Shown here one piece after another: positions 1 through 32,000 of a stretch of 32,000 nt of DNA (its first letter is position 1; the number at the start of each line of letters is the position of its first letter). The notes beneath the pieces are model-generated. The model worked only from the letters and a program-made list of their open reading frames with translations. It was not told the origin of the DNA and did no database searches. Position numbers and translations under genes: made by a program. This DNA is from Candidatus Saccharimonadota bacterium (GTDB lineage: Bacteria > Patescibacteriota > Saccharimonadia > Saccharimonadales > Saccharimonadaceae): assembly GCA_020160975.1 (NCBI GenBank), contig JAIUPJ010000001.1, forward strand, positions 450,001 to 482,000, in the 5' to 3' direction.

Positions 1-257
1 TTCATGAACTTTGCCTGATTACGAATATACCGTTCAGACTTCTCGCGCAGTTCGTCGGTCATGTCATACCGCTGCAGGCGTGCCCCAAACCAGAGAATCT
101 CGACGGGCTTGTTGTCGCTAAGGAGCTCTTCGAGCAGTCCGCGAAAATCAAAGGCCTGAATGATCTCACGTGCAGCGCGCTTTCCTTGCGCATCAGCAAG
201 AAGTGTCCGTATACCATACACGAGATTTTCGCCATCGATCAACACCACTCGTCTCAT
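1..257 (-). CDS. NYN/LabA-like domain protein, N-terminal 85 codons (gene runs off the window start)
   Basis: Absent from the ORF track because it has no stop inside the window. The reverse complement from the ATG at 257-255 reads MRRVVLIDGENLVYGIRTLLADAQGKRAAREIIQAFDF... A short hydrophobic strand followed by IDGENL is the usual opening of NYN-type domains. Family call is from motif memory only. Confidence 0.4.
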   Translation of the reverse strand, partial: MRRVVLIDGENLVYGIRTLLADAQGKRAAREIIQAFDFRGLLEELLSDNKPVEILWFGARLQRYDMTDELREKSERYIRNQAKFM

Positions 258-606
258 CTTTACATCATACAACAAAAGACCTCGCGAGGACCGAAATCCA
301 AGCGAGGTGCTGTACCTGTATTGTACCGTATCATAAACGATGCGTCAACATTGCAATAATCATTTGTCAATAGCAGTAGCGTTATATCTCTGTTATGCTT
401 CATCTCTTTGATGACAATAACACAACATAGGATAACGTCTACCCATAAGTATGAAAAATCATAGTTGACAATCTAATGATTTGCAATCATAAGAACTATC
501 CCTGCGCTGCCCTTTTCGTAGCGATCGAACTAGCTACTTGTGTGATGAATATCACAGACCATCAGAGTCGGCGGGGGTATACTAAGAAGCACAAAGGAGG
601 TGGAAG

Positions 607-708
607 ATGAATACAGATAATCAAGAAACCCCACCAGATAGCGGCGAAGTTCGGTCGTGTAATTGCTGCAAGTGTTGCACTTGCAATGACGGATGCGACT
701 GCAAATAG
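607..708 (+). CDS. 33-aa cysteine-rich micropeptide (metallothionein-like; function unknown)
   Basis: Too short for the ORF track. ATG at 607 is preceded by AAGGAGG with 6-nt spacing. It reads MNTDNQETPPDSGEVRSCNCCKCCTCNDGCDCK*, with 8 Cys in the last 16 residues. A strong hairpin terminator follows at 740-770. Confidence 0.5.
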   Translation: MNTDNQETPPDSGEVRSCNCCKCCTCNDGCDCK

Positions 709-739
709 TTCACTCTGCACTAGAGTGCACCCTCGCAAT

Positions 740-770
740 AATACACGGCCTACCTAGGTCGTGTATTTTT
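740..770. terminator. Bidirectional hairpin terminator between the micropeptide ORF (+) and the CYTH gene (-)
   Basis: AATACACG (740-747) pairs with CGTGTATT (760-767). There is an inner CCTAGG palindrome and a T-run at 766-770. It sits between convergent genes. Confidence 0.6.
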
Positions 771-778
771 ATGTATCG

Positions 779-1366
779 CTATAACGCCGCACCAAATTCC
801 TGCGGAACCGGGTCGTCAAACCGTACCAGCGGAATGTCGATAACGCCGCGCACGGACATAGCTGGATAGACCATTCGGTACACCACATCCACACCGCCAA
901 ATACCGCCTCATCCCAGCTGAATCCAAGTATTGCCGCGGCCTCGCGGATAGAGGCTTCGTTGTCACCCTCGATTTCTATATACGGAGGCATCCAGGGCCA
1001 TACATCGATCACCACCTCAACATCCCCAAGCTTCCAGGTTTCGCGACGCGACTCTTGGTAGGTGTGAAAAATCATGCCACTGGCTTCCAGTAGTGCCTTA
1101 GTAGCATCAAAATCATCCACGGTTGTTTCAATCTCGTTCGCCGCCTCGATGCCAGTTTTTAAATGCTGCTTGTAGGTAAGCGTCACTTTGTTTCCCTCAT
1201 CGCGTAGGCGCAAAAAAGCATCCTTTGCCGCCATGTCAGGAGTTTCCATCAGTGCACGGCGCATCAATCGCATCGGCTGCTCGCACACCGCGCCAGCAGC
1301 AAGCAGACGCTGCTGGATCGCATCAATAGTAATATTGATGAACTTTACTTCGATTTCCGTCTTCAT
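779..1366 (-). CDS. CYTH domain protein (triphosphate tunnel metalloenzyme / class IV adenylate cyclase family)
   Basis: 195-aa ORF. The N-terminal MKTEIEVKF carries the ExExK signature of CYTH domains. Length and alternating beta-strand pattern fit the family. Confidence 0.8.
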   Translation of the reverse strand: MKTEIEVKFINITIDAIQQRLLAAGAVCEQPMRLMRRALMETPDMAAKDAFLRLRDEGNKVTLTYKQHLKTGIEAANEIETTVDDFDATKALLEASGMIFHTYQESRRETWKLGDVEVVIDVWPWMPPYIEIEGDNEASIREAAAILGFSWDEAVFGGVDVVYRMVYPAMSVRGVIDIPLVRFDDPVPQEFGAAL

Positions 1367-1369
1367 ATA

Positions 1370-2416
1370 CTATTTGTCATCGTTCTCGGCTGGCTCGTTC
1401 TCGGTGCCATCACTCGTTTCTTTGAGCTTTGCCTCGGCGTTACCGGCATTGACTTCGTAACTCGTGTTAGTACTTTCAAAGAAGTTAACCAGCTCATAAG
1501 TATCATTGGCCGTCGCCATCCATTTTGCAGGATTAGAGACATTGTAGTGCGGCTCAAATCCGAGCTCCTCGAGACGGCGGTCGGTTAAGTACTTCACATA
1601 CTGGTTAATGTAGTCAGCGTTGAGGCCCAGAATACCATTTGGCAGCAATGCACGGTTATACTCTTCCTCCATCGCCACGCCGTCAAGAATCATTTGCTTA
1701 ATCTCCGCGGCAAATTCCTCATCTTGCAAATCTTCGTTTTCTTCGATCGTAGTCAAAATCAGGTTGATGCCGAACTTGAGATGGAGCGACTCGTCACGCA
1801 CGATCCAGTCAATCAAGCTGCCGAAGTTACGTAACAGATTTCGTTGTCGGAAACTGAGCGCAACCATAAAGCCACTATAGAACCAGATGCCTTCAAGAAT
1901 AATATTGTACGCAACCAAGTTACGGATGAAGTCTTTTTTGCCATCAGTCGTGGTGATGTCCATCGTGTCTTCTGTCATGCGACGGATAAATTTGGTCTCA
2001 AACTCTTCCTTTTTTGCCATTACCGCTTCGTCAACATGCGCCGAATACGCTTTTTCGCGGTCGATCGGGAAAGTATCGAGCACATACTCAAACGCCATAC
2101 AGTGGTTTGCCTCTTCCCACATTTGCTTGGCAAGATAGAGATGGCATTCTGCCGCGTTCACATAGGGGTAGACACCAAAGGCCAGTGCCTTGTTCACTAG
2201 CAGCTCGTTTGGGTTGAAGTAGCTCATGAGGAACGTCACGGCGTGTCGCTCTTCATCGCTCATTTTTTCCCAGTCAGCCAGATCCTGCGCTAATTGAATT
2301 TCATTGGGAAACCACGTGTTTGCGACCGCCTGGTCATACAGATCCATAGCCCATTGATAGTGAATCGGCTTGAGTAGCAAACCGTCTTGAATTCCTGCAC
2401 CTAAGATTTTCCCCAT
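1370..2416 (-). CDS. nrdB: Ribonucleoside-diphosphate reductase beta subunit (R2), class Ic-like metal/radical site
   Basis: 348-aa ferritin-like R2 with two ExxH motifs (EEANH, RDESLH) and ILEGIWFYSGF. Strong RBS AGGAGGGG lies upstream of the ATG at 2416. It is downstream of nrdA on the same strand. Confidence 0.9.
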   Translation of the reverse strand: MGKILGAGIQDGLLLKPIHYQWAMDLYDQAVANTWFPNEIQLAQDLADWEKMSDEERHAVTFLMSYFNPNELLVNKALAFGVYPYVNAAECHLYLAKQMWEEANHCMAFEYVLDTFPIDREKAYSAHVDEAVMAKKEEFETKFIRRMTEDTMDITTTDGKKDFIRNLVAYNIILEGIWFYSGFMVALSFRQRNLLRNFGSLIDWIVRDESLHLKFGINLILTTIEENEDLQDEEFAAEIKQMILDGVAMEEEYNRALLPNGILGLNADYINQYVKYLTDRRLEELGFEPHYNVSNPAKWMATANDTYELVNFFESTNTSYEVNAGNAEAKLKETSDGTENEPAENDDK

Positions 2417-2491
2417 AATCCCCTCCTATTGTTATCTCACTCTTGTCTTTACTGTAGCAATGTTGCCCAAGTATTTGCGAGCATAAGCAGG

Positions 2492-2767
2492 TTACGCTAC
2501 CCGTCTCTTCGGAACGTTCGCACCAATTCCACCCATATCAACACCAAACTCATCGTCAATCTGTGCATACTGGTGGAATTTCTTTCCAAGGAGAGCTATT
2601 CGTTCTCGGTAATTCTGTTCGTCGCCAAGTCGCTCCTCTCCCCCCACAACTGGCAGCCCAGCGGCATCAATCGTGCGGACGGGCAATCGTTTCCCTTCGT
2701 CGCCCACATGAACGAACTGACCAATCTTTGGCACTTCTTCGATACTCTTTGGTCGCATTACTGGCAT
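2492..2767 (-). CDS. Hypothetical 88-91-aa protein inside the nrd operon (no Cys)
   Basis: ORF-track 91 aa (MPVMRPKSIEEVPKIGQFVHVGDEGKRLPV...). The more likely start is the second ATG (2758-2756), which overlaps the upstream stop as TAATG and suggests translational coupling. No family recognised. Confidence 0.4.
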   Translation of the reverse strand: MPVMRPKSIEEVPKIGQFVHVGDEGKRLPVRTIDAAGLPVVGGEERLGDEQNYRERIALLGKKFHQYAQIDDEFGVDMGGIGANVPKRRVA

Positions 2768-2931
2768 CCCTCACACATCGTGAGATCTGCTGGATCGATT
2801 GGCGCGGTTGCCACACCTCGCGAGCGGGCCTCAGCATCGGCTGTCGCCTGCACTTCTTTCATCGCTAAATCAATTGCCGCTAGTTTTTCTTCGAGTGTCA
2901 TTTCATCATTTAGGATTGCGCTTGCGTTCAT
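2758..2931 (-). CDS. 57-aa protein ending in a C-terminal CxxC (..PADLTMCEGCQ)
   Basis: Too short for the ORF track. ATG at 2931-2929 is preceded by GGGGGA. It reads MNASAILNDEMTLEEKLAAIDLAMKEVQATADAEARSRGVATAPIDPADLTMCEGCQ*. Its stop overlaps the start of the next ORF. Confidence 0.45.
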   Translation of the reverse strand: MNASAILNDEMTLEEKLAAIDLAMKEVQATADAEARSRGVATAPIDPADLTMCEGCQ

Positions 2932-2945
2932 GTTGGTCCCCCTTA

Positions 2946-3026
2946 TTATTTATCATCTGTTAGATTTACGTTACATTCGCTGCAGTTCATACAGCACTCA
3001 CAGCTACAGTTGCATTTCTTATCCAT
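2946..3026 (-). CDS. 26-aa cysteine-rich micropeptide directly downstream of nrdA
   Basis: ATG at 3026-3024 lies 11 nt after the nrdA stop (3038-3040), with GGAG 7 nt upstream. It reads MDKKCNCSCECCMNCSECNVNLTDDK*, with 7 Cys in 26 aa. It has the same CNC-type Cys spacing as the 607-708 peptide. Confidence 0.4.
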   Translation of the reverse strand: MDKKCNCSCECCMNCSECNVNLTDDK

Positions 3027-3037
3027 CTGTCATCTCC

Positions 3038-5446
3038 TTATACTGCCTGTTTCTTGGCAAAGCCGAAGCCGACTTTTTTGCCGCTTGTCTTGGCGATTTC
3101 GTCTGATTTATTGACTTTCACCGTACTCTGCTCTGCCTGATGCCGTGGCTTCATGTGGAGATAGTACGTTGTCTTGAGGCCGCGCTTCCATGCCTCCATG
3201 TAGACTTTTTCCATGTCGTCGATACTACGCGTGTCGAGATACATATTGCGGCTAATTGCCTGATCAACCCATTTTTGCGCCCTGGCCGCAACTTCGATAA
3301 AGGCAAATGGCGAGAGCTGGAAACACGTCTTGTACACATCTTTTAGCTCCTGTGGCACCGCGGCAATATTCGTCAGGTCGCCCTGCTCAATTAGCAGCTG
3401 CTCTTTTACTTCGTCCCAGATGCCAAGATTTTTCAGGTCGCGCACGAGATTGGTGTTGACCTCGAGGAATTTGCCATTCAACGTACTGCGACTAAAGATC
3501 TGCCCAAATTGCGGATCGATACCTGGCGTGGTGCCGGCCACATGAGCGATATTCGCTGTTGGCGCCACCGCCATCAGTGTGGCATTGCGCATTCCCTTAG
3601 TGGTTTTCTTGCGCAGCTTTTCCCAGTCAAGACGCTTCTTTCGCGTCACATCAACTGACACGCCGCGATCGATCTCCAGCAAGTCAACCGTATCAATTGG
3701 CAATTCGCCCTTGCTCCAGCCACTTCCCTTAAAGTCAGGATAGCTGCCGCGAGTCTTGGCTAGATCAGCCGACTCGTCGATCGCATAGTAACTAATAAAT
3801 TCTGCCAGGCGATCCATCGTATCGTACGCTTCCTCGCTTTCATAGCTATGGCCAAGTTTTTCGATGATGTCGGTGAAGCCCATGATGCCGAGGCCAAGCG
3901 CCCGCGTAGTGTTGATCGAATTCATCGCCTCGGGAATTGGCGTGTCGGTGATGTCGCATAGGTTGTCGAGCTGACGAATCGCACTCCTTGTGGCCGCTTC
4001 GAGTCGCTTCCAGTCCCATTCTTTGGTCTCGGTATCAAGGAACGAGCTGAGGTTGATACTAACCAGATTACACACAGCGATGTTCTTCTCATCCTGCGGC
4101 AAGGTGATCTCGGTGCAGAGGTTGCTCAGGTGGATAGTGCTGACATTGTTGTTGAGCGCGCGAACATTGATGGTATCCTTCCATGTCAGCCACGGATGAC
4201 TCGTCGCCTGTAGCTGCGTCAACATTTCGCGGTAGAGTTGCCGCGCGGGTAATTTCTTAAACGCGCGCAGCTTCCCGGCTTCAGCCATTCCAACATACTC
4301 GTTATAGCGCTTGGCGAAGTCTTCACCGTAGAGATCAGGTAGGTCAGCTACTTCGGCTGGGTCAAACAAATACCAATCCGTCTCAGCAGCCACACGTCGC
4401 ATAAACTCATCGCTGATAAACACGGCTGTATTAGCAAAGCGCGTACGGAAGTACGGGTCGCCAGAGTTTTGACGAAGCTCGAGAAACTGCGGAAAGTTAA
4501 GGTGCCAGTTCTCCATGTAGAGCGCAGCGGCGCCAGCTTTTTTGCCCTTTCGACTGACGGCAAACAGCGCCGTGTCAATCATTTTCATAAATGGCAGCGG
4601 GCCCGTGCTGACTGTATTTGTTGTCTTAACAGGGCTGCCCATGGCGCGGAGCTTATTCATACTGATACCGATACCGCCCGTACCCTTGGCAATCCACATC
4701 ACATCACGAACGGATTTCGCGATTGATTCCATGTCGTCTTGCACTTCTATCACAAAACAGTTGCTCAGCTGCGGGAACGAACCCCCGGCATTGACCCGCG
4801 TACTGCCACCCGGCAAGTAATCAAGACTGCTCATGTGCTTGTAGAAGTCCAGTGCCGCGCCAGTGGGGTCTTTTTCGTTAAAACTCAGTCCCATGGCGAT
4901 ACGCATGTGGGTGAACTGTGGCGTCTCAAATGGATCGCCGTTTTGTTTGCGCAGTGCGTAGCGATTTTTGTTAGTGATTACTCCTAGATACTTACTGAGG
5001 CCGTCTCGGCTCGGATCGAGTGCAGCCGCCAATTTCTTGATGTCGAAGACCTTTGGGTTAGCCATGCGCTTGTCGAGCAAACCTTCTTTGACGCCAAATT
5101 TCAGGTACTCCGCAAATTTCTTTTCATGCAATTTCTTCAGCTCTTCATCCGTTTCGTAATCACCAAGAATGTTCTTATAAATATTCTTGAGAAGCAATCT
5201 CGCTGCGATGGTATCGAAATCCGGATCATCTTTGACGTTCTGTAGCGCCGTATGAATCACCGCCTCATCAAGCTCCTCGCTGGTGATGCCGTCAAACAAT
5301 GTCAGTTGTAGCTCGGTCGCGACTTGCACGACTTTTTGGATCTGATCTGGCAAGCCTTCACTGGCCCTCACAAGAGCCAGATTGATCTTGTTGGCGTCAA
5401 ATGGTTCGCGGGTGCCGTCGCGTTTTACCACATAGATATCGCTCAT
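3038..5446 (-). CDS. nrdA: Ribonucleoside-diphosphate reductase alpha subunit (R1) with N-terminal ATP-cone
   Basis: 802 aa. ATP-cone opening VVKRDGTREPFDANKI. Active-site motifs LSNCFVIEV, SNLCTEITLP and CNLVSINL. The C-terminal tail has no Cys pair (see findings). Confidence 0.95.
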   Translation of the reverse strand: MSDIYVVKRDGTREPFDANKINLALVRASEGLPDQIQKVVQVATELQLTLFDGITSEELDEAVIHTALQNVKDDPDFDTIAARLLLKNIYKNILGDYETDEELKKLHEKKFAEYLKFGVKEGLLDKRMANPKVFDIKKLAAALDPSRDGLSKYLGVITNKNRYALRKQNGDPFETPQFTHMRIAMGLSFNEKDPTGAALDFYKHMSSLDYLPGGSTRVNAGGSFPQLSNCFVIEVQDDMESIAKSVRDVMWIAKGTGGIGISMNKLRAMGSPVKTTNTVSTGPLPFMKMIDTALFAVSRKGKKAGAAALYMENWHLNFPQFLELRQNSGDPYFRTRFANTAVFISDEFMRRVAAETDWYLFDPAEVADLPDLYGEDFAKRYNEYVGMAEAGKLRAFKKLPARQLYREMLTQLQATSHPWLTWKDTINVRALNNNVSTIHLSNLCTEITLPQDEKNIAVCNLVSINLSSFLDTETKEWDWKRLEAATRSAIRQLDNLCDITDTPIPEAMNSINTTRALGLGIMGFTDIIEKLGHSYESEEAYDTMDRLAEFISYYAIDESADLAKTRGSYPDFKGSGWSKGELPIDTVDLLEIDRGVSVDVTRKKRLDWEKLRKKTTKGMRNATLMAVAPTANIAHVAGTTPGIDPQFGQIFSRSTLNGKFLEVNTNLVRDLKNLGIWDEVKEQLLIEQGDLTNIAAVPQELKDVYKTCFQLSPFAFIEVAARAQKWVDQAISRNMYLDTRSIDDMEKVYMEAWKRGLKTTYYLHMKPRHQAEQSTVKVNKSDEIAKTSGKKVGFGFAKKQAV

Positions 5447-5579
5447 AAATCCTATTCCTTTTTGTTATAGTTGCCTTATTCGACACAACACCTCCCCAGG
5501 TTCATGCAAGAAAAATCGTCCACTAGCGTGGCGAACTAGTTACAAAACCTCCTTGCAAATGTGTCTATTTGTTTGAACT

Positions 5580-5633
5580 ACTACATATGTAGTGTCTGCA
5601 CATGACTATAAGCGCTATATATAGCTATTTCAA
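5580..5633 (-). promoter_or_regulatory. nrdA promoter with two NrdR-box-like palindromes
   Basis: On the minus strand: -35 TTGAAA (rc of 5628-5633), a 17-nt spacer, and -10 TATAGT (rc of 5605-5610). Palindrome GCTATATATAGC (5614-5625) fills the spacer. Palindrome ACTACATATGTAGT (5580-5593) sits just downstream of the -10. Centres are 33 bp apart. Both resemble the NrdR box consensus acaCwAtATaTwGtgt. Confidence 0.6.
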
Positions 5634-5721
5634 GTCATTTTTTTCATTTTGGTCATGTTTTTTTCACCACACATCTTTTCACCTCTTGTGAAGACTATCT
5701 AGCGCTGATTGTAACTTTTAC

Positions 5722-5739
5722 TACGCTATATATAGCGTA
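5722..5739. promoter_or_regulatory. 18-bp perfect palindrome TACGCTATATATAGCGTA (third NrdR-box-like site)
   Basis: Perfect inverted repeat with the same CTATATATAG core as the 5614-5625 box. It lies about 85 bp upstream of the + ORF at 5822. Confidence 0.35.
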
Positions 5740-5821
5740 TATATTATTTATGGTTGTCCAAACTTAGACAAACTCTCTTAATGAACTTCAACGGCAATAT
5801 CTGGCACACGAAGGAGCTACA

Positions 5822-6100
5822 ATGAACCCATGGCTTGCCGCGTACCTTGGCGCGCACATAACCGCAACGATCGCCGTCCTGACAGCATGGAACTACTACC
5901 TGGCAACCTCAAAGTTGCATCCCACTAGGCCTGGTCGATCGCTCTGGAGGTTCGTCGCAGTAGTACTCACACCAGTCTTCCTCGTGGCCACTATCGGCTT
6001 CCTCTGGGCTCTCAATCTTTTCTTCGAGATCTGGGACAAGGGAGTCAAGAACGGCTTTCGGGCGAACAGAAATGAAATGCGACGTGCTATGCGCCTTTAG
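5822..6100 (+). CDS. Small membrane protein, two predicted TM helices
   Basis: 92-aa ORF. RBS GAAGGAG lies 5 nt upstream. Two hydrophobic stretches (AAYLGAHITATIAVLTAW, FVAVVLTPVFLVATIGFLWAL). A structured terminator follows. Confidence 0.5.
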   Translation: MNPWLAAYLGAHITATIAVLTAWNYYLATSKLHPTRPGRSLWRFVAVVLTPVFLVATIGFLWALNLFFEIWDKGVKNGFRANRNEMRRAMRL

Positions 6101-6180
6101 GCTCACCTCGGAAACAGACTCGCCGATGAGGTTCAATTCTCATCAGCTTGAGCTCCGTCGGTGAGCCTGTTTCTTTTCTC
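6099..6180 (+). terminator. Multi-stem hairpin terminator
   Basis: Outer stem AGGCTCACC (6099-6107) pairs with GGTGAGCCT (6160-6168). Inner hairpin GATGAG/CTCATC. Followed by GTTTCTTTTCTC. Confidence 0.45.
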
Positions 6181-6209
6181 CCCACAGAAATTTCTAATAG
6201 CAAGAATAG

Positions 6210-6229
6210 CAAGGGTGCAACCCTTAACA
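6210..6229. repeat. REP-like hairpin, left copy
   Basis: GCAAGGGTGCAACCCTTAAC; 6-bp stem AAGGGT/ACCCTT. Confidence 0.75.
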
Positions 6230-6240
6230 GATGAGATAAC

Positions 6241-6849
6241 TTATCTATTTGATAGTAAGCCTACTAATTCAGATGCAACTTTTCTTATGTTTTTATCTGC
6301 ATACTCAGCAACAAACTGCCGATATTGCTCGGGTCTCATCTCACCCGCCAAATCATTGCGCACCCAATCATTGTCTCCGGAGCCCACATAGTCTCGATAA
6401 CTTGACCATCTATACGTTTCATACTTCTGTGGATTCAGATGTATGTATCGAGTGATATGCGCCAGATACGCTTCGTTGTATATCCACGATGCTCGATATT
6501 GACTCTGGAACACATGCCCCTTAGACCGATATTTTTTGTTGTAATACATTGAATACCGCGTGGACACAGATTTCATGTAGCCCTGCATTGCCTGCTCATC
6601 CATCTCTTGATACAACAACAGATGAAAGTGTGTGCCCATCAGACAATACGAAACAATTTCAACATCATACTTTGGATACTCCCGCCCTTTCTCTGCTGAT
6701 TCACAGCTGCTCATATGCTCCTGGATAAGTGTCAAAAAGTATTCACGATCCTCGCTATCGCCAAACAGCTTTCTTTCTCCCGATGCACGATTATATACAT
6801 GATAAAAAGCCGGTGCTCTATATTGCTTTACGACATGCTTTGTTGGCAT
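6241..6849 (-). CDS. REP-associated tyrosine transposase (RayT; IS200/IS605-like Y1 HUH family)
   Basis: 202 aa. N-terminal YHVYNRASGERKLF, HUH motif in CLMGTHFHLLLYQ, and the catalytic-Tyr helix AHITRYIHLNPQK. Confidence 0.8.
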   Translation of the reverse strand: MPTKHVVKQYRAPAFYHVYNRASGERKLFGDSEDREYFLTLIQEHMSSCESAEKGREYPKYDVEIVSYCLMGTHFHLLLYQEMDEQAMQGYMKSVSTRYSMYYNKKYRSKGHVFQSQYRASWIYNEAYLAHITRYIHLNPQKYETYRWSSYRDYVGSGDNDWVRNDLAGEMRPEQYRQFVAEYADKNIRKVASELVGLLSNR

Positions 6850-6879
6850 GAAATCATAATATGCTAAGTTATATCATCC

Positions 6880-6899
6880 GTTAAGGGTTGCACCCTTGC
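6880..6899. repeat. REP-like hairpin, right copy (inverted)
   Basis: GTTAAGGGTTGCACCCTTGC, the exact reverse complement of 6210-6229. Confidence 0.75.
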
Positions 6900-6920
6900 A
6901 TATTGTATAATGGTGAAAGT

Positions 6921-7667
6921 ATGACGATGACAAATATTATTTCGATCAAAAATTTCCGGATGCAGTTTGGGAAAGCGACGGTTATCAAGGATTTATCTTT
7001 CGATGTGAAGAGGGGTGAGACGTTTGGCTTTCTGGGCAGCAATGGCTCTGGCAAAACCACTACCATTCGCGCCCTACTAGGCATTTATCAGCCGACTAGC
7101 GGCGATCTGCTCATCGACGGCAAGCCCTACACTGTTTCGGGCGATATCAAGCTCGGCTACCTCCCTGAAGAGCGTGGTCTCTACAAGAAAGAGTCGGTAC
7201 TCGACATCATGACCTACTTTGGCCAGCTCAAAGGCATGAGCCGCGCCGATGCACGCAAAGCCTCGCTTGCCTACCTGCGACGCGTCAAACTTGAGGACAA
7301 AGCCACGACGCGGCTCGACAAGCTCTCTGGCGGCCAACAGCAAAAGATCCAGCTTGGCATCACCATCATGGACGACCCCGAACTGCTCATTCTCGACGAG
7401 CCAACCAAGGGCTTTGATCCGGTCAACCGCAAGCTCCTGATGGATATCATTGAAGAGCATCAGGCTAAAGGCGCCACGGTAGTCATGGTGACACACCAAA
7501 TGGAAGAAGTTGAACGTCTCTGTGACCGGATCATCCTACTGAAAGACGGCAAGGCTCATGCGTATGGCACCATCGCAGAAGTAAAGAAGAAGTTTGGCAA
7601 CAAATCTCTCGATGATATCTTCCTCAAAGTCTACGGTGATGAAAACGCTACAGAGGAGGAGGACTAA
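6921..7667 (+). CDS. ABC transporter ATP-binding protein (ABC-2/NatA-like)
   Basis: Walker A GSNGSGKTT, signature LSGGQQQK, Walker B LLILDEP. I prefer the ATG at 6921 (MTMTNIISIKNF) to the track's non-ATG start at 6888, which lies inside the REP hairpin. Confidence 0.9.
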   Translation: MTMTNIISIKNFRMQFGKATVIKDLSFDVKRGETFGFLGSNGSGKTTTIRALLGIYQPTSGDLLIDGKPYTVSGDIKLGYLPEERGLYKKESVLDIMTYFGQLKGMSRADARKASLAYLRRVKLEDKATTRLDKLSGGQQQKIQLGITIMDDPELLILDEPTKGFDPVNRKLLMDIIEEHQAKGATVVMVTHQMEEVERLCDRIILLKDGKAHAYGTIAEVKKKFGNKSLDDIFLKVYGDENATEEED

Positions 7668-7668
7668 C

Positions 7669-8874
7669 ATGCACAATCTTGGAACAGTGATTCGCTTTGA
7701 GATCACTCGCGCACTCAAGAAAAAATCGTTTTGGATTATGGCGCTGGGCTTTCCGATTATGCTGGCAGCAATTTTCGGCATCGTCTTTTTGTCAAACAAA
7801 ACGACCGACCAGGCTGTCAAAGACCTCGAGAAACAGAAGTTCTCCCTCCAAGTCACCGACGAATCAACATTGGTCAATCCTGCACTCCTCACCGCTGTAA
7901 AAGCAACAACAATCACTAACAAGCAACAAGGTATCGACAATGTAAAAAACGGCACAGTAGACGGCTATATTTACTACCCCGCCGACCTCACCAAGCAACC
8001 GATCGAGGTCTATGGCAAAGATGTCGGCATGTTTGACAATGGTCGCTATGAAGGTGTCGCAAGAGCATTGCTACTCAACTCTGTCCAATCGACAGTCAGC
8101 CCGCAGGTCAGCTCGGTAATCCAGGGCAATACCCCGACCAATCTCACAACCTACCGTGGCAGCGAAGTGTACGATCCGCTGAAACAGATGATCATACCGG
8201 GTATCTTCCTGGTGCTGTTCTATATGCTTATCGCCTTCTTTGGAAATCAAATGCTCGTCAGCACGACTGAGGAGAAAGAAAATCGCGTCATCGAAATGAT
8301 TCTCACGACCATCGAAGCTCGCACCTTGATTATCGGCAAGATCATCTCCCTGATTAGCCTCGCATTTTTGCAGGGGCTAGTCATTATTGTACCGGCACTG
8401 GTGGGATACCTACTGTTCCACGAGCAACTCAGCCTGCCGTCATTTGACCTCACCTCACTCCCAGTCGATTGGGGACGTATCGGAGTCGGCGCGCTGATCT
8501 TTGCGACGAGCTTTATCCTTTTCACAGGACTTTTGGTACTGATTGGGTCGTCGGTGCCGACCGCCAAAGAAGCCGGGGGATTCATTGGCATCATCATGAT
8601 GCTGATCTTTGGCCCACTGTACGCAGCGCCGCTATTTATCTCACAGCCAGACAGCCCGTTCGTGCACTTCCTCAGCCTCTTTCCATTCACGGCGCCGATC
8701 CCACTGCTACTGAGAAACGCCGTTGGCAATTTACAGAGCTGGGAGATCATGCTCGCTATCCCTATCATCCTCGTTAGCGCCGTCATCGTGCTCAACCTCG
8801 CCGTGCGCGTCTTCCGCTTTGGCGCACTCGAATACAGCCGCAAGCTGAGTTTGAAAGAGATTTTTGGGAAGTAA
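7669..8874 (+). CDS. ABC-2 type transporter permease (NatB-like)
   Basis: ATG at 7669 is 1 nt after the ATPase stop (MHNLGTVIRFEITRALKKKSFW). One N-terminal TM, a large loop, then a C-terminal multi-TM bundle typical of ABC-2 permeases. The track's 7594 start overlaps the ATPase and is unlikely. Confidence 0.8.
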   Translation: MHNLGTVIRFEITRALKKKSFWIMALGFPIMLAAIFGIVFLSNKTTDQAVKDLEKQKFSLQVTDESTLVNPALLTAVKATTITNKQQGIDNVKNGTVDGYIYYPADLTKQPIEVYGKDVGMFDNGRYEGVARALLLNSVQSTVSPQVSSVIQGNTPTNLTTYRGSEVYDPLKQMIIPGIFLVLFYMLIAFFGNQMLVSTTEEKENRVIEMILTTIEARTLIIGKIISLISLAFLQGLVIIVPALVGYLLFHEQLSLPSFDLTSLPVDWGRIGVGALIFATSFILFTGLLVLIGSSVPTAKEAGGFIGIIMMLIFGPLYAAPLFISQPDSPFVHFLSLFPFTAPIPLLLRNAVGNLQSWEIMLAIPIILVSAVIVLNLAVRVFRFGALEYSRKLSLKEIFGK

Positions 8875-8887
8875 CAGAGGCGGTGTA

Positions 8888-8916
8888 TTGACAAATTTGC
8901 ATTATATTGATATAAT
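8888..8916 (+). promoter_or_regulatory. Consensus sigma70-type promoter for the GC-rich gene at 8973
   Basis: TTGACA (8888-8893), exactly 17 nt spacer, TATAAT (8911-8916). Confidence 0.6.
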
Positions 8917-8972
8917 GTAGAGATTGCTTGGAGTCATAGGGACATACAAGCACGATCCGAAAGGGTGCCATC

Positions 8973-9575
8973 ATGGCAAAAACCACACGTCCCGTCGACA
9001 CCTTCACGGTGCTCGTCGACAGGCTCCCGTTCAGCTGCAGCTACGAGCTGTTCTGCGTGGGTCTCGCCGAGGCCACCATCGGCGGACGGACCTGGCTCAA
9101 CGACCGAGTCGAGCGCGGGAAGGAGAAGCAGGACAGCACCTATGCTGGCCTCATCTTCGATCCGACCGATTCCCTCGGCGGACCGATTGCCGCCATCAAC
9201 CTCGGCAGCAGCGACACGAGTCGGCTGGTGAACGCCGCCGGCAAGGTCGACTGGATGCAGCTGCATCCGGACGTCGACTTCGACCAGGCCTTCACCGAGA
9301 TGCCCTGGCTGATCGGCTCGGGGCAGTTCCTCTACGGGCACGCCACCACACGCTGCGGCTTCCCGGCCGCCGGCTCAGGGCTCAGCGCCAAGGGCGACCG
9401 TCGCATCATGAATGTGATGCTGGAGGTCCTCGCCGACACCGTTCGGCCCGGCATGGTCGAGGCTATGACCGGGCTTCGCGACAACGGCGCCAAGTGGCTC
9501 GATGGTGAGCCTCGGCCCGAGTATGCTGAGATGGCCGACATCTGCCAGGGCTGGCAGACCGTCACGGTCAGCTGA
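8973..9575 (+). CDS. Hypothetical 200-aa protein, strongly GC-rich (compositionally foreign)
   Basis: ATG is preceded by GAAAGGG. Codon third positions are almost all G/C in this frame. The other long ORFs piled on the same interval are Arg/Pro-rich artefacts. No family recognised. Confidence 0.6.
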   Translation: MAKTTRPVDTFTVLVDRLPFSCSYELFCVGLAEATIGGRTWLNDRVERGKEKQDSTYAGLIFDPTDSLGGPIAAINLGSSDTSRLVNAAGKVDWMQLHPDVDFDQAFTEMPWLIGSGQFLYGHATTRCGFPAAGSGLSAKGDRRIMNVMLEVLADTVRPGMVEAMTGLRDNGAKWLDGEPRPEYAEMADICQGWQTVTVS

Positions 9576-9598
9576 CACTCGCACCCGTCCCTACCAAG

Positions 9599-9626
9599 CA
9601 AGGCCGCCCTTCACGGGGCGGCCTTG
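9599..9626 (+). terminator. GC hairpin after the GC-rich gene
   Basis: CAAGGCCGCCC (9599-9609) pairs with GGGCGGCCTTG (9616-9626), an 11-bp stem with a 6-nt loop. There is no T-tract, as in the I-shaped hairpins common in high-GC bacteria. Confidence 0.5.
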
Positions 9627-9756
9627 TCATATACTACTCAGAGAGCGGGATTATCGCTCACAAGCTCGCTCCTCCGTTTGCTTAGAAAAATGAGCAAGCT
9701 AATTTTTCTGCACTACACTACGTCGACCTCCTCGGTTACTCGTCTTACAGGCGAGC

Positions 9757-9788
9757 CCGGGAGTTCGTATCACGCCTATTCTCCGCCA
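9757..9788 (+). pseudogene. Decayed 3' fragment of a tRNA-Ser (T-arm to CCA), non-functional
   Basis: CCGGGAGTTCGTATCACGCCTATTCTCCGCCA compares with the intact gene's CCGGGAGTTCGAATCTCCCTCTCTCCGCCA. The T-stem can no longer pair, and no 5' half lies upstream. Confidence 0.6.
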
Positions 9789-9996
9789 CGAAAAAAGACC
9801 CTAGAAAAGGGGTCTTTTTTCGTGGCGCGATTCTACGCCCGCGCTCGAACCTATTTTAGCGCAAAAGTCTGAAAGGCGGGCGGGGCGACGCCCCGCCCAG
9901 CTGAAAAACCCACCTCCTTTTGATTTCTTTTTTAGAGACTTCCCCCGCCGAGATTTTTTAGGGAGCTGAAAAAGGGGTGGTTTTTTCGGGGTTTGC
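9757..9996. repeat. Left arm of the ~240-bp inverted repeat
   Basis: The plus strand here aligns with the reverse complement of 13270-13505 along its full length, with only scattered substitutions and small indels. It contains an 18-bp-stem hairpin CGCCACGAAAAAAGACCC...GGGTCTTTTTTCGTGGCG and a GGGCGGGGCG.CGCCCCGCCC hairpin. Confidence 0.85.
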
Positions 9997-10267
9997 GTTT
10001 TTATGTAGCGTATATATCGACACACACGCTATCTCATTTTTCTATTCTCACAAATATCACTTTTGTTTCTCTGTTTTTTACCTTTTGCTATGTACTTTTC
10101 TTCTTTTTCTTTTCTCCCTCTCTTTCTATATAAATATAGAGAAGAATAGATGTATCGAGCGGTGGTTTAGTATTGGTGGATGCGTAGTTGTTGGTATGTT
10201 GAGTTGTATTGCTTGTGGTTTGAATTGGTTTAGTGATGTGGTTAAGTGTGAGTAGATAGGAGTAGCT

Positions 10268-11119
10268 ATGAGTGAAGTTGTAGATAAAGTTAAGTATCGA
10301 AGACCGTTGAATAAGCAACAGCTACGAACACTGTTTGTTTTATATTGGTATCGGTTCTGTACGAGTAAGCAGATTGCAATCAGTCTGAAACGGTCAGACC
10401 CGAAAAGCATACAGAACAAGCTCAAGGTTCTGGAAGATCAGGAGTTGATTGGCAAACGTTATGACAAAACCTACAAGCTAGCAGGTCGCCCTGCCGAGTA
10501 TTACATAACGCCAAAGGGTGCAAGAGTACTAGAAAAGGTACAGCCAGACACAACGAACCTGTGGGCAACCAAGAGTTTATACAAAAACAAGACGGTGTCT
10601 AACGAGTTTCTGAAGCATACCGTTACTGTCGTGGATGTGGCACAACGTTTGAGAATACTGTATGGCAACAGGCCGTGGATTCTGCCAAAGAGTTACATAG
10701 CAAAATACAGTTTCTATCCAAAATGGGCACCGGACTTGCATTTCAAGATACCAGCACGGAGCGAGACGCCGACAAAGCACTATTTCGTTGATATATGGGA
10801 CGGCACGAAACCATTCTTCGTCAGCGTTAGGAAAACCAGAAACTACTCCAACTTCAAGGAGAATGGTGATTGGCAAGAAGATGAACCGTACCCTGCAATC
10901 CTCGCGGTATGCGATGATGCCTACACCCAAAAGAAACTCAGCAGACAGATGAAACGGATTCTTGATGATTCGTGGGACGATGATTTAGTATTTGCTACGA
11001 CAACGCGGAAACAGCTCGATGAGGCAACGAAACCAACGGATAAGATATGGCTCCGAGTTAGGCTTGATGATGAGGCGGAACTTGTGAGCCTCAAAGGCCT
11101 TATTACGTATGATGCCTAG
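10268..11119 (+). CDS. Replication-relaxation family-like wHTH protein
   Basis: 283 aa, RBS AGGAG. The N-terminus LNKQQLRTLFVLYWYRFCTSKQIAISL...KLKVLEDQELIGKRY...YYITPKGARVLEK matches the pattern I recall for plasmid replication-relaxation (PF13814-type) proteins. Not verified by search. Confidence 0.5.
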   Translation: MSEVVDKVKYRRPLNKQQLRTLFVLYWYRFCTSKQIAISLKRSDPKSIQNKLKVLEDQELIGKRYDKTYKLAGRPAEYYITPKGARVLEKVQPDTTNLWATKSLYKNKTVSNEFLKHTVTVVDVAQRLRILYGNRPWILPKSYIAKYSFYPKWAPDLHFKIPARSETPTKHYFVDIWDGTKPFFVSVRKTRNYSNFKENGDWQEDEPYPAILAVCDDAYTQKKLSRQMKRILDDSWDDDLVFATTTRKQLDEATKPTDKIWLRVRLDDEAELVSLKGLITYDA

Positions 11120-11138
11120 TTGCACCGCTTGCTCTAAC

Positions 11139-11167
11139 TTGACATAATGAAACAAATGTGCTAGATT
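11139..11167 (+). promoter_or_regulatory. Promoter for the 474-aa ORF
   Basis: TTGACA (11139-11144), 17 nt spacer, TAGATT (11162-11167) with TGC immediately upstream (extended -10). Confidence 0.45.
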
Positions 11168-11202
11168 GAATATAGTTAATTTCAAAACAAAAAACCACCA
11201 CA

Positions 11203-12627
11203 ATGAGCGAAACACTACCTTCACAGCAAAATGAAACTCAAGCCTGGAAACAAGAGCTTCCTCTTCACCGTGAGGTAGCCGGTACACTTCAACCCGGAGA
11301 AACCCTTGCACTTATAGGGTCGTTTGCTCAATCAAGCCTTGAGGCGCGTAAAGAAGAGAGTGAGACTGGTGAATTAAGCGACAGCGATTTCCGCGAAGAA
11401 CAAGTTGTTCATCTTGCGGCACTTCAACAATTATCTACATTAGAGCTTGGTGAGGGACAGACAGTAAACGATGTCATCTATGATCGCCAGAAACAACTAG
11501 AAAGTGCCTTGAGTGATATTGGAGATGATGCTCTTCGTACCGCAGAGAAACACAGATTGAGTGTACAGCTTAAAGGAGTAAAGCTCCTCGATAGTACCTA
11601 CTTGAACGTCATAGATAGTGTCGATAGTCTCGCTACGGCTACTGGAGATGGTAACAAGCGTAATCCTCGAAGTCGCGCAATCGCAATTAATCAGCTGATA
11701 GAACAACACAACGAGCAAGTTTCTCCTAAATCTGAAACAATCGCAGATAGCCCTGAAATGCGTGAGGCACAAGAACGAATCAATGCTCGCTATGAAGAAC
11801 AAGCAAAACAACCACAGCCAACCGAAACAGTCGATGACGCTCGCCAAAAAGTAGCCGAGGTTTTTGGCGATACAGGTGAAAAAGAGCGACAGGCTCTTAT
11901 TGGTGAGGTTGCTCAAGCCGCAAAAGGTGCGACTCGTATTTACACCGATATACCAAAAGATATAATGCTAAAGTCTAATTCTGGCGACTTTCGACCCATT
12001 GACGGCTTTAACTCATTTGGTGATGGCTTACCGCAAGAAAGCCGCCATGTCAGAGAAAAGTTAGAATATGGCGGTTCAGCCGAAGCTTTCCTGTTTGAGC
12101 CCGACACAACCACTCGCTACAAGACAGTTACAAAAACCATCGAAACTGGTGGACGCTTCAAGAAGAAGACTGAACAGGTTCAAGAACAAGTTCCTGATGG
12201 TGAAGTACCGACAATGGTCATGAACCCTGCAACAGGTCAACAAGAACCTGGTGTTAAGGTTGCATATCAATTCAACGGCAATAATCGTAGAGATGGTGCT
12301 CAGACGGCATATTACGAAGGTCCCAAATACACTACGGAAAGCGGACGTGTCGGAAACCAATTATGGATAGAGGCGACCCTGCCAAAATCGGTAGCAGACA
12401 GATTAAAACAAGAAGTAACTAGTAACCCTGAAGTTGCTCATGAGTTTGCAAAAACGCTTGCACTGAACAATGGTATTACGGAACAAGCGTGGAACAATGG
12501 CGTTCAGCCACCTTTCGATAAAGTTCCAAGCGACTGGACTATGGCAGTTGTTGACCTGCAAAAAGATACACAGTACGGTGATGTGCGACACAATGTAGTC
12601 AGTCGGCAGGCTGTAAAGACCCGATAA
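11203..12627 (+). CDS. Hypothetical 474-aa acidic protein (orphan)
   Basis: Long ORF with ordinary codon usage. The N-terminal half is E/Q/D-rich and helical. The C-terminal half is mixed (..YQFNGNNRRDGAQTAYYEGPKYTTESGRVGNQLWIEATLPK..). No motif recognised. Confidence 0.6.
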   Translation: MSETLPSQQNETQAWKQELPLHREVAGTLQPGETLALIGSFAQSSLEARKEESETGELSDSDFREEQVVHLAALQQLSTLELGEGQTVNDVIYDRQKQLESALSDIGDDALRTAEKHRLSVQLKGVKLLDSTYLNVIDSVDSLATATGDGNKRNPRSRAIAINQLIEQHNEQVSPKSETIADSPEMREAQERINARYEEQAKQPQPTETVDDARQKVAEVFGDTGEKERQALIGEVAQAAKGATRIYTDIPKDIMLKSNSGDFRPIDGFNSFGDGLPQESRHVREKLEYGGSAEAFLFEPDTTTRYKTVTKTIETGGRFKKKTEQVQEQVPDGEVPTMVMNPATGQQEPGVKVAYQFNGNNRRDGAQTAYYEGPKYTTESGRVGNQLWIEATLPKSVADRLKQEVTSNPEVAHEFAKTLALNNGITEQAWNNGVQPPFDKVPSDWTMAVVDLQKDTQYGDVRHNVVSRQAVKTR

Positions 12628-12629
12628 TT

Positions 12630-13247
12630 ATGTCTCAAAACCCCGAAACCCACACTTACGACTATGACACCGACTCCAAAGAAGCTGGGTGGGACTCTCC
12701 AGAACGCGTACAAAAATTAGTTGAACCACGAGTTGCCGCTGGTTCAAGAGTCCTGGATATTGGTATCGGTACAGGGTTAGCTGTTAGTGGCTACGCCGAC
12801 AAAGGTGCAACGGTTATCGGACTCGACCACGACCAAGCTATGCTTGATACCGCCCAAACAGTTGTTGGTGAACATGGCTCGCTCTGCCTAGCAGACATTA
12901 ATGGTCAGTTACCTATCAGCGATCTTGAGGGTTCTGTCGATGTCGCTCAAGCGGTGGGCGTACTGGAATTTGCCAAGAATTTACGGAGTGTGTTCGGTCA
13001 GGTCTACGGCAGCCTCAAAGAGGACGGCGTGTTTGCGTTTACTTCAGAGCTTATCGACGGTATACAGACAACCGAGCCAGAAACACACTACGATGACATA
13101 GATGTAACGGTATACCGCCACACACCTGATGAGATAGCAGATTTACTTGAACAAGCTGGATTTCAGCTAGTACATGCAGAGAGTTACGACGGCTATGAAC
13201 GTGGCGGCTCGGCTGTTCCTTACGGTATATTTTTGGCACAAAAATAG
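12630..13247 (+). CDS. Class I SAM-dependent methyltransferase
   Basis: 205 aa. It starts 2 nt after the previous stop. Motif I is RVLDIGIGTGLAV, followed by the acidic loop VIGLDHDQ. It looks like a small-molecule/Methyltransf_11-type enzyme rather than an obvious DNA methyltransferase. Confidence 0.75.
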   Translation: MSQNPETHTYDYDTDSKEAGWDSPERVQKLVEPRVAAGSRVLDIGIGTGLAVSGYADKGATVIGLDHDQAMLDTAQTVVGEHGSLCLADINGQLPISDLEGSVDVAQAVGVLEFAKNLRSVFGQVYGSLKEDGVFAFTSELIDGIQTTEPETHYDDIDVTVYRHTPDEIADLLEQAGFQLVHAESYDGYERGGSAVPYGIFLAQK

Positions 13248-13269
13248 ATGATTCCACCGCTTGCGGTGG

Positions 13270-13505
13270 GCAAACCCCGAAAAACCACCCCTTTTTCCGC
13301 TTCTAAAAAATCTCGGCGGGGGAAATCTCTAAAAAATAGATCAAAAGGAGGTGGGTTTTTCGGCTAGGCGGGGCGACGCCCCGTCCGCCTTTCAAGCTTT
13401 TGCGCTTAAATAGGTTCGAGCGCGGGCGTAGAATCGCGCCACGAAAAAAGACCCCTTTTCTAGGGTCTTTTTTCGTGGCGGAGAGAGGGAGATTCGAACT
13501 CCCGG
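13270..13505. repeat. Right arm of the ~240-bp inverted repeat (overlaps the 3' third of tRNA-Ser(CGA))
   Basis: Its reverse complement aligns with 9757-9996. The outer 30 nt are the real T-arm/acceptor end of the tRNA gene. Confidence 0.85.
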
Positions 13506-13567
13506 TGCAGTTTTAGCCACACACCGCTTTTCGAGAGCGGCACCTTCAACCACTCAGACATCTCTCC
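13476..13567 (-). tRNA. tRNA-Ser (anticodon CGA), CCA encoded
   Basis: Minus strand: GGAGAGATGTCTGAGTGGTTGAAGGTGCCGCTCTCGAAAAGCGGTGTGTGGCTAAAACTGCACCGGGAGTTCGAATCTCCCTCTCTCCGCCA. Acceptor GGAGAGA/TCTCTCC, anticodon stem CCGCT/AGCGG with loop CTCGAAA, a long variable arm, and T-arm GGGAG-TTCGAAT-CTCCC. Confidence 0.9.
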
Positions 13568-13725
13568 GTCTCATTCTATTTTAATACATCTCGAAGTTAT
13601 TGAGGTGATCTACCGACACGTTGTGCCGCAACCACAGCGCTCCGCTGTGCCACTGGCACATGCTCGCTATTTCCGCTAGAGACTATTCTCGACAGCAAGC
13701 TGTCTGCGAGTAGCCTTTCGCTTCA

Positions 13726-13738
13726 CAGACATCTCTCC
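13726..13738 (-). repeat. 13-nt exact copy of the tRNA-Ser 5' end (GGAGAGATGTCTG)
   Basis: Identical to 13555-13567, in direct orientation 171 bp upstream of the real tRNA 5' end. A weaker resemblance continues for about 12 more nt. Confidence 0.6.
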
Positions 13739-13756
13739 ACTGCGTAAATTATCCAA

Positions 13757-15352
13757 CTACCTCGCTACATCGCGTGGAGTAGTGGCCGTTACGACACTGA
13801 ACTCTTGATTAGTACAATCTCTTGTCTTAGTAGCGTCTGCTTCCGGCTTCTTTTTGTCAAAAAAGGTAAATGTCACACTATCGCGAGTCGGCTTGCCCTC
13901 AAACGCACCATGGAATCGTAGCGTATCTAACCTCGTCGCACGGCACTGGTCATCAAAGCGTAGGATGCCGTATGATTGTTCGCTAGACTGAGCATCCGGC
14001 GGTGTAGCATCCCCGTAGCCAAATATTCCCCCACCAGTAAATGTACCGGTCACGATATGAGTGCCGTTGACTTGATCCTTATGCAAGTGGCCAGAGTTAG
14101 TGATAACAGCTTGTAGCTTCTCGGCCGCTGCTGGTTCGTGGGAGATCCCTAGATCGATTTCCTGGCCAGCAAACGTCCGGTTAAATAGCTCCCACACTGG
14201 CTTCTGCTTGACGGCATTGTCTTTGTTGTCGTCTCCATACCAACGCATGAAGTCATTGACGCCAGCAATTTTTAGGTCGCCAAAATGAGCCACCTGAAAT
14301 CTGTCTCTACCTGGCTGCAGCACGACCACGTTTGGAATAGCCATCAAGCGATCGATAAGCGCCGTATCATCAGGCGAACTACGGTCATGATTACCCAATA
14401 CGATGATATAAGGAACACCAAGCTTTGCGATATTATCAAAAATGCCGGCAAGCTCCGCCTCCTGAACTCGTCCCATGTTAAGCAAATCGCCGCTGTCTAT
14501 CACCGCCGTAATGCCCTCTTCTTTTATAACCTGCTCGAGCGAGGAGTACATATTTACCCCATGAATATCAGACACAAGCAGAAATGAGGGCCCCTCACTA
14601 GACTGCTCCTTCTCCATAGGAGTAGCCACCTTAGCAAGCGCTTTTTGAAGCTCAAGCCACGAAGCAAAATAGGGCTGGATCTGTTGAGAGCGTTTATTAA
14701 CTCCGTCAAGGACCAGTTCTCCTTGTTTTAAGAGTGAACCTGCAAGCCCATCAAGTTCAATCTTTTGGTATGGCCGAGTATACGTTGTAGCCGCGCTTAC
14801 TCCCTGGTAGGAAATTGCCAGTCCCATTGACGCCACGAGTGCGATTGCTGCCTCGCGAGATTTACGTCGTGCCACTGCCGAGTAAGCACCCATCGTGAGC
14901 AGCATTGCCAGTGCTGACCCTGTTGCATAGCGCTCGCCTAGTTGCAATGCCACCTGTTCAAGGCTCGCTCTCATCTGCTCCTCGCTTACGACGAGTCCCT
15001 GCGTGCCACCGCGAACGTATGAGTCTACTATCTCTGGCCGCAATGTAGGCTCGACAGTGACAGCAGGCGATGGCACCTTCGAGTCGAACGTAAGGTACAC
15101 ACCACCCAAGATCGATGATGCTTCCACCGTATCGAACCGCGTGTAAGAAAGCGAGACATCAGCTGCATAGTTTGCAGTCTGGATATGCGCAGGGTACACA
15201 TGAGTAGCAGTGACTCCTCCGATGTGCGCAGGCAGCACACCGAGTGCTGCAACACCGAGAAATCGCGTTAGCTTATGTGCACTGTGTGGCTTTTCAACCG
15301 GTTTTTGCCAGTCTTCAAGCATTGGCGCGGCCTCATAAGATTTTGTATCCAT
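13757..15352 (-). CDS. Membrane-anchored metallophosphoesterase (calcineurin-like)
   Basis: 531 aa. TM segments in the N-terminal half (FLGVAALGVLPAHIGGV; ALAMLLTMGAYSAV; AAIALVASMGLAISY). The C-terminal half has LLVSDIHG, DSGDLLN, LGNHD and GHLH motifs. Confidence 0.75.
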   Translation of the reverse strand: MDTKSYEAAPMLEDWQKPVEKPHSAHKLTRFLGVAALGVLPAHIGGVTATHVYPAHIQTANYAADVSLSYTRFDTVEASSILGGVYLTFDSKVPSPAVTVEPTLRPEIVDSYVRGGTQGLVVSEEQMRASLEQVALQLGERYATGSALAMLLTMGAYSAVARRKSREAAIALVASMGLAISYQGVSAATTYTRPYQKIELDGLAGSLLKQGELVLDGVNKRSQQIQPYFASWLELQKALAKVATPMEKEQSSEGPSFLLVSDIHGVNMYSSLEQVIKEEGITAVIDSGDLLNMGRVQEAELAGIFDNIAKLGVPYIIVLGNHDRSSPDDTALIDRLMAIPNVVVLQPGRDRFQVAHFGDLKIAGVNDFMRWYGDDNKDNAVKQKPVWELFNRTFAGQEIDLGISHEPAAAEKLQAVITNSGHLHKDQVNGTHIVTGTFTGGGIFGYGDATPPDAQSSEQSYGILRFDDQCRATRLDTLRFHGAFEGKPTRDSVTFTFFDKKKPEADATKTRDCTNQEFSVVTATTPRDVAR

Positions 15353-15413
15353 CAGTAGTTATAATTATACAACATATCACAGAAAGTGCAAAGTATAATA
15401 TGATAGAAGTACT

Positions 15414-15812
15414 ATGGAAGACTCAATTTTTACAAAGATCATCAAGGGTGAGGTTCCTTGCCACAAGATTTATGAAGATGACAAGACAATCGCTTTCCTC
15501 GATATCGAGCCGGCAGTCCACGGGGATACACTAGTTGTACCCAAGGTGCAAGTTGATCAATTTAACGACCTCGATGATGAAGACTACTTCGCAGTCTGGA
15601 AAACAGTCAAAAAAGTTGCCAATAATCACCAACAAAGGCTCGGTACTGATCGAATTGGCGTTGTTATTAAGGGTGTTGATGTCCCGCATGCGCATGTTCA
15701 CATCGAACCATTTAACGTTGGCCAACACCTTAGCCCAGGCAAAAATGAACTAGAAAGGCCTACTCAAGAAGAGCTCGCGGCTCTTGCCGAGAAGCTTCGT
15801 TTCGATGATTAA
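15414..15812 (+). CDS. HIT family (histidine triad) nucleotide hydrolase
   Basis: 132 aa. N-terminal IFTKIIKGEVPCHKIYEDDKTIAFLDI and the triad HAHVHIEP. Confidence 0.85.
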   Translation: MEDSIFTKIIKGEVPCHKIYEDDKTIAFLDIEPAVHGDTLVVPKVQVDQFNDLDDEDYFAVWKTVKKVANNHQQRLGTDRIGVVIKGVDVPHAHVHIEPFNVGQHLSPGKNELERPTQEELAALAEKLRFDD

Positions 15813-16260
15813 GCTCATTGCCATCGGCAAAAAGCATGAGCCATGGGTACATGAGGGCATCAAACGCTACCAAAAGCGCCTACGAGCACCGTGGAGCCTA
15901 GAATGGGCGCTTTTGCCACACAGCAGTCTAGAGGGTGCTAGGGCCCGCCAGGACGAGTCTGAGCGCATACTTTCAAAGCTCAGCCCCTCCGACTATGTTG
16001 TGTTGCTCGACGAACGCGGCAAATTACTCGATTCCCCTGTTCTCGCTCGTACCCTGCATCAACAGATTGAAACCTCAAGGAGCATTGTGATTATCATTGG
16101 CGGCGCCTACGGCGTCTCCGACGAACTCCAGCAGCGCGCCGACCTCGTATGGTCACTCTCCCCTGCCGTCTTTCCCCACCAACTCGTCCGCCTCATCCTG
16201 GCCGAGCAGCTCTACCGCTCGCAAGAGATTGTAGCGGGGCGACCGTATCATCATGAATAA
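15805..16260 (+). CDS. rlmH: 23S rRNA (pseudouridine1915-N3)-methyltransferase RlmH (SPOUT)
   Basis: ATG at 15805 (MIKLIAIGKKHEPW) overlaps the HIT stop by 8 nt. The C-terminus ..FPHQLVRLILAEQLYRSQEIVAGRPYHHE is typical of RlmH. The track's start at 15784 is a non-ATG extension. Confidence 0.85.
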   Translation: MIKLIAIGKKHEPWVHEGIKRYQKRLRAPWSLEWALLPHSSLEGARARQDESERILSKLSPSDYVVLLDERGKLLDSPVLARTLHQQIETSRSIVIIIGGAYGVSDELQQRADLVWSLSPAVFPHQLVRLILAEQLYRSQEIVAGRPYHHE

Positions 16261-16361
16261 TAAGGAGCTCTGAATTCTAAATTCTAATACATTGACACTC
16301 TCTTGACATTTCATAAAGTTTATGCTAAGTTAGAGAAAGTAAAACATAATCAAAAATAAAT

Positions 16362-16709
16362 ATGCTATCAACCATCTTCCAATCATGTATGACCGTTATC
16401 AGCCTGTTGACCGCCCTTGGTGTCTTTATGCACGACGGACGCGTTGACAGGGCCACGCTCACTGCGGTCAATCCACGCTTTGATCAGGCGCATCTGTCAG
16501 CGACAACCTACTTGCGCTTCAAAGATTTCATCGACACCGATGCCCATACTCACCCCGACCACAATGCCGGCAAATCGCTTTTCTCAGGTTTTCAGTATCA
16601 GTCCCCTAGCATCGCACCCCGCCGCGACTCACATCACAAGCAGCTCAAGTCATTTCTCGAGGGGAGTCGCCATGCTTTCGACAACACAAATCTCCCCGTA
16701 CTCGATTAG
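16362..16709 (+). CDS. Hypothetical small protein with N-terminal hydrophobic segment
   Basis: 115 aa. CMTVISLLTALGVFM is a signal/anchor-like segment. The rest is His-rich and polar. TTGACA-type promoter elements lie at ~16293-16310. Confidence 0.45.
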   Translation: MLSTIFQSCMTVISLLTALGVFMHDGRVDRATLTAVNPRFDQAHLSATTYLRFKDFIDTDAHTHPDHNAGKSLFSGFQYQSPSIAPRRDSHHKQLKSFLEGSRHAFDNTNLPVLD

Positions 16710-16743
16710 CAAGAGAATATCTTAGAACTTAGTTTTGTTATGA

Positions 16744-19308
16744 TTATCCGTTGTCGCTGCCGATAACCGTCAGCTCGTCTTGCAAACGCCCGACAAGTGC
16801 CTGTTTGGCCGTCAGCTGCTCACGTGACTCCTCGACCAGGGCTGCGGGCGCTTTGGCAACATAGCTTTCGTTGCTAAGGCGCGCCTCGAGGGTTGCCACT
16901 TCGCGACGAGCATCAGCCAGTCGTCGCTCAAGGTTCGACTGGTGTTCATATAGCGTCTCGGCATTTACATCGAGCCAGGCATCACGACCACTGGCAGCGA
17001 GCCGCAATCCGCGCGGCTGATCGGCATGCTCGATGCCGCGGAGTCGTGCTAGCTTGATGATAAGTTCTTGGTTGTCTGCCACTAGTGAATCATCCAAATA
17101 CACAAGCGTGTACGTTTCGTTGCCTGGCAATTCACTCGCCACATAGCGCGCCTCGGTGACAAGTCGTTTGAGCCGCCCGAACTCTGCCGCTGCGATCTCG
17201 CTACAGTCCTTTTGTTCAGGCCAGTGGTCGCCTGCCAGCAGATTGGTTTTCCAGTTTAGTGACTGCCAAATTGTCTCGGTCACAAACGGCGCAAACGGAT
17301 GCGCCAGACGCAAAATCGTCTCGAGCACATAGGCGCTCATATCGGTATGCTGCTCGGTTTTACTAACCTCGACATACCAGTCGGCCACATCATCCCATAG
17401 CGCATGGTATATCGTCTCCACCGCCTCGGCGAAGTTGTAGTCTGCCATCTGTCGCTCCAGCTTGGCTGTCGCGAGATTTAGCCGGTGGACAATCCAGTGG
17501 TCGGCCAGAGTTTTTGGTGCAGGATCAGCCGCTGGAGTTGATTCGCCGATACTCGCCTCTATAAATCGTGCCACGTTCCACAATTTGTTGCAAAAATTGC
17601 GACCCGCAATCACCTTGCTGGTGCTAAATGCCTGACTCTGCGCAGCACTGCGGCTGGCCACAATCCCCATGCGGAGCGCGTCTGACCCGTATTCTGAGAC
17701 CAGTTCCATCGGGTTAATTACATTTCCCTTGCTCTTGCTCATTTTTTGGTTATGCTCGTCATTAACCATGCCGTGCAAATACACGTCTTTAAACGGCACT
17801 TTGCCAGTACGGTACAGACCCAGAACAATCATTCGCCCTACCCACTGGTAAATAATGTCGTATCCTGTCTCCATGACGCTAGCAGGATAATACTTGGCGA
17901 GTTCACTCTGCGGATCGAGTGCGTCAGTCGTAATAAATGGCCACTGACCGCTGCTGAACCAGGTATCAAAGGTATCTTCTTCACGTCTATATGTTGTACC
18001 ATTTACAATGATTTCTTTTTCATTCACACGATCGTCAAATATCCATTCTTCGGGGTTGGCTGTACTCTGAAACGCTGGAATCGGAATACCCCATGGAATC
18101 TGTCGGCTGAGATTCCAGTCGCGGATGTTTTCGTAATATTGAATCAGTAGCTTGCCGCGGTTTTCGGGTACGAAACGGATCTCCCCCGCCTCAATTGCCT
18201 TGATCGCTGGGGCTACAAGTGGCTTCATACTGAGGAACCACTGGTCTTTGACAAGTGGTTCGATAACCGTGCCGCACTTGTAGCAGTGCCCTACTGCGTG
18301 CTCAATATCGGTTTCTCCTCGGCGCAGCTCCTCAATTTCGAGCGCAGCTAGGATTTTTTTGCGGGCATCAAGCGCTGGCAAGCCAAGATACGGATGACCG
18401 ACATTGATCATCGTCCCGTCGTAGCCAATCACCTGGATGCGTTCAAGGCTGTGGCGCTCTCCTATCTCAAAATCATTTGGGTCGTGTGCTGGAGTAATCT
18501 TCACCGCCCCTGTGCCGTAGTTCATATCAACGTATTCATCTGCAATCACCGGAATCTCACGTCCAGTCAGCGGCAGTTGGACATTGGTACCGATCAAGGT
18601 TTTGTAACGCTCGTCATTTGGATTGACAGCCACGGCAGTGTCACCGAGCAATGTTTCGGGACGGGTGGTCGCCACCACGATCTCCCCTACTTTGTCGAGT
18701 GTCGGATAGGCAATCTTATAGAGCTTGCTCTTCTCGGTCTTGTGGACGACTTCGATATCAGAAAAGCTCGTCTGGTGCTTGGTGCAATAATTAACCATCC
18801 GCTCACCTCGGTATACGAGCCCATCTTCCCACAGCTTTTTAAATGTATCGTAGACTGTGGTAATAACTTTTTCATCAAGAGTGAAGACGAGGTTGCTCCA
18901 GCTCGCCCCAGCGCCGAGCGCACGCAGTTGCAGCTCCATATTCCCCCGCTGACGGTCGACAAAATCCCACACTTGGGCATATAGCTGCTCCCGCGTATAG
19001 TCAAAACGAGTTTTGCCCTGTTTTTCCAGCTCCTTTTCATACACTACCCAGGTTTCAAAGCCCGCATGGTCTGCCCCTGGCAAATAGACAGCATCGTATC
19101 CCTTTAACCGATGAAAGCGCACCAAAATATCTTCGAGATCTGCCATCAATGCGTGCCCAGCATGCAGATTTCCATTGGCATTTGGTGGCGGCATGACGAT
19201 AGCATAGGGCTGCCCCTGCCCTTTCGGATCAAACACCCTACTCTGTTCCCAGAGCGCGTAAATGTTAGGTTCGTAGTCGTTTGGCGTGTAGGCTTTTGCT
19301 AGGTTCAT
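16744..19308 (-). CDS. valS: Valine--tRNA ligase
   Basis: HIGH-type motif PNANGNLHAGH, KMSKS present, and a C-terminal coiled coil. I prefer the ATG at 19308 (MNLAKAYTPNDYEP...). The track's 29-codon extension to 19395 is hydrophobic and has no RBS. Confidence 0.93.
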   Translation of the reverse strand: MNLAKAYTPNDYEPNIYALWEQSRVFDPKGQGQPYAIVMPPPNANGNLHAGHALMADLEDILVRFHRLKGYDAVYLPGADHAGFETWVVYEKELEKQGKTRFDYTREQLYAQVWDFVDRQRGNMELQLRALGAGASWSNLVFTLDEKVITTVYDTFKKLWEDGLVYRGERMVNYCTKHQTSFSDIEVVHKTEKSKLYKIAYPTLDKVGEIVVATTRPETLLGDTAVAVNPNDERYKTLIGTNVQLPLTGREIPVIADEYVDMNYGTGAVKITPAHDPNDFEIGERHSLERIQVIGYDGTMINVGHPYLGLPALDARKKILAALEIEELRRGETDIEHAVGHCYKCGTVIEPLVKDQWFLSMKPLVAPAIKAIEAGEIRFVPENRGKLLIQYYENIRDWNLSRQIPWGIPIPAFQSTANPEEWIFDDRVNEKEIIVNGTTYRREEDTFDTWFSSGQWPFITTDALDPQSELAKYYPASVMETGYDIIYQWVGRMIVLGLYRTGKVPFKDVYLHGMVNDEHNQKMSKSKGNVINPMELVSEYGSDALRMGIVASRSAAQSQAFSTSKVIAGRNFCNKLWNVARFIEASIGESTPAADPAPKTLADHWIVHRLNLATAKLERQMADYNFAEAVETIYHALWDDVADWYVEVSKTEQHTDMSAYVLETILRLAHPFAPFVTETIWQSLNWKTNLLAGDHWPEQKDCSEIAAAEFGRLKRLVTEARYVASELPGNETYTLVYLDDSLVADNQELIIKLARLRGIEHADQPRGLRLAASGRDAWLDVNAETLYEHQSNLERRLADARREVATLEARLSNESYVAKAPAALVEESREQLTAKQALVGRLQDELTVIGSDNG

Positions 19309-19483
19309 GGGAATGGAATCGTCCTCTAATTTGTTCTCTATTGAATAGAGTAATTTTTCACGCGAAAAGAGCACGAAAATAGCAATGGTTTTCACGTGAA
19401 AACCCTTACCTCTGTTGTACCTCTGTTTTCTCGCGTGTTTGTGTTGTCTCTAGTATAGCATAGATTGGGTGTATAATAGATGC

Positions 19484-20473
19484 ATGATAGTAGGGAAACG
19501 CTGCGACGAGCCAGAGCTCTGGAATGAAATCGTGCATGACCTCGATGGCCATCCATTGCAACTGTGGGGATGGGGGGAGCTCAAAGCCGCCCACAACTGG
19601 AGCGCACACCGAGTGATATTCGTTGACCACGACGATGTAGTGGTCGGAGCTGCCCAAATTTTGTCGCGCAAACTGCCCGGGCCGCTCAAGAGGCTTAACT
19701 ACGTGGCACGTGGGCCAGTCTGGTGCGACGGCAAGGAAGAAGCCGTTCTCGATGCGTTGGCGCACTACACAAAGCAACACCTGCCTGGTGTGGTACTGAG
19801 CATTGAACCGGACGACGAGGAAATCCCGCCCGCAGAGGGGTGGCGAACATCACCAAACCACATTTTGATCCCCCGCACATTGATTCTCGACCTCAACAAA
19901 GGCGAACCGACACTCCTCGAGGCAATGAGCAAAAAGACACGCCAGTACATCCGCAAATCAGAAAGGGAAGGGCTGGTTTTTCGTCAAGTCCACACCGCAC
20001 ATGAGCTTGCTCAGTGTTTAGAGATTTACCGTCAAACCGCTAGCCGCGCTGGTTTTCCTCTTCACAAAGACCAGTATTACCAGGATGTCCACCGATTCCT
20101 GGGTGATTCATCGATCATTTTTGCGGCATTCTCAGACCACGCGCCAGTCGCATTTGTCTGGTTGGCGGTTAGCGAAAAGACCGCCTTTGAACTCTACGGT
20201 GGGATGAACGACAAAGGCCAAGAGCTACGGGCAAATTACGCCCTCAAATGGCACGCCATCCGCAAATGCAAAGAATGGGGGATTGATCGATACGATATGA
20301 ACGGACTGCTCAATGATGGCGTCAGCACCTTTAAACAAGGCTTTGCCGACCACGAAGACATGTTGGCCGGAACCTATGATTATCCACTGTCACCCCTATA
20401 CACCACATGGTCAAAGGGGCTGCCTACCGCCAAAAAGACGATTCGTAGAGTCAAAAAAATACTCCGACGCTAG
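19484..20473 (+). CDS. FemAB-family peptidoglycan interpeptide-bridge aminoacyltransferase (paralog 1)
   Basis: ~329 aa. LQLWGWGELK...RLNYVARGPV...YGGMNDKGQELRANYALKWHAI fits the FemAB/FemX fold pattern. In-frame ATG at 19484 lies 6 nt after TATAAT (19472-19477). Confidence 0.75.
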   Translation: MIVGKRCDEPELWNEIVHDLDGHPLQLWGWGELKAAHNWSAHRVIFVDHDDVVVGAAQILSRKLPGPLKRLNYVARGPVWCDGKEEAVLDALAHYTKQHLPGVVLSIEPDDEEIPPAEGWRTSPNHILIPRTLILDLNKGEPTLLEAMSKKTRQYIRKSEREGLVFRQVHTAHELAQCLEIYRQTASRAGFPLHKDQYYQDVHRFLGDSSIIFAAFSDHAPVAFVWLAVSEKTAFELYGGMNDKGQELRANYALKWHAIRKCKEWGIDRYDMNGLLNDGVSTFKQGFADHEDMLAGTYDYPLSPLYTTWSKGLPTAKKTIRRVKKILRR

Positions 20474-21057
20474 CGTGTTTCGATGTCGACTGCTCCGTGG
20501 CGGTAGACGATTGTTTCACCCTTTTCGTCAAACCCAATAATCGTAGAGGGCGGTCGCTCGCCGAGATCTCCTGCGTCGACATAGAAGTCTACTTCATCAC
20601 CAAAATAATTCACCGCTTCGCCGATCGTACGCGAGGTAGGGGCTTTTGGTGTGTTTGCACTTGAGGTCATGAGCGGGCCAACCTGCTCGAGTAGCTGAAT
20701 AATGGCTGCATCTTTCGGGATACGCGCCGCCATGTGTGTTTGGCCTTCTTTGAGATAGTCAGGAATCGAAAATGTTGTCATTTCTACACTAATTGCATTT
20801 GGCCAATAGTGAGCTGCCCGAGCAAGTTCTTCAAGAGAAAACCCCGTCTCGTGTAGCTGTTCAACTGATGCCGCGATGGTGGTGCCTGGCTGCCGTTTGC
20901 GTTGCTTGAGCGAATACAACCGCTTAACAGATTCCCTGTGGAGCGCGGGTGCGACCAGGCCATAGACCGTATCGGTTGGCAATATGCCAACAGCGCCCTG
21001 CTGCAGCATCCTCTTCAGAGCAGGGTCACCCAGGGAAGAGAAGTGTTTAGCCGTCAT
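20470..21057 (-). CDS. tsaC: L-threonylcarbamoyladenylate synthase (TsaC/YrdC family)
   Basis: 195 aa with GILPTDTVYGLVA and SSANTPKAPT motifs. Directly downstream of tsaD. Confidence 0.8.
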   Translation of the reverse strand: MTAKHFSSLGDPALKRMLQQGAVGILPTDTVYGLVAPALHRESVKRLYSLKQRKRQPGTTIAASVEQLHETGFSLEELARAAHYWPNAISVEMTTFSIPDYLKEGQTHMAARIPKDAAIIQLLEQVGPLMTSSANTPKAPTSRTIGEAVNYFGDEVDFYVDAGDLGERPPSTIIGFDEKGETIVYRHGAVDIETR

Positions 21058-21058
21058 G

Positions 21059-22183
21059 TTAGCGTCCGGTAGCCCAGGCGGTTTGCGCCATCGATATACT
21101 CGGTACTACTTCAAGAGAGTAAGGGTCAGCAGCAGCTCTTTTCTGCGCATAGTAGTACCCTAGGGTTGCGATCATGGCGGCATTATCGGTACACAGCTTC
21201 ATGGGGGCATACTCGATAGTAATCGGCAGGCGAGCGCTCAGCTCGTCACGAAGTCGCTGACTCGCCGCTACCCCGCCCGCAATCACTACTGCTGATGGCT
21301 GATAAGCACGAAAAGCCGCTTCCGCCTTGTCCACCAACGTTTCTACGGCCACGCGCTGGAAACTTGCAGCAAAATCTTTGCGCTGTTTGGCCGTGAGAAG
21401 CCCTGAGAGCTCGTGCGAGGGAAAAGTAAAGTCTTTGCCTACTTCACGCTGCGCGGCCCTCAGAACGGCTGTCTTGAGGCCTGAGAAGCTAAAATCATAC
21501 GGTGAGGCTAATTTCGACTTCGGCAATGCATACCTGTTAGGATCGCCCTCTGGTGCAGTGAGGTCTATCGATACACCGCCAGGGTAGGGCAGTCCAAGAA
21601 TCTTCGCCACTTTGTCGAAGGCCTCTCCAACTGCGTCATCTTGGGTTTGTCCTAGCAGCTCATAGTCGCCATGTTCACGAAACAACACCAGCTGGGTATG
21701 ACCACCGCTGACAATCAAGGCCAGCATAGGGAAGTCCGGCTGCTTGCTGGGCAATTGTAGCTGCGGCTCCAGCGTCTCGGTCTGCGCCGTAATGAAGTTG
21801 GCATAGACATGCGCTTCGACATGATGAATTGGATATAGTGGCTTGTCGTGCAAAATGGCCAATGTTCGCGCCGCCAGTGTGCCGACCAGCAGTGACCCCA
21901 CCAGCCCGGGTGCATAGGTGACAGCAATCGCATCGATATCTTCCCAGCTGCACTGGGCGTCTCGGAGTGCCTTTTCAATGACCGGATTAATTGCCTCGAT
22001 ATGGCTCCTCGCCGCAATCTCGGGCACCACGCCACCATACTGGGCGTGGATATCGATCTGAGTCGCGACCACATTTGAAAGCAATCGAAACCCATCCTCT
22101 ACCACAGCGGCAGCGGTTTCGTCGCAACTACTCTCAATTCCCAAAATTTTCACTGGTGTTATTGTACCATTTTTGTCCCTCAC
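21059..22183 (-). CDS. tsaD: tRNA N6-adenosine threonylcarbamoyltransferase
   Basis: 374 aa. ILGIESSCDETAAAVV, HHVEAHVY and LIVSGGHTQL are Kae1/TsaD hallmarks. Confidence 0.92.
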   Translation of the reverse strand: MRDKNGTITPVKILGIESSCDETAAAVVEDGFRLLSNVVATQIDIHAQYGGVVPEIAARSHIEAINPVIEKALRDAQCSWEDIDAIAVTYAPGLVGSLLVGTLAARTLAILHDKPLYPIHHVEAHVYANFITAQTETLEPQLQLPSKQPDFPMLALIVSGGHTQLVLFREHGDYELLGQTQDDAVGEAFDKVAKILGLPYPGGVSIDLTAPEGDPNRYALPKSKLASPYDFSFSGLKTAVLRAAQREVGKDFTFPSHELSGLLTAKQRKDFAASFQRVAVETLVDKAEAAFRAYQPSAVVIAGGVAASQRLRDELSARLPITIEYAPMKLCTDNAAMIATLGYYYAQKRAAADPYSLEVVPSISMAQTAWATGR

Positions 22184-22204
22184 GCAAGAACAGAGTAGCT
22201 CCTT

Positions 22205-22498
22205 CTACGCCACTGGTGGCTGTGTAGGGGGCTGGGTAGGTGGCTGCACGGGTGGATACGAAACGATCGGATAAGTGCGGTTCACGCTTTTACGAACACT
22301 GAACCAGTAGATAAGCGAGCAAAATGGCACAAGAATCACCAACAGCAGCCACATTGTCTTGTCTTTCCACTGGTCACTCCGCTTGGTGATATCGATGATA
22401 GCGAGAATATAGATAATAAGCGCCGCTACTCCTAGGCCCATCGCCGCCAACTGCAACGCTACCACCACTAAGAAAACTAGTATTCCTATAAACTCCAT
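22205..22498 (-). CDS. Small membrane protein, PLD-nuclease-N-terminal-like domain with PTQPP repeats
   Basis: 97 aa, two TM helices. ILAIIDITKRSDQWKDKTMWLLLVILVPFCSLIYWF resembles the PLDc_N motif. C-terminal PPVQPPTQPPTQPPVA. Confidence 0.5.
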   Translation of the reverse strand: MEFIGILVFLVVVALQLAAMGLGVAALIIYILAIIDITKRSDQWKDKTMWLLLVILVPFCSLIYWFSVRKSVNRTYPIVSYPPVQPPTQPPTQPPVA

Positions 22499-22571
22499 GC
22501 CATGACTCTCCTTATCAGTATTACTATATATTCAGTATACAGGGTACTGCGATGTGCGATACAATATTGCT

Positions 22572-23864
22572 ATGAAGCAGCAATTGGTTCGTGGGGTACG
22601 AAAAGCATTGCCAAAAAAAGCCGTGCACAGTCTTGAGGACAACTATCGTCGCCAGCGCGCAAAGCTCGTCTCGACTCGCTATGGCCACCCAGCTCGGTCG
22701 CTCAAGGTGATTGCTGTGACCGGTACCAATGGCAAGACCACTACGGTCAATTACCTCAATGAAATCCTCAAAGAAGCCGGCAAGACCACCGCGATGTTCA
22801 GCACCGCAACCATCGAGATAGCCGGCAAGACCAGGCGCAACAATCTCAATGCCACAGTCGCGAGTGTCCGCCACATGCAAGAGTTCTTTCGCGATGCCAA
22901 ACGCGCCCGTGTCGACTATGTGGTGATGGAGTTCCCTAGCCATGCGATCCACCAGCATAAACTTGCTGGCGTGCCGATCGAGATGTCAATCATGACCAAT
23001 CTCACCCAGGATCACCTCGACTACCATAACACCATGGAGGCCTATGCCGAGGTAAAGAGTCGTATCTTCGCGGGTGAGCCAAAATTCATCGTCCTAAACC
23101 GCGACGACGAATGGTTTGACTACTACAACAAGTTCGCTGCCGGCGCCCAAAAAATCACCTACGGTACTCACAAAGAGGCAGAGGCAAAAATCGAAAAAGT
23201 TAAACTCTATCGCAAGGGGACAGAGGCCAAAGTGACAATCGATCACCAGACCAAACTCGATCTCGCTACAAATCTGCCAGGCGAGTTCAATGTCTACAAC
23301 ATGACGGCGGCGGTCGCGGCGGCGTATCTACTTGGCATCGAGCTCAACGACATTGTCGAGGGAATTGCTAATCTAGAGGAAATTCCTGGGCGGTTTGAGC
23401 GTGTCGGGGAGAGCCTGCCTTACGACGTCATCGTCGACTACGCCCACACCCCTGATGGACTAGAAAAACTCCTAACTGCCGCTCGCTCCATCACCAAAAA
23501 TCGCGTGATTTTAGTCTTTGGCTCCTGTGGCGACCGAGACAAAGCCAAGCGTCCGCTTATGGGCGAGATTGCCGCGCGCCTCGCTGACCGTATCTTCCTG
23601 ACCGACGAAGAAAGTTACAACGAAAATCCCGACGACATCCGTCGCATGATTGACGAAGGAATACAGCGCGTAAAGGGAGGTTCTATGAAAACCACCGAGA
23701 TCCCTGACCGGCGCGACGCTATCGAAAAAGCCCTCAGCGTTGCCACCAAGGGCGACATGGTACTCATCACCGGCATGGGCCATGAGGTCTATCGCATCGT
23801 CAACGGCAAGCGCATCCCGTGGAACGACGCCGAGGCCGTCCGCGACATCTTAGGCGTTAAATAA
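22572..23864 (+). CDS. murE: Mur ligase, MurE-like UDP-MurNAc-tripeptide synthetase
   Basis: VTGTNGKTTT P-loop, MEFPSHAI, TNLTQDHLDYH, and DRDKAKRPLMG. The position of the usual DNPR motif reads DEESYNE, so the third-residue specificity is unclear. ATG at 22572 lies 6 nt after TACAAT (22560-22565). Confidence 0.7.
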   Translation: MKQQLVRGVRKALPKKAVHSLEDNYRRQRAKLVSTRYGHPARSLKVIAVTGTNGKTTTVNYLNEILKEAGKTTAMFSTATIEIAGKTRRNNLNATVASVRHMQEFFRDAKRARVDYVVMEFPSHAIHQHKLAGVPIEMSIMTNLTQDHLDYHNTMEAYAEVKSRIFAGEPKFIVLNRDDEWFDYYNKFAAGAQKITYGTHKEAEAKIEKVKLYRKGTEAKVTIDHQTKLDLATNLPGEFNVYNMTAAVAAAYLLGIELNDIVEGIANLEEIPGRFERVGESLPYDVIVDYAHTPDGLEKLLTAARSITKNRVILVFGSCGDRDKAKRPLMGEIAARLADRIFLTDEESYNENPDDIRRMIDEGIQRVKGGSMKTTEIPDRRDAIEKALSVATKGDMVLITGMGHEVYRIVNGKRIPWNDAEAVRDILGVK

Positions 23865-23872
23865 ATGAAAGC

Positions 23873-23897
23873 GGCCTGGCGAAAAAATCGCCAGGCC
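23873..23897. terminator. Bidirectional hairpin between murE (+) and the small minus-strand gene
   Basis: GGCCTGGCGA (23873-23882), AAAAA loop, TCGCCAGGCC (23888-23897). It abuts the minus-strand stop at 23898-23900. Confidence 0.65.
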
Positions 23898-24165
23898 TTA
23901 CGCCTCCTTGTCGTCGAACGAGGTGATCTCTGCCTGCGCACGTGCGCCAGCAGTGTAGGGAAGCGCGAGGACCACGATGGTCTTGTCGTCAACATCCCGA
24001 AGCTGCACGGTCATAATACCTTCCTCGACCTTGCGAAACGAGACGATCATCATAACACGCAGTCGGTCAAGCACGAGGGCGACGGGGGGAGTTCGCGCCG
24101 AAATGCGTGAGCAGTTCGCTCCGAATTTCCTCCGCATCGCCCACATTGGTGAGCAGCTGCTGCAT
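23898..24165 (-). pseudogene. Small (~88 aa if fused) gene interrupted by a frameshift at a G6/C6 run
   Basis: ATG at 24165, with AGGAAG 5 nt upstream, opens MQQLLTNVGDAEEIRSELLTHFGANSP.. and stops at 24067. The track ORF (23898-24170) continues ..PPVALVLDRLRVMMIVSFRKVEEG.. in the adjacent frame. The two frames meet at GGGGGG (24084-24089), and removing one G fuses them. Confidence 0.5.
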
Positions 24166-24231
24166 TTCACTTCCTATTCATCCGGACGGACAGGATTGCA
24201 TATACTATTTTAGCACTTTAGAATAGTCTTG

Positions 24232-25116
24232 TCAAATCTTCATTGCTTCAGTGCAGGCACGCATGACTTGGGCGCCGACCGCCATGTCCATCGATTCGTC
24301 AGTCGCCTCACTCGTAGTGCCTTTATCAAATTTCATGAAGAGCTTGAACCTATTGCGGCCCGTGACGTAGTACATCTTACCGGCCTCGACCACATCGAGG
24401 GCTTTTTCTCTATCAATACCGGTTATACCGTCAAGCGACGACTTGAGGTCTACAAGAATACGCTGATTGTTGAGCGTAATGACCAGGTCGCCGCCTCGCG
24501 CGTCTTCTTGCACGGTGCCAAAGTCATACGGTACGCCGATACGATCAAACAGATGAGCGGTCATAGCCTCAGTCCGACAGCCCTTTACGAGTGCGTTGAT
24601 TCGGTCATGAATGTCATCAAAATCATCACGGTCAAGCATGCTCCTTGAGGTAGCAAACATCAGACGAGAAACTTCTCTCGTGTCCGCTTCAGGATGCGCA
24701 TAGAGATAGTCGACTATCTGACGATTATAAGTGATGACCTGTGGCATAAGGGTGTCGTGGAAGTATTTTTTCTCATCTCTGGACCAGTCGCGGTTTTTCT
24801 TCATTGCTTTTATTTCACCCTCAGCATAAGTTGCAGCCGCAAAGTGCGACCCCATCGTGAGAAGCGCAGCATATGATGGATCCATCAAGCCTTCATCGAC
24901 ACGAGCATGGGCATAATCTTCGACGTATGCGGCATAGGCGTTTGCATATTCTGGTGTCTGTGTTCGAGTGGGGTCGATAGCATAATCGGCACAGTACTGA
25001 GTAAAGGCAGGAAGCGTATGGATGCCGTTAAGCTCGTCAAAGACACGGTCAAATTCTGTCACGGAGTCGACGGTTGTCTCGAAAAGGTTGAAATGTTCGG
25101 TGGCGGATTGTTTCAT
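24232..25116 (-). CDS. Hypothetical 294-aa protein with a C-terminal PD-(D/E)xK-like nuclease motif
   Basis: The C-terminal third has ..CRTEAMTAHLF..(E), ..ARGGDLVITL..(D) and ..RILVDLKSS..(DxK) with restriction-endonuclease-fold spacing. The N-terminal ~170 aa are helical with no recognised family. An extended -10 TGCTATAAT lies upstream on the minus strand. Confidence 0.6.
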   Translation of the reverse strand: MKQSATEHFNLFETTVDSVTEFDRVFDELNGIHTLPAFTQYCADYAIDPTRTQTPEYANAYAAYVEDYAHARVDEGLMDPSYAALLTMGSHFAAATYAEGEIKAMKKNRDWSRDEKKYFHDTLMPQVITYNRQIVDYLYAHPEADTREVSRLMFATSRSMLDRDDFDDIHDRINALVKGCRTEAMTAHLFDRIGVPYDFGTVQEDARGGDLVITLNNQRILVDLKSSLDGITGIDREKALDVVEAGKMYYVTGRNRFKLFMKFDKGTTSEATDESMDMAVGAQVMRACTEAMKI

Positions 25117-25248
25117 GATGTTTATTTCTGTAACAAGTATAGATATACATTAGCATTATAGCAATAAAAAGTCAATAGCACTTACTATTGAACAGGCCGC
25201 CGACCCAGACTTCCCACGAGGGGATATCCAGGGCCGACGGCCGGGTGT

Positions 25249-25599
25249 TCAGCTGGCTGATGCCATCTCCTTCTTGACCTCGCTGAGGGTCCGCGCGTAG
25301 TCTTGTGCCACCTCGAGAAGGCGGGGGTCGTTGGAGCAGACGATGCCTTGCTCCGGAGAGACCAGGGCGTAGCGCGGGTCGTCGTCGGTACCTTCCACCC
25401 CGAGGAGGGTGAAGATCTTCGGCCGGGTGCCGACGATCACGTTGACGGTCGGAGAACCGTCGTTGTAGGTGGCGACGATGAAGTCCTTGCTGTCGGGAAG
25501 ACTGCGCCGAAGTACCGCTTCCTGCTCGAGCAGCTGTCGCATGGACGCCTGGTCGGTCGGGTCGGGGGTCTGCGCAAGCACGCCGATGGCGTGGGGCAT
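25249..25599 (-). CDS. Hypothetical 116-aa protein, strongly GC-rich (compositionally foreign)
   Basis: ATG at 25599 with AGGAG 5 nt upstream. GC3-rich in this frame. The overlapping 149-aa, 102-aa and 62-aa ORFs are Arg-rich artefacts. Confidence 0.55.
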   Translation of the reverse strand: MPHAIGVLAQTPDPTDQASMRQLLEQEAVLRRSLPDSKDFIVATYNDGSPTVNVIVGTRPKIFTLLGVEGTDDDPRYALVSPEQGIVCSNDPRLLEVAQDYARTLSEVKKEMASAS

Positions 25600-25665
25600 A
25601 GTGTCTCCTAGGGGAACTCATTTGAGGGGCGGATGTGCATGTTCGGCCAGATGCTGAACATGGTT

Positions 25666-25694
25666 ACTATAGCACCTATTACCACTTAGGTCAA
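25666..25694 (-). promoter_or_regulatory. Promoter for the GC-rich gene at 25599
   Basis: Minus strand: TTGACC (rc of 25689-25694), 17-nt spacer, TATAGT (rc of 25666-25671). It begins 6 nt after the FemAB paralog's stop. Confidence 0.55.
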
Positions 25695-25699
25695 TATAG

Positions 25700-26749
25700 C
25701 TAGAACCACTGTCGGTGCCTGAGACGCCACTCGAGGCTGACTATAATGCGCTGTCCAAACCGTCGCCACAGCGCATATTTTGTAGGGGCGATAATGAGGT
25801 CGTAGCAGCCGACATAGTCGGTGACGTGCTTGTTGAAACTGGTTTTGAACCGTCCCACACCATAGAACTTGTGCGACTCGTCGTTGATCGCCGAGGAGTG
25901 GGGAGCACCACAAAGGTCATAGCTCGTAACTCCGCGCTCTTTCATCCATGTGATGATTTCCCATTGCAAGAGGTGGCTGGCTCCGTACGCAGTCTTTTTG
26001 CGCACACTAGCGCCATCTTTGTAGAGACCCTTGTCGCCAAGGCACAGGCAATAGGCGGCAGAGACCACTTCGCCCTCGAAATAGGCAAAGAACAGCTGTC
26101 CGTGGCCATCTGCGGCAAACCGCTGCCAGAACTCTTTGTAGTATTCGTATGTGCGGATAGAGCTTTCGAAACGTCCTGCCGCCGTCTCAGATAACAGGTC
26201 GAACATTAGTTTCATATTTTCCTCCGTCAAATCCTCCGGCTTTGCCGTGACGCCATCTCGCTCGGCACGCTTGATGGCATGGCGGCCTTTTTGATTGAGC
26301 GCTGCCAGTACCTCTTCGAGTGAAGGAGAGAGGTCGATGATCACCGTCGACGAATTTGGCTGCACCGCTGCAGTCGGCACGAGACCAAGACCCGCGAGCA
26401 CTTGCCGACTCTCGTCTGTCTCGGTAATCTCCGGCTCAATCTTGACGGCAAATACGCCGTACTCTTTTGCTACTGTTCGTAGTTCGGGCAGCAGTCTCTC
26501 GAGCTGATCGGTCGTCGTCACCCCTGGGCCTTTCGGCAAGTACCAGAATTTTCCGTGCGCAAACACCGCTTTCTCAAGAATCGTCACCGCTACGCCACCA
26601 ATCACAAGATACCGCGGCATCCATCCGTTCTTGCGCTTGGTCTCGGCGAGTTCGGCCATCTGGAACACATTTCCACCGTCATGATTCTTGGTGAGGAGCT
26701 CGTTCCATTTAGAGATATCGTTGTCCTTTTTCAACTGTTGATTATCCAT
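25700..26749 (-). CDS. FemAB-family peptidoglycan interpeptide-bridge aminoacyltransferase (paralog 2)
   Basis: 349 aa. FQMAELAETKRKNGW...YLPKGPGV...VRKKTAYGASHLLQWEIITWMKERG fits the FemAB family. On the minus strand TGCTATAAT ends 7 nt before the ATG. Confidence 0.75.
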   Translation of the reverse strand: MDNQQLKKDNDISKWNELLTKNHDGGNVFQMAELAETKRKNGWMPRYLVIGGVAVTILEKAVFAHGKFWYLPKGPGVTTTDQLERLLPELRTVAKEYGVFAVKIEPEITETDESRQVLAGLGLVPTAAVQPNSSTVIIDLSPSLEEVLAALNQKGRHAIKRAERDGVTAKPEDLTEENMKLMFDLLSETAAGRFESSIRTYEYYKEFWQRFAADGHGQLFFAYFEGEVVSAAYCLCLGDKGLYKDGASVRKKTAYGASHLLQWEIITWMKERGVTSYDLCGAPHSSAINDESHKFYGVGRFKTSFNKHVTDYVGCYDLIIAPTKYALWRRFGQRIIVSLEWRLRHRQWF

Positions 26750-26775
26750 TTATTTGATTATAGCAGAAATTAGTA

Positions 26776-26804
26776 TTGACATAGTGCTAGTTTTAGTGTA
26801 TAGT
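26776..26804 (+). promoter_or_regulatory. Promoter for the GC-rich gene at 26816
   Basis: TTGACA (26776-26781), 17-nt spacer, TATAGT (26799-26804). Confidence 0.55.
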
Positions 26805-26815
26805 CTTACATTGAC

Positions 26816-27328
26816 ATGGGTCCCAACAACCGAAAGGCAATGCCCATGAGCACCAACACCATCACCCGTACCCCCATCAGCCAGGACGAAATCGAGCTCT
26901 CCTTGGCGGCACTCGCAGAGTGCGCCAACGAAAACGGCCTCACTCCGGTACGTGCCAAGAAGGGCACGCACCTGACCCCCCAGGGAATCCTCCGCGCCGA
27001 GCTGGGGATGAGCGAGAAGAGGTCCTTCTCGGTGATCCGGCGCCTCAAGACCCTCGGGCTCGTGCTCTCGACCGAGCACTCGACGAAGGTCATCATCGTC
27101 TCGATGATGAAGGACGTCGCCGAGGGGCCCGCCGCGCCCCAGCCCAGCGTGGTCACCGAGGCGCGCATCATCGCGGCCTTGCTCAAGCTCCGCAAGGAGA
27201 ACGAGCAGTTGCGCGACGAGAACAAGAGGCTCACCGCCGAGGTCGACGACCTGCAGAAGCGCGTCTCGACGCTCGAGTTGAGCTCGCCCGCGCTCGCGAC
27301 GCTCCTCTCGGAGGTCGAGGCCGCCTGA
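26816..27328 (+). CDS. GC-rich wHTH plus coiled-coil protein (compositionally foreign)
   Basis: 170 aa; the start could also be the in-frame ATG at 26840 or 26846. HTH-like GILRAELGMSEKRSFSVIRRLKTLGLV is followed by a heptad-rich ARIIAALLKLRKENEQLRDENKRLTAEVDDLQKRV. The other ORFs on this interval are Arg/Glu-rich artefacts. Confidence 0.55.
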   Translation: MGPNNRKAMPMSTNTITRTPISQDEIELSLAALAECANENGLTPVRAKKGTHLTPQGILRAELGMSEKRSFSVIRRLKTLGLVLSTEHSTKVIIVSMMKDVAEGPAAPQPSVVTEARIIAALLKLRKENEQLRDENKRLTAEVDDLQKRVSTLELSSPALATLLSEVEAA

Positions 27329-27390
27329 GGGCAGTGCACTAACGTCATCGACGCGTTCAAGTCGTAAAAAATCGCTGAAGATATCGGCGT

Positions 27391-27411
27391 CCCCGCACAA
27401 AATGTGCGGGG
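27391..27411. terminator. Bidirectional hairpin terminator
   Basis: CCCCGCACA (27391-27399), AAA loop, TGTGCGGGG (27403-27411), then TTATTTCATTT. It lies between convergent genes. Confidence 0.65.
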
Positions 27412-27433
27412 TTATTTCATTTCCGGGACAAGT

Positions 27434-27949
27434 TTACGCTTGTGGCTGCTGGGAACCGGAAAGAAAATCAATTTCTTTGATGATATCGAGAAGGGCTTGC
27501 GCACGGCGTGATTCGTCGGCGATTTGCTTGGCTGCTTCGTGCGCTGGTGCAACCAATGCTTTGTCGTCGGTTGAACGGATGAGCAGCAGGTAGGTGTCAA
27601 ACTTTTCCTCAGGTGCGAGATTGAGCTTGTCGACAAGTGGTCGGAGCTCGTTGATCGCATCTTTTTTGACACCATCAAGGTCGCCACTGGGCACTGGTGC
27701 ATCAAAAGCGAGAGTAGCAGGGGCGGGGGCAGGAGGCAACTCAGGCGCTACTGGTGCAGCAACTGGCTCGTCGCTCGGTGTGGCGGCAGGTGGTTCGGCG
27801 ACTGGTTGTGGCGTTGATGGCAGCGGCACAGGAGTGTCAACTGCAGCCGCGGTGTCGTCTGCCGTGTTATTGACCCCGGCCAAAACTTTGGCCAGCTCCT
27901 GGTCGTCACTAATCGGTTGTGTAGATTGCGGTTGAATATCCATGCCCAC
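27434..27949 (-). CDS. Hypothetical Pro/Ala-rich protein
   Basis: 171 aa. The central region is a low-complexity P/A/T/E linker. The C-terminal ~70 aa look globular and helical (..LRPLVDKLNLAPEEKFDTYLLLIRST..). Confidence 0.5.
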   Translation of the reverse strand: MGMDIQPQSTQPISDDQELAKVLAGVNNTADDTAAAVDTPVPLPSTPQPVAEPPAATPSDEPVAAPVAPELPPAPAPATLAFDAPVPSGDLDGVKKDAINELRPLVDKLNLAPEEKFDTYLLLIRSTDDKALVAPAHEAAKQIADESRRAQALLDIIKEIDFLSGSQQPQA

Positions 27950-27993
27950 CTCTGGTTATTACATACTTATGCTTTGCTTATAAATACTGTATC

Positions 27994-29085
27994 ATGGAAA
28001 CAAGAAGATGGGCAAGACATAAGCGGGGTGGAACGATGTTAGACGATATGAATGTAATCAAGCAGCGTGATCGAGATGACGCGCTGGGAGTGACCGGCAG
28101 GCAGTATGAGCAGGTTGACTATGTGGTAGCTCTTGAGAATGCCGAACACGATGGGCGCGAACTCAACAATGTCGTGATCGCCGGTATGGGCGGTTCGGCA
28201 TTGGCGGCCGACCTAGCCAAAGTCTTACTAAACGACAGGTTGGCATTGCCTCTAGAGGTGATCAAGCATTATCGACTGCCGAACTATGTTGACAAGCAAA
28301 CACTCGTTATTGTCAGCAGCAACTCAGGCAACACCGAGGAGACGTTGGCGTGCCTGGTTGAAGCACGACAACGCGGCGCACAAATTGCCGCAACGGCCAC
28401 GGGTGGCACACTCACCGATCAAGCTAGGGAGTACTCGATTATGCTGGCGCCATTTCCTCATAATGGCCAACCGCGCATGGGGATGTTTTACAATCTGCGC
28501 GCCATCCTCACCATTCTAGTAGCATTCGGCGTGGTCTCGTCATCGATTCTTGATGAGCTCGCCGGCACAAGATCTTGGCTGCAGGCAGAAACCGAAAAAT
28601 GGGTAAAAGAAGTCACAACTGTGCACAACTATGCCAAGCAGCTGGCGCTGATTGCGGTGGGCAAAACGGCTGAGTTTATCGGCAGCGACCTGACATCATC
28701 GATCGCGTATAAGTGGAAGATCAGTTGGAATGAAAATGCCAAAAACGTCGCCTACTGGGGCGCGCTACCTGAGCTCAACCACAACGAATTTATGGGGTGG
28801 ACGTCGCATCCGATCGAGAAACCATTTGTCATTTTCGATATTCGCAGCGATCTCGACCATCCGCAAATCGCCAAGCGATTCGAACTGACCGATCGACTGC
28901 TGAGTGGCCGCCGGCCAAAAGCCAATGAAGTCTGGCTCGAGGGCGACACATTGATGAAGCAGCTCTTGTGGGGCTGCATTTTGGCTGACTTTGTCAGCAT
29001 CTACGTCGGCATTTTGAACGGTGTCGACCCGACTCAGGTTGATTTAATCGAGAAATTCAAGAAAGAATTAGCTGGGGAAGAGTAA
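27994..29085 (+). CDS. Bifunctional phosphoglucose/phosphomannose isomerase-type SIS protein
   Basis: SIS motifs VIAGMGGSALAADL and VIVSSNSGNTEETL. Size and C-terminal region fit the PGI/PMI family. An alternative start is the ATG at 28036 (MLDDMNVIKQ). Confidence 0.65.
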   Translation: METRRWARHKRGGTMLDDMNVIKQRDRDDALGVTGRQYEQVDYVVALENAEHDGRELNNVVIAGMGGSALAADLAKVLLNDRLALPLEVIKHYRLPNYVDKQTLVIVSSNSGNTEETLACLVEARQRGAQIAATATGGTLTDQAREYSIMLAPFPHNGQPRMGMFYNLRAILTILVAFGVVSSSILDELAGTRSWLQAETEKWVKEVTTVHNYAKQLALIAVGKTAEFIGSDLTSSIAYKWKISWNENAKNVAYWGALPELNHNEFMGWTSHPIEKPFVIFDIRSDLDHPQIAKRFELTDRLLSGRRPKANEVWLEGDTLMKQLLWGCILADFVSIYVGILNGVDPTQVDLIEKFKKELAGEE

Positions 29086-29336
29086 GTCTGGAAGGTAGAT
29101 TTTAGAAAAACTCGGCTATCAAATGCCGTGAACAGAAATGTCAAATTTATTTCGGTTTTTTTTGTTTGTAAGTTACGGAAAAGCATGGCTAAGTCTAAGT
29201 GATTTATGATAAAAAATGTGGCAAACTCATCAGAATTTATTTCCGTGAATTTGCCATGACTGAATGGAAAATGCCTAGCCAGACAAAATGTCTTTCATTT
29301 TGTCTGCGCGATAGGAGAAACCATAGGTTATGTCCT

Positions 29337-30560
29337 CTAGTGGTATTGCCGCAACGATTCAATCGTATCTTTGCGCGATGCTTTAAGGGCAGGATAGAGG
29401 CCAAAGAGCACGCCAACCAGAACTGCCATGGCAAATGCCATCCCGGCCGTCAGCCAGGTAAACGCTGGTGCAAAATACAGGAATGTACTGAGAGCAAACG
29501 CCGCAAGGTACCCAAGGCAATAACCGAGAATGCCGCCAAGCAGACTCATGAGCAGCGATTCGATCAAAAACTGCGTGACAATGGTGCCATTGCTAGCGCC
29601 AACAGCCTTGCGAATGCCGATCTCACGGGTGCGTTCGGCCACGCCCACCAGCATGATATTCATGACCCCAATCCCCCCAACTAGCAGGGAAATCGCCGCA
29701 ATTGCGGTCAGCACCTGAGTGAGTGCCGTAAATAGTGCGTTGGTAGGTCGGCTAATTTCATCGCCGCTCGCCACCGTAAAGTCTCGTTCGCCGAGATGCT
29801 GCTGGAGCAGCTTCTGCTCGACTCGTTGACGCACCTCACCAACTGAACTGTCTTTTTTTGCAAGCAGATCTATTTGCTGAATCTGGGCCCGGCCCTGATG
29901 GAACAGCTTGCCGCGCTCAAAACTCACCACCGCTGCATTGTTCAGATCGACATTGTTGTAGTTAATCGGATTTTGCGACTGGCGAATCACACCAATAACC
30001 GTGAATGTCTCGTTGCGAAGGGTGAACGTCTGGCCAACAGGGGTATTGGTGCCGAACAGGTCGATAGCGAGTTGCTCGCCCACCACTGCGGTGCTGTTGT
30101 CGGTCACGCTGTCAAGAAATTGCCCGGTGCGCATCTTGACGCCGGCAATCGTTGCAAAATCCGGCGTCGTCGCCAAAATGACATTATCGCTTACTGTCTC
30201 ACTACTGGATTTTAGGGTGCCATTGATGGTCATGACTGGCACCGCCGTCTCGATTCCCTCGAGTTTTGAAAGCTCCGCCACATCTGTTTCTGTCAGGGTA
30301 CTTGTACTAAACGACTGCTGCGCCACCGGATTCATGATGGCATTTGGGTCACGCGACTGCAACCCTGGTCGCACCACGATCAGCTGGCCGCTATGCTCGG
30401 CAATTTGCGCGCCAATCATTCGGGACACGCCACCGCTGAGTGCCAAAATGCAGGTTACACTGGCAATACCAATGGTGATCCCTAGGGTTGTTAGCACGCT
30501 ACGGGTTCGGTTGCGCCGAAGTGTCTCATAGGCATTCTCTATGTGGTCATATAGCATCAT
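29337..30560 (-). CDS. ABC transporter permease, MacB/FtsX-like
   Basis: 407 aa. One N-terminal TM, a large periplasmic-core-like domain, and a C-terminal FtsX-type 3-TM bundle with RTREIGIRKAVGAS. Its start overlaps the ATPase stop (ATGA). Confidence 0.85.
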   Translation of the reverse strand: MMLYDHIENAYETLRRNRTRSVLTTLGITIGIASVTCILALSGGVSRMIGAQIAEHSGQLIVVRPGLQSRDPNAIMNPVAQQSFSTSTLTETDVAELSKLEGIETAVPVMTINGTLKSSSETVSDNVILATTPDFATIAGVKMRTGQFLDSVTDNSTAVVGEQLAIDLFGTNTPVGQTFTLRNETFTVIGVIRQSQNPINYNNVDLNNAAVVSFERGKLFHQGRAQIQQIDLLAKKDSSVGEVRQRVEQKLLQQHLGERDFTVASGDEISRPTNALFTALTQVLTAIAAISLLVGGIGVMNIMLVGVAERTREIGIRKAVGASNGTIVTQFLIESLLMSLLGGILGYCLGYLAAFALSTFLYFAPAFTWLTAGMAFAMAVLVGVLFGLYPALKASRKDTIESLRQYH

Positions 30561-31429
30561 TTCTTGGCCGCTTTCTTTGGTTTGGTGGATTTCGCTGTTT
30601 TCTTGGGTGTTTTTTTGCTGCGGCGTGAGGCAGGGCTATCGGTGGTCTTCTTCTCTCGTTCGACTTTTTCCTGACTCAAATGACGATTCAGCGGAATTTT
30701 CACCACGCCTTCGTCCTTAACATTGATATCAATTCGTCGATCACTAGCGATCTTGCCGTCAAGCATCTTGATAACGCGGCTGGCATAACTTGTCAGATTT
30801 GGGTTGTGCGTCACCATGATGATCGTGTTGCCTTTTTTGTGGAGCTCAGACAGCTCCTCCATGATGACATGGCTGCTGCGACTGTCGAGGTTGCCTGTCG
30901 GCTCGTCGGCGAGGATGATACTCGGGTCGTTAACGAGCGCACGCGCGATTGCTACTCGCTGCATCTGCCCGCCCGACAGCTGCCACGGCATATAATATTC
31001 GCGCTCTTGAAGATGAAATTGCTTCAACACTTCGCTAGCGCGCTCGAGACGCTTGAGACGACGCATGCCTTTGTAAGTAAGGGGCAGGGCGACATTTTCG
31101 AGTACAGGTAATCGGTTAATCAAGTTAAAGCTCTGAAACACGATACCGATCTGATTGGAGCGAATATGGGCATGTTGCGCGCTACTCAAACTCTCGACCG
31201 ATTTGCCATCAAGGATATAGTCGCCATCATCTGCCCGATCAAGCAGCCCGATAATATTCAGGAGCGTGGTCTTGCCACAGCCGCTCGGACCCATAATCGC
31301 GATGAATTCACCCTGACTTATCTTAAGGTCAACTTCATCGAGCGCGCTGAGCGCAGCATCACCCAGCCCATACCTTTTGGTGAGCTTCTTGAGTTCGATA
31401 ACTGGTGTTTTTTTGCGAGCAGTGGGCAT
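30557..31429 (-). CDS. ABC transporter ATP-binding protein (MacB/LolD-like) with a Lys-rich C-terminal tail
   Basis: Starting from the ATG at 31429 ([21 protein letters not shown]): Walker [10 protein letters not shown], signature LSGGQMQR, Walker B IILADEP. The track's extension to 31600 uses TTG and overlaps tRNA-Ser(GGA), so I reject it. Confidence 0.9.
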
Positions 31430-31544
31430 CTCGCACCTATTATGGCCGTCCGGAGACCATAAAGCAACAGATTGAGAATGTATAAAATACAACCTTTTTG
31501 ATATAAGCACAAGTAGTTCGACAGGGTATACTAGAGGGTAGCAG

Positions 31545-31636
31545 GGAGAGGTGACCGAGTGGTTGAAGGTGCACGCCTGGAAAGTGTGTGTGCGGGGCAA
31601 CTCGCACCGAGGGTTCGAATCCCTCTCTCTCCGCCA
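31545..31636 (+). tRNA. tRNA-Ser (anticodon GGA), CCA encoded
   Basis: GGAGAGGTGACCGAGTGGTTGAAGGTGCACGCCTGGAAAGTGTGTGTGCGGGGCAACTCGCACCGAGGGTTCGAATCCCTCTCTCTCCGCCA. Anticodon loop CTGGAAA, a long variable arm, and T-arm GAGGG-TTCGAAT-CCCTC. Confidence 0.9.
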
Positions 31637-31681
31637 AATGTAATTATTTTCATACTCCGTCTTTTTCTCCTAGGGCATACT

Positions 31682-32000
31682 ATGGATATGTCACCCTACA
31701 TCTTAGCCCTGCGCGCCATCACAGCGACGGTATTTCAGCGAGTATACCGCCCGGTCGTATGGGTAGTGAGCGCTCTTTTGGTTGTTATTTTCGTTATTGT
31801 TATCCTTCTTGCCGCACTGTATTCACCGTGGTGGCTCGTGGCTCTGCTTATTATCATTCCGCTAGGGTTGGTGTTCGCACTTATTGCCACGGTATTGTGG
31901 ATTGCATCAAAAAAACTATTGCCGCGCTCGATTGATAATACCGAACGCAAGCAAATTACCAAATTTTCCGACAAAATCATGCGCGTGGTTGAGGTGCGCT
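31682..32000 (+). CDS. Hypothetical membrane protein, N-terminal part (open at window end)
   Basis: Not in the track because it has no stop. From the ATG at 31682: MDMSPYILALRAITATVFQRVYRPVVWVVSALLVVIFVIVILLAALYSPWWLVALLIIIPLGLVFALIATVLWIASKKLL..., with two clear TM helices. Confidence 0.5.
   Translation, partial: MDMSPYILALRAITATVFQRVYRPVVWVVSALLVVIFVIVILLAALYSPWWLVALLIIIPLGLVFALIATVLWIASKKLLPRSIDNTERKQITKFSDKIMRVVEVR

Follow-up and report, generated by a model that had tools for sequence, protein, structure and literature searches.

In a Saccharibacteria genome (Candidatus Saccharimonadota bacterium, GCA_020160975.1), the catalytic subunit of the class I ribonucleotide reductase (RNR), NrdA, lacks the C-terminal cysteine pair that normally recharges the enzyme, and a conserved 57-residue mini-protein (p57) encoded in the same operon is proposed to be that redox tail, made as a separate polypeptide. 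The same arrangement occurs across an enzyme family, and some phages carry the mini-gene on its own. We analyzed a 32,000-nucleotide stretch (the window; contig JAIUPJ010000001.1, positions 450,001 to 482,000). All elements of the locus are on the minus strand:

3038..5446 (-), nrdA, class I RNR catalytic subunit (802 aa) with an ATP-cone; the active-site cysteines are C230 (4757-4759), C444 (4115-4117) and C459 (4070-4072), and the YY radical-transfer pair is at residues 761-762
3041..3154 (-), NrdA C-terminal tail (residues 765-802), without cysteine and with a net positive charge and a conserved GFGFAKK motif at 3050-3070
2946..3026 (-), 26-aa Cys-rich ORF (MDKKCNCSCECCMNCSECNVNLTDDK) with RBS TAAGGAG
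2758..2931 (-), p57, with its own RBS (GGGGGA) 6 nt upstream
2818..2895 (-), p57 residues 13-38, a predicted amphipathic helix
2761..2805 (-), p57 residues 43-57, APIDPADLTMCEGCQ, a disordered acidic tail with the C53-x-x-C56 pair (2764-2775) followed by a terminal Gln
2492..2758 (-), 88-aa Cys-free ORF whose start overlaps the p57 stop (TAATG)
1370..2416 (-), nrdB, the radical-generating subunit, of class Ic type (R2c)
779..1366 (-), CYTH-domain protein, the last gene of the cluster

NrdA possesses the ATP-cone, all-alpha and barrel domains (PF03477, PF00317, PF02867), scores 1291 bits against NCBIfam NF005101 (PRK06539; cut-off 988) and best matches PDB 5im3 (E 6e-186). It ends ...TTYYLHMKPRHQAEQSTVKVNKSDEIAKTSGKKVGFGFAKKQAV, and its cysteines are at 230, 444, 459, 497 and 708. 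The preliminary description had noted that the last ~45 residues lack Cys; in fact, none occurs in the last 94. C230, C444 and C459 are the only cysteines conserved in 71 relatives, and together with Y761/Y762 they are invariant in these relatives and in the outgroups. The three tail cysteines present in all six outgroups are missing, and no compensating internal cysteine exists. NrdA is nevertheless not truncated. It keeps about 42 residues after the YY pair and has a new, conserved basic end. The tails of 74 Saccharibacteria loci have no Cys and all carry GFGF, and every one of these loci has p57. The literature states that all, or almost all, class I NrdA proteins carry their own redox tail (PMC6187632, PMC9669993), as in E. 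coli, whose tail ..DDGCESGACKI (C754/C759) was verified from NC_000913.

The mini-protein is a real gene. A database search returned 1087 hits at E<=10, the top 120 of which are all 57-80 aa long with a nearly invariant C-terminus, and the homologues form 136 clusters at 50% identity, nearly all of them stand-alone proteins of 45-90 aa. No Pfam, NCBIfam or PHROG family matches it. p57 was found in 308 species-level genomes, always linked to nrdA/nrdB, in two different gene orders. Some family members, however, are not next to nrd genes, including 40 phage loci and the contigs carrying the members P0253 and P0254. The dN/dS is about 0.12 overall, 0.13 in the helix and 0.05 in the tail. It is most unlikely that the ORF is merely a leader or spacer whose translation tunes nrdB expression. 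Its small size, its position inside an operon and the overlapping stop and start codons on both sides of it in the window would fit such a role, but conservation acts at the amino-acid level with saturated synonymous change (pS 0.71 against pN 0.22), the Cys and terminal Gln are invariant, and the gene is conserved in three positions relative to nrdA and nrdB and as a solo gene in phages.

AF2 predicts a single helix at residues 13-38 (pLDDT about 80) followed by a tail without secondary structure (pLDDT 55-69). The helix contains the conserved core MTLEEKLAAIDxAM, and M11, T12, L13, L17, A19, I20 and A23 are invariant. The protein ends P-x-D-P-x-D-x-x-x-C-x-x-C-Q-COOH, so that its CxxC lies one residue, not two as first described, from the C-terminus. 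The nearest NrdA proteins that still carry a fused tail (Pseudomonas, Legionella and other bacteria, and some phages) end in C-E-[A/S]-C-Q, with one in C-Q-A-C-Q. These tails read ..CSIDNPDCEACQ, ..CSILDPNCEACQ, ..CRIDDPECEACQ, ..DDCEACQ, ..DGCQACQ, ..GGTCESCQ and ..EEGCESCQ, and p57 ends ..PIDPADLTMCEGCQ. Divergent p57 members even keep the third upstream Cys (..FACPIDPAERALCEACQ). The similarity to fused tails covers only about 5-12 residues, so gene fission is plausible but not proven. No NrdA-p57 fusion or intermediate form was found.

A sister group comprises high-GC, probably actinobacterial, genomes with class Ic NrdB. Here, 78 of 78 NrdA proteins lack tail cysteines, and in 77 of 78 loci a 21-42-aa mini-ORF ends ..PVDPMD.LQC.SCQ, with the spacing P-x-D-P-x-[DE]-x3-C-x2-C-Q. 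The one exception ends 77 nt after nrdA. The dN/dS of this motif is 0.08. Linkage persists despite rearrangement, as four arrangements were seen: nrdA-p57-nrdB, nrdA-nrdB-(PNPOx)-p57, a mini-ORF upstream of nrdA, and a mini-ORF whose start overlaps the nrdA stop (54 of 75 loci).

The overlap raises the possibility that the tail is in fact joined to NrdA by programmed frameshifting, readthrough or post-translational ligation. In the high-GC relatives, the mini-ORF lies in the same relative frame (+2) in 69 of 75 loci, and this frame is often open far upstream. However, the +2 frame follows simply from TAATG / ATGA / GTGA stop-start overlaps, with SD-like sequences in 65 of 75 loci, and open off-frames are expected by chance at 60-70% GC. 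In the window, a 26-aa ORF and 106 nt separate nrdA from p57, which has its own RBS. In many Saccharibacteria nrdB lies between the two genes, in three loci (L143, L144 and L149) the mini-ORF is upstream of nrdA, and phages carry p57 alone. We therefore consider this explanation very unlikely.

We infer that p57 is the redox shuttle tail of this class Ic reductase, acting in trans. The preliminary description had proposed a tail supplied in trans, or a dedicated small redox partner, and the idea is well supported, although biochemical and structural evidence is lacking. Neither of the tests it named, conservation of the ORF under purifying selection and the use of other cysteines by the NrdA clade, refuted it. 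In the proposed mechanism, after each turnover the active-site pair C230/C459 is left as a disulfide, which in ordinary class I enzymes is reduced by the flexible C-terminal Cys pair, itself re-reduced by thioredoxin or glutaredoxin. Here, the acidic tail of p57 is proposed to enter the active-site cleft, reduce the disulfide and then be re-reduced by a thioredoxin-fold redoxin.

The N-terminal helix is proposed to hold p57 on NrdA, possibly on its basic GFGFAKK end, a candidate docking element. p57 has a net charge of -6 to -10, whereas the last 16 residues of NrdA have +2 to +6 and outgroup tails are acidic. FGF is present in 41 of 41 unique pairs, and GFG is present in 78 of 78 high-GC relatives but absent from 6 of 6 outgroups with fused Cys tails. 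This docking mode remains an inference, the NrdA model was unusable (mean pLDDT 42), and docking through the helix cannot be general since the helix is missing from the 21-42-aa versions.

Redoxin genes accompany the mini-gene in some loci. In locus L090, trxB-trx lies divergently adjacent to nrdA-p51-nrdB, although thioredoxin genes are adjacent in only one lineage. A glutaredoxin gene (PF00462) immediately follows phage-borne p57 in 7 of 40 phage loci, from two lineages. p57 itself is not a redoxin of the Trx, Grx or NrdH type, which have a thioredoxin fold of about 75-110 aa with CxxC at the start of helix 1. It has no PF00085 or PF00462 hit, and its CxxC is at the extreme C-terminus.

Alternatively, p57 could be a regulator or redox sensor that binds NrdA, with the active site reduced directly by a redoxin or a low-molecular-weight thiol. 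Small disordered RNR regulators such as Sml1 and Spd1 appear to have precedent in eukaryotes, class II RNRs without tail cysteines may use small-molecule reductants (Burnim et al., bioRxiv 10.1101/2022.04.23.489257), and phages carrying p57 alone could be manipulating host RNR. We regard this as unlikely. An inhibitor would not be expected to be translationally coupled to nrdA in 54 of 75 loci or strictly co-inherited with it, the most constrained part is precisely the CxxC-Q terminus shared with catalytic tails, and reviews state that redoxins cannot reach the active-site disulfide directly (PMC4390871).

The best PDB hit of NrdB (PF00268) is 1syy (E 2.7e-66), probably the Chlamydia trachomatis R2c. 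In this alignment EEANHCMAF aligns with EEAVHTHTF and NPNELLV with STAESLV, placing Phe at the Tyr122-equivalent and Glu at the Asp84-equivalent position. Every NrdB examined is the Mn/Fe type by sequence, with Phe at the Tyr site in 66 of 66 high-GC loci. Nramp or ZIP metal transporters follow the operon in 11 of 80 loci, and also in L090 and another locus, L087. This keeps a metal-related role open, in which p57 would deliver or buffer Mn/Fe (or Zn) for assembly of the NrdB cofactor and NrdA would be re-reduced in some other way. LTMCEGC may loosely resemble the MxCxxC motif of metallochaperones. However, such a role appears improbable, as it leaves the missing NrdA cysteines unexplained and the terminal motif equals that of fused NrdA tails, not of any metallochaperone. 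There is no HMA or other metal-binding family hit, and no beta strands are predicted, in contrast to the beta-alpha-beta-beta-alpha-beta fold of CopZ/Atx1, which carries MxCxxC in the first loop. Furthermore, Mn(II) and Fe(II) sites in R2 proteins use O/N ligands, thiolate pairs are poor ligands for Mn, and phage copies sit beside glutaredoxin, not beside metal genes.

The closest precedent is the split class II enzyme NrdJa/NrdJb of Pseudomonas aeruginosa, in which the catalytic chain lacks the C-terminal redox cysteines and a separately translated chain encoded next to it mainly provides thiol-disulfide exchange through its C-terminal Cys (PMC4520616, PMC9669993). That enzyme is B12-dependent, whereas the partner of p57 is a class I NrdA with an NrdB. 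p57 is a largely disordered peptide without detectable homology to NrdJb, its gene order is variable, and the gene also travels alone in phages. It is thus an analogue of NrdJb, and we found no description of such a tail for class I. In class I enzymes with fused tails, the yeast tail of one protomer is reported to serve the neighboring protomer, already acting in trans within the dimer (Zhang et al. 2007, cited in PMC6382339). Redoxins can be encoded with or fused to RNR genes, as for NrdH and the Grx fused to NrdB in Facklamia ignava and Francisella (PMC6187632), but these reduce the NrdA tail, whereas p57 is proposed to be the tail itself, one step further down the relay. The large subunit of Aeromonas phage Aeh1 (nrdA-a / nrdA-b) is also assembled from separately translated pieces, but that split lies inside the catalytic core, was caused by insertion of a homing endonuclease gene and does not concern the redox tail (PMC3045599).

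We tentatively speculate that the whole NF005101 family of class Ic reductases (Saccharibacteria, the high-GC group and some of their phages) depends on a free, exchangeable peptide dithiol of 21-57 residues as an obligatory electron shuttle, a peptide cofactor that standard annotation mostly misses. Phages would carry their own copy, sometimes together with a glutaredoxin, to drive the host reductase during infection, suggesting a new type of auxiliary gene acting on host dNTP supply. If p57 is confirmed as the tail, in-vitro reconstitution of these enzymes, including those from oral Saccharibacteria and probably from Actinobacteria, would fail or need DTT unless the peptide is added. A likely essential gene is probably missing from many annotations. 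The arrangement would also be a clean case of a disordered functional tail becoming an independent gene that then moves around the operon and into phages, and a minimal system for studying how the tail finds the active site and the redoxin.

The 88-aa ORF has only 2 homologues among 5.8 billion proteins and is lineage-specific and not a conserved part of the system. Many relatives have nrdB 22-62 nt after p57, and others carry unrelated or very divergent ORFs at this spot. The 26-aa ORF between nrdA and p57 is a sporadic accessory of unknown role without family hits, and a homologue with identical Cys spacing lies at the same place in one locus (L016) only. The CYTH-domain protein (PF01928, E 7e-11) is found downstream of nrdB by tblastn in about 14 of 80 loci.

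The window is a Saccharibacteria (Patescibacteria) chromosome segment that also carries valyl-tRNA synthetase, TsaD, MurE-like and FemAB-like genes. Identical proteins are recorded from 'Patescibacteria group bacterium' and 'Candidatus Saccharibacteria' on a 973-kb contig. The nrd cluster is encoded on the minus strand in the following order:

5446..3038, minus strand: nrdA, 802 aa
3026..2946, minus strand: Cys-rich ORF of 26 aa
2931..2758, minus strand: ORF of 57 aa, here called p57
2758..2492, minus strand: ORF of 88 aa, whose ATG shares an A with the p57 stop (TAATG)
2416..1370, minus strand: nrdB
1366..779, minus strand: CYTH-domain gene

NrdA ends ..GKKVGFGFAKKQAV, and its five cysteines are at positions 230, 444, 459, 497 and 708. 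p57 has an RBS and ends ..APIDPADLTMCEGCQ. The E. coli tail used for comparison, ..DDGCESGACKI, was checked directly. The preliminary description, which noted that NrdA lacks the C-terminal redox cysteine pair while a separate 57-aa ORF ends in a CxxC, is therefore correct in every material point. Upstream of nrdA, three AT-rich palindromes at 5580-5593, 5614-5625 and 5723-5738 (ACTACATATGTAGT, GCTATATATAGC, ACGCTATATATAGCGT) resemble NrdR boxes, which suggests that NrdR may control the operon. An IS200-like Y1 transposase gene (6241-6849, minus strand) lies next to the nrd promoter region, and a Replic_Relax (replication-relaxation) family gene (10268-11119, plus strand) lies further on, hinting at an integrated mobile element between about 9 and 13 kb. 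A search of Rfam found nothing in window 1-7000.

p57 is a gene. It has 1087 database hits, of which the best 120 are 57-80 aa long with a nearly invariant N-terminal segment (MNASxIINDxMTLEEKLAAIDxAM), a variable middle and a nearly invariant end, APxDPADLTMCEGCQ. An exhaustive profile search identified 136 clusters at 50% identity, virtually all of which are stand-alone proteins of 45-90 aa that end in C-x-x-C-[Q/E]. Over 66 distinct genes, dN/dS is 0.12, with 0.13 in the helix, 0.19 in the linker and 0.05 in the tail, and synonymous sites are saturated. This conservation at the protein level excludes a mere leader ORF. AlphaFold2 predicts one helix (residues 13-38, pLDDT about 80) followed by a disordered tail. 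Pfam, NCBIfam and PHROGs have no family for p57.

p57 is linked to the reductase. A scan of one genome per species found it in 308 species, and the 80 best loci are all labeled Saccharibacteria apart from three labeled only Patescibacteria, one labeled only 'bacterium' and one labeled Verrucomicrobiia that is probably mis-binned. Wherever the flanks are long enough, p57 is co-oriented with and next to nrdA and nrdB. Two gene orders occur, nrdA-p57-nrdB as in the window and nrdA-nrdB-p57. In 26 of the 80 loci (L035, at 4542-4940, and 25 others, of oral-type Saccharibacteria), the second order has a PNPOx-like gene (FMN-binding split-barrel, PF01243) of 132-135 aa between nrdB and p57 that could encode a flavoprotein partner of the system; such a gene was also noted in locus L087 (116-523). 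In several loci p57 starts 9-25 nt after the nrdA stop and nrdB follows 22-62 nt later, and the minimal unit is therefore nrdA-p57-nrdB.

The other two small ORFs of the cluster do not belong to the conserved system. The 88-aa ORF was rejected as a partner because it has only two homologs in 5.8 billion proteins. Other Saccharibacteria carry unrelated or very divergent small ORFs at the same position, which also start at or in the p57 stop, and this looks like a fast-evolving slot in the operon. The 26-aa Cys-rich ORF, MDKKCNCSCECCMNCSECNVNLTDDK, lies directly after nrdA and was considered as a required part by analogy with the class II zinc finger. It was rejected because it is present in only 2 of about 75 distinct loci; its homolog lies at the same spot in one other Saccharibacteria locus (L016, 4902-4979) and has identical Cys spacing (C-x-C-x-C-x-CC-xx-C-xx-C). 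A further Cys-rich ORF of 33 aa, MNTDNQETPPDSGEVRSCNCCKCCTCNDGCDCK, at 607-708 on the plus strand is followed by a hairpin plus T-run. Both Cys-rich ORFs have a strong RBS and look metallothionein-like, but neither these two nor the 88-aa ORF has a family in Pfam, NCBIfam or PHROGs.

All 74 Saccharibacteria NrdA tails that could be read lack tail cysteines and carry GFGF followed by basic residues. In an alignment of 71 of these proteins with six outgroups, the only cysteines conserved in Saccharibacteria are the active-site C230, C444 and C459. The outgroups have three further cysteines in the tail that are all missing in Saccharibacteria, and no new internal cysteine has appeared. This rules out the alternative, raised in the preliminary description, that the clade uses internal cysteines. 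NrdA is not truncated, since about 42 residues follow the YY pair compared with about 30 in E. coli. However, the tail has changed character. Its last 16 residues carry a charge of +2 to +6 and an FGF motif in 41 of 41 unique pairs, whereas outgroup tails and p57 are acidic, with p57 at -6 to -10.

The closest solved structure is P. aeruginosa NrdA (5im3, E 6e-186). Full-length relatives of that type, taken from Legionella, Aureimonas, Pseudomonas, Acaryochloris, Ralstonia and Acinetobacter records, end ..CSILDPNCEACQ, ..CRIDDPECEACQ, ..CSIDNPDCEACQ, ..DDCEACQ and ..DGCQACQ. Phage NrdA proteins at 37-39% identity to the NrdA of the viral contig L143 end ..GGTCESCQ, ..GESCESCQ and ..EEGCESCQ. 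p57 ends ..PIDPADLTMCEGCQ, and divergent p57 members end ..FACPIDPAERALCEACQ and ..YACPIDPAERAQCEGCQ, with the third upstream cysteine just as in the fused tails. So the part that NrdA lacks is what p57 carries, down to the terminal C-E-x-C-Q-COOH, although the homology between p57 and the fused tails rests on a short motif. The outgroup operons have nrdA and nrdB adjacent, with no annotated ORF of this kind between them; the small ORF annotated in the Acinetobacter locus is labeled as a YajC translocase subunit. A profile search of 1.84 billion representatives for NrdA-p57 fusions found none. Its long hits are repeat proteins with many short matches, and all of the top 120 NrdA homologs are 726-810 aa.

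The pattern is family-wide. NCBIfam places the window NrdA in NF005101, whereas P. aeruginosa NrdA is in NF005544. Two viral-database contigs (L143 and L144) carry an NrdA 60% identical to that of the window, together with WhiB genes. These NrdA proteins are again Cys-less and end ..KKGFGFASAKN and ..RKGFGFKSAN. They have a tail-only mini-ORF upstream of nrdA, MSNLFESSVDVVDGIVCPVDPMDLLNCESCQ and MAPQNKDNVDGYYVPQDPMDLLQCDSCQ. In L143 a 315-aa ORF with no Pfam hit separates the mini-ORF from nrdA, and in L144 (3001-6345) NrdA is interrupted by an insertion of about 300 aa, probably an intein, between residues 444 and 440 of the alignment. Other divergent p57 lineages show the same architecture, with nrdA(..GFGFAKRTNV)-p69-nrdB in locus L137 and, in locus L090, trxB-trx divergently adjacent to nrdA(..AFGFSFSK)-p51-nrdB-Nramp.

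A metagenome scan with the NrdA of the viral contigs returned more than 586 relatives. The best 80 (L158-L237) have 47-71% GC (55% or more apart from the contigs nearly identical to L143/L149) and lie on contigs of up to 3 Mb, so they come from cellular genomes. Of 78 loci with a complete nrdA end, none has a cysteine after YYLH and all have GFG motifs. A mini-ORF ending P-x-D-P-x-[DE]-x3-C-x2-C-Q is carried by 77, and the remaining contig ends 77 nt after nrdA. The mini-ORFs end ..PVDPMD.LQC.SCQ, are probably unannotated and lie between nrdA and nrdB in 75 cases (e.g., L179 5451-5516 and L173 5452-5517). Their median size is 27 aa, with a range of 21-42, and an example is MNEEYYVPVDPMDELQCDSCQ. 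The dN/dS of the motif is 0.08, and the spacing P(-14), D(-12), P(-11), D(-9), C(-5), C(-2), Q(-1) is the same as in p57. The high-GC group has no close relatives in the plasmid or phage collections. WhiB genes on the related viral contigs L143 and L144 and an AraC-type regulator next to nrdB (L209) point to Actinomycetota, an assignment that is inferred.

In 54 of 75 of these loci the start codon of the mini-ORF overlaps the nrdA stop (TAATG, ATGA or GTGA), and SD-like sequences are present in 65 of 75. A regulator or inhibitor role fits poorly with such translational coupling to nrdA. Programmed frameshifting that fuses the tail to NrdA was also considered, but recoding of this kind is excluded for the window by the gene arrangement and is unnecessary elsewhere.

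Every NrdB in the high-GC set has Phe at the radical-Tyr position (66 of 66). The window NrdB does too, and its best structural relative is 1syy, apparently the C. trachomatis class Ic R2. Mn/Fe-type metal transporters often follow the nrd cluster (Nramp in loci L002, L003, L005, L009, L013, L017, L019, L025 and L090; ZIP in L001, L006, L008 and L087), which fits the Mn/Fe cofactor of class Ic NrdB. The R2c association and these neighbors suggest a metallochaperone role for p57. However, this does not explain the missing NrdA cysteines or the identity with catalytic tails, and neither family searches nor the predicted fold support it.

We propose, without experimental evidence or a model of the complex, that the p57 tail dithiol reduces the C230-C459 disulfide formed in each turnover and that a thioredoxin-fold redoxin then re-reduces the tail, as for fused tails (mechanism reviewed in PMC4390871). 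The p57 helix, with conserved L13, L17, I20 and M24 on one face, would tether the tail to NrdA. The new basic GFGFAKK end of NrdA is a candidate docking site, because it co-occurs with the detached tail and is absent from all fused-tail outgroups. This docking step is inference. An AlphaFold2 model of NrdA, run to see where the GFGFAKK end packs, had a mean pLDDT of 42 from an alignment of sequences at least 85% identical and was unusable. The short actinobacterial-type peptides have no helix, and they may bind differently, for example through the conserved aromatic residue before VPxDP, or may act as freely diffusing peptide dithiols.

The closest precedent is the split class II enzyme of P. 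aeruginosa, where NrdJb chiefly provides disulfide exchange through its terminal cysteines (PMC4520616). Such split enzymes account for many class II sequences without tail cysteines (PMC9669993). p57 is not homologous to NrdJb and belongs to a class I system. Literature searches for a split class I tail, for the motifs themselves and for Saccharibacteria or Actinobacteria RNR small proteins found nothing, although most subscription-journal papers were outside their reach and prior description cannot be excluded. We therefore regard the system as a class I counterpart of the split class II enzyme, with a peptide-sized tail subunit.

Phages also encode p57. Forty viral contigs (L097-L136, from IMG/VR; e.g., L119 4274-4659 and L122 6001-6588) encode p57 homologs with the helix and the tail intact, and no nrdA or nrdB is detectable within 6 kb. 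Their neighbors are endolysins, RecE-like exonuclease, NinG/Rap, a DNA polymerase exonuclease subunit, primase and RNA ligase. Three further family members sit among many small uncharacterized genes; two of them (P0219, P0186) have phage-type neighbors, and P0253 lies beside a restriction-modification pair. A gene that phages can carry on its own fits a factor that acts in trans on a host enzyme. In seven of the forty contigs, from two lineages, a glutaredoxin gene (PF00462, WCAFC) follows p57 within 2-190 nt. This redoxin neighbor fits a thiol-disulfide role, and the phage genes may form an auxiliary module acting on host dNTP synthesis.

Follow-up and report, generated by a model that had tools for sequence, protein, structure and literature searches.

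Streptococci are known to harbor small integrated elements in which a module for site-specific recombination is combined with variable cargo and with a relaxase-family gene that has a conserved non-coding site beside it. These integrative and mobilizable elements (IMEs) encode a PF13814/MOBC relaxase along with a serine recombinase, have no mating-pore genes of their own, and possess a swappable integration module, some using a large serine recombinase (LSR) and others a DDE transposase (Coluzzi et al. 2017, PMC5357655). The Replic_Relax family has been placed in the PD-(D/E)XK nuclease superfamily (PMC3424549); its profile, PF13814, corresponds to the MOBC relaxase class, examples of which are TraX of pAD1 and MobC of CloDF13. 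SCCmec (CcrA/B) and the fdxN element (XisF) use LSRs with Resolvase, Recombinase, and zinc-ribbon domains and insert into a conserved gene at its 3′ end, leaving the gene intact. Tyrosine-integrase islands target the T-loop-to-CCA end of tRNA genes and have a partial tRNA-like copy at their far end. The elements described below share each of these traits with the respective system.

The 3.75-kb unit at positions 9757-13505 of the window (the whole 32-kb stretch of DNA analysed, from a Candidatus Saccharibacteria bacterium) is probably a decayed, recombinase-less member of a group of small integrative elements that occur in Candidatus Saccharibacteria and target the CCA end of tRNA-Ser genes. 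Judged from sequence comparisons, these elements form a recurring and previously undescribed family. They are probably mobilizable, and their complete members appear to carry an ordinary LSR; the unit would be a stripped-down copy rather than mobile DNA of a novel type. An earlier note on this DNA had proposed a non-canonical mobile element. It was right in that mobile-element DNA is tied to the 3′ end of tRNA-Ser, but a non-canonical element is not supported, as complete relatives carry a canonical LSR.

Structure of the inverted-repeat unit

The inverted repeats of ~240 bp that bound the unit, first noticed from the sequence alone, are real: positions 9757-9996 match 13505-13270 with 92.1% identity over 240 columns (blastn, E = 5e-92), a similarity far above chance expectation. 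A repeat search splits the arms into 9780-9961/13303-13484 (182 nt, 95%), 9955-9993/13272-13310, and 9757-9771/13491-13505. As described before, tRNA-Ser(CGA) contains the start of the right arm. This putative attachment-site gene is intact and was located on the minus strand at 13476-13567 by ARAGORN and Rfam (RF00005, 49.2 bits). The outermost part of the left arm (9757-9788, plus strand, CCGGGAGTTCGTATCACGCCTATTCTCCGCCA) had been taken for a decayed tRNA copy, and comparison with the tRNA bears this out. It is a partial tRNA-Ser 3′ end (T-arm to CCA) that points inward, in which 11 nt at the start and the last 9 nt are exact while the middle is scrambled; this pseudo-tRNA sequence is unchanged in strain L001.

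Both arms also contain the reported hairpin with an 18-bp perfect stem, which the repeat search delimits as a 44-nt palindrome. The left copy (9784-9827) has an 8-nt loop and CGCCA/TGGCG within the stem, and the right copy (13437-13480) occupies the site where complete relatives hold the segment armB-LSR-armB′. The palindrome has the form of a bidirectional terminator, and its 18-bp stem has four matches in the window versus 0.01 expected. The longest run of perfect arm-to-arm identity (77 nt, 9780-9856) comprises the tRNA CCA end, the hairpin, with the left palindrome entirely inside the run, and the initial 29 nt of arm A. Arm A (left copy, 9823-9996, plus strand) has homologous arms in relatives and starts with TGGCGCGATTCTACGCCCGCGCTCGAACC, the reverse complement of a pseudo-tRNA 3′ end. 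In complete relatives, such a pseudo-tRNA 3′ end would act as an attP-derived half-site. The inverted right copy, arm A′ (13270-13441, minus strand), shares 92% identity with the left copy; its ortholog in locus L013 is the only arm there (93% identity). A further GC hairpin had been assigned to each arm; its left-arm copy (9879-9898) pairs perfectly and the right-arm copy has one mismatch, and the arm comparison revealed no conservation of it in other species. Another short GC hairpin, CCACCGCTTGCGGTGG, was found by sequence reading just 3′ of the methyltransferase gene (13254-13269), bordering the right arm on its inner side. It is kept in L013, L020, and L052 and is likely a terminator.

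The core holds three genes, all on the plus strand, as the earlier note had stated. Upstream of the first lies a conserved, asymmetric AT-rich block (9997-10267, plus strand), with box 1 at ~10005-10036 and a core made of a polypyrimidine run and the 16-nt palindrome TCTATATAAATATAGA (10125-10140); a GT-rich stretch poor in C comes next. The block was found 5′ of every examined Replic_Relax gene, and its core is almost invariant in an alignment of 49 loci; it is a candidate oriT/ori or operator-promoter. The Replic_Relax protein (283 aa, 10268-11119, plus strand) matches PF13814 over residues 24-204 (E = 1.3e-11, 45.4 bits vs. a cutoff of 25.3). In its AF2 model (pLDDT 77.8), residues 16-91 form an N-terminal wHTH, for which Foldseek returned MarR/PadR/GntR wHTH proteins as top matches, and the part past residue 112 follows an alpha-beta-beta-beta-alpha-beta order. 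Residues P155, D156, D175, and K181 are invariant. The previous description as a replication-relaxation-type wHTH protein is correct for the N-terminus, but the protein is more than a wHTH, its family being that of the PD-(D/E)XK superfamily and MOBC relaxases. A fold search with the model returned no nuclease fold match, and the assignment of the predicted C-terminal PD-(D/E)XK-type domain comes from the family placement in PMC3424549. One PHROG match is annotated "replication initiation by nicking". Replic_Relax is a candidate nicking enzyme for the AT-rich block; it passes the MOBC profile threshold and has the N-terminal wHTH, and site-specific nicking at a cognate oriT, for which the neighboring block is a candidate, and T4SS-dependent transfer would be the functions expected of that class. 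More than 337 homologues share 64-89% identity with it, and the few with a named source belong to Saccharibacteria or other Patescibacteria.

The second gene (11203-12627, plus strand) encodes an orphan protein of 474 aa with a long, helical N-terminal half and a beta-rich C-terminal domain. It has no family in Pfam, PHROG, NCBIfam, or PADLOC and no fold match in PDB or BFVD. Its homologues in other Saccharibacteria adjoin ychF, with no arms, tRNA, or Replic_Relax close by. Because the orphan is an ordinary chromosomal gene beside ychF elsewhere, it would be cargo captured from the chromosome and not the recombinase. In view of this and of the LSR of the complete relatives, the suspicion that an enzyme is hidden among the unrecognised proteins is not supported. 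The third gene codes for a class I SAM-dependent methyltransferase (205 aa, 12630-13247, plus strand; Pfam Methyltransf_11/23/12/25), which accompanies the orphan in L013, L020, and L052 and is cargo as well. In agreement with the absence of a visible recombinase noted before, tblastn found no serine recombinase, tyrosine recombinase, or IS1595 transposase in the unit or in the whole 32-kb window.

Complete relatives and attachment sites

Homologous arms flank Replic_Relax units at L001, L013, L023, L027, L030, L031, L049-L052, L072, L073, and L092. Complete members with an LSR between arm A′ and the tRNA are L052, L023, L027, L092, and L050/L051. From left to right, the order is host terminator, arm A, AT-rich block, the gene of the MOBC-type Replic_Relax, variable cargo, inverted arm A′, arm B, the LSR gene, inverted arm B′, which encodes the LSR C-terminus, and tRNA-Ser on the opposite strand. 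L052 equals the gene set of the window plus the LSR: arm A (30-172), AT-rich block, Replic_Relax (455-1300), orphan (2670-4055), methyltransferase (4105-4719), arm A′ (4745-4911), arm B (4903-5037), LSR (5139-6797), arm B′ (6572-6707), and tRNA-Ser(GGA). The LSR has Resolvase, Recombinase, and Zn_ribbon_recom domains, and its best NCBIfam matches are CcrB and XisF, with scores far under their cut-offs. The recombinase gene expected of an integrative element with an LSR is missing from the window but appears at the homologous position in all of these complete members.

The junctions of L023, L027, and L051 were compared. The tRNA ends in ...CCGCCA before arm B′ on the LSR side, a pseudo-tRNA end ...GCGCCA precedes arm B at the internal A′-B junction, and ...GCGCCA adjoins the host terminator at the far junction. 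The three share halves as attR (LSR-side), attP (internal), and attL (far) should, with the exchange inside GCCA. We infer from these junctions that the LSR integrates and excises the element by an attP × attB exchange at the GCCA end of the tRNA. Replic_Relax, acting on the AT-rich block, might then nick the excised DNA, either for transfer (relaxase/oriT) or for replication. Among the assembled contigs, no circular contig or B′-A junction outside the chromosome was found for any member, nor was an attP junction read or a restored attB observed. Replic_Relax could also have a function other than transfer, because most of its genes lie outside LSR elements and an IS1595-family transposase adjoins it at 16 of the 27 genome loci.

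In the window copy, the B-LSR-B′ module would have been lost, so that the element would be trapped unless an LSR acts in trans. Just a 34-nt palindrome separates the tRNA and arm A′. Because it lies between the tRNA CCA end and the arm, the right junction differs from a plain attR. L013 has a different spacer at this place, an imperfect palindrome of 42 nt, and simple LSR loss does not account for the origin of either spacer. L013 also keeps a 31-aa remnant of the Replic_Relax C-terminus upstream of the orphan; thus, the order Replic_Relax-orphan-methyltransferase-A′-tRNA is the older arrangement there.

Elements lie beside tRNA-Ser genes for GGA, TGA, CGA, and GCT in different genomes. Those of L092 and L027 are 84% identical over 5 kb, and yet they are located at a TGA and a CGA gene, respectively. 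Vacant targets, which had been suggested as something to look for, do occur. L013 has empty CGA and TGA sites, and the window contains an unoccupied tRNA-Ser(GGA) (31545-31636, plus strand; ARAGORN) with no arm sequence downstream. Positions 29337-31429 share 47-76% amino-acid identity with the DNA that precedes the occupied tRNA in L051/L052, and this gene is the syntenic empty site of the L050/L051/L052 insertions. The target is thus polymorphic for presence and absence, as in integrative elements.

Arm homogenisation and alternative explanations

The arms of L001 are 100% identical to each other, 99% identical to the left arm of the window, and 92% identical to its right arm. The arms undergo gene conversion, which keeps them similar as a feature of the family. 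Arm-to-arm identity is ~70% in the left pseudo-tRNA end and 100% in the adjoining hairpin, a pattern that fits poorly with a single recent copy-correction. The additional outer 70 nt of the window unit (the hairpin plus the left pseudo-tRNA end) would be explained most simply by an outward spread of the repeat, copy-corrected from the right arm.

Arms that interact, as the homogenised pair of L001 and the 77-nt block in the window indicate, could also recombine and flip the 3.3-kb core as a working switch, an option raised by the earlier note. In one species (L031) the core is indeed flipped relative to the LSR, against seven other lineages, and in L033 Replic_Relax is co-directional with the adjacent tRNA. 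However, these flipped loci have one arm missing and so resemble old rearrangements and not a switch. The orientation is alike in the window, L001, and L002, and also in L013, L023, L027, L050/L051, L052, and L092. There is no invertase in the window, and flipping would change nothing at the arm boundaries, where no promoter faces a gene, because every core gene has its own upstream region. No flip was seen in the lineage of the window (assemblies of the window, L001, and L002, which a minority isomer could escape). A working switch is therefore unlikely. In the course of evolution, the core is likely to have inverted across the arms from time to time, because the L031 core is flipped and the arms show gene conversion.

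About equally doubtful is an integrated small plasmid, with Replic_Relax as replication initiator and the AT-rich block as origin, which entered by recombination with the region downstream of the tRNA and next to which, in relatives, the LSR is an unrelated neighbor. The Pfam family name takes in plasmid replication proteins, the PHROG match points in the same direction, the block is origin-like (asymmetric, AT-rich, with a palindrome), and the core occurs alone on short contigs (L003, L004, L020). These contigs, however, end in inverted and not direct overlaps of 30 nt, as expected of assembly breaks at a repeat and not of circles. Homologous integration would give direct repeats, at least five lineages link the LSR to Replic_Relax units and have junctions with halves in common, and no free plasmid copy was found in any collection searched. 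The earlier note had considered an integrated small replicon with long terminal inverted repeats (TIRs); a linear, protein-primed replicon of this kind was rejected: no family B DNA polymerase or terminal protein domain occurs in the three genes.

Far less probable is a self-mobile TIR element that targets tRNA-Ser by a new mechanism, with Replic_Relax as a PD-(D/E)XK nuclease or the orphan as its enzyme. The long terminal inverted repeats and the constant pairing of a nuclease-family protein with a conserved DNA block would suit it, but the flanks (GGCGAGC and TGCAGTT) contain no target-site duplication, the orphan occurs alone beside ychF, and most Replic_Relax loci are armless and lie within IS1595-type transposons with their own TIRs of 25-38 bp. 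Moreover, the att-site logic of the LSR accounts for the outer arm ends. The unit also lacks a transposase, and the idea of a new tRNA-targeting TIR element, like that of an ordinary DDE transposon, was abandoned. An ordinary, vertically inherited chromosomal feature, with the arm as a module that generally follows tRNA genes, can practically be dismissed: the arrangement is common to close strains, and the right arm, orphan, and methyltransferase are collinear with L013, but the arm motif is confined to Replic_Relax loci among 865 kb of Saccharibacteria DNA, elements occupy four distinct tRNA-Ser genes, syntenic empty sites exist, and two genomes hold two Replic_Relax copies each.

Comparison with known systems

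As a decayed integrative element, the unit differs from the streptococcal IMEs (PMC5357655) in its CPR host, in the target (the tRNA-Ser CCA end), in the two pairs of 130-240-bp inverted repeats that partition the element, and in the lack of a recombinase in the window copy. Transfer is a prediction here, and the T4SS of CPR bacteria are thought to be mostly non-conjugative. In contrast to SCCmec and the fdxN element, the LSR reading frame crosses the att site and then the whole tRNA gene in antisense, and an inverted duplicate of the LSR gene's 3′ end lies upstream of the gene (arm B). As in tyrosine-integrase islands, the true tRNA end recurs as a direct repeat in L023, L027, L051, and L092, in the form of the pseudo-tRNA end left of arm A; the enzyme class is different, however, the tRNA-like piece is highly diverged, and the window has an inverted partial copy in addition.

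The yeast 2-micron plasmid consists of two unique regions split by a pair of inverted repeats that bear recombination sites. The complete elements would resemble it if they circularise, since B′ plus A is the exact inverse of A′ plus B: such a circle would have two unique regions (Replic_Relax with cargo, and the LSR), one inverted pair of ~300 bp, and an att core at the center of each copy. One flipped isomer (L031) adds to the likeness. The differences are the serine enzyme in place of the tyrosine recombinase Flp, the absence of an observed circle, and the lack of any sign of flipping for amplification. Finally, when the IR boundary shifts in plastid genomes, the gene next to one arm appears in truncated form at the other arm's edge, and plastid arms are gene-converted too. 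By this analogy, a boundary shift of the plastid type may be the likeliest origin of 9757-9827.

The inverted repeat, its relatives and its distribution

The unit at 9757-13505 is a decayed member of a Saccharibacteria element family that is apparently undescribed. A repeat search of the window recovered its arms, A (left) and A' (right), as 9780-9961 and 13303-13484 (182 nt, 95% identity, with extensions at either end), and blastn aligned 9757-9996 with 13505-13270 at 92.1% over 240 columns (E = 5e-92), which bears out the inverted repeat described in the earlier note. The right arm starts, as had been claimed, within tRNA-Ser(CGA), namely in the T-arm of the gene at 13476-13567 on the minus strand. 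The decayed tRNA copy seen at the left outer end is also real. It reproduces the tRNA 3' end in part: the first 11 and the last 9 nt match the tRNA exactly, and the middle is scrambled. The hairpin with an 18-bp stem reported for each arm corresponds to a 44-nt palindrome, whose stem takes in the tRNA CGCCA and its complement TGGCG, and which occupies the centre of the longest perfect inter-arm block (77 nt, 9780-9856). A second, GC hairpin had been assigned to both arms; it is perfect in the left arm, carries one mismatch in the right arm, and is not conserved in the arms of other species. The gene content of the core is as first described. The earlier observation is confirmed, and its interpretation as a candidate mobile or invertible element is partly supported. 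A promoter and terminator scan of 9500-13800 gave counts at or under the shuffled expectation.

The window belongs to Candidatus Saccharibacteria (Patescibacteria), judged by the names that identical or similar proteins carry. Among the related loci fetched for comparison, the closest strains have the same arrangement and orientation as the window (L002, 100% identical across the shared stretch; L001, 96-98% identical). Some short Logan contigs cover nothing but the core (L003, L004, L020). They terminate at the repeat in inverted overlaps of 30 nt, the sole terminal overlaps found when short contigs were searched for circular forms. De Bruijn assemblers yield such inverted overlaps at any inverted repeat. 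Because the overlaps are inverted and lie at the repeat, the contig ends represent breaks of the assembly graph, not circles. In the closest other species, L013-L015, the sequence is collinear with window 11021-13499 at 86.6% across the 474-aa orphan, the SAM methyltransferase, the right arm and the tRNA-Ser 3' end, and the tRNA is tRNA-Ser(GCT), not CGA. L013 lacks the left arm. A remnant of 31 residues from the C-terminus of Replic_Relax (RR, PF13814, MOBC-type) lies there immediately upstream of the orphan, preceded by about 60 nt by an 18-nt tRNA-Ser 3' fragment in direct orientation. No arm follows the tRNA-Ser(CGA) and tRNA-Ser(TGA) genes of L013. A local alignment of the window left flank (9620-9750) with L013 4185-4310 (score 71) was absent in blastn and is not relied on.

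That the arm might be a generic module downstream of tRNA genes is contradicted by its distribution, as the arm motif CCGCGCTCGAACCTATTTTAGC is confined to RR-element loci in 865 kb of fetched Saccharibacteria DNA. Strictly vertical synteny, the other outcome that would have removed the case for mobility, is contradicted as well. Elements occur at tRNA-Ser(GGA) (L050-L052), TGA (L023, L092), CGA (L027, the window, L022/L053) and GCT (L013), and those of L092 and L027 are 84% identical over 5 kb at different tRNA-Ser genes. Moreover, window 29337-31429 shows synteny with the region that lies upstream of the occupied tRNA-Ser(GGA) of L051/L052, which identifies the unoccupied tRNA-Ser(GGA) of the window (31545-31636) as the empty counterpart of that site. 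A scan of genome contigs for empty sites with the flanking metallophosphoesterase gave no match.

The surroundings of the unit contain further features. At 6241-6849 (minus strand), 3 kb to its left, a 202-aa protein resembles a REP-associated tyrosine transposase (NCBIfam NF047646, under cutoff; Pfam Y1_Tnp weak) and is flanked by 50-nt inverted repeats (6205-6253 / 6853-6904, 88% identity); the arrangement suggests a RAYT/IS200-like unit. A 200-aa ORF at 8973-9575 (plus strand), which matched no family in any library searched, lies in a patch of 66.6% G+C (window average about 50%), has long overlapping antisense ORFs and is conserved in L001. In L006, a 202-aa gene follows the ABC transporter in the corresponding place. 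L001 has an insertion that the window lacks: an rve-family (IS3-like) transposase (7670-8563) separates its ABC-2 permease gene from the 200-aa gene.

Complete elements and their junctions with tRNA-Ser genes

In the complete relatives (L023, L027, L050/L051, L052 and L092), arm A is followed by a conserved AT-rich non-coding block (AT block), RR, cargo genes, arm A', a second inverted pair B and B' around a large serine recombinase (LSR), and a tRNA-Ser gene on the opposite strand. The LSR (544-587 aa) has Resolvase, Recombinase and Zn_ribbon_recom domains and is CcrB/XisF-like. L052 carries the cargo of the window (orphan 58%, methyltransferase 88% identity). In all these loci the LSR frame stays open through B' and antisense across the entire tRNA gene (L023 11720-13354; L027 11024-12682; L051 6388-8112; L052 5166-6833). 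Thus, B repeats the LSR 3' end in inverted orientation, and integration sets the C-terminal tail of the enzyme, whose motif LAER.GFEP stems from the tRNA acceptor and T-arm.

The junctions were read with ...GCCA as the core. On the tRNA side (attR), the tRNA ending in CTCCGCCA stands to the left of the core and B' to the right. The internal A'/B junction has a pseudo-tRNA end, ...GAATCGCGCCA, on the left and, on the right, the B sequence that also follows the core in attR. At the far left junction (attL), the pseudo-tRNA end of A'/B recurs and is followed by a host terminator hairpin. Judged by sequence, the three junctions are related to one another in the way predicted for attR, an intact attP-like site and attL, and the exchange would fall inside GCCA. 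If the element were circularised, B' plus A would exactly invert A' plus B, and the circle would have two unique regions split by one inverted pair of about 300 bp with an att core in each copy. No circle of an arm-type element was seen in the sequences examined. Alternatively, B-LSR-B' may be a minimal element of its own that entered between the tRNA and A'. However, the three-way relation of the junctions favours one composite element, as does the extra LSR locus L092, which again has RR and arms. Searched with the LSR, the viral contig collection yielded only two N-terminal fragments at contig ends (IMG/VR; L090 7-354, L091 63-410), which encode the first 116 residues, from the N-terminus, of a recombinase with 66% identity to the element LSR.

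In the window, the cargo consists of the orphan and the methyltransferase. The orphan has homologues (43-88% identity) that are ordinary chromosomal genes, mostly adjoining ychF, and at L005, L006, L009-L012 and L016-L019 there is no RR, arm or tRNA near them. The AlphaFold model of the orphan is confident (pLDDT 82). One half is long and helical, the other is beta-rich, and neither PDB nor BFVD gave a fold match; nothing suggests that the orphan is a recombinase. PADLOC gave no defence-system match for RR or the orphan, and a generic one only for the methyltransferase. In L005 (3407-7306), ychF and the homologue of the orphan are separated by small ORFs and a different LSR, which is 27-29% identical to the tRNA-Ser family and whose stop codon overlaps the ychF start. 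This locus is a second type of LSR island in Saccharibacteria.

Replic_Relax and its conserved upstream block

The RR protein of the window matches the PF13814 profile above threshold. This family is the MOBC relaxase class in CONJscan and has been placed in the PD-(D/E)XK nuclease superfamily (PMC3424549). TraX of pAD1, the member that has been studied, combines a wHTH at its N-terminus with an active site resembling that of restriction endonucleases; the direct repeats to which it binds lie 70-120 bp from the nick site. The RR model begins with a wHTH (MarR/PadR fold matches), followed by an alpha-beta-beta-beta-alpha-beta domain in which P155, D156, D175 and K181 are invariant. A fold search with the model returned no nuclease, and the RR profile found nothing significant among PDB sequences.

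More than 337 homologues match RR at 64-89% identity, and the few with a source name belong to Saccharibacteria or other Patescibacteria. With the RR alignment as query, 56 loci were recovered from species genomes and metagenomes, all with the AT-rich block preceding the gene; two genomes have two RR copies. An alignment of 49 upstream regions revealed a nearly invariant block core, TTTCTTTTCTCCCTCTCTTTCTATATAAATATAGAGAAGAA, which holds the 16-nt palindrome TCTATATAAATATAGA, and an upstream box, CCACCGACACCCAAGCTATC. Neither the block core nor the RR alignment matched the viral contig collection. RR and its block occur in two contexts, either flanked by arms homologous to those of the window or, more commonly, in IS1595-type carriers. 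An IS1595-family DDE transposase is encoded directly upstream of RR in 16 of 27 genome loci and in many metagenome loci, and terminal inverted repeats of 25-38 bp enclose transposase, block, RR and 4-7 kb of cargo in L057 (613-9809), L064 (20-6658) and L074 (6706-13428); L078-L089 are also transposons of this type. Their cargo includes reverse transcriptases; that of L078 is accompanied by a bAvd-like gene (diversity-generating retroelement). In one sample, the right end of such an element is joined to its left end 7 nt apart (L085 1-411 versus L084 6444-6847 and 1528 onward), which reflects a circle junction or else a tandem copy. Five loci (L031 1846-2229; L037, L038, L039, L045) encode a protein of 127-141 aa with a CdiA C-terminal toxin-like domain (PF18451) directly after RR.

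A 2025 survey of CPR genomes found T4SS in most of them, few relaxases with MOBC as the commonest class, and left open whether the CPR T4SS conjugates. The L092 element lies 1.3 kb from a T4SS pilin/VirB6 cluster (12085-19764) that comprises seven T4SS_pilin genes in tandem, TrbL_3, PrgI and a gene resembling TraC. This cluster comes after tRNA-Ser(TGA), a phosphoribosyltransferase gene and HSP20; L023 and L033 have small-protein arrays (family F22, assigned without domain check) at the matching position. RR and the AT block probably form a nicking module for the excised element, serving either transfer or replication. We regard a much more far-reaching scheme as improbable. It would make the excised form of the complete relatives a circle with two unique halves (RR and cargo; LSR), split by the inverted pair of about 300 bp with an attP core per copy, so that integration could use either copy and the halves could flip; RR and the AT block would be the missing relaxase and oriT with which the ubiquitous chromosomal T4SS of Patescibacteria could move DNA; and the window copy would be a non-autonomous hitchhiker using an LSR in trans, the whole representing a new class of CPR mobile element.

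Decay, orientation and copy-correction of the arms

The window copy retains arm A, the AT block, RR, cargo and arm A'. Since B-LSR-B' is absent and neither an LSR nor an IS1595 transposase was found in the 32-kb window, it is a recombinase-less derivative. A palindromic spacer of 34 nt is all that separates the tRNA CGCCA from the opening TGGCG of A'; the spacer at the same place in L013 is different, 42 nt long and imperfectly palindromic. These spacers could be collapsed B'/B remnants or native tRNA terminators. A wrong-orientation LSR integration at a palindromic core was rejected as the source of the inverted tRNA fragment, because it would join the tRNA to arm A without the 34-nt spacer. 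Other decayed forms are L022/L053, where RR is directly followed by a B' stump and the tRNA, and L033, with truncated arms.

RR points to the tRNA in the window lineage, L013, L023, L027, L050/L051, L052 and L092. In L031 the orientation of the RR unit with respect to the LSR is reversed (LSR on the minus strand, then B, TGGCG-A, AT block, and RR on the plus strand), and in L033 RR is co-directional with the adjacent tRNA-Ser(CGA); both loci have lost one arm wholly or partly. The flipped RR in these loci makes inversion across the arms likely during evolution. For a working switch in the window there is no sign. In L022/L053, the RR-tRNA-Ser(CGA) segment is opposite to that of the window relative to the conserved HIT-SPOUT-ValRS backbone, which points to larger rearrangements around the elements. 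L033 also contains facing tRNA-Ser(TGA) and tRNA-Ser(CGA) genes within a 169-nt inverted repeat (3696-3864 / 6772-6938) that includes the downstream motif GTACCGTACGGTACATGGCTCCGCCAACAC, twice after each tRNA.

Within a genome the arms are 100% (L001), 98% (L092), 96% (L023 and L027) or 92% (window) identical; between species groups identity is 60-75%, often far below the within-genome values. Both L001 arms are 99% identical to the window left arm and 92% to the right arm. Given an overall identity of 96-98% between the strains, the left arm of L001 has overwritten the right one after the strain split. The hairpins are identical within the window and differ in L001, so that conversion tracts must be patchy. 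The arms of L051/L049 are only 65-74% alike, the left window-like and the right L023-like, and represent a mosaic from recombination between elements.

To our knowledge, almost nothing is known of the mobile elements of Saccharibacteria and other CPR bacteria, and we found no description of the arm-RR-LSR family in the literature searched for Saccharibacteria elements with serine recombinases. In this family, a MOBC-type gene and a DNA site that is strongly conserved are coupled to a defined tRNA-Ser integration system. It offers testable features (LSR att sites, a candidate oriT, empty versus occupied sites), possible parts for Saccharibacteria genetic tools, and is of value for CPR mobile-element biology. 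It combines a canonical LSR and a MOBC-type gene with conserved site in an unusual double inverted-repeat layout. It does not represent a new recombination mechanism, and the inverted repeat of the window, a trait that the decayed element shares with its family, is no evidence of one. The simplest reading of the outer 70 nt of the window arms is outward spread by copy-correction from the right arm, a process for which the conversion between arms sets a precedent. It would take more than one event, since the pseudo-tRNA piece is far more diverged than the adjoining hairpin. Such a process would resemble that at the borders of plastid inverted repeats.
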